From: an uncultured virus (IMG/VR IMGVR_UViG_3300042465_005830)
Lineage: Duplodnaviria > Heunggongvirae > Uroviricota > Caudoviricetes
Virus record (IMG/VR): IMGVR_UViG_3300042465_005830
Coordinates: 56,414 to 76,413 of that record
Length of the DNA stretch: 20,000 bases
Direction: 5' to 3' (one strand)
The notes below the pieces were generated by a model, which worked only from the letters and a program-made list of their open reading frames with translations, did not search any database and was not told the DNA's origin. Each line of letters begins with the position of its first letter. Within the stretch, counting starts at the first letter, position 1. Shown here piece after piece: positions 1 to 20,000 of the stretch. The position numbers and the translations under genes were made by a program.

Positions 1-2
1 AT

Positions 3-383
3 AATGAGTTCTCAGAAGAAAAACTAATTGAAAAGATTACAGAGTTAAATTTTAGATACCCTCACATCATTCTAGCACAAGCTAAATTAGAATCAGGGCA
101 TTTTAAATCAACTATCTTTCTAGAGAACAATAACATGTTCGGTATGAAAGAAGCTAAGTTAAGAGCTAATTTAGCAAAAGGTACAAACAGAAATCATGCG
201 TATTACGATTCGTGGCAAGAATCAGTTATCGATTATGCTTTGTATTATTCATCTTACTTAAGAAGTATTAAAACTGAAGGAGAGTATTTTGAATACTTAA
301 GACAGAACTATGCTGAGGATCCAACATACGTTCAAAGATTGAAACAGATTATTAAGAAACAAGATTTAAAAAGTAAATTTTAA
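3..383 (+). CDS. GH73/FlgJ-like glucosaminidase (peptidoglycan hydrolase), 5' truncated by window
   Basis: The frame is open from base 3 (NEFSEEKLIEK...HIILAQAKLESGHF...NNNMFGMK) and continues into the 135..383 ORF. AQAxLESG, NxFGMK, YxSWxESVxDY and YAEDPxY are GH73 motifs. Confidence 0.85.
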   Translation, partial: NEFSEEKLIEKITELNFRYPHIILAQAKLESGHFKSTIFLENNNMFGMKEAKLRANLAKGTNRNHAYYDSWQESVIDYALYYSSYLRSIKTEGEYFEYLRQNYAEDPTYVQRLKQIIKKQDLKSKF

Positions 384-384
384 T

Positions 385-618
385 ATGACACTAAAAGAAA
401 AGTTTTTACCTAGAATGTACTGCTTTATGGGTAGCGGGATGTTATCCAACACATACGATAAAGATGTAGCAGAAGATAATGCTATGGAATGCGAAAAAAT
501 AGCAGAAGAATTTGCTGCTGAGTTTGCAATATGGTTAGTAGAAAGAGTGGCAGGAGAGAAAGGACTGGTATTGCAGGATGGTGTATTAGAACGATTCAAA
601 AAAGAAAAAGGATTATGA
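385..618 (+). CDS. hypothetical phage protein
   Basis: 77-aa ORF packed between neighbours; ATGA overlap with the next gene. Confidence 0.7.
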   Translation: MTLKEKFLPRMYCFMGSGMLSNTYDKDVAEDNAMECEKIAEEFAAEFAIWLVERVAGEKGLVLQDGVLERFKKEKGL

Positions 619-977
619 TAGGAGGAGCACAGCCAAAAATATTACTAACTCAAAATGAGCAAGGTACATTTGATCTAGATGAAGCATTTAAGTCCATCTT
701 CGGAAAAGAACTAGAACCAAAATACAAATTAGTTCGAGAAAGAGATCAACTAACTAAAACATCAGTAGGAATAAAATGGTTAGAGTTTGATGAAGAAGGA
801 AGATACAAAGCAGACTTTAAAGACATTGCTGTTGGAAGAAGTTTATTAATGTCTCCATTCGGACCTTCATTCACTTGGCAAACAACACCAGTAACAGAAA
901 TTGTAGAACAAAGAGAAGATTATATTAAATTTAATACAGAAAATTCTGTATACGAATTGTTTGTTTTATCAAAATAA
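615..977 (+). CDS. hypothetical phage protein
   Basis: Probable start is ATG 615 (MIGGAQPK), which overlaps the upstream TGA; the longer 531 start would overlap the previous gene. Confidence 0.75.
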   Translation: MIGGAQPKILLTQNEQGTFDLDEAFKSIFGKELEPKYKLVRERDQLTKTSVGIKWLEFDEEGRYKADFKDIAVGRSLLMSPFGPSFTWQTTPVTEIVEQREDYIKFNTENSVYELFVLSK

Positions 978-991
978 ATTTCGTATATTTA
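961..991 (+). promoter_or_regulatory. Bacteroidota-type -33/-7 promoter P1
   Basis: TTG(961-963)-N20-TATATTTA(984-991), upstream of ATG 1015; same architecture recurs nine times in the window. Confidence 0.75.
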
Positions 992-1014
992 GATATTAAT
1001 TTAAAGTAAAGGTT

Positions 1015-1944
1015 ATGAAAAACATACACGTATTACCAACGGAAAATTCAAGTAGATTATCTTACAACAAAGATGGTGTATTAGAATTACACAGACTTCA
1101 ATGGAGAAAGAATACTCAAAATATCTATATCACTTCTGATGAAGAAATTAAAGAAAGAGAATGGTGTACTGATGGAATTTACCTTATACAAGCAACTCCA
1201 AAATTAGTAGATGCTCAAGGATTGTTTGATAGAAGAGATTGGAGAAAAATCATTCTAACAACAGACCAAGAGTTAATCAAAGATGGTGTACAAGCTATTG
1301 ATGATAAATTCCTAGAATGGTTTGTTAAGAATCAGAGTTGTGAGTTTGTTGAGATTAAACAAGAATTAGGTGTTTGTCTTAATTGTGAATGGAATTATGA
1401 TAGTTGTCCAAATGCTAAAGAATGTTTAAAGGGTAAATACAAAATCATCATTCCTAAAGAAGAACCTAAACTGCAATGTAAAGACTGTAATGACAATTTA
1501 ACAGATTGTACTTGTATTGAAAATACTGTTGATATGAATAAAATAAAAATATACCTAGACGACGTAAGAACACCAGTTGATCCAACTTGGAAAGTAGTTA
1601 GAAACTATGAACAATTTGTAGATCAAATTACTTATTACGGGTTAGAAAACATTGATATAATTTCATTAGATCATGATTTAGGACCTTCAGCAATGGCTGA
1701 ATGGCACTCAAACGTGTATCACAACTACGAATTAAATTATGATAACATTGAAGAGAAAACTGGAATGGATTGCACTAAATGGTTGGTCAATCAGTGGCTT
1801 GATGGATCTCCTGTTGTTGATGTTGTAATACATTCTGCAAATGCAGTTGGTAGTGCAAATATGATGGGTTACATAAACAACTACAGACACATCCATAGAT
1901 TACCTCAGAATTGTGTAAGAGTACAAATTGAACATACAGTATAA
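1015..1944 (+). CDS. phage hypothetical N-terminal domain + Cys-rich linker + C-terminal cyclic-phosphate processing receiver (cREC)-like domain
   Basis: C-terminal motifs IYLDDVRTP, ISLDHDLG, TGMDCTKWL and HSANAVG; in-frame Met at 1534 just before this domain. Confidence 0.75.
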   Translation: MKNIHVLPTENSSRLSYNKDGVLELHRLQWRKNTQNIYITSDEEIKEREWCTDGIYLIQATPKLVDAQGLFDRRDWRKIILTTDQELIKDGVQAIDDKFLEWFVKNQSCEFVEIKQELGVCLNCEWNYDSCPNAKECLKGKYKIIIPKEEPKLQCKDCNDNLTDCTCIENTVDMNKIKIYLDDVRTPVDPTWKVVRNYEQFVDQITYYGLENIDIISLDHDLGPSAMAEWHSNVYHNYELNYDNIEEKTGMDCTKWLVNQWLDGSPVVDVVIHSANAVGSANMMGYINNYRHIHRLPQNCVRVQIEHTV

Positions 1945-1949
1945 AAATT

Positions 1950-2567
1950 ATGGAAGATTTTTTTGAAGATTTAAAAAACCAACCAAGACCAAACTTCTTT
2001 AGAAGAATATATCTGTGGTGGGAACATGATGGTAAATACTTACATAAAGAAATTAAATGGGGTATTCAAAATCTTATTTACTGGTTTCCAATTATATGGA
2101 AAGATAGAAATTGGGACGGGCATTACATTTATGAAGTAATGAAACATAAGTTGAAAGCTCAAGCCAATTATATTGGAAGAAGAGATTTTCATACTCGAGC
2201 ACAGCAAGATGCTCGTAATATGAGAATATGTGTTAAATTAATTCAAGCATGTCAAGATGAGCCTTATTTAATGGAGTATATGGATTACCATAAGGACAGA
2301 GTTTGGTTTACACCTTGTGAGGATCGTGAAGGATCATCTTTATATAATTCAGAAGAGATATGGGAAAATTATGATGAGTTCTTTAAAAAGTATCCTTTAG
2401 TCTATAAGAGAGTGTTAAAAGGTGAAGGACCATTTACTTTAGATGATAGAGATGAATCTGAAATAAAAAGAATTATCGCAATGAATATTGCTCATATAAA
2501 TCACGACAGAGCAAGAAAATTACTGTTTAGAATAATGGAAGAAAATATTGAAGGATGGTGGGATTAA
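1950..2567 (+). CDS. hypothetical phage protein
   Basis: 205-aa Trp-rich ORF (WFPIIWKDRNWD...EGWWD), tightly packed. Confidence 0.75.
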   Translation: MEDFFEDLKNQPRPNFFRRIYLWWEHDGKYLHKEIKWGIQNLIYWFPIIWKDRNWDGHYIYEVMKHKLKAQANYIGRRDFHTRAQQDARNMRICVKLIQACQDEPYLMEYMDYHKDRVWFTPCEDREGSSLYNSEEIWENYDEFFKKYPLVYKRVLKGEGPFTLDDRDESEIKRIIAMNIAHINHDRARKLLFRIMEENIEGWWD

Positions 2568-2701
2568 TTACTATAGGAATATTTGTGCTAATTGGAATAG
2601 TAGCACTATGGGTTAGAGGAATAGATGAAATGCATACAAAACATCCAGACTATAAAGGAGAGGATTTGTTTGGAGAAGATGAACCAAAAAAAGATAAATG
2701 A
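2555..2701 (+). CDS. small membrane-anchored protein (48 aa, not in ORF track)
   Basis: MVGLITIGIFVLIGIVALWVRGIDEMHTKHPDYKGEDLFGEDEPKKDK*; fills the gap exactly and its TGA overlaps ATG 2698. Confidence 0.7.
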   Translation: MVGLITIGIFVLIGIVALWVRGIDEMHTKHPDYKGEDLFGEDEPKKDK

Positions 2702-3174
2702 TAAAATATTTACTTTTACTATTTACAATATTTAGTTTTAGTCAGGAACATATCCTAATAGGTGATTCGCAAACATACCTACTGGCCAGGCATTCAACTG
2801 AAATTAAACAAGTAAAACAGTTATGCCAATCAGGTATAGGTGTTGTTAAATTGAATAGGAAGACACTTAAATACCCTGTATCTCCTGCAGTTAAAAGCGT
2901 ATGTGTATGCATAGGAGTAAACGATGGATACAAGGACAGAGGTATAGATGTTTTATTAAATACTATTAAGAGAACTTTTCCAAATGCTCGTCTTTTTATC
3001 ATTCAAGGCTCATGGGGTTGGGGTACAGTAAGAAGAATGAACCAAAGTACTCTAGACAGGTACTACAAACAATTTCCAGGAACAATAATACATCCGGCAA
3101 TTGGAAAAGGAGATCCACATAAGGGTAAAAAAGTTTATAAAATTATAATGAAAAGTTTGGAAAGCCAAATATAA
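2698..3174 (+). CDS. secreted SGNH/GDSL-like hydrolase
   Basis: Signal-peptide-like N-terminus (MIKYLLLLFTIFSFS); block I IGDSQ, block III IGVND and C-terminal GDPH. Confidence 0.65.
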   Translation: MIKYLLLLFTIFSFSQEHILIGDSQTYLLARHSTEIKQVKQLCQSGIGVVKLNRKTLKYPVSPAVKSVCVCIGVNDGYKDRGIDVLLNTIKRTFPNARLFIIQGSWGWGTVRRMNQSTLDRYYKQFPGTIIHPAIGKGDPHKGKKVYKIIMKSLESQI

Positions 3175-3187
3175 TTTCATATATTTA
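3157..3187 (+). promoter_or_regulatory. Bacteroidota-type promoter P2
   Basis: TTG(3157-3159)-N20-TATATTTA(3180-3187). Confidence 0.75.
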
Positions 3188-3210
3188 GGTATAATTTAAA
3201 AGCAAAAGAT

Positions 3211-3441
3211 ATGATTTGGATTTTATTACTTTACGTTTTACCTCTACTAATATCAATAGTAGGTGTTTATTTTTTAGTTAAAAGAGATGGAGGGGCTGTA
3301 AAAGAATTTTTAGAACCACTACCTTATTTACTCATTCCCTTACTTAATATTGCTGCTGTGGTAGTAGGTATATATTTTCTTATTGAGAAATTTCTAGATG
3401 AAGATGAATCTTGGCAGAACTTTAAAAACAAAAAACTATAA
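3211..3441 (+). CDS. small two-TM membrane protein
   Basis: Two hydrophobic stretches; follows P2; its TAA overlaps the next ATG. Confidence 0.7.
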   Translation: MIWILLLYVLPLLISIVGVYFLVKRDGGAVKEFLEPLPYLLIPLLNIAAVVVGIYFLIEKFLDEDESWQNFKNKKL

Positions 3442-4142
3442 TGAAAATAACATTCATATCAGATACACATACACGGCAAGGACAAATACCATATTCAGAT
3501 TTACCTGGTGGTGATTTACTAATCCATGCTGGTGATATTATGAACTCAGGATACAATAAGAATGATATCTTTGATTTCTTACACTGGTATGATTCAATTC
3601 CAGGCTACGATAAGAAAGTGTTCATAGCAGGTAATCATGATAGAATGTTTCAAAACCATCCTGAAGATGTAAAAGAATGGTTATCTAAATTTCCAAACAT
3701 AATCTATCTGCAAGACGAGGCATACGAGATATATGACTTAGCAACAGATAAGAGCATTAAGATTTACGGATCACCTTGGCAACCAGAATTCTATTCATGG
3801 GCATTTAATTTACAAAGAAACAGTCTTGAATTATCAGGCAAGTGGGAAGCAATTCCTGACAACACAGACATCTTAATCACACACGGCCCGGCTTGGGGTT
3901 CTGTTGATACAGTAGAAGGAAGACCTTGGGACAATTTAGGATGTGAATTATTAGCAGAAAGAATTCAGAGATTTAGACCAAAGATCCATGTCTGTGGACA
4001 TATTCATTCAGGATATGGAGTTGAGACTATTGACGGCATACATTATATAAATGCCTCAGTATTAGACGAAAGATACGAATATACTCAGAAGCCTTGGAAT
4101 ATAGAATGGGATTCTGAAAGTAATATATTATTTGTAAAATAA
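3441..4142 (+). CDS. calcineurin-like metallophosphoesterase
   Basis: SDTH, HAGD, GNHD, THGP and GHIH metal-binding motifs. Confidence 0.93.
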   Translation: MKITFISDTHTRQGQIPYSDLPGGDLLIHAGDIMNSGYNKNDIFDFLHWYDSIPGYDKKVFIAGNHDRMFQNHPEDVKEWLSKFPNIIYLQDEAYEIYDLATDKSIKIYGSPWQPEFYSWAFNLQRNSLELSGKWEAIPDNTDILITHGPAWGSVDTVEGRPWDNLGCELLAERIQRFRPKIHVCGHIHSGYGVETIDGIHYINASVLDERYEYTQKPWNIEWDSESNILFVK

Positions 4143-4145
4143 ATA

Positions 4146-4176
4146 GAAAAAGGCTTGCATATGTGAGTCTTTTTTC
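4146..4176 (+). terminator. putative intrinsic terminator overlapping promoter P3
   Basis: GAAAAAGGCTTGC-ATAT-GTGAGTCTTTTTTC: G-U-rich stem plus T tract immediately after the stop at 4142. Confidence 0.5.
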
Positions 4177-4185
4177 TTATCTTTA
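4155..4185 (+). promoter_or_regulatory. Bacteroidota-type promoter P3
   Basis: TTG(4155-4157)-N20-TATCTTTA(4178-4185). Confidence 0.75.
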
Positions 4186-4210
4186 AGTATTAATTAAAAA
4201 CAAAAAGGTT

Positions 4211-4585
4211 ATGTTTAGAAGAACTAGAATTAAGATTGCTAAGAAATTTAGACAACAATTAACTCAAGAAGACTTAAGAGGGTATAGAAATATACTTAAA
4301 TTGCTTTATCATCCTAAAGCAGAAACACCCCTTAAAGATCCAGAGGTAGCTAAATACTTTATTCAAGTACCTTGCCTTCACCTTGATCTGATCATCGATA
4401 TAGAGAAAGCAGAAATTGTAAATACAAAACAAATCTACCCTCTTAACCTTGATAAGAAAGTAACAGAGCGTGCTGTACAGAGAATCAAAGAAGAAGTATC
4501 AAAACAAAGAGCAGACCTTGAAGATACAATCAGAGGTAAAAAACAAAACATATTAGACAATTTATACGTTAAAGTAAAATGGTAA
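4211..4585 (+). CDS. hypothetical basic protein
   Basis: 124-aa ORF after P3 with AAAAAGGTT-ATG start context. Confidence 0.7.
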   Translation: MFRRTRIKIAKKFRQQLTQEDLRGYRNILKLLYHPKAETPLKDPEVAKYFIQVPCLHLDLIIDIEKAEIVNTKQIYPLNLDKKVTERAVQRIKEEVSKQRADLEDTIRGKKQNILDNLYVKVKW

Positions 4586-4797
4586 AAACATTATTGACAG
4601 TGACGGTGAATGGAAATGAAATTGCATTTATAAAAGATGCAGGACATTATTTCATTCATTGGGGAGAGCAAGGAAAGCCTAGAGCAGTAAAGAAGATAAC
4701 AACTCCATCTGGAAGAAAGCCTTCACAGAACTCAGCACATAAACAATTTATGGAAGCAGTAGAAGCAACTAGAGTATTAAAATTTAGTAGATTATAA
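4579..4797 (+). CDS. hypothetical protein
   Basis: 72-aa ORF overlapping both neighbours. Confidence 0.65.
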   Translation: MVKTLLTVTVNGNEIAFIKDAGHYFIHWGEQGKPRAVKKITTPSGRKPSQNSAHKQFMEAVEATRVLKFSRL

Positions 4798-5015
4798 TGG
4801 CAGCAGAAAGTAACACACCAGTAGATATTGAAATTTGGATTGAGAAAGTAATCAATTCATGTGAGACGCTAGCACATCGTATGAATGCTTATAAATTAGT
4901 AAGACTTTATGTAAAAAGATTACAGGACGAAGGAATGCCTTACTACCAATATACCCACATTAGAGATAAGTTTGAAGGCATCTTATGGCATTTAGAAGAA
5001 AATATAAAAAACTAA
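4797..5015 (+). CDS. hypothetical protein
   Basis: 72-aa ORF with TAATG coupling to the upstream gene. Confidence 0.65.
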   Translation: MAAESNTPVDIEIWIEKVINSCETLAHRMNAYKLVRLYVKRLQDEGMPYYQYTHIRDKFEGILWHLEENIKN

Positions 5016-5018
5016 AGT

Positions 5019-5210
5019 ATGGCAGGACTATTTGACATGATGGATATGGCCATCGCAGATGAATTAGGAGTTGATGTAGAAGTATACATTGACATAATTG
5101 AAAAATGTACTGAAGAAGAAGCAAACTTTATTATTCTAGCTATTCTAGAAGAAGATACTAACAATATAGAAAAAGCAAAAGAAATGTTTAATAAGTATTT
5201 GAATGAATAA
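5019..5210 (+). CDS. hypothetical acidic protein
   Basis: 63-aa ORF overlapping the thyA start. Confidence 0.65.
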   Translation: MAGLFDMMDMAIADELGVDVEVYIDIIEKCTEEEANFIILAILEEDTNNIEKAKEMFNKYLNE

Positions 5211-6357
5211 ACTAGATAAACAATACACAGACTTACTCCAGACAATACTAGAACATGGTGTTGATAAGAAAGATAGAACAGGTACAGGAACAAAATCAAT
5301 CTTCGGTTATACTATCAGACATAACATGAAGGATGGTTTTCCTTTGCTTACAACTAAGAAAATGCCATTCAAAACAATTGTAACTGAACTGTTATGGTTT
5401 TTACAGGGTAGTACTAATATAAAATATTTGGTCGATAATAATTGCCATATTTGGGATGGTGATGCCTTTAAAAATTATGTGAACACATACAAAGGAAACT
5501 TTCCAATGGGTATGGAAGAGTTTATTGAAACTATTAAAACAAATGATAAGTTTGCTGAAAGATGGGGTAATTTAGGACCAATCTACGGTAAACAATGGAG
5601 AGGTTGGAACTCAATAGATAACTCTGATTTTGATATGAGGATGAATATATATGAAGTAGACCAAATCCGTAGACTTATCGCAGACCTTACCAACAATCCA
5701 GACTCAAGACGAATGATGGTTAATGCTTGGAATGTTGGAGAATTAGATCAAATGGTACTTCCACCTTGTCATTATGGATTTCAAGTTTATACAAGAGAGT
5801 TGAGTCACGAAGAAAGGTATAATGAATATAATATTAAATTTAAAGATAGATGTACCGCAGATTGTTACACTAAAGAAGATTTTGACAGTAAAGGAATACC
5901 AACCAGAGCAATCTCTTTAATGTGGAATCAACGTTCAGTAGATACATTCTTAGGTTTACCATTCAACATTGCTTCTTATGGATTATTATTGATGATGTTA
6001 GCAGATGAAGTAAATATGGTTCCTGATCAATTGATTGGTAATTTAGGAGATGTTCATTTGTATTCAAATCATATTGAACAAGCCAAAGAACAAATTGGGA
6101 GAGATTTAACTAATGAAGAGAGGTATAATATATGGTTTAGTAACAATTATGAAACGGGTATGGAAAGATTTTTTAACCCAAATGAATTACCTGACTTTGA
6201 TAATGAATATTACAAACCAACACCAACAAGAACAAGAGAACCTTATCCACTACCAACAGTTCATGTTAGAGATGGAATATATTGTTCATCAATAGAAGAT
6301 GTATTGTTATTTAATTATCAATCACATCCAGCAATTAAAGCACCTTTAAGCAATTAG
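5203..6357 (+). CDS. thyA: thymidylate synthase (with insertions)
   Basis: DRTGTGT, FPLLTTKK, ELLWFL, LGPIYGKQWR, PDSRR, LPPCH, QRSVDTFLGLPFNIASY and HLYSNH motifs. Confidence 0.97.
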   Translation: MNKLDKQYTDLLQTILEHGVDKKDRTGTGTKSIFGYTIRHNMKDGFPLLTTKKMPFKTIVTELLWFLQGSTNIKYLVDNNCHIWDGDAFKNYVNTYKGNFPMGMEEFIETIKTNDKFAERWGNLGPIYGKQWRGWNSIDNSDFDMRMNIYEVDQIRRLIADLTNNPDSRRMMVNAWNVGELDQMVLPPCHYGFQVYTRELSHEERYNEYNIKFKDRCTADCYTKEDFDSKGIPTRAISLMWNQRSVDTFLGLPFNIASYGLLLMMLADEVNMVPDQLIGNLGDVHLYSNHIEQAKEQIGRDLTNEERYNIWFSNNYETGMERFFNPNELPDFDNEYYKPTPTRTREPYPLPTVHVRDGIYCSSIEDVLLFNYQSHPAIKAPLSN

Positions 6358-6359
6358 AA

Positions 6360-6674
6360 ATGAAAGTACCAAAAGCAAAAGTAAAAAAAATAGTTAAGGA
6401 GTATAAAGACGCCACTAGAAAAGAAATCTGGGAAGGAGTAAGAGATAATTTTACTTTTGCCTTTATTGGAGCAACTCTAGTTGTATTCATTGCAACAAGA
6501 ACAGACATTGCAGTATTACTGGGATATCTAGCATACTATGCCTTTATGGGTAGGCTATTAAACAGGCCTAAATACGTTACAGATTTAGGAAAACTAATAG
6601 TATTTCCAATACCTTCAGCACTTGGAGCATTTGTAGGGTATAAGTTGAGCTACTACTTAATACAGTACATATGA
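6360..6674 (+). CDS. membrane protein of unknown function
   Basis: About three hydrophobic segments after a basic N-terminus. Confidence 0.7.
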   Translation: MKVPKAKVKKIVKEYKDATRKEIWEGVRDNFTFAFIGATLVVFIATRTDIAVLLGYLAYYAFMGRLLNRPKYVTDLGKLIVFPIPSALGAFVGYKLSYYLIQYI

Positions 6675-7009
6675 ATTTTATAATAGGTTTTAGCTTCGGA
6701 GTACTGGCACAAGTACTTACATTTGTACAACTACAAGGACAATTCAGATGGGAATGGTTTAAACAACATCCAATGATTATTTCACTAATGGGGGTACCAA
6801 TTTCCTTTCTTTATATTATGTCTGTAAAGTATATGGTATCGCATTTTGGAGGAGAGTTATGGCCTTCAAGACTGATGGGCTTTTCAATAGGAGCAATAGT
6901 ATTTAGTTATATGGCACATTTATGGTTTCAAGAACCATTTACTTTGAAGACACTTATATGTCTTGGATTAGCTTTTGCAATAATGATGGTTCAATTATTT
7001 TGGAAATGA
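6671..7009 (+). CDS. four-TM small membrane protein (SMR/DMT-like size and pattern)
   Basis: 112 aa with four hydrophobic helices and 'WFQEPFTLK' before the last helix, reminiscent of DMT/SMR proteins. Confidence 0.6.
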   Translation: MNFIIGFSFGVLAQVLTFVQLQGQFRWEWFKQHPMIISLMGVPISFLYIMSVKYMVSHFGGELWPSRLMGFSIGAIVFSYMAHLWFQEPFTLKTLICLGLAFAIMMVQLFWK

Positions 7010-7308
7010 AAAAACTAGAAACATGTCACCACTGCGGTGAAGAAAAAGAAAATTGTTATCACGGATTTATAACAATGTGCATTCCTGTTCCTGAAATGGA
7101 AGCAATGATTGATAAATGGGGAAGAAAAGATTGGTGGAATAATTTAGAAAGAGAAGATCTTACTGAAGAAGAAATGAAAGAACTAGATAACCTATCAATG
7201 TACGATCAGATGTTAAGCACTGTTGGAAGAGGAGTTCAATGTGAGGACTGTGGAAAGAAAGAAGCAGAGTTGTACGAAAAATACTATCCAAAAAGTTTGG
7301 AGTCTTAA
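7006..7308 (+). CDS. hypothetical protein with two CxxC motifs (possible Zn-binding)
   Basis: Probable start ATG 7006 (ATGA overlap); CHHC and CEDC motifs. Confidence 0.65.
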   Translation: MKKLETCHHCGEEKENCYHGFITMCIPVPEMEAMIDKWGRKDWWNNLEREDLTEEEMKELDNLSMYDQMLSTVGRGVQCEDCGKKEAELYEKYYPKSLES

Positions 7309-7327
7309 AATAAATTTCGTATATTAA
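7297..7327 (+). promoter_or_regulatory. Bacteroidota-type promoter P4
   Basis: TTG(7297-7299)-N20-TATATTAA(7320-7327). The ATG at 7333 is only 5 nt past the box, implying a leaderless or very short leader. Confidence 0.7.
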
Positions 7328-7332
7328 AAACT

Positions 7333-8451
7333 ATGAATAATAAATTTACATTCCACGTATTAGGACTTCCTCATACAATCACTAATAGAGAATTTGTAGC
7401 ATGTGCTTATACACAAAAAGCTTGGAAATTCTGTAAGATGATGGGAGAGAGAGGGCATACTATATACCATTACGGACATGAGGAGAGCGACGCTCCATAT
7501 GCGGAAAACGTAACAGTTATTACCAATAAGGTATGGAAAAAGGTATATGGTACTCACGACTATAAATCTAAATTCTTTAAGTACAATGTAGAGGATGAAG
7601 CCTATCAAACCTTCTATAAAAATGCTATAGAGGAAATAGGAAAGAGAAAACAGAAGAATGACTTCATACTTCCATTCTGGGGATCAGGAGTACGTCCAGT
7701 ATGTGATGGACATCCAGATTTAATAACTGTTGAACCAGGAATAGGTTACGCCGGAGGTCATTGGGCCAATTGGAAGGTATTTGAATCTTATGCAATCTAT
7801 CATGCATACTACGGACTGATGGGAGTGAATTATTGCGATATGAAAAACTATGAAGTAGTAATTCCAAACTATTTTGATCTTTCTGATTTCGAATTTAGCG
7901 ATAAAAAAGAAGACTACTTCTTATATTTAGGAAGAGTCTTTGATGGAAAAGGAGTTAATATAGCAATCCAGGTTACTGAACACTTAGGTTATAAATTAAA
8001 GATAGCAGGACAGATTGACGCTGATGGACCATATAAGGATGGAATCTTTCCTCCTCATGTAGAGTTTGTAGGGTATGCTGGTACTGAGAAGAGAAAAAAG
8101 TTAATGAAGAATGCAAAAGGATGCTTCTTACCTTCACAATATGTTGAACCATTTGGAGGAGTGCAAATAGAAAACCTTCTATCAGGAACACCTACCATCA
8201 CTTCAGACTGGGGAGCATTTGCAGAGAATAATATAAACGGAGTAACTGGCTATAGATGTAGAACGTTTGACGATTATTTAAAAGCAACTATAAAAGTCAA
8301 TAACGGAGAAATAGATTATAAGACTTGTAGAGAGTATGGAGAAAAGTTCTCATTAGAGAATGTAGCTCCTATGTATGAGAAATATTTTCAAGATGTTATG
8401 AACGTATATGAAGGAGATGGATGGTATCAAACAGACATTCCAAAAGTATAA
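7333..8451 (+). CDS. GT-B fold glycosyltransferase (GT4-like)
   Basis: YLGRVFDGKG and PSQYVEPFGGVQIENLLSGTPTITSDWGAFAE (E-x7-E nucleotide-sugar motif). Confidence 0.9.
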   Translation: MNNKFTFHVLGLPHTITNREFVACAYTQKAWKFCKMMGERGHTIYHYGHEESDAPYAENVTVITNKVWKKVYGTHDYKSKFFKYNVEDEAYQTFYKNAIEEIGKRKQKNDFILPFWGSGVRPVCDGHPDLITVEPGIGYAGGHWANWKVFESYAIYHAYYGLMGVNYCDMKNYEVVIPNYFDLSDFEFSDKKEDYFLYLGRVFDGKGVNIAIQVTEHLGYKLKIAGQIDADGPYKDGIFPPHVEFVGYAGTEKRKKLMKNAKGCFLPSQYVEPFGGVQIENLLSGTPTITSDWGAFAENNINGVTGYRCRTFDDYLKATIKVNNGEIDYKTCREYGEKFSLENVAPMYEKYFQDVMNVYEGDGWYQTDIPKV

Positions 8452-8463
8452 AACTTTAGTAAG

Positions 8464-8494
8464 TTGGATCATAAAAAGATATTTCTTATATTTA
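8464..8494 (+). promoter_or_regulatory. Bacteroidota-type promoter P5 (queD/queE transcript)
   Basis: TTG(8464-8466)-N20-TATATTTA(8487-8494). Confidence 0.78.
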
Positions 8495-8509
8495 TTAACA
8501 TATAACAAC

Positions 8510-8536
8510 AGTGTCGTAGCACCACTTTAAAAACAC
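8510..8536 (+). ncRNA. class I preQ1 riboswitch-like aptamer (copy 1)
   Basis: AGUG-UCGUAGCAC-CACU-UUAAAAACAC: P1 stem, UCGYAG loop ending in the specificity C, and AAAAAC tail; located in the 5' UTR of the queD/queE transcript. Confidence 0.75.
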
Positions 8537-8541
8537 ACCTT

Positions 8542-8865
8542 ATGGCAACATATTTTAAGAAGCCCTCCATAGAGAGAGCAGAACAATCGGTTATAATGGA
8601 TAGAGTTCTAGAACAAAAAAAGAAAGAACTTTCACCTGAGGATTTCAAAACCTATACAAACTTTACAACTCAGCAAGAACTACTTGAAGAAGCAGCTAGA
8701 AGAAATCTATTAGCAATTCCAGATCCAAAATTACATCAAACAATTTCATTTATTAAATCCGGTATAAGAATACTCGGATACTTCCTACTACCTTTTAATC
8801 TTCTAATAGGAGCCGGAGTATTAATTTTAAGTGAAATAGTTGGTATTTACGAAGAATTAGTTTAA
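8542..8865 (+). CDS. hypothetical protein with C-terminal hydrophobic hairpin
   Basis: 107 aa; C-terminal ISFIKSGIRILGYFLLPFNLLIGAGVLILSEIVGIYEELV; first gene behind aptamer copy 1. Confidence 0.75.
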   Translation: MATYFKKPSIERAEQSVIMDRVLEQKKKELSPEDFKTYTNFTTQQELLEEAARRNLLAIPDPKLHQTISFIKSGIRILGYFLLPFNLLIGAGVLILSEIVGIYEELV

Positions 8866-8874
8866 ATTAGAGTT

Positions 8875-9024
8875 ATGAGACAGGTAAACGATCACGTAAA
8901 AGAAGCTTTAGGAATAAAGCCTAAAAAGAGATTTAAGAAAGACTACACAAAAGCATTTGTATGGATCCTACTAGGAGCTATAACAGTTGCTATATGGACA
9001 ACAATTTACAATTTAATATTTTAA
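8875..9024 (+). CDS. small single-TM protein (49 aa, not in ORF track)
   Basis: MRQVNDHVKEALGIKPKKRFKKDYTKAFVWILLGAITVAIWTTIYNLIF*; fills the gap before queD. Confidence 0.65.
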   Translation: MRQVNDHVKEALGIKPKKRFKKDYTKAFVWILLGAITVAIWTTIYNLIF

Positions 9025-9027
9025 CAA

Positions 9028-9489
9028 ATGAAATTTCAATCAACAAAAGTCTTTGATGGATACTCAACAGTATTTCGTCAATGGAGAGCAGAAGGTACTC
9101 ATTGCAGGTTCCTACACGGTTATGGTATTTCTTTCAAAATTACTTTTGAAGGAGATCTAGACGAAAGAAACTGGGTATGGGACTTTGGAGGAATGAAGAG
9201 AGCTAAAAACACTATTGATGGTATGCCTCCTAAAGCATGGATGGACCATATGTTCGACCATACTTACATCATTGCAAAAGATGATCCATTCTTACCAAAA
9301 GCATTAGAGATGCACAACGAAGAAATAATCCAACTAAGAATAATTCCAGCTACAGGAGCAGAACAATTCGCTAAATTTATCTATGATAAAGTATCTGAAT
9401 TTATACAAATAGAAACAGAAGGTAGAGTAAGAGTAGTGAGTGTAGAATTTAAAGAACATAACAAAAACTCAGCGATATATGGAGAGTAA
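9028..9489 (+). CDS. queD: 6-carboxy-5,6,7,8-tetrahydropterin synthase (PTPS/QueD family)
   Basis: HCRFLHGY, WDFGGMK, FDHT and TGAEQFA (T-fold PTPS motifs); adjacent to queE. Confidence 0.88.
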   Translation: MKFQSTKVFDGYSTVFRQWRAEGTHCRFLHGYGISFKITFEGDLDERNWVWDFGGMKRAKNTIDGMPPKAWMDHMFDHTYIIAKDDPFLPKALEMHNEEIIQLRIIPATGAEQFAKFIYDKVSEFIQIETEGRVRVVSVEFKEHNKNSAIYGE

Positions 9490-9688
9490 AATTAAACTAT
9501 CAGAAGAAGAAGCAGAACAATTATTCGGAGAAATTGATAATCAAGGATTTGGATATTGGGTTGAGCATTATGGATATAAAGGAGAAGAAGATCCGGAATT
9601 AGTTCAACTATGTAAAGAAGCTAGAGCAGCTATGGAAAAGTTAAGAGAGCATATCGATGCTATTTGGGAACATTACGATATCGGATAG
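9479..9688 (+). CDS. hypothetical acidic protein
   Basis: 69-aa ORF overlapping the end of queD. Confidence 0.65.
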   Translation: MESKIKLSEEEAEQLFGEIDNQGFGYWVEHYGYKGEEDPELVQLCKEARAAMEKLREHIDAIWEHYDIG

Positions 9689-9689
9689 T

Positions 9690-9821
9690 ATGGTAGCAAA
9701 ACCTAATTTAACAATGGAAGAGTTCCACAAATACTTACAGGATGTAATAGACTCTAAATTAAATCTAAGACAGAAAGTAGTAGCGGTAGAAATGTATATA
9801 AAACAAATAACAGGTAGATGA
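9690..9821 (+). CDS. hypothetical protein (43 aa, not in ORF track)
   Basis: MVAKPNLTMEEFHKYLQDVIDSKLNLRQKVVAVEMYIKQITGR*; ATGA overlap with queE. Confidence 0.6.
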   Translation: MVAKPNLTMEEFHKYLQDVIDSKLNLRQKVVAVEMYIKQITGR

Positions 9822-10591
9822 AAAGAATAGAAGATTATAACAAAACACTTCCAATTGTAGAGCTTTATACAGCTGTACAATCAGAAGGAAGTAGAGCAGG
9901 CTATCCAACAGTAGTAATCAGAACAACAGGCTGTACTCACAGATGTTGGTTTGGTGAAGGTGGATGGTGTGATTCTTGGTACACAAGTATTCATCCTGAA
10001 AAAGGACATATTAGTTTCCAAGACATTATCAACATGTACGATAAGAATCCTCACATCACAGAGATGATGCTAACAGGAGGATCACCAACAATGCATCCAG
10101 CATTAGTAAATGAATTAACACATTTTGCACATGAAAGAAATATTTTCATTACAATTGAGACCGAAGGAAGTCATTTTCTTGAAACGGATTACCCAATTAA
10201 TCTATTATCAATCTCCCCTAAGTTCAGTAATTCTGTCCCTAAGGTTGGCGTACTCACACCTCAAGGAGACGTTACAGATGAAAGAATGATCAAACAGCAT
10301 AACAAGTTAAGATTAAACTACGATGCAATTTCTAAATCAATCTCGTATCATTCCGATTACCACTTAAAGCCAGTATGGGATGGAGAGGATCAAGAAGCGT
10401 TAGCAGAAATTATGGCTTGTATTAAAATGCTAGACATACCTCAAGACAAAGTATGGTTCATGCCAGCTGGAGATTCAAGAGAAGCTTTATTCAAATCATA
10501 TCCAAAAATGTTTGATTGGGTGAGAGATAATGGTTACAGATTGACTTGGAGACCTCACATCATTGCATTTGAGGACAAAAGAGAAGTGTAG
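9818..10591 (+). CDS. queE: 7-carboxy-7-deazaguanine synthase (radical SAM)
   Basis: ELYTAVQSEG..G.P.V.IRT.GC, CTHRC...WCDS, LTGGSP, IETEG, SISPK and final RPH motifs. Confidence 0.93.
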   Translation: MKRIEDYNKTLPIVELYTAVQSEGSRAGYPTVVIRTTGCTHRCWFGEGGWCDSWYTSIHPEKGHISFQDIINMYDKNPHITEMMLTGGSPTMHPALVNELTHFAHERNIFITIETEGSHFLETDYPINLLSISPKFSNSVPKVGVLTPQGDVTDERMIKQHNKLRLNYDAISKSISYHSDYHLKPVWDGEDQEALAEIMACIKMLDIPQDKVWFMPAGDSREALFKSYPKMFDWVRDNGYRLTWRPHIIAFEDKREV

Positions 10592-10592
10592 G

Positions 10593-10778
10593 ATGAGACC
10601 AGCAACTACAGTAGAAACATTGTACACTCTTCATACACTATGGAGAAAGGGTCAATTACAAACAGCACAGGTAAAGCACTTAATTAAGACTAGCTGCTTC
10701 CTAGAACTAACAAGTATAACAAACGGAGGCATCACAGCACAATCACCAGACGGAAAAATTAAATATTCAATTAAATAA
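10593..10778 (+). CDS. hypothetical protein
   Basis: Probable start ATG 10593 directly after the queE stop. Confidence 0.55.
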   Translation: MRPATTVETLYTLHTLWRKGQLQTAQVKHLIKTSCFLELTSITNGGITAQSPDGKIKYSIK

Positions 10779-10789
10779 AAAATAAAGTT

Positions 10790-11089
10790 ATGACATTAAA
10801 AGATCTAATCGATTTAGCAGGAGACAGAGAATTATCAAAAGCATATCCAAAAGCAGATGGCCTTTACATCTGGGACTATAAGTTACAGTTTAACGGTACT
10901 AAAAATTTTGAATTAGAGTTAGTACTAATACCAAGCGACTCAGGTAAGACAGGATTTAAAGATAAAGTATCTATCGAAGAATTAGTAAACTACGTACTGG
11001 AGTCAACAGATCCAGAAGTATCAGGAGATGAAATTATCTCACAACTACCAATAGTAGACGTGGAAGGAATTACAATTGCAAAGGTATAA
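10790..11089 (+). CDS. hypothetical protein
   Basis: 99-aa ORF with AAAGTT-ATG context. Confidence 0.7.
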   Translation: MTLKDLIDLAGDRELSKAYPKADGLYIWDYKLQFNGTKNFELELVLIPSDSGKTGFKDKVSIEELVNYVLESTDPEVSGDEIISQLPIVDVEGITIAKV

Positions 11090-11090
11090 T

Positions 11091-11675
11091 ATGAAGAAGT
11101 TTTTATTATTACTCTTACTTCCGTTAGTAGGGTTTGGACAGTTAAGAGATAGCGTTTATGTAAAGACAGACATCTACGAAGTGATGTATTCAGAGACACT
11201 AGAACAACCATTGTGGGTAAAGTACCAAGTACTATGTACAGGTGCTGGAGCATCTAGAAAAGGAATGGATTTTTATACAGATAAAACAATTCATACTTCA
11301 GATGCAAAAGATTATGTAAATAATGTTTACGACAAAGGACATTGTGCTCCAGCGGCAGACTTTAACTGCACTAGAGAAATGTTACTTAAAACATTTTCAT
11401 ACTTAAACTGTACCCTACAGAATGAAAGACTGAACAGAGTTCATTGGAGATTATTAGAAGACTATGAAAGACTTCTAGCCTTTTCAGAAGGACCAGTCAA
11501 TGTAGAAATAAAAATAGTATTTGACAAAGTACCTAAAAGAGTACCTGCAGGTGCAGCTATACCAACAGCTTTCTATAAAATTATCAAAACTAAAAATAAA
11601 ACACTTGCTTTCTATTTCTTAAATGAAGCACCAAAGAAAGCAACGTTTGTAGATTATCAAGTAAAACTTAACTAG
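11091..11675 (+). CDS. secreted DNA/RNA non-specific endonuclease (NucA/Serratia beta-beta-alpha-Me family)
   Basis: Signal peptide MKKFLLLLLLPLVGFG (start ATG 11091); PLWVKY, YDKGHCAPAADF, TFSYLNCTLQ...LN..W..LE and IPTAFYKII motifs. Confidence 0.9.
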   Translation: MKKFLLLLLLPLVGFGQLRDSVYVKTDIYEVMYSETLEQPLWVKYQVLCTGAGASRKGMDFYTDKTIHTSDAKDYVNNVYDKGHCAPAADFNCTREMLLKTFSYLNCTLQNERLNRVHWRLLEDYERLLAFSEGPVNVEIKIVFDKVPKRVPAGAAIPTAFYKIIKTKNKTLAFYFLNEAPKKATFVDYQVKLN

Positions 11676-11677
11676 TT

Positions 11678-12073
11678 ATGGCACTAAAAATAGGAAACAA
11701 AGTTTATTTAAGCTGGGATGATATTAATATCTTAGTAGAAGATTTATGTCAGACAATAGCTTCATCAGGAGCAGAAATTAAATCGATAACAGGTATTCAA
11801 AGAGGAGGGTTAATACCAGCAGTAATGATCTCCCACAAGCTCCATATACCTTTCGTTAGTAGAATAAATAAAGATACTCTTGTTGTAGATGACATTTGTG
11901 ATACAGGAGAGACGTTAAAAAAGACTATTGGAATGTATACTGCAACGCTTCATTACAAACCAACAGCAATATTTACCCCAGACTTCTATTCAAAAGAAGT
12001 AGGAACAGAGTGGATTGTTTACCCTTGGGAAAGAAATGATTCAGAAACTATTCAAGATTATTTGAAAAAATAG
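11678..12073 (+). CDS. type I phosphoribosyltransferase, Gpt (xanthine-guanine PRTase)-like
   Basis: YLSWDD, GIQRGGLIPA, PRPP loop VVDDICDTGET and WIVYPWE. Confidence 0.9.
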   Translation: MALKIGNKVYLSWDDINILVEDLCQTIASSGAEIKSITGIQRGGLIPAVMISHKLHIPFVSRINKDTLVVDDICDTGETLKKTIGMYTATLHYKPTAIFTPDFYSKEVGTEWIVYPWERNDSETIQDYLKK

Positions 12074-12104
12074 TTGCAGGATAGAATAAAAAATGTTATA
12101 TTAA
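12074..12104 (+). promoter_or_regulatory. Bacteroidota-type promoter P6 (folE transcript)
   Basis: TTG(12074-12076)-N20-TATATTAA(12097-12104). Confidence 0.75.
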
Positions 12105-12111
12105 ATAAAAC

Positions 12112-12138
12112 GGAGTCGTAGAACCTCCATAAAAACAA
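12112..12138 (+). ncRNA. class I preQ1 riboswitch-like aptamer (copy 2)
   Basis: GGAG-UCGUAGAAC-CUCC-AUAAAAACAA, ending 6 nt before the folE ATG; closely parallels the T. tengcongensis aptamer as recalled (CUGGG-UCGCAGUAAC-CCCAG-UUAACAAAACAAG). Confidence 0.82.
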
Positions 12139-12144
12139 TCTTAT

Positions 12145-12855
12145 ATGTCAAATAAAAAATTTATCGACGGTACAGAATTAGTACAAGCCGGATTCGCTAA
12201 TGGAATCTCAACACAATTAGCAAAAAAACAATTAATAGATGGTCCAGAAGCAAGACTAACTGAAGAAGAAAAGCAAGCTATTATCGAGAATGCTGCAGTA
12301 GCTTTTGGGCAATTCCTTTCAGCTTTAGGGTGTGATTGGAGTAATGATCCAAATTCATCTGATACTCCTAAGAGAGTTGCAAAAGCATATGTAAATGATT
12401 TATGGGCAGGTCGATTTGAACCAATGACTAAGATCACAGCATTCCCTTCTGATGGGTATGACGGAATAGTATTCGAAGGAAACATTCCAATTACTTCAAT
12501 GTGCTCTCATCATCACCAAACAATCACAGGAAGAGTTCATATCGGATATGTTCCTTCAGCAGATGGAAAAGTAGTTGGACTTTCTAAATTGAATAGAATT
12601 GTAGAGCAATTTGCTCGTAGAGGAGCTATCCAAGAACAATTAACAGTTGCAATTCATAATGCAGTAGATAAGATCTGTGAAGGTAATCTAGGAGTAGCAG
12701 TTATGATTGAAGCAGGACATAATTGTGTAAGCTGTAGAGGTATTAAGCATCAAGGTGCTTCAATGAAGACAGCAAAATTAACAGGATGTTTCTTAGACGA
12801 AGCATCAGCAAGAGCAGAATTTTACGAATTTGTAAAAGGATATAGTTGTAAATAA
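12145..12855 (+). CDS. folE: GTP cyclohydrolase I
   Basis: TPKRVAK, SMCSHH, GLSKLNRIV, QEQLT and HNCVSCRG motifs. Confidence 0.95.
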   Translation: MSNKKFIDGTELVQAGFANGISTQLAKKQLIDGPEARLTEEEKQAIIENAAVAFGQFLSALGCDWSNDPNSSDTPKRVAKAYVNDLWAGRFEPMTKITAFPSDGYDGIVFEGNIPITSMCSHHHQTITGRVHIGYVPSADGKVVGLSKLNRIVEQFARRGAIQEQLTVAIHNAVDKICEGNLGVAVMIEAGHNCVSCRGIKHQGASMKTAKLTGCFLDEASARAEFYEFVKGYSCK

Positions 12856-12867
12856 AAACCAAACATT

Positions 12868-13065
12868 ATGAATTATTGGCAAGTAACTGTGCAATTGGAG
12901 CACGAAAATGACCGAGGTCGTATCCAAAGAGTAAAAGAACTTTATTTAGTAGATGCAATTTCAGCAACAGATGCTGAAGCAAAAATCTATAAAGAGTTTG
13001 AAGGAGAGTCTAACTTTACAGTAGTAGGAGTTAACCAATCTAAAATCCTAAAAGTAATTGAATAA
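12868..13065 (+). CDS. DUF4494-like protein
   Basis: KELYLVDAISATDAEAKI resembles the Bacteroidota DUF4494 N-terminal motif (E.YLVDA.SFTEAEARI). Confidence 0.65.
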   Translation: MNYWQVTVQLEHENDRGRIQRVKELYLVDAISATDAEAKIYKEFEGESNFTVVGVNQSKILKVIE

Positions 13066-13066
13066 T

Positions 13067-13095
13067 AAGTTGGCTCTTCGGAGCCAATTTCTTAT
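13067..13095 (+). terminator. intrinsic terminator with cUUCGg tetraloop, overlapping promoter P7
   Basis: TTGGCTC-TTCG-GAGCCAA perfect 7-bp stem followed by TTTCTTAT, immediately after the stop at 13065. Confidence 0.8.
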
Positions 13096-13100
13096 ATTAA
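13070..13100 (+). promoter_or_regulatory. Bacteroidota-type promoter P7
   Basis: TTG(13070-13072)-N20-TATATTAA(13093-13100). Confidence 0.72.
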
Positions 13101-13117
13101 TAAAAAAGTAAAAAGAT

Positions 13118-13630
13118 ATGATTACAGATCCAAAAGTACCTTTTATTGACGAAGTAGAAGAATTTAACGCCGTAATGGGCAAACCTAATAACTATGAACC
13201 AACTATCCCCGAAAGAAAAGAATGGGAGTTTGTATACAATTTCATCCTTGAGGAATTGGAAGAATATAGAGCAGCTTGCGAAGCAGGAGACATCGTTGAG
13301 GTTCTGGATGCTTTGTGCGATATTACTTATGTTGCCACTGGGAACGGTACTATGTTACATGGCCTTAAGGATAAGATATGGCCAGCATATCAAGAAGTTC
13401 AAGCTTCAAATCTATCAAAAGCTTGCCAAACAGAAGAAGACGCTAAAGCAACTGTCATTCAGAGATCGAGTGAGCAAGGTGAGGAGTGTCATTACGAAAA
13501 AGTTGGAGAGTATTACGTTGTTTATAGAACAAGAGATAGAAAAGTAATGAAGAATGTAAACTACTTCCGACCAGATCTTTCTCAGTTTTTTACTCAAGAG
13601 CAGTTAAGTAAATTTAATAGAAGTAAATAA
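13118..13630 (+). CDS. MazG-like all-alpha NTP pyrophosphohydrolase (PRA-PH/DR2231-like)
   Basis: ILEELEEY...EVLDALCDITYV..G, EVQASNLSK and KVMK...Y..PDL motifs. Confidence 0.88.
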   Translation: MITDPKVPFIDEVEEFNAVMGKPNNYEPTIPERKEWEFVYNFILEELEEYRAACEAGDIVEVLDALCDITYVATGNGTMLHGLKDKIWPAYQEVQASNLSKACQTEEDAKATVIQRSSEQGEECHYEKVGEYYVVYRTRDRKVMKNVNYFRPDLSQFFTQEQLSKFNRSK

Positions 13631-13833
13631 TGCAAGCAGCACTAGACCATTTAGAAAAGCATAAAGTGTTTATTGATACTTTAGGTATAGATATGATTCC
13701 TTTATCAGAGGCTTATAAAGCAGTTGAGAAATCTATTGATAGTCAGCTGGCAGAAGTTATGGAAACATTACAGACACAGCTAGGAGGGTTAGTAGAAGAT
13801 TTAGAAGATATAACACCAGAAAATAATGATTAA
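13630..13833 (+). CDS. hypothetical acidic protein
   Basis: 67-aa ORF coupled to both neighbours. Confidence 0.65.
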   Translation: MQAALDHLEKHKVFIDTLGIDMIPLSEAYKAVEKSIDSQLAEVMETLQTQLGGLVEDLEDITPENND

Positions 13834-14620
13834 GATAGCACACGAATCACCGAAGAGTATATTTAAAGAAGTACAAAAGCATACTGATTACGACTATGCA
13901 CTTGTTCACTTATTTGAAGAAGATCCAGAATACTTAAAACAGTTTCAAGAAGCTAAAGAAGCAGGTAGAGAAATTATTTTAGATAATTCTATATTTGAAT
14001 TAGAAGAAGCTTTTGATGCAGAGAAGTTTGCAGGATGGGTATTAGAATTAAAGCCAGATTGGTATATAGTTCCAGATGCTTTAGAAGATGCAAAGAAGAC
14101 TGTTAAGCAGATGACTGAATGGAATAACAAATATAAAAATCTTCCAGGAAAGAAAATAGGAGTTGTTCAAGGAAAGACTTATAGTCAAATTAAGACTTGT
14201 TATGAGTATATGGATAAGATTGCAAATGTAGATATGATTGCAATTTCATTCGACTATTCGTACTATACTAATACTATTTCTCATCCTAACAAGTATGTTA
14301 GCTGGATGTTAGGAAGGGTTAAGCTACTAGGAGATCTGTTGAGAGACGGTGTAATAAACGAAGAGAAGAAGCATCACTTATTAGGATGTGGATTACCTCA
14401 AGAGTTTTCTTTTTACTCAGATTATAAATGGATCTATTCTTTAGATACTTCTAATCCAGTTGTACATGGTATAAAAGGAATTGAGTATAGAGCAGACGGA
14501 TTATGGTCAAAAGAGTCTCAAAAGTTATTTGAACTAATCAATTACGTACCAGAAGATACGAATATGATTCTTCAGAACATTCACAAATTCAGATGGTTTG
14601 CAAATGGACGCAAAGTATAA
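13826..14620 (+). CDS. TGT-fold 7-deazaguanine enzyme, DpdA3-like
   Basis: IILDNSIFE (variant of the TGT/DpdA DSG motif), IVPD, IGVVQG, HHLLG and SLDTS match the order of TGT barrel motifs; located within a que cluster. Confidence 0.72.
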   Translation: MIKIAHESPKSIFKEVQKHTDYDYALVHLFEEDPEYLKQFQEAKEAGREIILDNSIFELEEAFDAEKFAGWVLELKPDWYIVPDALEDAKKTVKQMTEWNNKYKNLPGKKIGVVQGKTYSQIKTCYEYMDKIANVDMIAISFDYSYYTNTISHPNKYVSWMLGRVKLLGDLLRDGVINEEKKHHLLGCGLPQEFSFYSDYKWIYSLDTSNPVVHGIKGIEYRADGLWSKESQKLFELINYVPEDTNMILQNIHKFRWFANGRKV

Positions 14621-14783
14621 AGTAGGAGAGATGGTTATTATTAATCTCGATAATGAGATTATAGATGCTGAAGTATTTGGAATAGTAAATAACACTTCAG
14701 GAAAACCTTCGTACAGTTTAAGAGTAAAAGGTAATTTTATCTTTGTAGATGAAAGTAGAATAATAAGTATATCACATGAGTAG
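14604..14783 (+). CDS. small SH3/KOW-like hypothetical protein
   Basis: MDAKYKVGEMV...AEV...YSLRV...FVDE beta-rich pattern; ATG 14604. Confidence 0.55.
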   Translation: MDAKYKVGEMVIINLDNEIIDAEVFGIVNNTSGKPSYSLRVKGNFIFVDESRIISISHE

Positions 14784-15303
14784 GCCTTGGATAGCATTCT
14801 TTAGTCAAACAGGATCAGAGATCGTAGAAGTGTCAAAGCTTTTAGGAAGATGGCCTGATATGATAGTAACAAACGAAAGACCAGAACATCTTAGAAAGAT
14901 TCATCCGGCTTTAGAATCAAAGCATTTAGTCTTTGTAGAGAATAAACCTACAGAAGAAGAATTGTCAATGATACTTGGCCAATATGGAAATCCTTTAGTA
15001 ACTCTTCATGGATGGTTGAGAATTATGCCTCCATATATCTGTAATCGATTTGAAATCTATAACGGACATCCAGGACTTATAACTGAATATCCAGAACTAA
15101 AAGGAAAAGATCCTCAGCAAAAAGCTTTCGACCTAGGATTAGAATCCTCAGGATGTGTTATTCATAGAGTAACAGAAGGAGTTGATGAAGGAGAGATACT
15201 CCGTAGTAGAAAAGTTTCTATAAAAGGGTTGGAGATTGGAGAATTATTTCATATATTACATAGTATATCAGTAAGTCTTTGGGTAGACTTCTTAAAAAAT
15301 TAG
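14776..15303 (+). CDS. PurN-like formyltransferase (DpdN-like, predicted preQ1 N-formyltransferase)
   Basis: FFSQTGSE, LHGWLRIM, NGHPGL and SGCVIHRVTEGVDEG parallel PurN (SGxGSN, LAGFMRIL, NIHPSLL, GxTVHxVxxxxDxG). Confidence 0.85.
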   Translation: MSRPWIAFFSQTGSEIVEVSKLLGRWPDMIVTNERPEHLRKIHPALESKHLVFVENKPTEEELSMILGQYGNPLVTLHGWLRIMPPYICNRFEIYNGHPGLITEYPELKGKDPQQKAFDLGLESSGCVIHRVTEGVDEGEILRSRKVSIKGLEIGELFHILHSISVSLWVDFLKN

Positions 15304-15305
15304 TT

Positions 15306-15830
15306 ATGAAAAGAATAGCATTAGTAGGAGCATCATCAGTAGGAAAGACTACTGTATACGAATTATTAAAAGATAGACTTCCAGAGTTTAATTTTATAAA
15401 CGAATCAACAAGAACGGTTGGTAAATATGGATTTCCTATTAACGAAGATGGAACTTCTGAAACACAGCTTGCTATTTCTTCTTTTCATTTAGAGGCTTTA
15501 CTACAGCCAGGAGATGTAATACTTGACAGATGTTATTTAGACCTAGTAGTATATTCTACTTATATGGAAAACATTTCTGATAGTACATACAATTATATCT
15601 TAGATACTTGGATGAGAGTTAAGGATCAATATACACATTTTATTTATTTCCCTATTGAATTTGCTTCTGTAGATGATGGAGTAAGAAGTGTTAACGAAGG
15701 ATGGAGAGATGCAATCGATAAGCAATTTGAGAATAACTTAAAAGCAATTAAAGCATTAGGAGGAGATTACTTAACAGTATCAGGAAGTCCTAAACAAAGA
15801 GTTGAACAAATATTAAACTATATAAAATAA
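15306..15830 (+). CDS. P-loop nucleoside/nucleotide kinase-like protein (NadR/AAA_28-like)
   Basis: Start ATG 15306; Walker A GASSVGKT, DRCYLD and DDGVR motifs. Confidence 0.8.
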   Translation: MKRIALVGASSVGKTTVYELLKDRLPEFNFINESTRTVGKYGFPINEDGTSETQLAISSFHLEALLQPGDVILDRCYLDLVVYSTYMENISDSTYNYILDTWMRVKDQYTHFIYFPIEFASVDDGVRSVNEGWRDAIDKQFENNLKAIKALGGDYLTVSGSPKQRVEQILNYIK

Positions 15831-15831
15831 C

Positions 15832-16755
15832 ATGGCAGAATTAAATCAAGCAGAAGTAGTAAAGATTGCCGGAAAGCATCTTGGTAAAGTAGGAGGAGAA
15901 GGTTATAAGGATACTTATGATCCAGAATTATTAGTAGAGATTCCTCGTTACTTAAACAGAGAAGCATACGGAATAGACGATAACAACTTACCATTTGTTG
16001 GAGGAGATGTTTGGAATGCATACGAAGTATCAGCAATCACTACAAAAGGACTTCCAGTAGTAGGGATGTTGAAAATTTACTATCCAGCAGATTCAAAACT
16101 TCACGTAGAGTCTAAATCTATCAAATTGTATTTGAATTCATTCAATATGACTCAAATGGGAGATACAGCAGCAGAGTGTATTGCAATTTTAAAAGATAGA
16201 GTAAAGAGAGATTTATCTGAGAAGTTACAAACAAATGTAGAAGTAGAGATGTTTACTTCAGACTTTGGACCAGCATATGCATTTAAAGGATATGCACAAT
16301 TGGATCAAATAGCTAATCTAGATAATATTGAATTTACTTCTTATCATTCAGATGCTACACAATTGGAAACAGAAGAAGTAGATGATGATTTCGAAATTGG
16401 AGTAATCAAAATACAATCAAATCTTTTAAGATCAAATTGTAGAGTAACAAATCAACCAGACTGGGGTGATGTATTTATTCACATTAAACCTAAAGCAGGA
16501 GTTGTTCCTAATTTAGAATCATTAGCAAAATATATTGTAAGTCACAGACAAGTAAGTCACTTCCACGAAGAGATTTGTGAAATGGTTTACATGCACTTAA
16601 GAGAAGCTTACAATCCAGAAGAATTAATGGTAGCTTGTCTTTACACTCGTAGAGGAGGATTAGATATTAATCCAGTAAGAGCTTCACATAAGGAATTAAT
16701 CCCAAGCTTCTTTGCAGATGTAAAATGCAGAATGGAAAAAACATTACGCCAATAA
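15832..16755 (+). CDS. queF: NADPH-dependent preQ0 reductase, bimodular (E. coli YqcD-type)
   Basis: DVWNAYEVS, QueF motif ESKSIKLYLNSF, catalytic LRSNCRVTNQPDWG, FHEEICE and YTRRGGLDINP. Confidence 0.95.
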   Translation: MAELNQAEVVKIAGKHLGKVGGEGYKDTYDPELLVEIPRYLNREAYGIDDNNLPFVGGDVWNAYEVSAITTKGLPVVGMLKIYYPADSKLHVESKSIKLYLNSFNMTQMGDTAAECIAILKDRVKRDLSEKLQTNVEVEMFTSDFGPAYAFKGYAQLDQIANLDNIEFTSYHSDATQLETEEVDDDFEIGVIKIQSNLLRSNCRVTNQPDWGDVFIHIKPKAGVVPNLESLAKYIVSHRQVSHFHEEICEMVYMHLREAYNPEELMVACLYTRRGGLDINPVRASHKELIPSFFADVKCRMEKTLRQ

Positions 16756-17024
16756 TGGAAGCTAATTCAAGACAAGAAGAAGTACTTGAGTTGATTGCAA
16801 GGAGAGTACCGCCAGGTGATAATTGGAAAGGAGAGTGGTATGGATTTCCTCCTGGAGTAATTGAAGGACTAGTACCAACTCTATCGGCTTATATGAGAGC
16901 GACAGAATTTAAAGGAGCTTATAGATTAGAACCTTTAAAAGGAGAGCTCTACGCTATTAAAACACAGACAGTTACTTGGACACCTCCAGAGCCAGAAAAG
17001 TTTGACCTTTACGGGGAATATTAA
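16755..17024 (+). CDS. hypothetical protein
   Basis: Probable start ATG 16755 (TAATG coupling with queF). Confidence 0.65.
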   Translation: MEANSRQEEVLELIARRVPPGDNWKGEWYGFPPGVIEGLVPTLSAYMRATEFKGAYRLEPLKGELYAIKTQTVTWTPPEPEKFDLYGEY

Positions 17025-17027
17025 TAA

Positions 17028-17055
17028 AAAAGAGTTGCTTAACCGCAGCTCTTTT
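17028..17055 (+). terminator. intrinsic terminator overlapping promoter P8
   Basis: AAAAGAGTTGC-TTAACC-GCAGCTCTTTT hairpin with T tract after the stop at 17024. Confidence 0.7.
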
Positions 17056-17065
17056 CGTATCTTTA
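17035..17065 (+). promoter_or_regulatory. Bacteroidota-type promoter P8
   Basis: TTG(17035-17037)-N20-TATCTTTA(17058-17065). Confidence 0.75.
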
Positions 17066-17092
17066 TATTATATAAATTAAAAAAGGTTATGT

Positions 17093-17497
17093 ATGAAAGT
17101 CCATCAAAGTTTTGAAAAGGTTAATACTTTTTCTGCACATGAAGATCCAAACAAGTTAAGATTAGATAACTGGCCTTATAAGTCAAGACAGACTAGAAAA
17201 GCTGTATACTTACTTGTACAGAAAGGAAAGGTTATTAAAGTAGGGCAGTCTATAGATTTCTATAGAAGAATGGATAATTACAAGTACAGACAAGGGTATG
17301 CTTGTGCAGTACTTACTCCTGTCTTAAATAAAATGATAGTAGATAATGGTTCTGATATAGAACTTTATGTAAGGTTTTATGACCAAGCTCTTACCAGAGT
17401 AGACGAATGGGGGGAAGAAGTACTACAAACAGATTGTGTTTTCGCAGCCGAGAAAAAATGGAAAGAGTATTATAGTTCTACAATAATGTTTAAGTAA
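17093..17497 (+). CDS. GIY-YIG-like endonuclease (possible free-standing homing endonuclease)
   Basis: AVYLL...IKVGQS..F.RR..NY and a downstream AAEK Glu follow the GIY-YIG pattern. Confidence 0.6.
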   Translation: MKVHQSFEKVNTFSAHEDPNKLRLDNWPYKSRQTRKAVYLLVQKGKVIKVGQSIDFYRRMDNYKYRQGYACAVLTPVLNKMIVDNGSDIELYVRFYDQALTRVDEWGEEVLQTDCVFAAEKKWKEYYSSTIMFK

Positions 17498-17505
17498 AAT
17501 CAGTT

Positions 17506-19839
17506 ATGCAAATAGAAAAAAAATATTACCACGTCGACAGTATTGAAACTGTCAATTTACTTATCGAACATATTAATCAGTCGGAGGTTATTTCCTACGA
17601 TACTGAGACAACTGGACTAAATGTAAGAAGGGATCAAGTTGTAGGATGGTCTGTATCAGGAGAAGAAGGAATAGGATTCTACCTTCCTACTCAGAAGTGG
17701 AATACAGAAACAAATCAATTAGAGGAATGTACTATCGGCGGAAAAGGAGCACATGACATTACTAAAAAGTTACTCCCGCTGCTTAAGGGTAAGAAACTGG
17801 TAATGCACAATGCTTCTTTTGACTGCCGTATTACTAAGAACTATTACGGAGTATCTTTATTGGAAGATCTATGGGTAGATACAGCTCTCCTTGTTCATAC
17901 AGTACAGGAAGAAGGAGCCGGCATGGGAGTATTTGGACTAAAAGCATTAGCAATCTCAATTCAGAAAGAGATAGGTCTGAATGTAGAAGAAGCAGCCAAC
18001 AAAGAGCAGGTAGAGCTAAAAGAATCTATCAAAGCAAATGGAGGATCAACTACAAAAGATCTTTACGAAATCTTTAAAGCAGATATGGCAATCCTCTCTA
18101 AGTATGCTGCTGCCGATACGGATTTAACTTTAAGGGTTTGTAATCACTTCCTAAAAGTTTTAAAAGAAGAAGGACTAGAGAAATTCTTCTTTGAAGAAGA
18201 AGTAATGCCTCTTTACAAAGAAGTAACTGTTCCAATGGAAGAGTTAGGAGTAGCTTTAGATCTTCCGTTACTAGAAAAGACTAAAGAAGATATTACAAAC
18301 GATTTAGAATCGAATAAGAGAATTGTAATCAATAGCATCTTAGCTATTCCAGAAGCAAAAGAATGGGTAGTTGATACAGCACTATATACTTACCCTCCTT
18401 CACATAAAGGTAACTGGGCACAGAATTTAATCATGCTTCATTCCCTACCATTAGAAAGAAGTGAGAAGACTGGAAAGTATTCATTAACTAAAAAAGCTAT
18501 TGAAGAGTTAGAAGAGAGTAACGTAAAACAATTCTTACTGACAGGAGAGTTAGATCTACTAGATGAAATGGAAGTTGTTAGAATCTCTATGTCGATGTGG
18601 AAGGAAGAGAATGAAGGAGAGTATTTGAATATTCAGTCTAAGAAACACTTAGGTGAGATTGCATTCAAGTATATGGGAATCAAACCTCTTACTCAGACTA
18701 AGAAAGGTCAAGATCAATTCGATATGGATATGTTAGAGGAGTTATCTAAGACATACGAATGGGCAAATAATCTTAGAACGTATAATAAGTTATTGAAGAT
18801 TAAATCAACTTACATCGATAGATTCCTGGATGGTCAAGAGGATGGAAGATACTACTTCTACTATAAACAAAACGGTACAGTATCAGGACGATATGGTTCA
18901 GATGCTCAGCAATTACCAAAGCCTAAAGAAGAAGGAGAAGATACTCCACTACTTGTAAAATATACAAATGTAGTAAGAGAGTTCTTAATTGCAGGAGAAG
19001 GAAGAAAGTTAATCGATAATGACTATACTTCTCTAGAACCTCACTGCTTTGCTTCTGTAGCAGGTGATATTAATCTTCAAGAGATCTTTAACAACGGATG
19101 GGACTTTTATTCTACAGTTGCTATTAGAACTGAGAAGCTTGATCAGGATAGAGTAAAATATCCAGACGGTGTTTCACCTGATACTAAATCTCCTATCTTC
19201 TTAAAGAAACTAGATCCAGTAAAAAGAAATCAAGCTAAGGCTTATTCATTAGGAATTGCATACGGAATGGAAGCATATGCTCTAGCAAAAACTCTAGACA
19301 TATCTCAAAAAGAAGCTGATACTTTAGTAGCAGGTTACTTAGATGGATTTCCTCAATTAAAAGAATGGAGAATTAATTCTAGAGAGCAAGTAAAGAAGCA
19401 TGGCTTTATTCAAAATAAAGTAGGACGAATCAGACACTTACCTAAAGTAAAACTTATCTTTGAAAAGTTTGGAGATCAAGTATTGGATTGGAGATTCAGA
19501 AAGAGTCTTGAAGAGCAGTATGGAAAAGATCCTGTAATGCAGATGTATAGAGATTACCGAAATGGATTAAACAACTGCTTGAACTACCAGCTACAGTCAC
19601 TAGCAGCGGCGGTTGTAAACAGAGCAGCAATTCAGATCAATAGAAAAGCAAAAGAGTTAGGAATAGATGCTAGAGTACAAGCTCAGATTCATGACCAGTT
19701 GATCATAAATGTAAGAGAAGATCAAGCAGAAATGTTCATGCCTTACGTTCAAGAGTTGATGGAACTAACAACACAGCTTCCAGGAGTAACTCTAAAAGCA
19801 CCACCACAAATAGCAAATAACTTTGCAGAAGGTCATTAG
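17506..19839 (+). CDS. polA: family A DNA polymerase with 3'-5' exonuclease, no 5'-3' exonuclease domain
   Basis: ExoI DTETTG, ExoII HNASFD, ExoIII YAAAD; TVSGR; motif A DYTSLE; motif B RNQAKAYSLGIAYG; motif C IHDQ. Confidence 0.95.
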   Translation: MQIEKKYYHVDSIETVNLLIEHINQSEVISYDTETTGLNVRRDQVVGWSVSGEEGIGFYLPTQKWNTETNQLEECTIGGKGAHDITKKLLPLLKGKKLVMHNASFDCRITKNYYGVSLLEDLWVDTALLVHTVQEEGAGMGVFGLKALAISIQKEIGLNVEEAANKEQVELKESIKANGGSTTKDLYEIFKADMAILSKYAAADTDLTLRVCNHFLKVLKEEGLEKFFFEEEVMPLYKEVTVPMEELGVALDLPLLEKTKEDITNDLESNKRIVINSILAIPEAKEWVVDTALYTYPPSHKGNWAQNLIMLHSLPLERSEKTGKYSLTKKAIEELEESNVKQFLLTGELDLLDEMEVVRISMSMWKEENEGEYLNIQSKKHLGEIAFKYMGIKPLTQTKKGQDQFDMDMLEELSKTYEWANNLRTYNKLLKIKSTYIDRFLDGQEDGRYYFYYKQNGTVSGRYGSDAQQLPKPKEEGEDTPLLVKYTNVVREFLIAGEGRKLIDNDYTSLEPHCFASVAGDINLQEIFNNGWDFYSTVAIRTEKLDQDRVKYPDGVSPDTKSPIFLKKLDPVKRNQAKAYSLGIAYGMEAYALAKTLDISQKEADTLVAGYLDGFPQLKEWRINSREQVKKHGFIQNKVGRIRHLPKVKLIFEKFGDQVLDWRFRKSLEEQYGKDPVMQMYRDYRNGLNNCLNYQLQSLAAAVVNRAAIQINRKAKELGIDARVQAQIHDQLIINVREDQAEMFMPYVQELMELTTQLPGVTLKAPPQIANNFAEGH

Positions 19840-19842
19840 AAG

Positions 19843-19873
19843 TTGTTTCCTTAGATATTTATTCATATATTAG
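19843..19873 (+). promoter_or_regulatory. Bacteroidota-type promoter P9
   Basis: TTG(19843-19845)-N20-TATATTAG(19866-19873). Confidence 0.7.
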
Positions 19874-19902
19874 TAAAATAAGTTATTAACCAAATCAAGT
19901 TT

Positions 19903-20000
19903 ATGTCACAAGAGTTATCAGCTAACAGCGACAGAGTTATTGTAAAGCCTGTTGAATCAGGAGAAGAAAGATTCGGAAGTATTATCATTCCGGATATGGG
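19903..20000 (+). CDS. groES: co-chaperonin GroES-like, 3' truncated by window
   Basis: MSQELSANSDRVIVKPVESGEERFGSIIIPDM matches the GroES N-terminus (DRV.VK....EE....IIIPD). Confidence 0.75.
   Translation, partial: MSQELSANSDRVIVKPVESGEERFGSIIIPDM

Follow-up and report, generated by a model that had tools for sequence, protein, structure and literature searches.

We analysed a 20,000-nt piece of viral DNA (hereafter the window; IMG/VR IMGVR_UViG_3300042465_005830, positions 56,414 to 76,413), in which a gene cluster had been placed at 8464..19839. Families were assigned to the 37 window ORFs with Pfam, PHROGs and NCBIfam. Together with fold searches, these scans recovered every gene that a preliminary description of this DNA had listed (folE, queD, queE, queF, and genes for a TGT-fold protein, a PurN-like protein, a PRTase, a MazG-like protein, a kinase and PolA). 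The main comparison set consisted of 72 related metagenomic loci flanked on each side by 6 kb or more, forming 39 clusters at 90% DpdA3 identity. Because these loci are largely of one clade, locus counts do not represent independent events. All genes of the cluster lie on the + strand:

9028..9489, +, QueD, 6-carboxytetrahydropterin synthase (PF01242, PTPS, 6e-15; phrog_2389, QueD-like, 1e-40; 66/72 loci)
9818..10591, +, QueE, 7-carboxy-7-deazaguanine synthase, radical SAM (PF04055, 2.5e-7; phrog_2076, QueE-like, 1.8e-53; 68/72 loci)
11076..11675, +, non-specific DNA/RNA endonuclease (PF01223, Endonuclease_NS, 7.4e-25; 42/72 loci, position variable)
11678..12073, +, short XPRT/Gpt-like purine phosphoribosyltransferase, PRTase (PF00156, Pribosyltran, 8.7e-8; xanthine PRTase NF006613, 2e-15, under cut-off; 63/72 loci)
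12145..12855, +, FolE, GTP cyclohydrolase I (PF01227, 8.6e-45; 71/72 loci)
13118..13630, +, MazG-like all-alpha NTP pyrophosphohydrolase (PF01503, PRA-PH, 9.3e-10; phrog_671, 4.1e-28; 62/72 loci)
13630..13833, +, conserved 67-aa ORF between MazG and DpdA3 (own HMM, 99/130 loci; no Pfam, PHROGs or NCBIfam match)
13826..14620, +, DpdA3, minimal TGT-fold transglycosylase (phrog_19058, 6.8e-54; no Pfam match; fold searches)
14776..15303, +, DpdN, PurN-like formyltransferase (PF00551, Formyl_trans_N, 1.9e-13; 71/72 loci)
15279..15830, +, Kin, NadR-RNK/dNK-like P-loop nucleoside or nucleotide kinase, true start likely ATG 15306 (PF13521, AAA_28, 5.8e-13; 72/72 loci)
15832..16755, +, bimodular QueF, preQ0 to preQ1 reductase (PF14819, QueF_N, 1.1e-33, and PF14489, QueF, 2.8e-20; TIGR03138, 3.9e-76, 256 bits, cut-off 293; 72/72 loci)
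16725..17024, +, conserved 99-aa ORF after QueF (own HMM, 65/130 loci; no Pfam, PHROGs or NCBIfam match)
17506..19839, +, PolA, family A DNA polymerase with 3'-5' exonuclease (PF00476, 2.5e-56; PF01612, 1.9e-12; 64/72 loci)

The start at 8464 is not a gene boundary; the first ORF begins at 8542 and the first pathway gene at 9028. By homology, FolE, QueD, QueE and QueC, together with QueF, lead from GTP to the free base preQ1. The description of this pathway as complete holds for the genome, not for the window, since QueC (G000:C1:45191-45853) lies upstream, about 10.5 kb ahead of the window start.

Dozens of related contigs repeat the gene order of the cluster, so its composition is not fortuitous. 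It is 89.7% identical in nucleotides to the immuto phages across 87% of the region (Cui 2023, PMC10516641), with the same genes in the same order. DpdA3 is 96.2% identical to its immuto counterpart, DpdN and Kin are 97-98% identical, and immuto also has annotated genes for PRTase, MazG, kinase and PolA. The window differs by an extra Endonuclease_NS gene in the QueE-PRTase interval, where immuto has none, by an upstream GT1 glycosyltransferase, and in its thymidylate synthase, which is only 59% identical. Judged by these identities, the locus comes from an immuto-like Flavobacterium phage and is its cluster for replacing guanine by fdPreQ1, a system already known. Immuto DNA is reported to lack a dG peak and to contain, per 10^6 nt, 345,000 of the formylated 7-deazaguanine fdPreQ1 (Cui 2023, PMC10516641). 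The preliminary description was right about complete fdPreQ1 replacement in a phage with DpdA3 and DpdN. It had also taken that work to suggest synthesis at the nucleotide-pool level; the source concludes the opposite, that DpdA3 performs a post-replicative exchange (Cui 2023, PMC10516641).

DpdA3, which shares about 42% identity with CP220 gp056, was modelled by AF2 with a pLDDT of 97.1. The best 50 Foldseek matches of this model are all TGTs, with tRNA TGTs on top. A VIA search gave Z scores of 18.0 for ArcTGT, 17.6 for bacterial DpdA and 16.5 for TGT, modestly over those of generic TIM barrels (15.6). In alignments, D53, D84 and D207 are invariant, and the HLLG and SIDTSNP motifs line up with HLLG and SID(S/T)xxP of the bacterial DpdA/DpdB insertase for preQ0 in DNA (Gedara et al. 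2023, PMC10164549; PDB 7UI4), including the nucleophile Asp. Homology thus identifies DpdA3 as a predicted TGT-fold transglycosylase with its catalytic aspartates kept. It differs from bacterial DpdA in being a bare barrel of 264 aa (413 in the DpdA chain), with 57 residues after the nucleophile D207. Alignment and fold comparison indicate that it lacks the large Ins8, a 128-residue insertion reported to begin at the nucleophile of DpdA and to be positioned at DNA (Gedara 2023, PMC10164549). In place of the ParB-like partner DpdB, it has a kinase as neighbour. No conserved Cys/His cluster or Zn-site cysteines were seen in the DpdA3 alignment. Bacterial DpdA is cited as modifying under 0.1% of G (in Cui 2023, PMC10516641).

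DpdN is assigned by homology as a PurN-type formyltransferase. Its closest solved relatives are GAR transformylases (PurN; E 4e-14, vs 5e-6 for Fmt), which use a ribose-5-phosphate substrate. N96, H98 and D137 are invariant, as is an SQTGSE loop that aligns to the SGTGSN loop of PurN. DpdN is fused to DpdA3 in P0179 and P0180, and QueF in P0271-P0273; a DpdA3-kinase fusion was looked for and none was found. The DpdN and QueF fusions are compatible with base exchange before and after replication alike.

The preliminary description had proposed profiling the accessory genes against DpdA3. In this profiling, the kinase emerged as the sole accessory gene following DpdA3 everywhere. Kin occurs in 72/72 well-flanked loci, representing 39/39 clusters, at a median distance of 568 nt from the DpdA3 end. 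A family-blind motif test, scoring small ORFs no more than 2.5 kb away that carry a Walker A in their N-terminal part, detected a candidate in 91/97 DpdA3 loci, failing in six, and in 0/18 DpdA1 control loci (mostly 9g-like phages); test windows at other places in these loci gave a background of 12/155. The short loci L114, L119 and L123 contain DpdA3, DpdN and QueF with no Kin match in the available stretch. A small P-loop kinase also adjoins DpdA3 in seven further phage groups, the kinases belonging to four different families: an AAA_28 kinase in CP220 and CC_R7, a P-loop protein with weak dNK similarity in BSTP12 and Youna2, a T4 gp1-type DNMK (1.7e-17) in Aeromonas phage Ahp1, an AAA_18/AAA_33 kinase in Chryseobacterium phage MA9V-3, and an AAA_18 kinase (CGPG_00066, 9.4e-7) in phiST. 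The three phages in which 100% replacement has been measured all show this adjacency. The main text of the immuto paper does not contain the word 'kinase' (0 occurrences; Cui 2023, PMC10516641).

Kin is 32% identical to CP220 gp057 (E 3e-19). Profile searches favoured NadR-RNK (9.3e-6) and dNK (7.3e-5) over TMPK (0.05), and Foldseek returned NadR (TMq 0.72) and dNKs (0.66-0.70). These profile and model matches place Kin in a small-molecule kinase class. The DpdA3 partners found are NadR-RNK/dNK-like, T4 gp1-like or AAA_18, and none is ParB-like or a motor ATPase. Beyond DpdA3 phages, 89 of the 114 phage records with a Kin homologue are from Streptomyces phages; in the single one inspected (Samisti12), there was no que or dpdA annotation within 7 kb of the kinase.

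The other accessory genes follow DpdA3 less closely. The MazG-like protein keeps E45, E46, E49, D64 and D68 invariant, and a search for solved-structure relatives gave no significant one; dGTP is proposed as its substrate. A dNTP hydrolase is often near DpdA3 in one of three folds, being MazG-type in the present locus and phiST (CGPG_00068), HD-type in CP220 (gp055), and DCD/dUTPase-like in Ahp1, MA9V-3 and L116. In 10/72 loci, no MazG lies inside 10 kb, and the surroundings of L105, BSTP12, Youna2 and CC_R7 yielded no dNTPase. The PRTase occurs only in the immuto-like clade, being missing from 9/72 related loci and from CP220, BSTP12 and Youna2 (0/3). PolA is gone from the neighbourhood in diverged relatives, and a DNA polymerase also adjoins DpdA1 in phage 9g. 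PRTase and PolA are therefore not specific partners of DpdA3, and they are lineage-specific. The endonuclease is a variable accessory gene that may supply host-derived dNMPs.

The Campylobacter phage CP220 (dADG) and the Cellulophaga phage phiST (dDG) provide a comparison. Both possess a DpdA3 homologue (profile E 7.9e-21 for phiST), a small P-loop kinase directly beside it and a dNTP hydrolase in the cluster, and complete G replacement is reported for both (Cui 2023, PMC10516641). They differ from the present locus in lacking QueF and DpdN and in their end products. The phiST kinase belongs to another family (AAA_18); CP220 has no PRTase, and its HD-domain hydrolase is fused with an AAA_33 kinase.

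We consider the chances evenly balanced that DpdA3 acts on free deoxyguanosine nucleos(t)ides, so that the swap precedes replication. In this scheme, MazG would cleave dGTP to dGMP, both keeping G out of phage DNA and supplying DpdA3, which would replace the guanine on C1' of the free deoxyribos(t)ide by preQ1 or formyl-preQ1. The aminomethyl group, on the base or the mononucleotide, would be formylated by DpdN. Kin would phosphorylate the product, thereby trapping a near-isoenergetic exchange. Host kinases would complete the triphosphate because no Gmk or NDK is encoded, and the phage PolA would polymerise it. The PRTase would return released guanine to GMP and GTP, feeding FolE and pulling the exchange forward.

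The proposed logic resembles the T4 hydroxymethylcytosine pathway (gp56 dCTPase, gp42 dCMP hydroxymethylase and gp1 dNMP kinase), where a canonical dNTP is cleaved to its dNMP, which is then modified and brought back into the pool by a dedicated kinase; the gp1-type kinase beside DpdA3 in Ahp1 adds to this likeness. The modifying enzymes differ, that of T4 having a thymidylate-synthase fold and that of the fdPreQ1 locus being a predicted TGT-fold base exchanger. The Z-genome system (PurZ/MazZ/DatZ/DpoZ) likewise replaces a whole base in the nucleotide pool and employs dNTP-depleting MazG- and HD-type hydrolases. The analogy drawn earlier with this system stands functionally and fails as homology, which is limited to broad MazG and PolA folds: PolA scores 72 bits with the DpoZ model (cut-off 500) and 234 bits vs 720 with the Pol I model, and no PurZ-type enzyme appeared when the 37 ORFs of the window were scanned for families.

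An exchange before replication contradicts the published view, proposed for all DpdA subfamilies (Cui 2023, PMC10516641), which is silent on the kinase and places the swap on finished DNA. There, DpdA3 would take guanine out of new phage DNA and put in preQ1, with DpdN formylating in DNA or the base beforehand. Kinase, MazG, PRTase and PolA would be ordinary replication and nucleotide-supply genes of an early-gene module, or the P-loop protein would be an ATP-using helper of exchange on DNA, as DpdB is for bacterial DpdA. We regard this account as a serious possibility, somewhat short of probable. The retained TGT/DpdA motifs agree with it, as do the ATPase partner that bacterial DpdA is reported to require (Gedara 2023, PMC10164549) and the Kin homologues in phages without DpdA3. 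The characterised TGT/DpdA enzymes named in the cited literature all act on tRNA or DNA, and dpdA genes are commonly in replication modules, since the 9g DpdA1 also adjoins a DNA polymerase. However, it offers no role for a kinase that is adjacent in seven or more groups, comes from non-orthologous families and is found in 0/18 DpdA1 loci, and the kinases found are of small-molecule types and not ParB-like or motor ATPases. DpdA3 also lacks the DNA-proximal Ins8. As reported in Cui 2023 (PMC10516641), complete replacement is limited to the DpdA3 group (0.1-30% in others), and the E. coli DNA assay of that study gave no DpdA3 activity. The same paper reports free ADG nucleoside in cells infected with CP220, which favours the exchange before replication.

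Two further accounts concern the PRTase and tRNA. In another pre-replicative route, the PRTase might join preQ1 or preQ0 to PRPP to form a 7-deazaguanine ribonucleotide, as ToyH does in toyocamycin synthesis; the kinase would then make the diphosphate, a phage ribonucleotide reductase the deoxy form, and DpdA3 would clear residual G. A Gpt/XPRT-like PRTase in 63/72 related loci and the ribonucleotide reductase large subunit encoded by immuto fit this route, which we nevertheless think improbable: such a ribonucleotide pool would presumably feed RNA too, and the best matches of Kin are nucleoside kinases. As the PRTase is absent from CP220 and others while CP220 is reported to be completely replaced (Cui 2023, PMC10516641), it is not the general DpdA3 route. 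That the que genes supply host queuosine, with the TGT-fold protein acting on tRNA and not on the genome, was the first interpretation reported for phage que genes (Hutinet 2019), and the rank of tRNA TGTs in the Foldseek list agrees with it. It is very unlikely here, as the reported G replacement in virion DNA of the near-identical immuto is complete (Cui 2023, PMC10516641) and DpdA3 has neither a Pfam TGT match nor Zn-site cysteines.

The pre-replicative reading of the preliminary description is therefore partly supported and unproven. The kinase linkage, the frequent dNTP hydrolase and the bare DpdA3 barrel speak for it, whereas the PRTase and PolA proved lineage-specific and the kinase family also occurs without DpdA3. 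That a kinase always accompanies the base-swapping enzyme is a hint that bases may be swapped on free nucleotides before DNA is copied.

The window is the final 20 kb of an IMG/VR virus record of 76,413 bases (estimated completeness 47%); its GC content is 31-36% and all its long ORFs are on the + strand. Family scans (Pfam, PHROGs, NCBIfam), which covered 20 ORFs between 8542 and 19839, gave the cluster listed here after the genes lying upstream of it.

Gene content of the window, in order (coordinates where used in the text)
Upstream of cluster: lysozyme-type glucosaminidase fragment
1015-1944, upstream of cluster: cREC_REC protein
Upstream of cluster: metallophosphoesterase
5203-6357, upstream of cluster: thymidylate synthase
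7333-8451, upstream of cluster: GT1 glycosyltransferase
+ strand: QueD
+ strand: QueE
11076-11675, + strand: Endonuclease_NS nuclease
+ strand: short Gpt/XPRT-like phosphoribosyltransferase (PRTase)
+ strand: FolE
+ strand: DUF4494 fragment
+ strand: MazG-like pyrophosphohydrolase
13826-14620, + strand: 264-aa TGT-fold protein DpdA3 (phrog_19058)
14776-15303, + strand: PurN-like formyltransferase (DpdN)
15279-15830, + strand: AAA_28 P-loop kinase
+ strand: bimodular QueF
+ strand: family A polymerase (PolA) plus proofreading exonuclease

Megablast of 8464-19839 matched four records, all immuto-group Flavobacterium phages; 87% of the query aligned, with an identity of 89.7%. The annotated region of phage vB_FspM_immuto_2-6A (immuto) has the same gene order, with annotations of DpdA, phosphoribosylglycinamide formyltransferase, thymidylate kinase, NTP pyrophosphohydrolase and phosphoribosyltransferase, and the window locus is one more copy of an already described system. 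The preliminary description had named this phage and its enzymes correctly: the names DpdA3 (TGT-like protein) and DpdN (predicted formyltransferase) come from Cui 2023 (PMC10516641), in which immuto virion DNA gave no dG peak and 345,000 fdPreQ1 per 10^6 nt. In that paper, complete G replacement was measured for immuto, Campylobacter phage CP220 (dADG) and Cellulophaga phage phiST (dDG) only; from its 89.7% identity to immuto, the present phage would be predicted to show it in its virion DNA as well. The cluster had also been put forward as a candidate complete pathway, and the named genes were all identified in the window, but QueC lies outside it, some 10.5 kb further upstream in the same record.

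The Endonuclease_NS gene, inserted between QueE and the PRTase gene, is not at this place in immuto, and its position varies within the same cluster of related contigs (after the kinase gene, for example), the behaviour of an accessory gene that moves or is shuffled. The GT1 glycosyltransferase gene just upstream of the cluster is rare in related loci (5 among the first 80) and is not at this place in immuto. Thymidylate synthase (384 aa) carries about 80 residues beyond those of the Pfam model, its residues 6-341 matching 258 model positions, and is 59% identical to the immuto copy as against about 90% identity of the flanks. The 309-aa cREC_REC protein, with a cyclic-phosphate processing receiver domain (4.5e-21), lies in the phage early region. 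Two small ORFs, 13630-13833 (67 aa, before DpdA3) and 16725-17024 (99 aa, after QueF), are kept in 99/130 and 65/130 loci, respectively.

The window DpdA3 is 96.2% identical to immuto DpdA3 and about 42% identical to proteins of 14 Campylobacter phage records, and it matches phrog_19058 at 6.8e-54, which places it by homology in the DpdA3 subfamily of DpdA/TGT proteins described in Cui 2023. The family is large: of 3380 candidates in the 90% clusters, 3175 belong to it with E no higher than 0.001, it has 1571 cluster representatives at 50% identity and the same E value, and relatives are encoded in at least 557 IMG/VR stretches; a locus search with the distant homologue P0249 as query gave no related locus. 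An AlphaFold model built on a 43-sequence alignment is a (beta/alpha)8 barrel (pLDDT 97.1). Each of its top 50 Foldseek matches was a tRNA-guanine transglycosylase (best E 4.1e-8, TMq 0.60), and in a Foldseek-independent comparison (VIA) ArcTGT (Z 18.0), the DNA preQ0 insertase DpdA 7UI4 (17.6) and bacterial TGT (16.5) ranked first, by a margin that is modest because generic TIM barrels follow from Z 15.6. D53, D84 and D207 are invariant in the 43 sequences. Profile alignment of HLLG...SIDTSNP in DpdA3 with HLLG...SIDSTTP in DpdA (E 0.17) places D207 at the DpdA nucleophile Asp256 (Gedara 2023, PMC10164549), and D53 and D84 would fit the general acid/base and base-recognising aspartates (DpdA Asp95 and Asp130) by order along the modelled barrel rather than by residue-level structural alignment. 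The protein thus combines the TGT/DpdA TIM-barrel fold with three active-site aspartates. It gave no match in Pfam or NCBIfam, including the TGT model PF01702, and no conserved Cys/His cluster appeared in the 43-sequence alignment; with neither the model match nor the Zn site, DpdA3 is a fold relative only of tRNA-guanine transglycosylase (PF01702).

The DpdN gene starts 156 nt after DpdA3. Its product has the PF00551 fold (1.9e-13), is co-encoded with DpdA and FolE to QueF, and carries an Asn-His-Asp catalytic set (N96, H98, D137) invariant in 20 sequences, as a predicted formyltransferase. Among solved relatives, GAR transformylases (PurN best; 4e-14 to 1e-12) ranked above sugar-nucleotide formyltransferases (about 1e-6) and Fmt (5e-6). 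The SQTGSE loop of DpdN is invariant and aligns with the SGTGSN loop by which human GART binds GAR at its 5'-phosphate; on that basis DpdN could plausibly act on a mononucleotide, a lead drawn from the alignment. Both domains of bimodular QueF are present (PF14819, 1.1e-33; PF14489, 2.8e-20), and its score of 256.2 bits lies below the TIGR03138 equivalog cut-off of 293.45. The MazG-like protein has a MazG-like fold and an acidic metal motif; a search for its specificity among solved relatives gave none that was significant (best E 0.25).

DpdA3 is fused to DpdN in homologues P0179 and P0180 and to QueF in P0271-P0273. These fusions tie base synthesis, exchange and formylation together; they do not say what carries the sugar. 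A kinase fused to DpdA3 was found neither among 270 homologues nor in 5 longer forms, DpdN and QueF being the only partners. The unexplained extensions of homologues P0123, P0127, P0225, P0251, P0255 and P0274 contained no kinase; those of P0123 (317 aa, N-terminal), P0274 and P0225 (C-terminal, about 225 and 160 aa) are long and had no family match.

Profile searches with the kinase returned NadR ribosylnicotinamide kinase domains (9.3e-6 and 7e-5), deoxynucleoside kinases (dNKs; 7.3e-5 and 5.5e-3) and thymidylate kinase (TMPK; 0.05). Superposition of its model (pLDDT 90.2) gave the same order, NadR (TMq 0.72) above dNKs (0.66-0.70) and TMPKs (0.58-0.66), and these matches to NadR and dNK point to a small-molecule kinase with a nucleoside or nucleotide (monophosphate) as predicted substrate. 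The kinase family is not exclusive to DpdA3 phages: 89 of 114 phage records with a homologue are Streptomyces phages, at about 30% identity. In Samisti12 (locus L134, NC_042012.1 68733-69302), the sole Streptomyces phage inspected, the annotation has no que or dpdA gene less than 7 kb from the kinase; a MazG-like gene lies about 5 kb from it.

We compared 127 IMG/VR loci with a DpdA3 identity of 51-100%, running an iterative HMM built for each window gene against all ORFs of the loci. Counts refer to the 72 loci that extend at least 6 kb to either side; clustered at 90% DpdA3 identity, these fall into 39 groups.

Occurrence of window genes in DpdA3 loci
Kinase: 72/72
QueF: 72/72
FolE: 71/72
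DpdN: 71/72
QueE: 68/72
QueD: 66/72
PolA: 64/72
PRTase: 63/72
MazG: 62/72
Endonuclease: 42/72

The most diverged loci, at 51-60% identity and on other phage backbones, keep a core of only FolE-DpdA3-DpdN-kinase-QueF; one of them (L116) has a DCD/dUTPase-like gene in place of MazG, and in L105 no dNTPase could be recognised up to 6 kb away. The order is DpdA3-DpdN-QueF in three short loci (L114, L119, L123), with no kinase match in their available DNA. Of the accessory genes expected to co-occur with DpdA3, the kinase did so in all 72 loci with long flanks and in other phage groups, and MazG in most loci, but PRTase and PolA are not specific partners; PolA is lost in diverged loci, and a polymerase also adjoins DpdA1 in phage 9g.

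Comparison with other phage lineages is more informative because synteny by descent is broken there.

Gene order around DpdA3 in other phages
CP220 (dADG): HD+AAA_33 protein, DpdA3, AAA_28 kinase (32% identity to that of the window, E 3e-19)
Campylobacter phage CC_R7: QueC, DpdA3-like, AAA_28 kinase, DNA polymerase
Bacillus BSTP12 and Weizmannia Youna2: FolE, ..., 183-187-aa P-loop protein (weak dNK similarity), DpdA3-like, PolA
Aeromonas Ahp1: DpdA3-like, T4 gp1-type dNMP kinase (PF21448, 1.7e-17), DCD-like
Chryseobacterium MA9V-3: DCD-like, ..., AAA_18/33 kinase, DpdA3-like
phiST (dDG): FolE, MazG (PF03819, 4.8e-6), DpdL, AAA_18 P-loop protein CGPG_00066, DpdA3

Cui 2023 lists the phiST protein CGPG_00066 (HQ634192.1 46381-46860) as unknown, with no homologue in other deazaguanine phages. 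It is an AAA_18 P-loop protein of 159 aa whose loop reads GEICSGKD, and it is encoded 1 nt from DpdA3; MA9V-3 has the near-identical loop GEICSGKT at the same position. A family-blind test was also applied, scoring any 120-280-aa ORF with a Walker A motif in its first 60 residues no more than 2.5 kb from the transglycosylase gene. It was positive in 91/97 DpdA3 metagenomic loci, 0/18 DpdA1 loci (9g and 17 relatives) and 12/155 equal-sized background windows of the same contigs at least 3 kb from DpdA3. These figures are descriptive and not a probability; the metagenomic loci are largely one clade and the control is mostly one phage group. Other phages scored 5/6, the exception being Ahp1, whose gp1-like kinase falls outside the strict Walker A pattern used.

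By homology, the locus would encode preQ1 synthesis from GTP together with a transglycosylase and a formyltransferase, each with a predicted intact active site. We put at about an even chance the proposal that DpdA3, instead of modifying DNA, is the first TGT-fold enzyme to swap the base on free deoxyguanosine, whether nucleoside or nucleotide. In this proposal a hydrolase that cleaves dGTP and a kinase dedicated to the route would join it in a modular and widespread pathway that acts before replication and writes dADG, dDG, dPreQ1 or fdPreQ1 into whole phage genomes via the polymerase. MazG would convert dGTP to dGMP, DpdA3 would put the deazaguanine in place of guanine on the free deoxynucleos(t)ide, DpdN would formylate, the kinase would trap the product, and host kinases and PolA would carry out the remaining steps, the PRTase recycling guanine into GTP for FolE. 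This scheme as a whole (dGTP hydrolysis, free-nucleos(t)ide swap, formylation, kinase trap) is the reading we prefer, at about even odds. It would explain 100% replacement in DpdA3 phages only, the keeping of a kinase of any available family beside DpdA3, and the failure of DpdA3 alone in E. coli, where the authors of Cui 2023 could not make it active. Immuto and CP220 encode ribonucleotide reductase; guanylate kinase and NDK were not found in either, so the last phosphorylations would be the host's.

In the published model, DpdA3 performs the exchange at the DNA level, and we regard this as a real if somewhat less probable alternative. Bacterial DpdA carries a 128-residue insertion, Ins8, that makes up 30% of the protein and is placed at the DNA by its authors (Gedara 2023), whereas the window DpdA3 has no equivalent and only 57 residues after D207. 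This minimal barrel, the linkage to a kinase and the free ADG nucleoside reported in Cui 2023 are indirect pointers to a free-mononucleotide substrate. A dedicated kinase linked to the modifying enzyme is found in T4-type pre-replicative dNMP modification and likewise in DpdA3 loci, where the kinase (NadR-RNK/dNK/TMPK-class fold) is present in 72/72 loci and adjacent in seven further phage groups. A ribonucleotide route based on the PRTase, a gene kept in 63/72 loci, is improbable and cannot be general; the PRTase is absent from CP220, BSTP12 and Youna2 and is not a universal partner. The likeness to the Z-genome system (PurZ/MazZ/DatZ/DpoZ) drawn in the preliminary description fails for the polymerase, as the window PolA falls below the cut-offs of the DpoZ-type models (NF038380, 72.3 vs 500 bits; NF038381, 19.8 vs 350). 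Synthesis at the nucleotide-pool level, there linked to published work, was that description's own idea and not that of Cui 2023. A modified-dGTP route is cited as 'proposed for Campylobacter phages' in Hutinet 2019 (PMC6884629), predating recognition of DpdA3, and a search of the literature after Cui 2023, subscription journals not covered, found no paper on DpdA3 or fdPreQ1.

The locus sharpens the question of how these phages reach 100% guanine replacement, and the comparative result narrows the proteins of interest to DpdA3, the kinase and MazG. If the swap takes place on free nucleotides, the DpdA3 family would extend the TGT fold to a new enzymatic activity and be a possible enzymatic source of 7-substituted 7-deaza-dGTPs, and the pathway would join those for hmC/hmU, Z and dI as the fourth way in which a fully non-canonical base enters DNA in nature.

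Follow-up and report, generated by a model that had tools for sequence, protein, structure and literature searches.

The window analysed here is the whole stretch of 20,000 nt from an uncultured virus of the Caudoviricetes (positions 56,414 to 76,413 of IMG/VR record IMGVR_UViG_3300042465_005830). Its plus strand carries genes for 7-deazaguanine synthesis and two copies, A and B, of an element of ~26 nt that consists of a hairpin and an A-rich tail. Some of the assignments below come from a cultured relative, the Flavobacterium phage vB_FspM_immuto (immuto).

8463..8492, plus strand: promoter-like site, GTTG-N20-TATATT, which ends 17 nt before copy A and is kept upstream in relatives.
8510..8513, plus strand: 5′ strand of stem P1 of copy A, AGUG (sequence read, stem covariation count).
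8514..8522, plus strand: loop of copy A, UCGUAGCAC, with L1 (UC), the putative P2 5′ strand (GUAG) and L2 (CAC), as mapped onto the aptamer in the accessible part of PMC7641330.
8523..8526, plus strand: 3′ strand of stem P1 of copy A, CACU (sequence read, stem covariation count).
8527..8537, plus strand: L3 tail of copy A, UUAAAAA, then CACA, the putative P2 3′ strand (sequence read, relatives).
8542..8865, plus strand: first ORF behind copy A, 107 aa, of a virus-only family (ORF list, relatives).
8875..9024, plus strand: 49-aa ORF, whose immuto homologue, just before queD, is annotated as a hypothetical protein.
9028..9489, plus strand: queD, 6-pyruvoyl-tetrahydropterin synthase family (PF01242, E 6e-15).
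9818..10591, plus strand: queE, radical SAM 7-carboxy-7-deazaguanine synthase (from the annotation of the immuto homologue).
12073..12102, plus strand: promoter-like site of the folE copy, which ends 9 nt before copy B (upstream alignment, strict search).
12112..12139, plus strand: copy B, GGAG-UCGUAGAAC-CUCC-AUAAAAA-CAAU (covariance model, 48.3 bits).
12145..12855, plus strand: folE, GTP cyclohydrolase I (PF01227, E 8.6e-45).
13826..14620, plus strand: DpdA-like DNA guanine transglycosylase (immuto annotation, phrog_19058), pathway context outside the proposed switch.
14776..15303, plus strand: DpdN-like formyltransferase (PF00551; accessible part of PMC10516641), likewise context.
15832..16755, plus strand: QueF-like nitrile reductase (domain search), whose presence tracks the element across records.

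In the DNA, copy A (8510-8535, read as AGUG-UCGUAGCAC-CACU-UUAAAAA-CA) runs AGTG (8510-8513), TCGTAGCAC (8514-8522), CACT (8523-8526), TTAAAAA (8527-8533), C (8534) and A (8535), with the 3′ flank ACACCTT leading to the ATG at 8542; copy B (12112-12137, read as GGAG-UCGUAGAAC-CUCC-AUAAAAA-CA) runs GGAG (12112-12115), TCGTAGAAC (12116-12124), CTCC (12125-12128), ATAAAAA (12129-12135), C (12136) and A (12137), with its ATG at 12145. The exact motif TCGTAGNAC occurs at two places in the window, which are copies A and B, and searching the entire 76-kb record with a covariance model made from relatives recovers these two sites and no others (53.4 and 48.3 bits, the latter being copy B). The stems differ at pair 1 (A-U in copy A, G-C in copy B) and at pair 3 (U-A and A-U respectively), and both changes are compensatory, which bears out what the earlier note had said of the two copies. 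That note had also placed copy A at the head of a queD/queE transcript; queD and queE do lie downstream, but the adjoining gene is the 107-aa ORF, which starts 7 nt past the conserved C and is followed by the 49-aa ORF. The family of the 107-aa ORF has the motif PDPKLHQxISFIKSGIRIxGY, and its members are conserved small proteins of 50-107 aa that form a hydrophobic helical hairpin. Copy B lies ahead of folE, whose product is the first enzyme of the 7-deazaguanine pathway, in which QueF converts preQ0 to preQ1.

Beyond the window, this is a widespread, strand-specific 5′-leader element of Flavobacterium-type phages. All 55 unique instances are on the coding strand, with an ATG 4-12 nt past the conserved C, and 53 of them sit ahead of the small ORF (35), folE (15), queD (two) or queE (one), the locus being cut in the other two. 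An exact-pattern scan of viral contigs gave at least 119 loci; the matches listed include 35 family members, every one with four Watson-Crick stem pairs, and 10 matches with three of the four pairs, which are unrelated sequences. Searches anchored on the small protein or on FolE are free of motif bias. The element stands directly before the small ORF in 34 of 80 loci (out of more than 300) and is missing from the other 46, and it precedes folE in 40 of 80 loci (out of more than 550), with one further doubtful case. Across many viral contigs it is nearly unchanged, with adjacent proteins that are just 45-75% identical. Several counts, here and below, come from sets picked by patterns or models that fix certain columns (G2, G4 and the 'AC' before the P1 3′ strand), and invariance at these is therefore partly by construction.

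An exact-pattern scan across genomes of 185,579 species yielded 36 loci, and the only family members are two loci (L222 and L223) that share one phage-like contig of 5.9 kb, assigned to a Verrucomicrobiales MAG. The remaining loci were set aside as G+C-rich chance matches, eight of them with four stem pairs but without the preQ1 signal, and an Rfam scan of ten bacterial pattern matches gave no match to a preQ1 family. Neither our broader phage model (R2) nor the Rfam preQ1 model RF00522 had a match in 151 sampled Bacteroidota-side genomes, for which part of the first-look candidates were scored. When the 36-40-nt elements were compared by BLAST with deposited phages, copy B matched immuto isolates only and copy A gave nothing convincing.

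Stem P1 covaries. Among 37 unique cores with four pairs each, 146 of 148 cells are paired, pairs 2 and 4 being fixed by the selection pattern; pair 1 is A-U in 16 cores, U-A in 11, G-C in eight and mismatched in the other two, and pair 3 is U-A in 25 and A-U in 12. The covariation score was reached by none of 500 shuffles, and slid controls were 29-63% paired. P1 is 4 bp long in all instances, with unpaired flanking bases (C/U in copy A, C/A in copy B). Together with the constant location on the coding strand, this supports the earlier proposal that selection acts on RNA structure rather than on a DNA repeat. Helix P2, which would close the pseudoknot, is weakly supported by the same alignments. 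Its first pair, G-C, is invariant and hence uninformative; the second candidate pair (11-31) is U-A in 24, U-G in seven, C-G in six and something else in nine sequences, so that 37 of 46 are paired; the third (12-30) is paired in only four of 46, and copy B has U opposite U. Attempts at a longer P2 found no consistent register, and loop variants with A at position 4 misfit any single one. Also dropped was a supposed tracking of stem type by the middle loop base, because TGTG stems with loop A and GGTG or AGTG stems before folE break the rule.

By itself the hairpin is marginal (−2.4 to −4.1 kcal/mol; z-scores −0.8 to −1.5) and indistinguishable from shuffles, and copy A in isolation prefers a competing GUGU/GCAC hairpin. 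Such energies, in a short element of A+T-rich DNA, would fit a chance likeness or a functionless repeat; we lend that explanation almost no credence, given near-constancy beside such divergent proteins, compensatory stem changes and strict gene association.

Upstream of both copies lies a promoter-like box, derived by aligning upstream regions, which in relatives ends 9-18 nt before the element. The strict pattern (GTTG-N16-22-TATATT) matches five sites on the plus strand of the window, compared with 0.77 expected by chance, two of them with the element; the nine promoters counted in the earlier note, two of which were said to carry it, were not reproduced. A sigma-70-type promoter scan missed the phage promoter. 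RNA-library contigs from two studies start at 8495 and 8500, which is a weak hint; such contigs cannot show a transcript start, stretches that they leave uncovered carry no weight, and two others (X15, from 8425, and X16, from 8462) cross the presumed start. Such closeness to the promoter box (9-18 bp), and a stem that is also an inverted repeat, would suit an operator or promoter part that a transcription factor binds as double-stranded or cruciform DNA. At two of its four positions the stem changes with no constraint other than complementarity, even from one copy to the other in a single genome, and the arms are thus not read by sequence; the conserved loop and A-tail lack symmetry and invariably sit beside the AUG on the coding strand; and three of the five promoter-like sites in the window, like another viral locus with the same promoter (L127), lack the element. 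We regard a DNA-level operator as very improbable.

RF00522 represents the class I preQ1 riboswitches, whose type II aptamers include those of Thermoanaerobacter tengcongensis (Tte) and Bacillus subtilis. The earlier note had called the element a preQ1-I-like aptamer on deazaguanine genes and had named a cmsearch as a check; with RF00522 the check came back empty. Neither copy reaches the gathering cut-off of 39 bits, nor is there a match to either at E ≤ 10 in the window or in 101-nt stretches, and the only match in the 76-kb record is unrelated noise at window positions 7000-7024 (10.3 bits). The remainder of that claim draws support from P1 covariation, gene and QueF association, and the bases of the binding pocket. 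For a preQ1 riboswitch before the que operon of phage Dp-1, Rfam gave no match at E ≤ 0.1 in bases 1-5000, and no claim is kept on it.

According to the accessible part of PMC7641330, the Tte type II aptamer reads preQ1 by U6 and A29, with C15 as the specificity base; G5-C16 lies beneath the pocket and a C7-G11-C30 base triple in its ceiling; P2 consists of non-canonical G8-A31 and A10-A32 and canonical C9-G33; A14 fills the empty pocket; and A23-A28 lie in the minor groove. The unpaired bases invariant in 46 unique phage sequences are, in order, the P1-closing G, then U, C, A, G, A, C, the C that opens the P1 3′ strand, AAAA, C and A, and they map one-to-one onto the pocket as described there (U6, C7, A10, G11, A14, C15, A29, C30 and A31). 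The counterparts of U6 (8514 and 12116) and C15 (8522 and 12124) are invariant in 46 of 46 and 37 of 37 unique sequences, the selection patterns having required 'T' and 'AC' at these columns, and the last C of L2 in copy A (8522) is the putative specificity base. A weak model match (L284, 15 bits) has TTC in place of the 'AC' context before the P1 3′ strand. The AAAA, the tail C and the loop G do not vary among the 46 sequences, and L3 is mostly 7 nt, with a range of 6-9 across relatives.

The likeness extends to individual bacterial sequences. A true RF00522 match from a Clostridia genome (L243, 31.2 bits; CCGGG-TCGCAGCTAC-CCCGG-TTAAAAAAAC-AAGG) and a phage instance (L148:4884; TGTG-TCGCAGTAC-CACT-TTAAAAAC-AAA) differ in a single stem pair, a single base of L2 and two non-stem bases of the tail. 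The phage loop variants UCGUAG, UCACAG, UCGCAG, UCGAAG, UUCGAAG and UUGAAG are paralleled by UCGCAG, UUCGAAG and UUCGUAA in bacterial RF00522 members. With R2, six of 15 weak matches fell exactly on true RF00522 sites, on the right strand and in register, the best match to true RF00522 loci reaching 14 bits (E 0.53) and the type II-like L243 being absent; the narrow phage model (R1) had no significant match to true RF00522 loci.

With type II aptamers the element shares a P1 closed by G-C, a loop that starts U-C-(G/A)-(C/U)-A-G and ends A-C, a tail rich in A with C-A behind it, a putative role in controlling genes of 7-deazaguanine synthesis and a site shortly before the start codon, where the translational Tte switch also lies (PMC10639078, accessible part). 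It differs in having a P1 of 4 rather than 5 bp, an L2 of 3 rather than 4-6 nt and a P2 3′ strand that is no Shine-Dalgarno (SD) sequence, in giving no score with RF00522, and in being phage-encoded, in two copies per genome, for DNA hypermodification instead of tRNA queuosine. P1 is 5-6 bp in all three preQ1-I subtypes as described in the accessible parts of PMC10622847 and PMC10639078. The type III aptamer ('Eco', of Escherichia coli yhhQ) is also very small, with a 3-nt L2 and an expression platform within the pocket region, and its 30-mer minus one P1 pair still binds preQ1 at ~52 nM, which makes a P1 one pair below the natural stem compatible with binding. Type III itself has a pyrimidine-rich loop and a longer, variable tail ending AAGG, unlike the type II-like loop (UCGYAG) of the phage element, and occurs almost only in gamma-proteobacteria, before yhhQ (PMC10622847, accessible part). 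The element probably represents a new, compact subtype with a preQ1-I-like mode of action. McCown et al. in 2014 reportedly defined the three known subtypes; that survey lay outside our literature search, and the literature searched held no published description of the element.

A short hairpin with an invariant loop beside a start codon is also the typical look of a protein-binding RNA operator, at which a phage or host protein would repress translation and the RNA would sense no small molecule; that no known RNA family model scores the element, and that P2 is undemonstrated, suits such a site as well. Yet a protein site has no reason for invariant bases that fit the preQ1-I pocket position by position, or for loop variants that parallel bacterial ones. 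No candidate RNA-binding protein was found travelling with the element either, the sole near-constant neighbour being the hydrophobic helical-hairpin protein, which is element-free in the 46 loci mentioned. We consider a protein operator unlikely, if worth keeping in view, and favour a small-molecule aptamer.

The distribution of QueF bears on the ligand of such an aptamer. Of 23 FolE-bearing phage records, the same 10 have both the element and QueF and the other 13 have neither; QueF is also found in five of five further element-bearing records and, with the element, in the window's own record, an association that could stem from the common ancestry of a single phage clade instead of function. 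Many of the records are fragments. This co-occurrence points to preQ1 or a derivative, not preQ0, as the probable ligand. The same fold could serve another effector, such as preQ0, or N-formyl-preQ1 if formylation precedes insertion. Type II aptamers discriminate merely 17-fold between preQ1 and preQ0, and L2 has 3 nt, the length found in type III, whose recognition of the side chain is shaped by L2 together with the backbone (accessible part of PMC10622847); in a relative the final base is fdPreQ1, and the accessible text of PMC10516641 leaves open whether DpdN acts on free preQ1 or dPreQ1. Against this, the ligand-contacting bases are all as in preQ1 binders, and the perfect QueF co-occurrence favours preQ1 or a product of it over preQ0. 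The sign of control could likewise be reversed, with ligand releasing an alternative pairing between loop and start region to turn translation on: in the minimum-energy fold of copy A (56 nt), the loop is paired to the region of the AUG. That pairing was rejected, being no better than in shuffled sequence (z +0.47) and not predicted for copy B. Another effector or the opposite sign has, between them, a small but real chance.

We hold it fairly probable, on comparative sequence evidence, that the element is a compact RNA aptamer working as a class I (type II-like) preQ1 riboswitch with feedback on the pathway; because the ligand-contacting bases of preQ1 riboswitches are kept, the phage probably monitors and limits how much modified base it has at its disposal. 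In copy A, the element would lie at the 5′ end of the mRNA, with the likely start of transcription ~10-15 nt upstream and the AUG 7 nt downstream. A 4-bp P1 would bear a loop made up of L1, the P2 5′ strand and a 3-nt L2 that has the specificity cytosine as its last base; UUAAAAA, the A-rich tail, would dock in the P1 minor groove, and the C after the tail would pair with the loop G, giving an H-type pseudoknot around one preQ1 (perhaps also preQ0). The bases that separate element and AUG (ACACCUU in copy A, AAUCUUAU in copy B) include no purine-rich SD sequence, and no terminator-like site was found behind the element. Bacteroidetes mRNAs lack SD sequences, and the structure of the mRNA, along with nucleotides upstream, tunes initiation (PMC6847099, accessible part). 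With no SD to sequester, we infer the expression platform from these properties: when ligand causes the A-tract and the bases after it to dock, the ribosome landing site would be hidden, since SD-free starts in the host phylum need an unstructured leader and key upstream nucleotides, and translation of the first ORF would fall. Expression of queD-queE would be lowered too, by coupling or reduced ribosome loading, and the folE twin would act likewise on the first pathway enzyme, so that both copies would exert feedback on the flux from GTP to the 7-deazaguanine base destined for phage DNA.

In the cultured relative vB_FspM_immuto_2-6A, the folE copy of the element is present and departs from that of the window at one base in 40. 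Its DNA is 88% identical to the window from queD to DUF4494, with the same gene order, and differs in that the small ORF and copy A are missing, the folE copy being the only one within the 15.5-kb stretch examined. The immuto record has no annotation at the element site. In immuto DNA, fdPreQ1 replaces all G, and the words 'riboswitch' and 'regulat' are absent from the accessible text of that report (PMC10516641).

Joined into one reading, these strands would make the element a fourth class I preQ1 subtype and, with ~26 nt counted from the first base of the stem to the one that follows the pseudoknot C, the smallest aptamer in nature that senses a metabolite. It would be confined to phages of Flavobacteriia-like hosts, whose phylum shows neither the element nor canonical preQ1-I in the sampled genomes, and would act without SD, the docking A-tract being the ribosome's own leader. 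Two such switches would meter a base that replaces every G, and the small helical-hairpin protein would be an unrecognised component of the pathway. We entertain this combination tentatively, with slightly more doubt than belief.

Known preQ1 riboswitches serve the bacterial supply of tRNA queuosine. If the reading is true, this one would have a new job, viral DNA hypermodification, which needs one modified base per G of every progeny genome; hypermodification being an anti-restriction trait, phage counter-defence would be subject to control at this switch. A working pseudoknot of 4 bp and 26 nt would push down the lower size limit of natural aptamers and would show riboswitch control of translation in a phylum that ignores Shine-Dalgarno sequences. 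As Rfam misses the element, a widespread regulatory RNA of aquatic viromes would have been overlooked by current annotation. Riboswitch-guided gene discovery would mark the small conserved ORF as a candidate member of the pathway, and a cultured system exists with vB_FspM_immuto, a phage of Flavobacterium, and its folE copy.

Two copies of a preQ1-I-like hairpin with an A-rich tail occur in the window, both on the + strand. Their loop, spacer and tail are identical and their stems differ at pairs 1 and 3 with both sides changed, confirming the compensatory changes and the conserved loop, spacer and tail described in the earlier note. They are the only sites found by exact search of the window for TCGTAGNAC at zero mismatches, and the only hits on the whole 76-kb record of R1, a narrow covariance model of the phage element (53.4 bits for copy A, 48.3 for copy B).

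Element copies in the window
8510-8535, + strand: copy A, AGTG TCGTAGCAC CACT TTAAAAA C A, then ACACCTT and ATG at 8542
12112-12137, + strand: copy B, GGAG TCGTAGAAC CTCC ATAAAAA C A, ATG at 12145

The window is of phage origin, its long ORFs all lie on the + strand, and QueC is encoded elsewhere in the 76-kb record. The gene adjoining copy A is a 107-aa ORF rather than queD, which comes only after a further, 49-aa ORF. At 11076-12073, inside the queE-folE stretch, lie a phosphoribosyltransferase and an NS-type endonuclease whose N-terminus is hydrophobic; the cultured relative Flavobacterium phage vB_FspM_immuto (immuto) has the transferase at this place and apparently not the endonuclease.

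Genes of the window, with the source of the assignment
5203, + strand: thymidylate synthase (Pfam)
7333, + strand: glycosyltransferase (Pfam)
8542-8865, + strand: 107-aa ORF directly behind copy A (no Pfam or PHROG family)
Between 107-aa ORF and queD, + strand: 49-aa ORF
9028, + strand: QueD (Pfam)
Between queD and queE: 69-aa ORF
9818, + strand: radical-SAM QueE (Pfam)
11076, + strand: NS-type endonuclease (Pfam)
11678, + strand: phosphoribosyltransferase, 131 aa (Pfam)
12145, + strand: FolE (Pfam)
+ strand: DUF4494 (Pfam)
13118, + strand: MazG-like hydrolase (Pfam)
13826, + strand: DpdA, 264-aa ORF (annotation of immuto)
14776, + strand: formyltransferase (Pfam)
+ strand: AAA kinase (Pfam)
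15832, + strand: QueF (Pfam)
17506, + strand: DNA polymerase A (Pfam)

A pattern scan of viral contigs with TCGTAGNAC-N6-AAAAAC, which did not demand a stem, returned at least 119 loci. Among the matches listed, four stem pairs were present in 36, 35 of them plainly related and one (L016) a chance match, and three stem pairs in 10, all unrelated sequences. Two motif-independent searches, anchored on the small protein encoded by the 107-aa ORF and its relatives (80 of 304 places) and on FolE (80 of 557 places), located the element immediately 5′ of the small ORF in 34/80 loci and ahead of folE in 40/80, plus one doubtful case (L284); its absence from 46/80 small-protein loci is mostly because the ORF there directly succeeds another ORF. 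All 55 unique instances are on the coding strand, with 4-12 nt from the conserved C to the ATG. The gene 3′ of the element is most often that for the small protein (35/55), followed by FolE (15), QueD (2) and QueE (1); in the remaining two the locus is cut, and one begins FolE-like.

In 37 unique cores, selected with at least 3/4 pairs and with G2, G4 and their partners fixed, 146 of the 148 P1 stem cells are paired, against 29-63% in slid controls. Pair 1 is A-U in 16, U-A in 11, G-C in 8 and other in 2, and pair 3 is U-A in 25 and A-U in 12, with no one-sided changes; the two mismatches, both at pair 1, are in L148:4884 and L312. None of 500 shuffles reached the covariation score of P1. Among the 46 unique sequences used to build R1, the G of the loop and the C that follows the A-tract, candidates for the pseudoknot helix P2, are invariant, a second candidate pair is U-A in 24, U-G in 7, C-G in 6 and other in 9, and a third is paired in only 4/46; a pseudoknot is suggested, though P2 is weakly supported. 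The hairpin alone is predicted at -2.4 to -4.1 kcal/mol, no better than shuffles; weak stems are common among aptamers of the preQ1-I kind, and this value speaks neither for nor against the fold. In isolation, copy A is predicted to favour a competing hairpin, GUGU-(CGUA)-GCAC (8511-8522), over P1. This hairpin, likewise predicted in all AGUG/C-loop relatives and impossible in copy B, might sharpen ligand dependence or might mean nothing.

The element resembles the T. tengcongensis type II aptamer, for which PMC7641330 describes preQ1 read by U6 and A29 with C15 as the specificity base, stem C16 in the pocket floor, a C7-G11-C30 base triple as the pocket ceiling, a P2 of canonical C9-G33 and G11-C30 flanking non-canonical G8-A31 and A10-A32, an empty pocket filled by A14, and A23-A28 in the stem minor groove. 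Bases follow the same order in the phage element, G(stem) U C (G/A) (U/C/A) A G N A C C(stem) ... A-tract C A, with stem G, U, C, A, G, A, C, stem C, AAAA, C and A invariant in the 46 unique sequences. The doubtful case ahead of folE (L284:337-400) is a divergent instance that retains a GGTG/CACC stem but has the loop TCGTAGTTC, in which the A before the specificity C is replaced, and a much longer tail (GTCATAAATAAATTAAAAC); its R1 score is only 15 bits. Reference sites for the Rfam PreQ1 model, RF00522, came from Clostridia genomes at E<=0.001 (match in 12/121); one that is type II-like (L243) reads CCGGG TCGCAGCTAC CCCGG TTAAAAAAAC AAGG, and phage instance L148:4884 reads TGTG TCGCAGTAC CACT TTAAAAAC AAA. 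The phage loop variants UCGUAG, UCACAG, UCGCAG, UCGAAG, UUCGAAG and UUGAAG parallel the bacterial RF00522 loops UCGCAG, UUCGAAG and UUCGUAA.

Formal model searches do not strongly link the two. The cmsearch check proposed in the earlier note was negative, RF00522 reporting neither copy at any threshold tried, and R1 had no significant match on true RF00522 sites; R2, a broader model, gave 6/15 weak matches there in the correct strand and register (best 14 bits, E 0.53), L243 not among them. The element departs from the described class in its P1 of 4 bp (5-6 bp for all preQ1-I subtypes in PMC10622847 and PMC10639078), an L2 of 3 nt like that of type III, an L3 of mostly 7 nt and the lack of a Shine-Dalgarno sequence. 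Given these weak scores and structural differences, we do not file the element under RF00522; we regard it as a new compact variant, most likely with a preQ1-I-like mode of action, and the reading as a structured preQ1-I-like RNA is supported.

Among 23 FolE-bearing phage records, the R1 element and Pfam QueF, which produces preQ1, occur in the same 10 and neither in the other 13; QueF is also present in 5/5 further element-bearing records, and the record under study has both. These records are related to one another and many are fragments, so the pattern is an association rather than a test by independent contrasts; it still fits preQ1 or a derivative better than preQ0. One main alternative, an unlikely one, is that an RNA of this fold binds another 7-deazapurine or regulates with the opposite sign. 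In immuto DNA the modified base fdPreQ1 substitutes for all G (Table 1 and text of PMC10516641, where neither 'riboswitch' nor 'regulat' appears). Bacteroidetes mRNAs lack Shine-Dalgarno sequences, and both the structure of the mRNA and key nucleotides upstream, among them A at -3, tune initiation (PMC6847099); counted from the AUG, the A-tract and next bases of the element lie at about -15 to -1. Upon ligand binding the tail would dock on P1 and the G-C pseudoknot pair would close, removing the unstructured leader and so repressing initiation. That the RNA is instead a protein-bound operator, the other main alternative, seems equally improbable. We consider the element to be probably a phage-borne, miniature preQ1-I-like translational riboswitch.

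With one genome per prokaryote species, an exact-pattern scan found the element only on a single 5.9-kb phage-like contig, NYWG01000135.1 (L222, L223), filed in a Verrucomicrobiales MAG; it bears both copies along with folE and the small ORF, and resembles phage sequence that was binned with the MAG. R2 and RF00522 had no match among the candidates scored, a part of the total, in 151 sampled genomes of a Bacteroidales MAG's phylum. BLAST against 50,697 deposited phage records retrieved only immuto isolates for copy B and nothing convincing for copy A, and full-text literature on preQ1 riboswitches with phages, DpdA, deazaguanine or Dp-1 yielded no description of the element. The presence of a preQ1 riboswitch in Streptococcus phage Dp-1 was not borne out on its que operon, ahead of or inside which no Rfam riboswitch family matched (L333, bases 1-5000, E<=0.1).

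The element begins 9-18 nt past the end of a conserved promoter-like box, GTTG-N19-20-(c)TTATATT. The nine promoters counted previously were not reproduced: the strict box has five + strand matches in the window (0.77 expected), two of which bear the element. A sigma-70 consensus scan missed the boxes at 8463 and 12073, and the box at 13069 shares sequence with a terminator-like hairpin at 13067-13090.

Promoter-like boxes, GTTG-N16-22-TATATT
8463-8492, + strand
12073-12102, + strand
13069-13098, + strand
15228-15257, + strand
19842-19871, + strand

At locus L127 (2411-2512), the box and ORF start (MATY...) are as in the window and the small protein is 60% identical, with the element absent, which makes the element a separable module; L127 and the window form a natural presence/absence pair for it. 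Parts of the copy A region occur as metatranscriptome contigs in four runs, including one of 540 nt (8500-9039, 93% identical, depth 158) and, from a separate study, one of 230 nt (8495-8724, 2 differences). These two (runs X17 and X18) span the element and small ORF and start 3-8 nt past the promoter box, a weak hint only of a transcript start, because DNA may be present in RNA libraries and contig boundaries do not reveal transcript ends; two further contigs, from two other runs and starting at 8425 and 8462, run across both the promoter and that point. Since no terminator-like + strand site precedes 13067, transcription could plausibly run from 8500 through queE as one unit.

The small protein, the commonest product encoded behind the element, belongs to a family seen only in viruses, whose C-terminal half is conserved (PDPKLHQxISFIKSGIRIxGY ... 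LSEIVGIxEELV). For the 107-aa protein AlphaFold2 confidently predicts a helical hairpin (residues 62-82 and 87-106, pLDDT 87-96). Its 304 relatives in viral contigs were in every case observed beside 7-deazaguanine genes, and the small protein may have an overlooked role in the 7-deazaguanine pathway.

Follow-up and report, generated by a model that had tools for sequence, protein, structure and literature searches.

The question raised by this locus is how genes of a phage 7-deazaguanine pathway could be controlled by very short RNA elements that lie directly before their start codons, in a setting where mRNAs are translated without a Shine-Dalgarno (SD) sequence.

Two copies of one motif and the genes behind them

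Direct reading of the window (the whole 20,000-nt stretch of DNA analysed) gave two copies of one motif, at 8510-8541 and 12112-12144. Common to both are a 4-bp stem, the loop UCGUAG(A/C)AC and a tail UAAAAAC-A, with the ATG 7-8 nt further on. The AAAAAC tail was found where the original prediction had placed it, at 8529-8534 for ATG 8542 and at 12131-12136 for ATG 12145, the five adenines occupying -13 to -9 at site 1 and -14 to -10 at site 2 (A of ATG = 0). The pattern TCGTAGMACNNNNNTAAAAAC, allowing at most 2 mismatches, matched twice in the window against 0.03 matches expected, and 0/200 shuffles reached two; the whole 76,413-base virus record holds only these two copies. Their parts read as follows.

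8510-8541, + strand: switch 1, reads as a motif copy, 55.5 bits with our model R1
8510-8513 and 8523-8526, + strand: switch 1 P1, 5' strand AGUG and 3' strand CACU
8514-8522, + strand: switch 1 loop UCGUAGCAC, specificity-position C at 8522
8527-8533, + strand: switch 1 L3, UUAAAAA
8534-8537, + strand: switch 1 P2 3' strand, CACA (G8519-C8534, U8517-A8537)
8538-8541, + strand: switch 1 spacer, CCUU
12112-12144, + strand: switch 2, reads as a motif copy, 46.5 bits with model R1
12112-12115 and 12125-12128, + strand: switch 2 P1, 5' strand GGAG and 3' strand CUCC
12116-12124, + strand: switch 2 loop UCGUAGAAC, specificity-position C at 12124
12129-12135, + strand: switch 2 L3, AUAAAAA
12121 with 12136, + strand: switch 2 P2, G12121-C12136 paired, U12119 opposite U12139 in the second position and unpaired; spacer to 12144

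The genes behind the two elements are:

8542-8865, + strand: first candidate regulated gene, a 107-aa protein whose alignment has the conserved C-terminus PDPKLHQxISFIKSGIRI...EELV
8875-10591, + strand: tightly packed genes, namely a 49-aa ORF (8875-9024), QueD (9028-9489), an ORF (9479-9688) and QueE (9818-10591)
12145-12855, + strand: second candidate regulated gene, FolE (GTP cyclohydrolase I; Pfam GTP_cyclohydroI, E 8.6e-45)

The 107-aa protein matched no Pfam or PHROG family. Its relatives are encoded in 533 viral stretches, and residues 62-106 are modelled with confidence as a helical hairpin. Its gene and those at 8875-10591, where QueD and QueE were called by Pfam PTPS and Radical_SAM, are inferred to be co-transcribed. 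By eye, the 49-aa ORF is similar to a 50-aa hypothetical CDS before QueD in phage vB_FspM_immuto; this phage has the motif only before its FolE, with a core identical to that of switch 2. FolE catalyses the first step of 7-deazaguanine synthesis. The record to which the window belongs also encodes QueC, QueF, a formyltransferase and a DpdA homologue (named after the immuto annotation), and the window is a piece of a Flavobacterium-phage-like genome with the full preQ1 pathway. No motif was found in front of QueC, QueF or DpdA of the 76,413-base record.

Recurrence and covariation of the motif

In viral contigs the exact pattern occurred 129 times, and in 96 of these instances the stem paired at 4/4 positions, as would be expected by chance in a few per cent of instances; this proportion is evidence for P1 that does not depend on preselection. 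Well-formed copies thus number at least 96. Because an exact pattern was used to gather them and pairing served as a filter afterwards, the invariance of loop and tail and the 100% pairing of P1 are partly so by construction. The next gene was part of a 7-deazaguanine unit in 93/96 copies: the small protein, mostly with QueD and QueE next, in 51, FolE in 36, and QueD and QueE in 3 each. Between the tail C and the ATG there were 4-12 nt, with a mode of 6. The motif was present at only 23/80 loci fetched by way of the small protein. Large motif-bearing contigs encoded QueC in 30/30 cases and QueF in 28/30. Outside phages, the same loop and tail were found in Thalassospira chromosomes before queC (the downstream protein is Pfam QueC, E 1e-60), with 16-19 nt between aptamer and AUG as counted by eye.

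P1 was supported by compensatory changes, which altered both sides in 3/4 pairs (29 cells against 3.9 in shuffles, the rows being preselected for pairing). The first pair was AU in 35 rows, GC in 8, UA in 5 and CG in 4; the second GC in 48 and CG in 4; the third UA in 44 and AU in 8; and the fourth GC in all 52. As the copies are related, this covariation amounts to a few events. P2 is weak. Its pair between loop G and tail C was present in 62/62 rows, and the second pair was UA in 29, CG in 10, UG in 10 and something else in 13 of the same rows, site 2 with U opposite U being nonstandard. All 16 well-formed variants with the loop UCACAG carried the matching G in the tail. The loop-tail pair covaries from U-A to C-G, though the rows with C-G may belong to a single clade and reflect one event; in an alternative P2 register no compensatory change was seen. 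When the C at the specificity position was replaced by any other base in the scan, 8 matches were returned and none was well formed. This C, equivalent to the position that specifies the ligand, never varies in well-formed copies.

The stem alone is predicted to be weak (-0.5 and -2.4 kcal/mol at the two sites), and the P1 pair probability predicted without ligand had a median of 0.02 over 71 unique leaders; both values fit ligand-dependent folding. The opposite logic, an ON switch in which the 5' half of the ligand-free aptamer pairs with the start region until ligand frees the AUG, appears very improbable. The minimum-free-energy fold of site 1 does pair 8512-8519 with 8540-8547, covering the AUG, but no equivalent pairing was predicted at site 2. 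Moreover, 61 unique aptamer halves paired with their own starts at a mean of -3.5 kcal/mol, compared with -4.1 kcal/mol to the starts of 75 other phage genes (one-sided p = 0.95).

A probable type-II-like variant of the preQ1-I aptamer

Both elements had originally been called aptamers. They do behave like preQ1-type aptamers (stem covariation, the invariant C, an L3 rich in A, and a regulon of 7-deazaguanine genes), but the Rfam family RF00522 does not include them. At gathering score no Rfam family matched in the window, and in 161-nt slices around each site no preQ1 family appeared even at E<=10. RF00522 (gathering score 39 bits) gave only an unrelated 10.3-bit match elsewhere in the whole record and no score for the Thalassospira copy, while Bacillus and Sporosarcina members, run as positive controls, reached 51.8-55 bits. 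Canonical RF00522 members were likewise not found at their mapped positions by model R1.

What marks a preQ1-I aptamer as type II is an AC directly ahead of the P1 3' strand, the C of which reads the ligand, and L3 adenines of preQ1-I occupy the P1 minor groove; in type I the specificity site is UC and two ligands are bound (PMC11625349). At both sites AC lies directly 5' of the P1 3' strand, and L3 is A-rich, its conservation in relatives being partly forced by the search pattern. Gene context agrees as well, as described above for the phage copies and Thalassospira. Type I, which has UU following the P1 5' strand and UC preceding the P1 3' strand, was rejected, since the sites read UC and AC. 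We take the motif to be a type-II-like, compact preQ1-I variant and not a certified member.

With the type II aptamers of Thermoanaerobacter tengcongensis and B. subtilis the motif shares the H-type pseudoknot plan, the UC/AC loop ends, the A-rich L3, the pair of tail C and loop G, a weak P2 with two standard pairs only, and the association with 7-deazaguanine genes (PMC11625349). Unlike them it occurs in phages, has a P1 of 4 bp and a shorter loop, carries no SD in or after P2, has its AUG 4-12 nt past the tail C, and is scored by RF00522 at neither site. Solved type II aptamers have a P1 of 5 bp and a loop 1 nt longer.

This shorter loop, together with the blank RF00522 result at both sites, could also mean that the same fold and switch respond to another 7-deazaguanine of the phage pathway (for example preQ0, 7-carboxy-7-deazaguanine or the formylated base), as a specificity variant that is no preQ1 sensor. 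The nearest isolate has formyl-preQ1 in place of all G (PMC10516641), and the window carries a formyltransferase homologue. We consider a different ligand unlikely: the loop ends, UC next to the P1 5' strand and AC ahead of the P1 3' strand, correspond to the description of preQ1-binding type II aptamers (PMC11625349), this core also stands before queC in the bacterium Thalassospira, whose DNA is not expected to be modified, and the contigs bearing the motif nearly always encode QueF, the maker of preQ1 (28/30). The element might instead be an operator, its hairpin and tail bound by a phage protein that represses translation as T4 RegA and gene 32 protein do, with no small molecule involved. 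Short hairpins with an invariant loop at the start codons of several co-regulated phage genes, scored by no Rfam family, would suit such a protein. Against it, bacterial chromosomes carry this loop and tail unchanged before queC, each feature of the element has its counterpart in a known small-molecule aptamer (PMC11625349), and no candidate repressor gene was identified, so that an operator seems quite improbable.

Promoters and transcripts

Bacteroidota-type promoter candidates were located upstream of both elements.

8464-8494, + strand: promoter candidate of switch 1, TTG at 8464-8466, 20-nt spacer, TATATTTA at 8487-8494
12074-12104, + strand: promoter candidate of switch 2, TTG at 12074-12076, 20-nt spacer, TATATTAA at 12097-12104

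The arrangement TTG-N19/20-TAnnTT was present upstream of 67/76 unique related leaders, with a shuffle mean of 8.1/76. RNA-library contigs from two studies start at 8495 and 8500, a weak hint of the transcript start of switch 1. Switch 2 is traversed by RNA-library contigs coming from upstream, and FolE may therefore also be read from longer transcripts.

Initiation without SD and the probable level of control

The absence of both an SD and a terminator, noted in the original prediction, was confirmed. No SD-like 4-mer lies between stem and ATG at either site, and 0/55 unique related leaders had one; with a genome that is SD-poor, this led us to reject an SD-sequestering translational riboswitch. 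A transcription-terminating riboswitch was rejected too, as no terminator-like site was found on the + strand of 8300-12400 and the 7-8 nt from tail C to ATG leave no room for one. The phage as a whole bears out the view that this is an SD-less system: SD-like 4-mers precede 11/91 genes (background 0.21), and A has a frequency of 0.64-0.70 at -13 to -11 of phage genes. Adenines at -11 to -13 promote initiation in F. johnsoniae (PMC6847099). The adenine tract of the motif overlaps these positions; related leaders have A at -11 in 51/55 and at -12 in 43/55. In 14/96 copies, with a spacer of 11-12 nt, the tract lies at about -18 to -13.

Were the control exerted mainly on transcription (by pausing that the pseudoknot stabilises, or by polarity dependent on Rho) or on mRNA decay, the RNA would still sense the base, and QueD and QueE beyond the first cistron would be reached more easily; for the B. 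subtilis preQ1-I switch, pausing that depends on the pseudoknot has been described (PMC11625349). We nevertheless regard this route as improbable in view of the missing terminator, the aptamer end 4-5 nt from the AUG, and an aptamer-AUG spacing that is held within 4-12 nt in phages as against 16-19 nt, by eye, in Thalassospira. TPP riboswitches of Bacteroides thetaiotaomicron whose distance to the start codon is below 5 nt alter translation and not transcript level, as found by experiment (bioRxiv 10.1101/867226).

We favour, with a probability of roughly 0.7, an OFF switch resembling type II preQ1-I, in which a ligand-folded pseudoknot blocks SD-less initiation at each of the ~31-nt sites; the ligand, the OFF direction and the action at translation are the parts that we infer. 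The aptamer would consist of a 4-bp P1, a 9-nt loop UC...AC, an L3 rich in adenines, and a short P2 joining loop and 3' tail. As the 7-deazaguanine base made by the phage builds up, most likely preQ1 and possibly preQ0, it would be read by the invariant loop cytosine; on binding, L3 would dock along P1 and P2 would close, giving a pseudoknot that ends 4-5 nt before the AUG. A host-type ribosome, which would use no SD pairing and need an unstructured A-rich region at about -11 to -13, would lose this region to the folded knot, and the 30S subunit would be blocked. Translation would fall for FolE and for the leading gene of the small protein-QueD-QueE unit, putting the modified-base supply for phage DNA under feedback.

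The premise that an SD is what characterised translational preQ1-I switches hide is outdated as a general statement, since a type I aptamer uncoupled from the SD still represses (PMC10018353). Hiding of the A-tract and plain steric block are both compatible with our results, as a knot so close to the AUG (4-5 nt) would stand in the way of the 30S subunit irrespective of sequence. More tentatively, and with less than even confidence, the motif may be a phage sub-class invisible to Rfam, in which ~31 nt of RNA are both sensor and whole expression platform, the L3 A-tract is the ribosome landing site withdrawn on binding, and the quantity metered is the base replacing all guanine, with the aptamer maybe retuned from preQ1 to another base of the pathway.

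Relation to other riboswitches

Precedents for the favoured OFF switch are known in start-codon-adjacent TPP riboswitches of Bacteroides and in steric-block preQ1-I. Like the type I preQ1-I of Carnobacterium antarcticum, the phage element is proposed to repress as a ligand-folded pseudoknot without SD pairing; unlike that case, which used engineered spacers in E. coli and an mRNA with an SD (PMC10018353), two bound ligands and a UC specificity site (PMC11625349), the SD-less arrangement here is natural. The B. thetaiotaomicron TPP riboswitches share the SD-less phylum and the closeness to the start, but are bacterial, with another ligand and a large aptamer, and their mechanism is left open in that account (bioRxiv 10.1101/867226). 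Translational riboswitches in organisms without SD have been predicted in a review, which names translation control without SD as an open question for the preQ1 field (PMC11625349). The phage motif offers a natural and very small test case of riboswitch control on such mRNAs. F. johnsoniae, of the same host family, has a solved ribosome structure and working genetics, and with an aptamer only a few nt from the start codon the A-tract hypothesis is directly testable.

Riboswitches were rare in phages in a 2017 survey (PMC5473149). Like the motif, the c-di-GMP-I riboswitches of C. difficile prophages and the glutamine riboswitches of cyanophages are borne on phage genomes; those are few isolated cases of standard classes (PMC5473149), in contrast to at least 96 well-formed copies here, often two per genome, placed on the phage's own DNA-modification pathway as its proposed control. 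Within a group of large aquatic phages the motif is common, at the pathway by which they rewrite their DNA from G to 7-deazaguanine. It also marks a blind spot of the Rfam model, which missed both the phage motif and the bacterial queC leader with the same core.

The host family itself provides a canonical RF00522 member, in a Flavobacteriaceae genome (locus L388). Its tail before the AUG is CUAAGAAAACA, an SD is absent, and 12 nt separate the A-tract from the AUG. Unlike the phage motif it is bacterial and type-I-like, with a 5-bp P1 and a UUCG...UC loop. It was found in only 1/151 genomes searched, scored 50 bits on RF00522 and adjoins a Vut_1/YhhQ-type transporter.

Two copies of a compact motif in a phage 7-deazaguanine cluster

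In the window, the core pattern, a 4-bp stem (P1) whose loop would pair with the 3' tail as a pseudoknot (P2), had two matches where 0.03 were expected, and no further match was found in the whole virus record. Cluster genes were named from Pfam matches and from the annotation for vB_FspM_immuto, a Flavobacterium phage and the nearest isolate match (87.6% identity over 61% of a 5.8-kb query). The sites and their surroundings are:

8510-8541, site 1 (switch 1), AGUG-UCGUAGCAC-CACU-UUAAAAAC-ACACCUU-AUG
8542-8865, 107-aa protein of no family (the small protein)
8875-9024, 49-aa ORF, below the default ORF length cut-off
9028-9489, QueD
9818-10591, QueE
11076-11675, DNA/RNA non-specific endonuclease (Pfam Endonuclease_NS, E 7e-25)
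11678-12073, phosphoribosyltransferase
12112-12144, site 2 (switch 2), GGAG-UCGUAGAAC-CUCC-AUAAAAAC-AAUCUUAU-AUG
12145-12855, FolE
DUF4494, MazG-like protein and DpdA homologue, 13826-14620
within the cluster, listed between the DpdA homologue and QueF, formyltransferase
15832-16755, QueF

The original prediction held that neither element has a Shine-Dalgarno (SD) sequence or a terminator 3' of it, and this was confirmed by direct reading and by a terminator search. The adenine tail was likewise found where it had been placed, close upstream of the ATG, with five adenines at -13 to -9 at site 1 and at -14 to -10 at site 2 (A of the ATG counted as 0).

The virus record, of 76.4 kb and about 47% completeness, ends with the 20 kb of the window, and QueC lies 11 kb upstream of the cluster in the same record. 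All G in phage immuto DNA is described in PMC10516641 as replaced by formyl-preQ1. Large motif-bearing contigs encode QueC in 30 of 30 cases and QueF in 28 of 30, which indicates that the motif-bearing phages make preQ1. Contigs from RNA libraries of lake, river and marine waters (runs X15-X18) span much of the cluster between 8200 and 13000 of the window at 90-99% identity, so close relatives of the window phage live in several waters. These are assembled contigs from libraries that could carry DNA and show presence only; the cluster genes of the relatives may be transcribed in these waters.

Relation to type II preQ1-I aptamers

At the gathering score Rfam gave no family at either site, its preQ1 families gave none at E<=10 on short slices around either site, and the Rfam preQ1-I model, RF00522, run alone found neither. 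Type definitions were taken from a 2024 review (PMC11625349). In its account of type II, the class is defined by AC preceding the P1 3' strand, the adenines of L3 bind P1 in its minor groove, the ligand has a C·G-C triple above it, and P2 has standard pairs at only two of four steps. The phage motif resembles this type in having UC after the P1 5' strand, AC before the P1 3' strand, an L3 of UAAAAA, and a tail C that is always opposite a loop G. The second P2 pair, between loop position 4 and the third base past the tail C, was U-A in 29, C-G in 10, U-G in 10 and another combination in 13 of 62 distinct rows, and the loop variant UCACAG carried the matching G in all 16 well-formed copies. A competing P2 register showed no compensatory change and was rejected. 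When the specificity-position cytosine was swapped for any other base, the scan returned 8 matches, none of them well formed. The stems seen among the copies were AGUG/CACU, GGAG/CUCC, UGAG/CUCA, GGUG/CACC and UGUG/CACA, so three of the four stem pairs vary on both sides, in rows that had been preselected for pairing.

Unlike the phage motif, the Bacillus and Sporosarcina members of RF00522 combine stems of 5 bp with 11-12-nt UUCG...UC loops. These members score 51.8-55 bits with RF00522 and were missed at their mapped positions by R1, a covariance model of the phage motif. Because the type II features match but the two models do not cross-score, the element is filed, on its sequence, as a compact variant that would work like a type II preQ1-I aptamer, and not as a certified class member.

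Recurrence before 7-deazaguanine genes

An exact-pattern scan of viral contigs gave at least 128 loci with at least 129 instances. Among the matches listed, all four stem positions were paired in 96 of 129 instances, and the remaining ones had 0-3 stem pairs and unrelated surroundings. The next gene was a member of the 7-deazaguanine cluster in 93 of the 96 well-formed copies among the matches listed.

Next gene in these 93 of the 96 well-formed copies among the matches listed
Small protein, mostly with QueD and QueE after it: 51
FolE: 36
QueD: 3
QueE: 3

Small-protein-type and FolE-type copies occurred together in many contigs, the window included. The loop variant UCGCAG gave three matches, just one of which precedes a FolE-like gene, with three of four stem pairs. 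No motif was found before QueD or FolE in Cellulophaga phage phiST, which makes 7-deazaguanine without QueC.

Promoter, leader and start region

Of 76 unique leaders, 67 had a Bacteroidota-type promoter pattern, TTG-N19/20-TAnnTT, upstream of them, versus 8.1 in shuffles. The pattern has a spacer of 20 nt in 61 cases and 19 nt in 6, and probably marks a Bacteroidota-type phage promoter class. The candidates in the window are:

8464-8466 and 8487-8494, boxes of the promoter candidate for switch 1
12074-12076 and 12097-12104, boxes of the promoter candidate for switch 2

A sigma-70 scan gave 11 sites against 15.4 expected, the sigma-70 model being uninformative in this phylum. RNA-library contigs from two studies start at 8495 and 8500, a weak hint of the transcript start. 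Judged from the promoter boxes and these contig starts, the leader would be about 45 nt long and contain little besides the aptamer.

The interval from the tail C to the ATG was 4-12 nt (mode 6) in the copies listed. None of 55 unique leaders contained an SD-like 4-mer, and A stood at -11 in 51 and at -12 in 43 of the 55 related leaders. Across 91 putative genes of the window phage, the frequency of A was maximal at -13 to -11 (0.64-0.70), and SD-like 4-mers preceded 11 of them, rarer than the background of 0.21. The genes of the window phage, A-rich upstream and SD-poor, are in this respect like those of F. johnsoniae, for which PMC6847099 describes initiation promoted by adenines at -3, -6, -12 and -13, with bS1 as the suspected reader.

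The predicted energy of the stem alone was -0.5 and -2.4 kcal/mol, and the median stem pair probability in ligand-free predicted ensembles of 71 unique leaders was 0.02. Since the stem is weak and seldom formed in these ensembles, the start region should be open without ligand. Binding of the base would then lead to pseudoknot formation, a compact knot would take up about -32 to -5, and loading of the 30S subunit would be prevented, leaving the switch OFF. Shut-off of initiation by the ligand-folded pseudoknot is, on our analysis, the most likely reading. It fits two precedents: a preQ1-I pseudoknot uncoupled from the SD still represses as a steric block (PMC10018353), and TPP riboswitches of B. 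thetaiotaomicron whose distance to the start codon is below 5 nt alter translation and not mRNA level (bioRxiv 10.1101/867226). The original prediction went further in taking the buried adenines themselves as the initiation signal, which is plausible and is not told apart from simple occlusion; in copies with 11-12-nt spacers (14 among the matches listed) the A-tract lies further upstream and -10 to -12 are filled by other adenines. An ON switch, an idea derived from the predicted fold of site 1, gained no support across the family, in which the AUG-sequestering helix was not enriched.

A conserved GAC(A/U)AU was seen just 5' of the stem in many small-protein-type leaders (L010, L013 and L031 among the loci) and is missing at site 1 of the window. 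It can pair with GUGUC, which is made up of the last bases of the P1 5' strand and loop bases 1 and 2; the mini-hairpin was predicted by ViennaRNA in several leaders. This sequence could be an anti-P1 element or a piece of the transcription start region.

Related elements in bacteria and other phages

A scan of genome contigs gave at least 120 loci, 16 of which, among the matches listed, had four of four stem pairs. The stem was CCUG/CAGG in 15 of the 16, the titled records among the matches listed being eight Thalassospira and one Vibrio; the remaining locus, in a Bacteroidia MAG, had no ATG context and was set aside as chance. The Thalassospira leaders (L134:1497-1541, L144, L200 and others) have the core CCUG-UCGUAGCAC-CAGG-UUAAAAACACGAAAGA, with loop and tail identical to the phage motif, and precede queC (Pfam QueC, E 1e-60) at a tail-to-ATG interval of 16-19 nt with a purine-rich GAAAGA. 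A 91-nt slice of the leader matched no Rfam family even at E<=10 and RF00522 gave no score, so RF00522 seems to have a gap where these queC leaders are concerned.

In Flavobacteriaceae, R1 found the motif in none of 151 genomes, with about 46 candidates scored per genome. With at most one mismatch allowed, 107 of 401 genomes had a match to the pattern, which judged by eye is no commoner than with a reversed-pattern control. With this limited sensitivity, the outcome for Flavobacteriaceae stands as "not found" in the searched genomes, rather than "absent". One of the 151 genomes has a canonical RF00522 member without SD before a Vut_1/YhhQ-type transporter gene (L388, minus strand, 50 bits, just upstream of 849-1499). 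Its tail reads CUAAGAAAACA-AUG, so that adenines stand where AGGAG is usual, a bacterial case of a preQ1-I switch without SD. A preQ1 riboswitch is reported for pneumococcal phage Dp-1; the initial 6 kb of this phage's queuosine cluster gave no Rfam match at gathering score.

A 2017 survey counts just a handful of phage riboswitches (PMC5473149). In the literature covered, with most subscription journals outside its scope, no paper was found in which preQ1 riboswitches are tied to 7-deazaguanine clusters of phages or to phages of Flavobacterium or Cellulophaga. Given the distribution, the 2017 survey and this literature result, the element is best described as a variant of a known riboswitch kind in a new setting. 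It is clearly valuable for testing how riboswitches exert control independently of an SD.

Small protein and other cluster genes

The small protein matched no Pfam or PHROG family; its Atlas look-alikes were viruses only, and relatives are encoded in 533 viral stretches. An alignment of the family (A1; L262-L341) shows proteins of 60-110 aa whose N-terminus varies and whose C-terminal module, PDPKLHQxISFIKSGIRI...SEIVGIxEELV, is invariant and reaches right up to the stop codon. The predicted model contains a confident helical hairpin at residues 62-106 (pLDDT about 95). The gene is mostly first in the QueD-QueE unit, and the riboswitch-like motif was present at only 23 of 80 loci fetched. The 49-aa ORF, which separates the small protein gene from QueD, has a hydrophobic C-terminal half and by eye resembles a 50-aa hypothetical CDS preceding QueD in phage immuto (L001, 4013-4162). 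The Endonuclease_NS gene within the cluster is missing from that place in phage immuto; among the matches listed, 9 of the 96 related copies again have such a gene upstream of their FolE switch.

Follow-up and report, generated by a model that had tools for sequence, protein, structure and literature searches.

A miniature preQ1-I-like RNA motif, a candidate translational riboswitch, precedes folE and queD-queE in the DNA-modification cluster of a Flavobacterium-type phage

The window that we analyzed is a stretch of 20,000 nucleotides, part of a 76-kb IMG/VR virus record from a Flavobacterium-type phage. It contains a cluster of DNA-modification genes whose first part, as identified by Pfam and by the annotation of the related immuto phage, consists of a glycosyltransferase, a 107-aa ORF, QueD, a 69-aa ORF, QueE, an endonuclease and a phosphoribosyltransferase. 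The second part follows with FolE, a DUF4494 protein, a MazG-like protein, a DpdA homologue, a DpdN-like formyltransferase, a kinase-like protein, QueF and PolA. The gene folE (GTP cyclohydrolase I, 12145..12855, + strand) matched Pfam PF01227 with an E value of 8.6e-45. On the same strand, queD (9028-9489) matched the Pfam family PTPS (E = 6e-15) and queE (9818-10591) the family Radical_SAM (E = 2.5e-7), and the immuto homologues of these three genes are annotated as FolE, QueD and QueE. The 69-aa ORF is located between queD and queE, within 9028..10591 and also on the + strand. Downstream of folE, the cluster spans 13826..16755 on the + strand and includes the DpdA homologue (13826-14620) and the DpdN-like formyltransferase (14776-15303), both recognized by Pfam, by the immuto annotation and from PMC10516641. 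The kinase-like protein gene lies between the DpdN-like gene and QueF (15832-16755); both were assigned by Pfam and the immuto annotation. According to the accessible text of PMC10516641, the immuto phage swaps its G for formyl-preQ1. Its genome is ~89% identical to the window over folE and the neighbouring genes, has the same gene order and carries an identical version of the folE-leader element described below.

Between a promoter-like site and the folE ATG we find a short hairpin followed by an A-rich tail. The promoter-like site (TTGCAG, 17 nt, TATATT; 12074..12102, + strand) was read from the sequence, and its -10-like box ends 9 nt 5' of the stem; a sigma-70 scan does not list it because the first hexamer fits at only 3 of 6 positions. 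The P1 hairpin (12112..12128, + strand) is formed by GGAG (12112-12115) paired with CUCC (12125-12128), as given by both the minimum-energy fold and covariation. Within its loop, UCGUAGAAC (12116-12124), are U12116, G12121 and C12124, the putative specificity base. The A-rich tail, AUAAAAAC (12129-12136), is made of AUAAAAA (L3) and then C12136, the putative pseudoknot partner of G12121. The stretch AAUCUUAU (12137-12144) fills the remaining distance, so that the folE AUG is found 8 nt 3' of C12136, and the part of the tail at 12129..12139 ends in AAU. The string of GGAG, loop, CUCC and tail between promoter and folE ATG is exactly the one given in a first-pass annotation of this DNA. The range assigned there, 12112-12147, takes in the start codon, and the aptamer-like part of the leader is 12112-12139, ~28 nt. 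With only 4 bp, P1 is thermodynamically marginal: the hairpin of the folE copy alone is weak (-3.9 kcal/mol, z = -0.98) and its fold energy is not significant.

The folE-leader motif proposed in that annotation is real, but a twin at 8510-8541 had been overlooked. This second copy (AGUG, UCGUAGCAC, CACU, UUAAAAAC, ACACCUU; 8510..8541, + strand) is followed directly by an AUG at 8542 and preceded by another promoter-like site read from the sequence (TTGGAT, 17 nt, TATATT; 8464..8492, + strand). It was recovered at 8506-8540, with 43.5 bits and E = 2e-7, by a covariance model (R1) built from 11 folE leaders only, the second copy not being in the training set. On the complete 76-kb record R1 gave two strong matches only, the folE and 8510 copies, the next best having E values of 0.58 and 0.66. 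The two copies differ in two stem pairs, and both changes are compensatory. The first gene 3' of the second copy is the conserved small ORF of 107 aa (8542..8865, + strand). An invariant C-terminal block is common to ten aligned homologues of this ORF, which had no match in Pfam or PHROG and was not linked by BLAST to the 197-aa ORF that heads other queD-queE operons. In the immuto phage only the folE copy is present, and queD has no small ORF ahead of it. The region is spanned by metatranscriptome contigs (X1-X4), of which two long ones run across the promoter and 12112 and could stem from DNA or from read-through. Another, from a relative, ends at 8500, a weak hint given that contigs cannot show RNA starts, strand or level.

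The descriptor of the first-pass annotation, tested as 4 Watson-Crick bp, a loop of 9-12 nt starting with U and ending with C, and at most 5 nt before AAAAC, is insignificant when taken alone: chance should give 0.50 occurrences in each 20-kb window, counting both strands, and at least two matches appeared in 9 of 100 Markov resamples. The window has exactly two, at 12112 and 8510, both of them on the + strand, behind a TATATT box and directly 5' of deazaguanine-pathway genes. The stricter family consensus had no match in 500 resamples. It was the comparative data that settled the question.

For this comparison we took the best 80 of 599 IMG/VR matches to FolE. Of these loci, 46 of 80 have the motif in the folE leader; its distinct versions number 23, with stems such as GGAG/CUCC, GGUG/CACC, UGAG/CUCA, UGUG/CACA and AGUG/CACU. 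In 25 distinct rows, 99.0% of the P1 cells were paired, and none of 500 shuffles reached the observed score. Extending the set to 53 distinct rows raised this figure to 99.5%, and two of the four pairs swap on both sides; these counts refer to cells and not to independent events, because all instances come from one phage lineage. The outer pair was AU in 30 rows, GC in 12 and UA in 10, and the third pair UA in 40 and AU in 13 of the 53. Shifting the P1 partner lowered pairing to 30-61%. The alignment of folE leaders from relatives had been suggested in the first-pass annotation as a check for covariation, and its outcome was favourable. There is no G.U pair anywhere in P1, so that P1 alone cannot separate RNA from DNA. 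A conserved, covarying RNA motif is present between the promoter and folE, and it is not a chance match.

In the 53 distinct copies the second and top G-C pairs of P1, U6, A10, G11, A13 and C14 are invariant, and so are, in the tail, the A run, A29, C30 and A31. A run of at least four A before C30 is always present, L3 measures 6-9 nt, and the tails 3' of C30 are variable and A/U-rich. In the solved class I aptamers, as described in the accessible text of PMC8752633, the specificity cytidine pairs with preQ1, and further contacts are made by the Watson-Crick face of the A before the pseudoknot C, by the U after P1 and by the G atop P1. The equivalents in the folE copy are G12115, U12116, A12123-C12124 and A12135, and G12121 can pair with C12136. 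The class I ligand-contact signature that the first-pass annotation had recognized was thus borne out, as all contact bases named in that portion of PMC8752633 are present and invariant in the 53 copies. The same text gives the A before the specificity C as the hallmark of type II, single-ligand aptamers, and states that type I aptamers bind two preQ1 molecules. Subtype labels differ among sources: A-before-C is type II in the accessible text of PMC8752633, and the T. tengcongensis aptamer is type 1 in that of PMC8222354.

The pairing of G11 with C30 never varies and is uninformative for P2 for that very reason (it counts as 50/53 because three of the 53 rows put C30 in the wrong alignment column, though the C is present). 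Among 24 P2 registers tried, only N9-N33 and, weakly, N9-N34 rose above the shuffles. At N9-N33, 22 of 31 combinations were paired against 17.0 expected, a value reached by 38 of 2000 shuffles, uncorrected for the ~24 registers tried. This position was paired in 38 of 53 rows, as UA, UG, GC, CG or GU. The second P2 position is U.U in the folE copy of the window, and in the 8510 copy P2 could be extended by U8517-A8537 and G8516-C8538 (U-A and G-C). A P2 going beyond one G-C pair appears at best weakly supported by these sequences.

We have compared the motif with the known preQ1 classes. A cmscan of the whole window against 4227 Rfam families, at the gathering cut-off, gave no match, and neither preQ1-II (RF01054) nor preQ1-III (RF02680) was found in it. 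These two classes share the presumed ligand and the pathway with the phage motif, and their aptamers are larger and differently folded. The first-pass annotation had also proposed Infernal with the Rfam PreQ1 model as a check, and this one failed: RF00522 had no match at the folE site or at 8510, either at its gathering threshold (39 bits) or at E<=10. The only RF00522 match in the record (10.3 bits, window 7000-7024) was noise, and a 151-nt scan at E<=10 returned only Ref84, Clostridium-PBP, snR87 and MIR824, all of them noise as well. In a 173-kb relative (G001) the best RF00522 match was precisely the folE-leader copy (GGUG, UUCGAAGCAC, CACC, ...), with 21.8 bits and E = 0.0034, below the 39-bit cut-off. 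Close to it in score was a decoy at G001:119428 (19.8 bits), a 6-bp hairpin with an A-rich tail located before unrelated genes and without matching structure.

Eight natural Bacillota sites found by RF00522 were read for comparison. Seven of them scored 42.7-55 bits, with stems of 5-6 bp and loops of 11-13 nt. The eighth (L274; loop UCGCAGCCCAC, tail UUAACAAAACAAGG), an aptamer validated by its context before a Vut_1 (YhhQ-type) transporter gene, reached only 29.7 bits. It resembles the phage motif in its loop start, UCGCAG against UCGUAG, and in its tail, AAAACAAGG against AAAAACAAU. Because this site also falls below the 39-bit cut-off, a low score is not decisive for the A-before-C subtype. 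R1, for its part, had no match at the eight Bacillota sites at E<=10, and there is consequently no reciprocal link at the level of the models.

The likeness to preQ1-I (RF00522) is found in the hairpin topped by G-C, the U as first and the specificity C as last loop base, and the A-rich 3' tail with A-C at its end, this C being able to pair with the loop G. Both are located directly 5' of queuosine-precursor genes, and the phage motif would likewise act on translation and not on termination. The differences are also clear. P1 has 4 bp in the phage motif versus 5 bp in the Tte and Bsu aptamers, and the loop 9 nt versus 11-13 nt in the eight Bacillota aptamers. P2 would be one invariant G-C plus one variable pair, in contrast to the 4 bp of Tte and Bsu described in the accessible text of PMC10639078. 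The 3' strand lacks a Shine-Dalgarno sequence, the Rfam score is far under the cut-off, and the phage copies are tied to DNA modification instead of tRNA modification. Unlike the Tte-type translational platform, the window copies have no SD-like sequence between C30 and the AUG. We consider that the motif probably works like a preQ1-I aptamer and is a probable diverged member of that class, not a member by the curated test. The earlier reading is partly supported: the conserved covarying motif, the preQ1-contact bases and the link to the pathway in a formyl-preQ1 lineage have stood; the Rfam model had no match, P1 is 1 bp short of 5 and P2 is weak.

A pattern scan of viral contigs gave at least 140 stretches, 80 of which were fetched; 70 of the 80 had the full tail and 67 of these 70 a readable first ORF. 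All 67 (from the 80 fetched of at least 140) precede pathway genes or the heads of queD-queE operons, and all are on the coding strand directly 5' of the AUG. The first ORF was FolE in 29 copies, a member of the small ORF family heading queD-queE in 30, the 197-aa ORF heading queD-queE in 4, QueD in 2 and QueE in 2. There was no motif ahead of QueC in the copies and the record examined. Among 50 related records, 25 had two copies, 17 had one and 8 none. A QueF match was present in 25 of 26 motif-bearing records, the exception being a 30%-complete fragment cut near the motif, and absent from 7 of the 8 motif-less relatives (the remaining one, G039, is QueF-positive without a motif). This co-occurrence would fit preQ1 better than preQ0 as the ligand, in a comparison that is confounded by clade structure.

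A pattern scan of cellular genomes gave at least 121 stretches, 80 of which were fetched, and 79 of those 80 were discarded as chance-like, mostly with GC-rich or coding flanks and R1 scores of at most 23.5 bits. The one true copy was in a phage-like contig binned into a MAG (L120). Here a GIY-YIG homing-endonuclease gene has been inserted upstream, and promoter, motif and folE are still one unit. R1 had no match in five named cellular genomes. In 151 Flavobacteriaceae genomes it gave a single 30.6-bit match, which was antisense within an ORF and was rejected, and RF00522 had 0 matches in 151 sampled Bacteroidia genomes; in both searches the scoring covered only a small share of the first-look candidates (46 out of several thousand per genome). 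Among cultured phages, BLAST of the 44- and 46-nt motifs retrieved only four immuto records, with the folE copy only. In the Cellulophaga phages phi13:1 and phiST, folE is preceded by only ~15 nt, which do not hold the motif. The Chryseobacterium phage MA9V-3 gave only a 17-bit R1 match that we judged to be junk, and a riboswitch supposed to precede the que operon of Streptococcus phage Dp-1 was not borne out, with no Rfam preQ1 match in bases 1-5000.

The interpretation that we favour, to which we assign a probability of roughly 0.75, is that the motif is a miniature, phage-specific, preQ1-I-like translational riboswitch, and that its two ~28-nt copies are predicted to act as OFF switches on 7-deazaguanine synthesis, at its first three steps. 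By this means the phage probably throttles the synthesis of the modified guanine used in its DNA. One copy would control folE and the other the small ORF together with queD and queE. Transcription would start a few bases 3' of the conserved TATATT box, 94 of 95 distinct instances having a hexamer of this type 0-20 nt 5' of the stem. The leader RNA would then form the 4-bp P1 that the covariation reveals. As preQ1, or possibly its precursor preQ0, accumulates, it would pair with C12124 and be framed by U12116, G12115-C12125 and A12135. G12121 would pair with C12136 and the A-tract would dock along P1, giving a compact H-type pseudoknot; we propose this step because the invariant bases are identical to those of the solved preQ1-I aptamers. 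The fold would lock up the unstructured A-rich leader needed for initiation, since it ends only 5-13 nt 5' of the AUG (C30 and the AUG are 5-13 nt apart, most often 6-8 nt, in 94 of the 95 distinct instances), and synthesis of FolE, QueD and QueE would fall. In this way production of the base, which consumes GTP, would be matched to the amount that DpdA is able to put into the DNA.

No terminator-like site was found on the + strand in 8400-12400, a range that covers both copies and the starts of the downstream ORFs. From this and from the close spacing between motif and AUG, it follows that the expression platform of such a switch must be translational. Bacteroidetes mRNAs are described in the accessible text of PMC6847099 as having no SD sequences, initiation being tuned by mRNA structure and by upstream bases.

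A more specific version of this interpretation seems to us slightly better than an even bet. It holds that the motif would be a distinct, phage-only miniature subtype of preQ1-I, with a 4-bp P1, a vestigial P2 and ~28 nt, below the 34-nt minimum. To our knowledge, that 34-nt class I minimum is the smallest natural aptamer. This subtype would act independently of SD pairing, its fold withdrawing the A-rich leader on which Bacteroidota ribosomes depend. As a riboswitch governing hypermodification of DNA rather than tRNA it would have no known precedent, and folE would be kept in step with queD and queE through two copies tuned differently.

The nature of the ligand is where a different explanation survives best. 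The RNA could be a genuine riboswitch of the same fold that binds something else (preQ0, the formyl-preQ1 base, 7-carboxy-7-deazaguanine or guanine) or two stacked ligands, which we regard as unlikely. In the cultured relative the pathway ends in formyl-preQ1, and dPreQ1 went undetected in its DNA, according to the accessible text of PMC10516641, and a loop shorter than the canonical one together with a reduced P2 means that the pocket may differ. Against this, the alpha-site bases, the specificity C among them, do not vary, and the motif tracks the preQ1-making enzyme QueF, found in 25 of 26 records with the motif versus 1 of 8 without. The binding of two preQ1 molecules by type I aptamers lends some plausibility to stacked ligands, but the A before the specificity C is the single-ligand type II hallmark (both from the accessible text of PMC8752633).

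Slightly less probable still is that we are dealing with a conserved hairpin in the leader that serves as a binding site for a protein of phage or host, or sets the stability or translation of the mRNA, without any sensing of small molecules and with a coincidental likeness to preQ1-I. Such a hairpin would account for the absence of an Rfam family at threshold, the short and weak stem, the marginal covariation of P2 and the ease with which the loose descriptor arises by chance (0.5 times per window). It would not be expected to place invariant bases at the exact preQ1-contact positions of solved aptamers, nor to be restricted to the folE, queD and queE leaders of QueF-encoding phages, and no candidate regulator gene was linked to the motif in the loci read. 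Finally, a DNA-level element (a palindromic operator, or a portion of the promoter), or a likeness that arose by chance and was inherited with the promoter, is very improbable: the motif does lie 0-20 nt 3' of a conserved -10-like box and its P1, free of G.U pairs, reads equally well in DNA, but the stem changes in sequence with complementarity kept while the asymmetric loop and one-sided A-tail stay fixed, all 67 copies read are on the coding strand directly before the AUG, the distance to the AUG is tight whereas that to the -10 box varies over 0-20 nt, and in L120 promoter, motif and folE stayed joined when the homing-endonuclease gene was inserted.

A full-text literature search, with subscription papers and supplements outside its reach, found no paper on a riboswitch in a phage deazaguanine cluster, nor any that links DpdA with a riboswitch. 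This agrees with the first-pass annotation, which knew of no characterized riboswitch for a phage DNA-modification pathway. PMC10516641 treats fdPreQ1 and DpdN, and the words 'riboswitch' and 'regulat-' are absent from its accessible text. A cultured phage-host pair for direct tests is available in the immuto phages on Flavobacterium sp. LMO8, in which the folE aptamer is identical.

If preQ1 is bound by this motif, phages would regulate the metabolic supply of an anti-restriction DNA modification through a metabolite-sensing RNA. The motif would also show how small a natural aptamer can be, setting the lower limit, and would be a very small sensor part functional in Bacteroidota. It would moreover be a case of translation control by a natural riboswitch in a phylum without Shine-Dalgarno pairing.

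The gene that directly follows the queD-type copy of the preQ1-I-like leader in the window (8542-8865) belongs to a conserved family of small ORFs of 67 to 107 aa, which among the loci listed is always the first gene after a queD-type copy of the motif. In the alignment the members of the family vary at the N-terminus and share an invariant block towards the C-terminus (P.PK.HQ..SF.KS..R ... L..E..G..EELV). Searches against Pfam and PHROG gave no family match for these ORFs, and a hydrophobic stretch in the sequence suggests that the product is a small membrane protein. Some relatives have, instead of the small ORF, an ORF of 197 aa after the switch (L263:139-732, and also in the loci L258, L093, L293, L313, L316 and L340). 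By BLAST no similarity was detected between the 197-aa ORF and the small ORF, and the match of the former to the CarS-like family (PF01864) was weak and under the cut-off (E = 7.6e-4).

The loop of the GUG-type copies is predicted to be able to form an alternative hairpin of 4 bp (GUGU-CGUA-GCAC, 8511-8522 in the window). In the fold prediction this hairpin competes with the stem P1, and it could represent a ligand-free alternative state. In the GAG-type copy that precedes folE this hairpin is not possible. In the leader of the queD-type copy, a 540-nt contig of a relative (93% identical), coming from a metatranscriptome run, terminates exactly at position 8500, 10 nt 5' of the stem and 8 nt 3' of the TATATT box; this end is compatible with a transcription start there, although contigs cannot prove a start.

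Downstream, queE is followed in several relatives by a gene coding for a 4Fe-4S ferredoxin (L264:1901-2212 and L262:1630-1938), which may be a dedicated electron donor to the radical-SAM enzyme QueE. In the window, the roughly corresponding position is occupied by an ORF of 99 aa (10790-11089) for which the Pfam search gave no match.

We found one exception to the link between the motif and QueF, the 73-kb relative G039 (the record of locus L050), which encodes QueF and in which no copy of the motif was found, either at folE or throughout the record. In another locus, L120, an inserted GIY-YIG/NUMOD3 homing-endonuclease gene (1709-2440) separates the phosphoribosyltransferase gene from the unit formed by the folE promoter and the motif; the contig is phage-like, yet it had been binned into the MAG of an uncultured bacterium.

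Other genes are interspersed among the deazaguanine genes of the window (11076-12073, 13118-13630 and 15279-15830), their products being a non-specific DNA/RNA endonuclease, a small phosphoribosyltransferase, a MazG-like NTP pyrophosphohydrolase and a kinase-like AAA_28 protein. This interleaving may hint at handling of the base at the nucleotide level, or at recycling of the host DNA.
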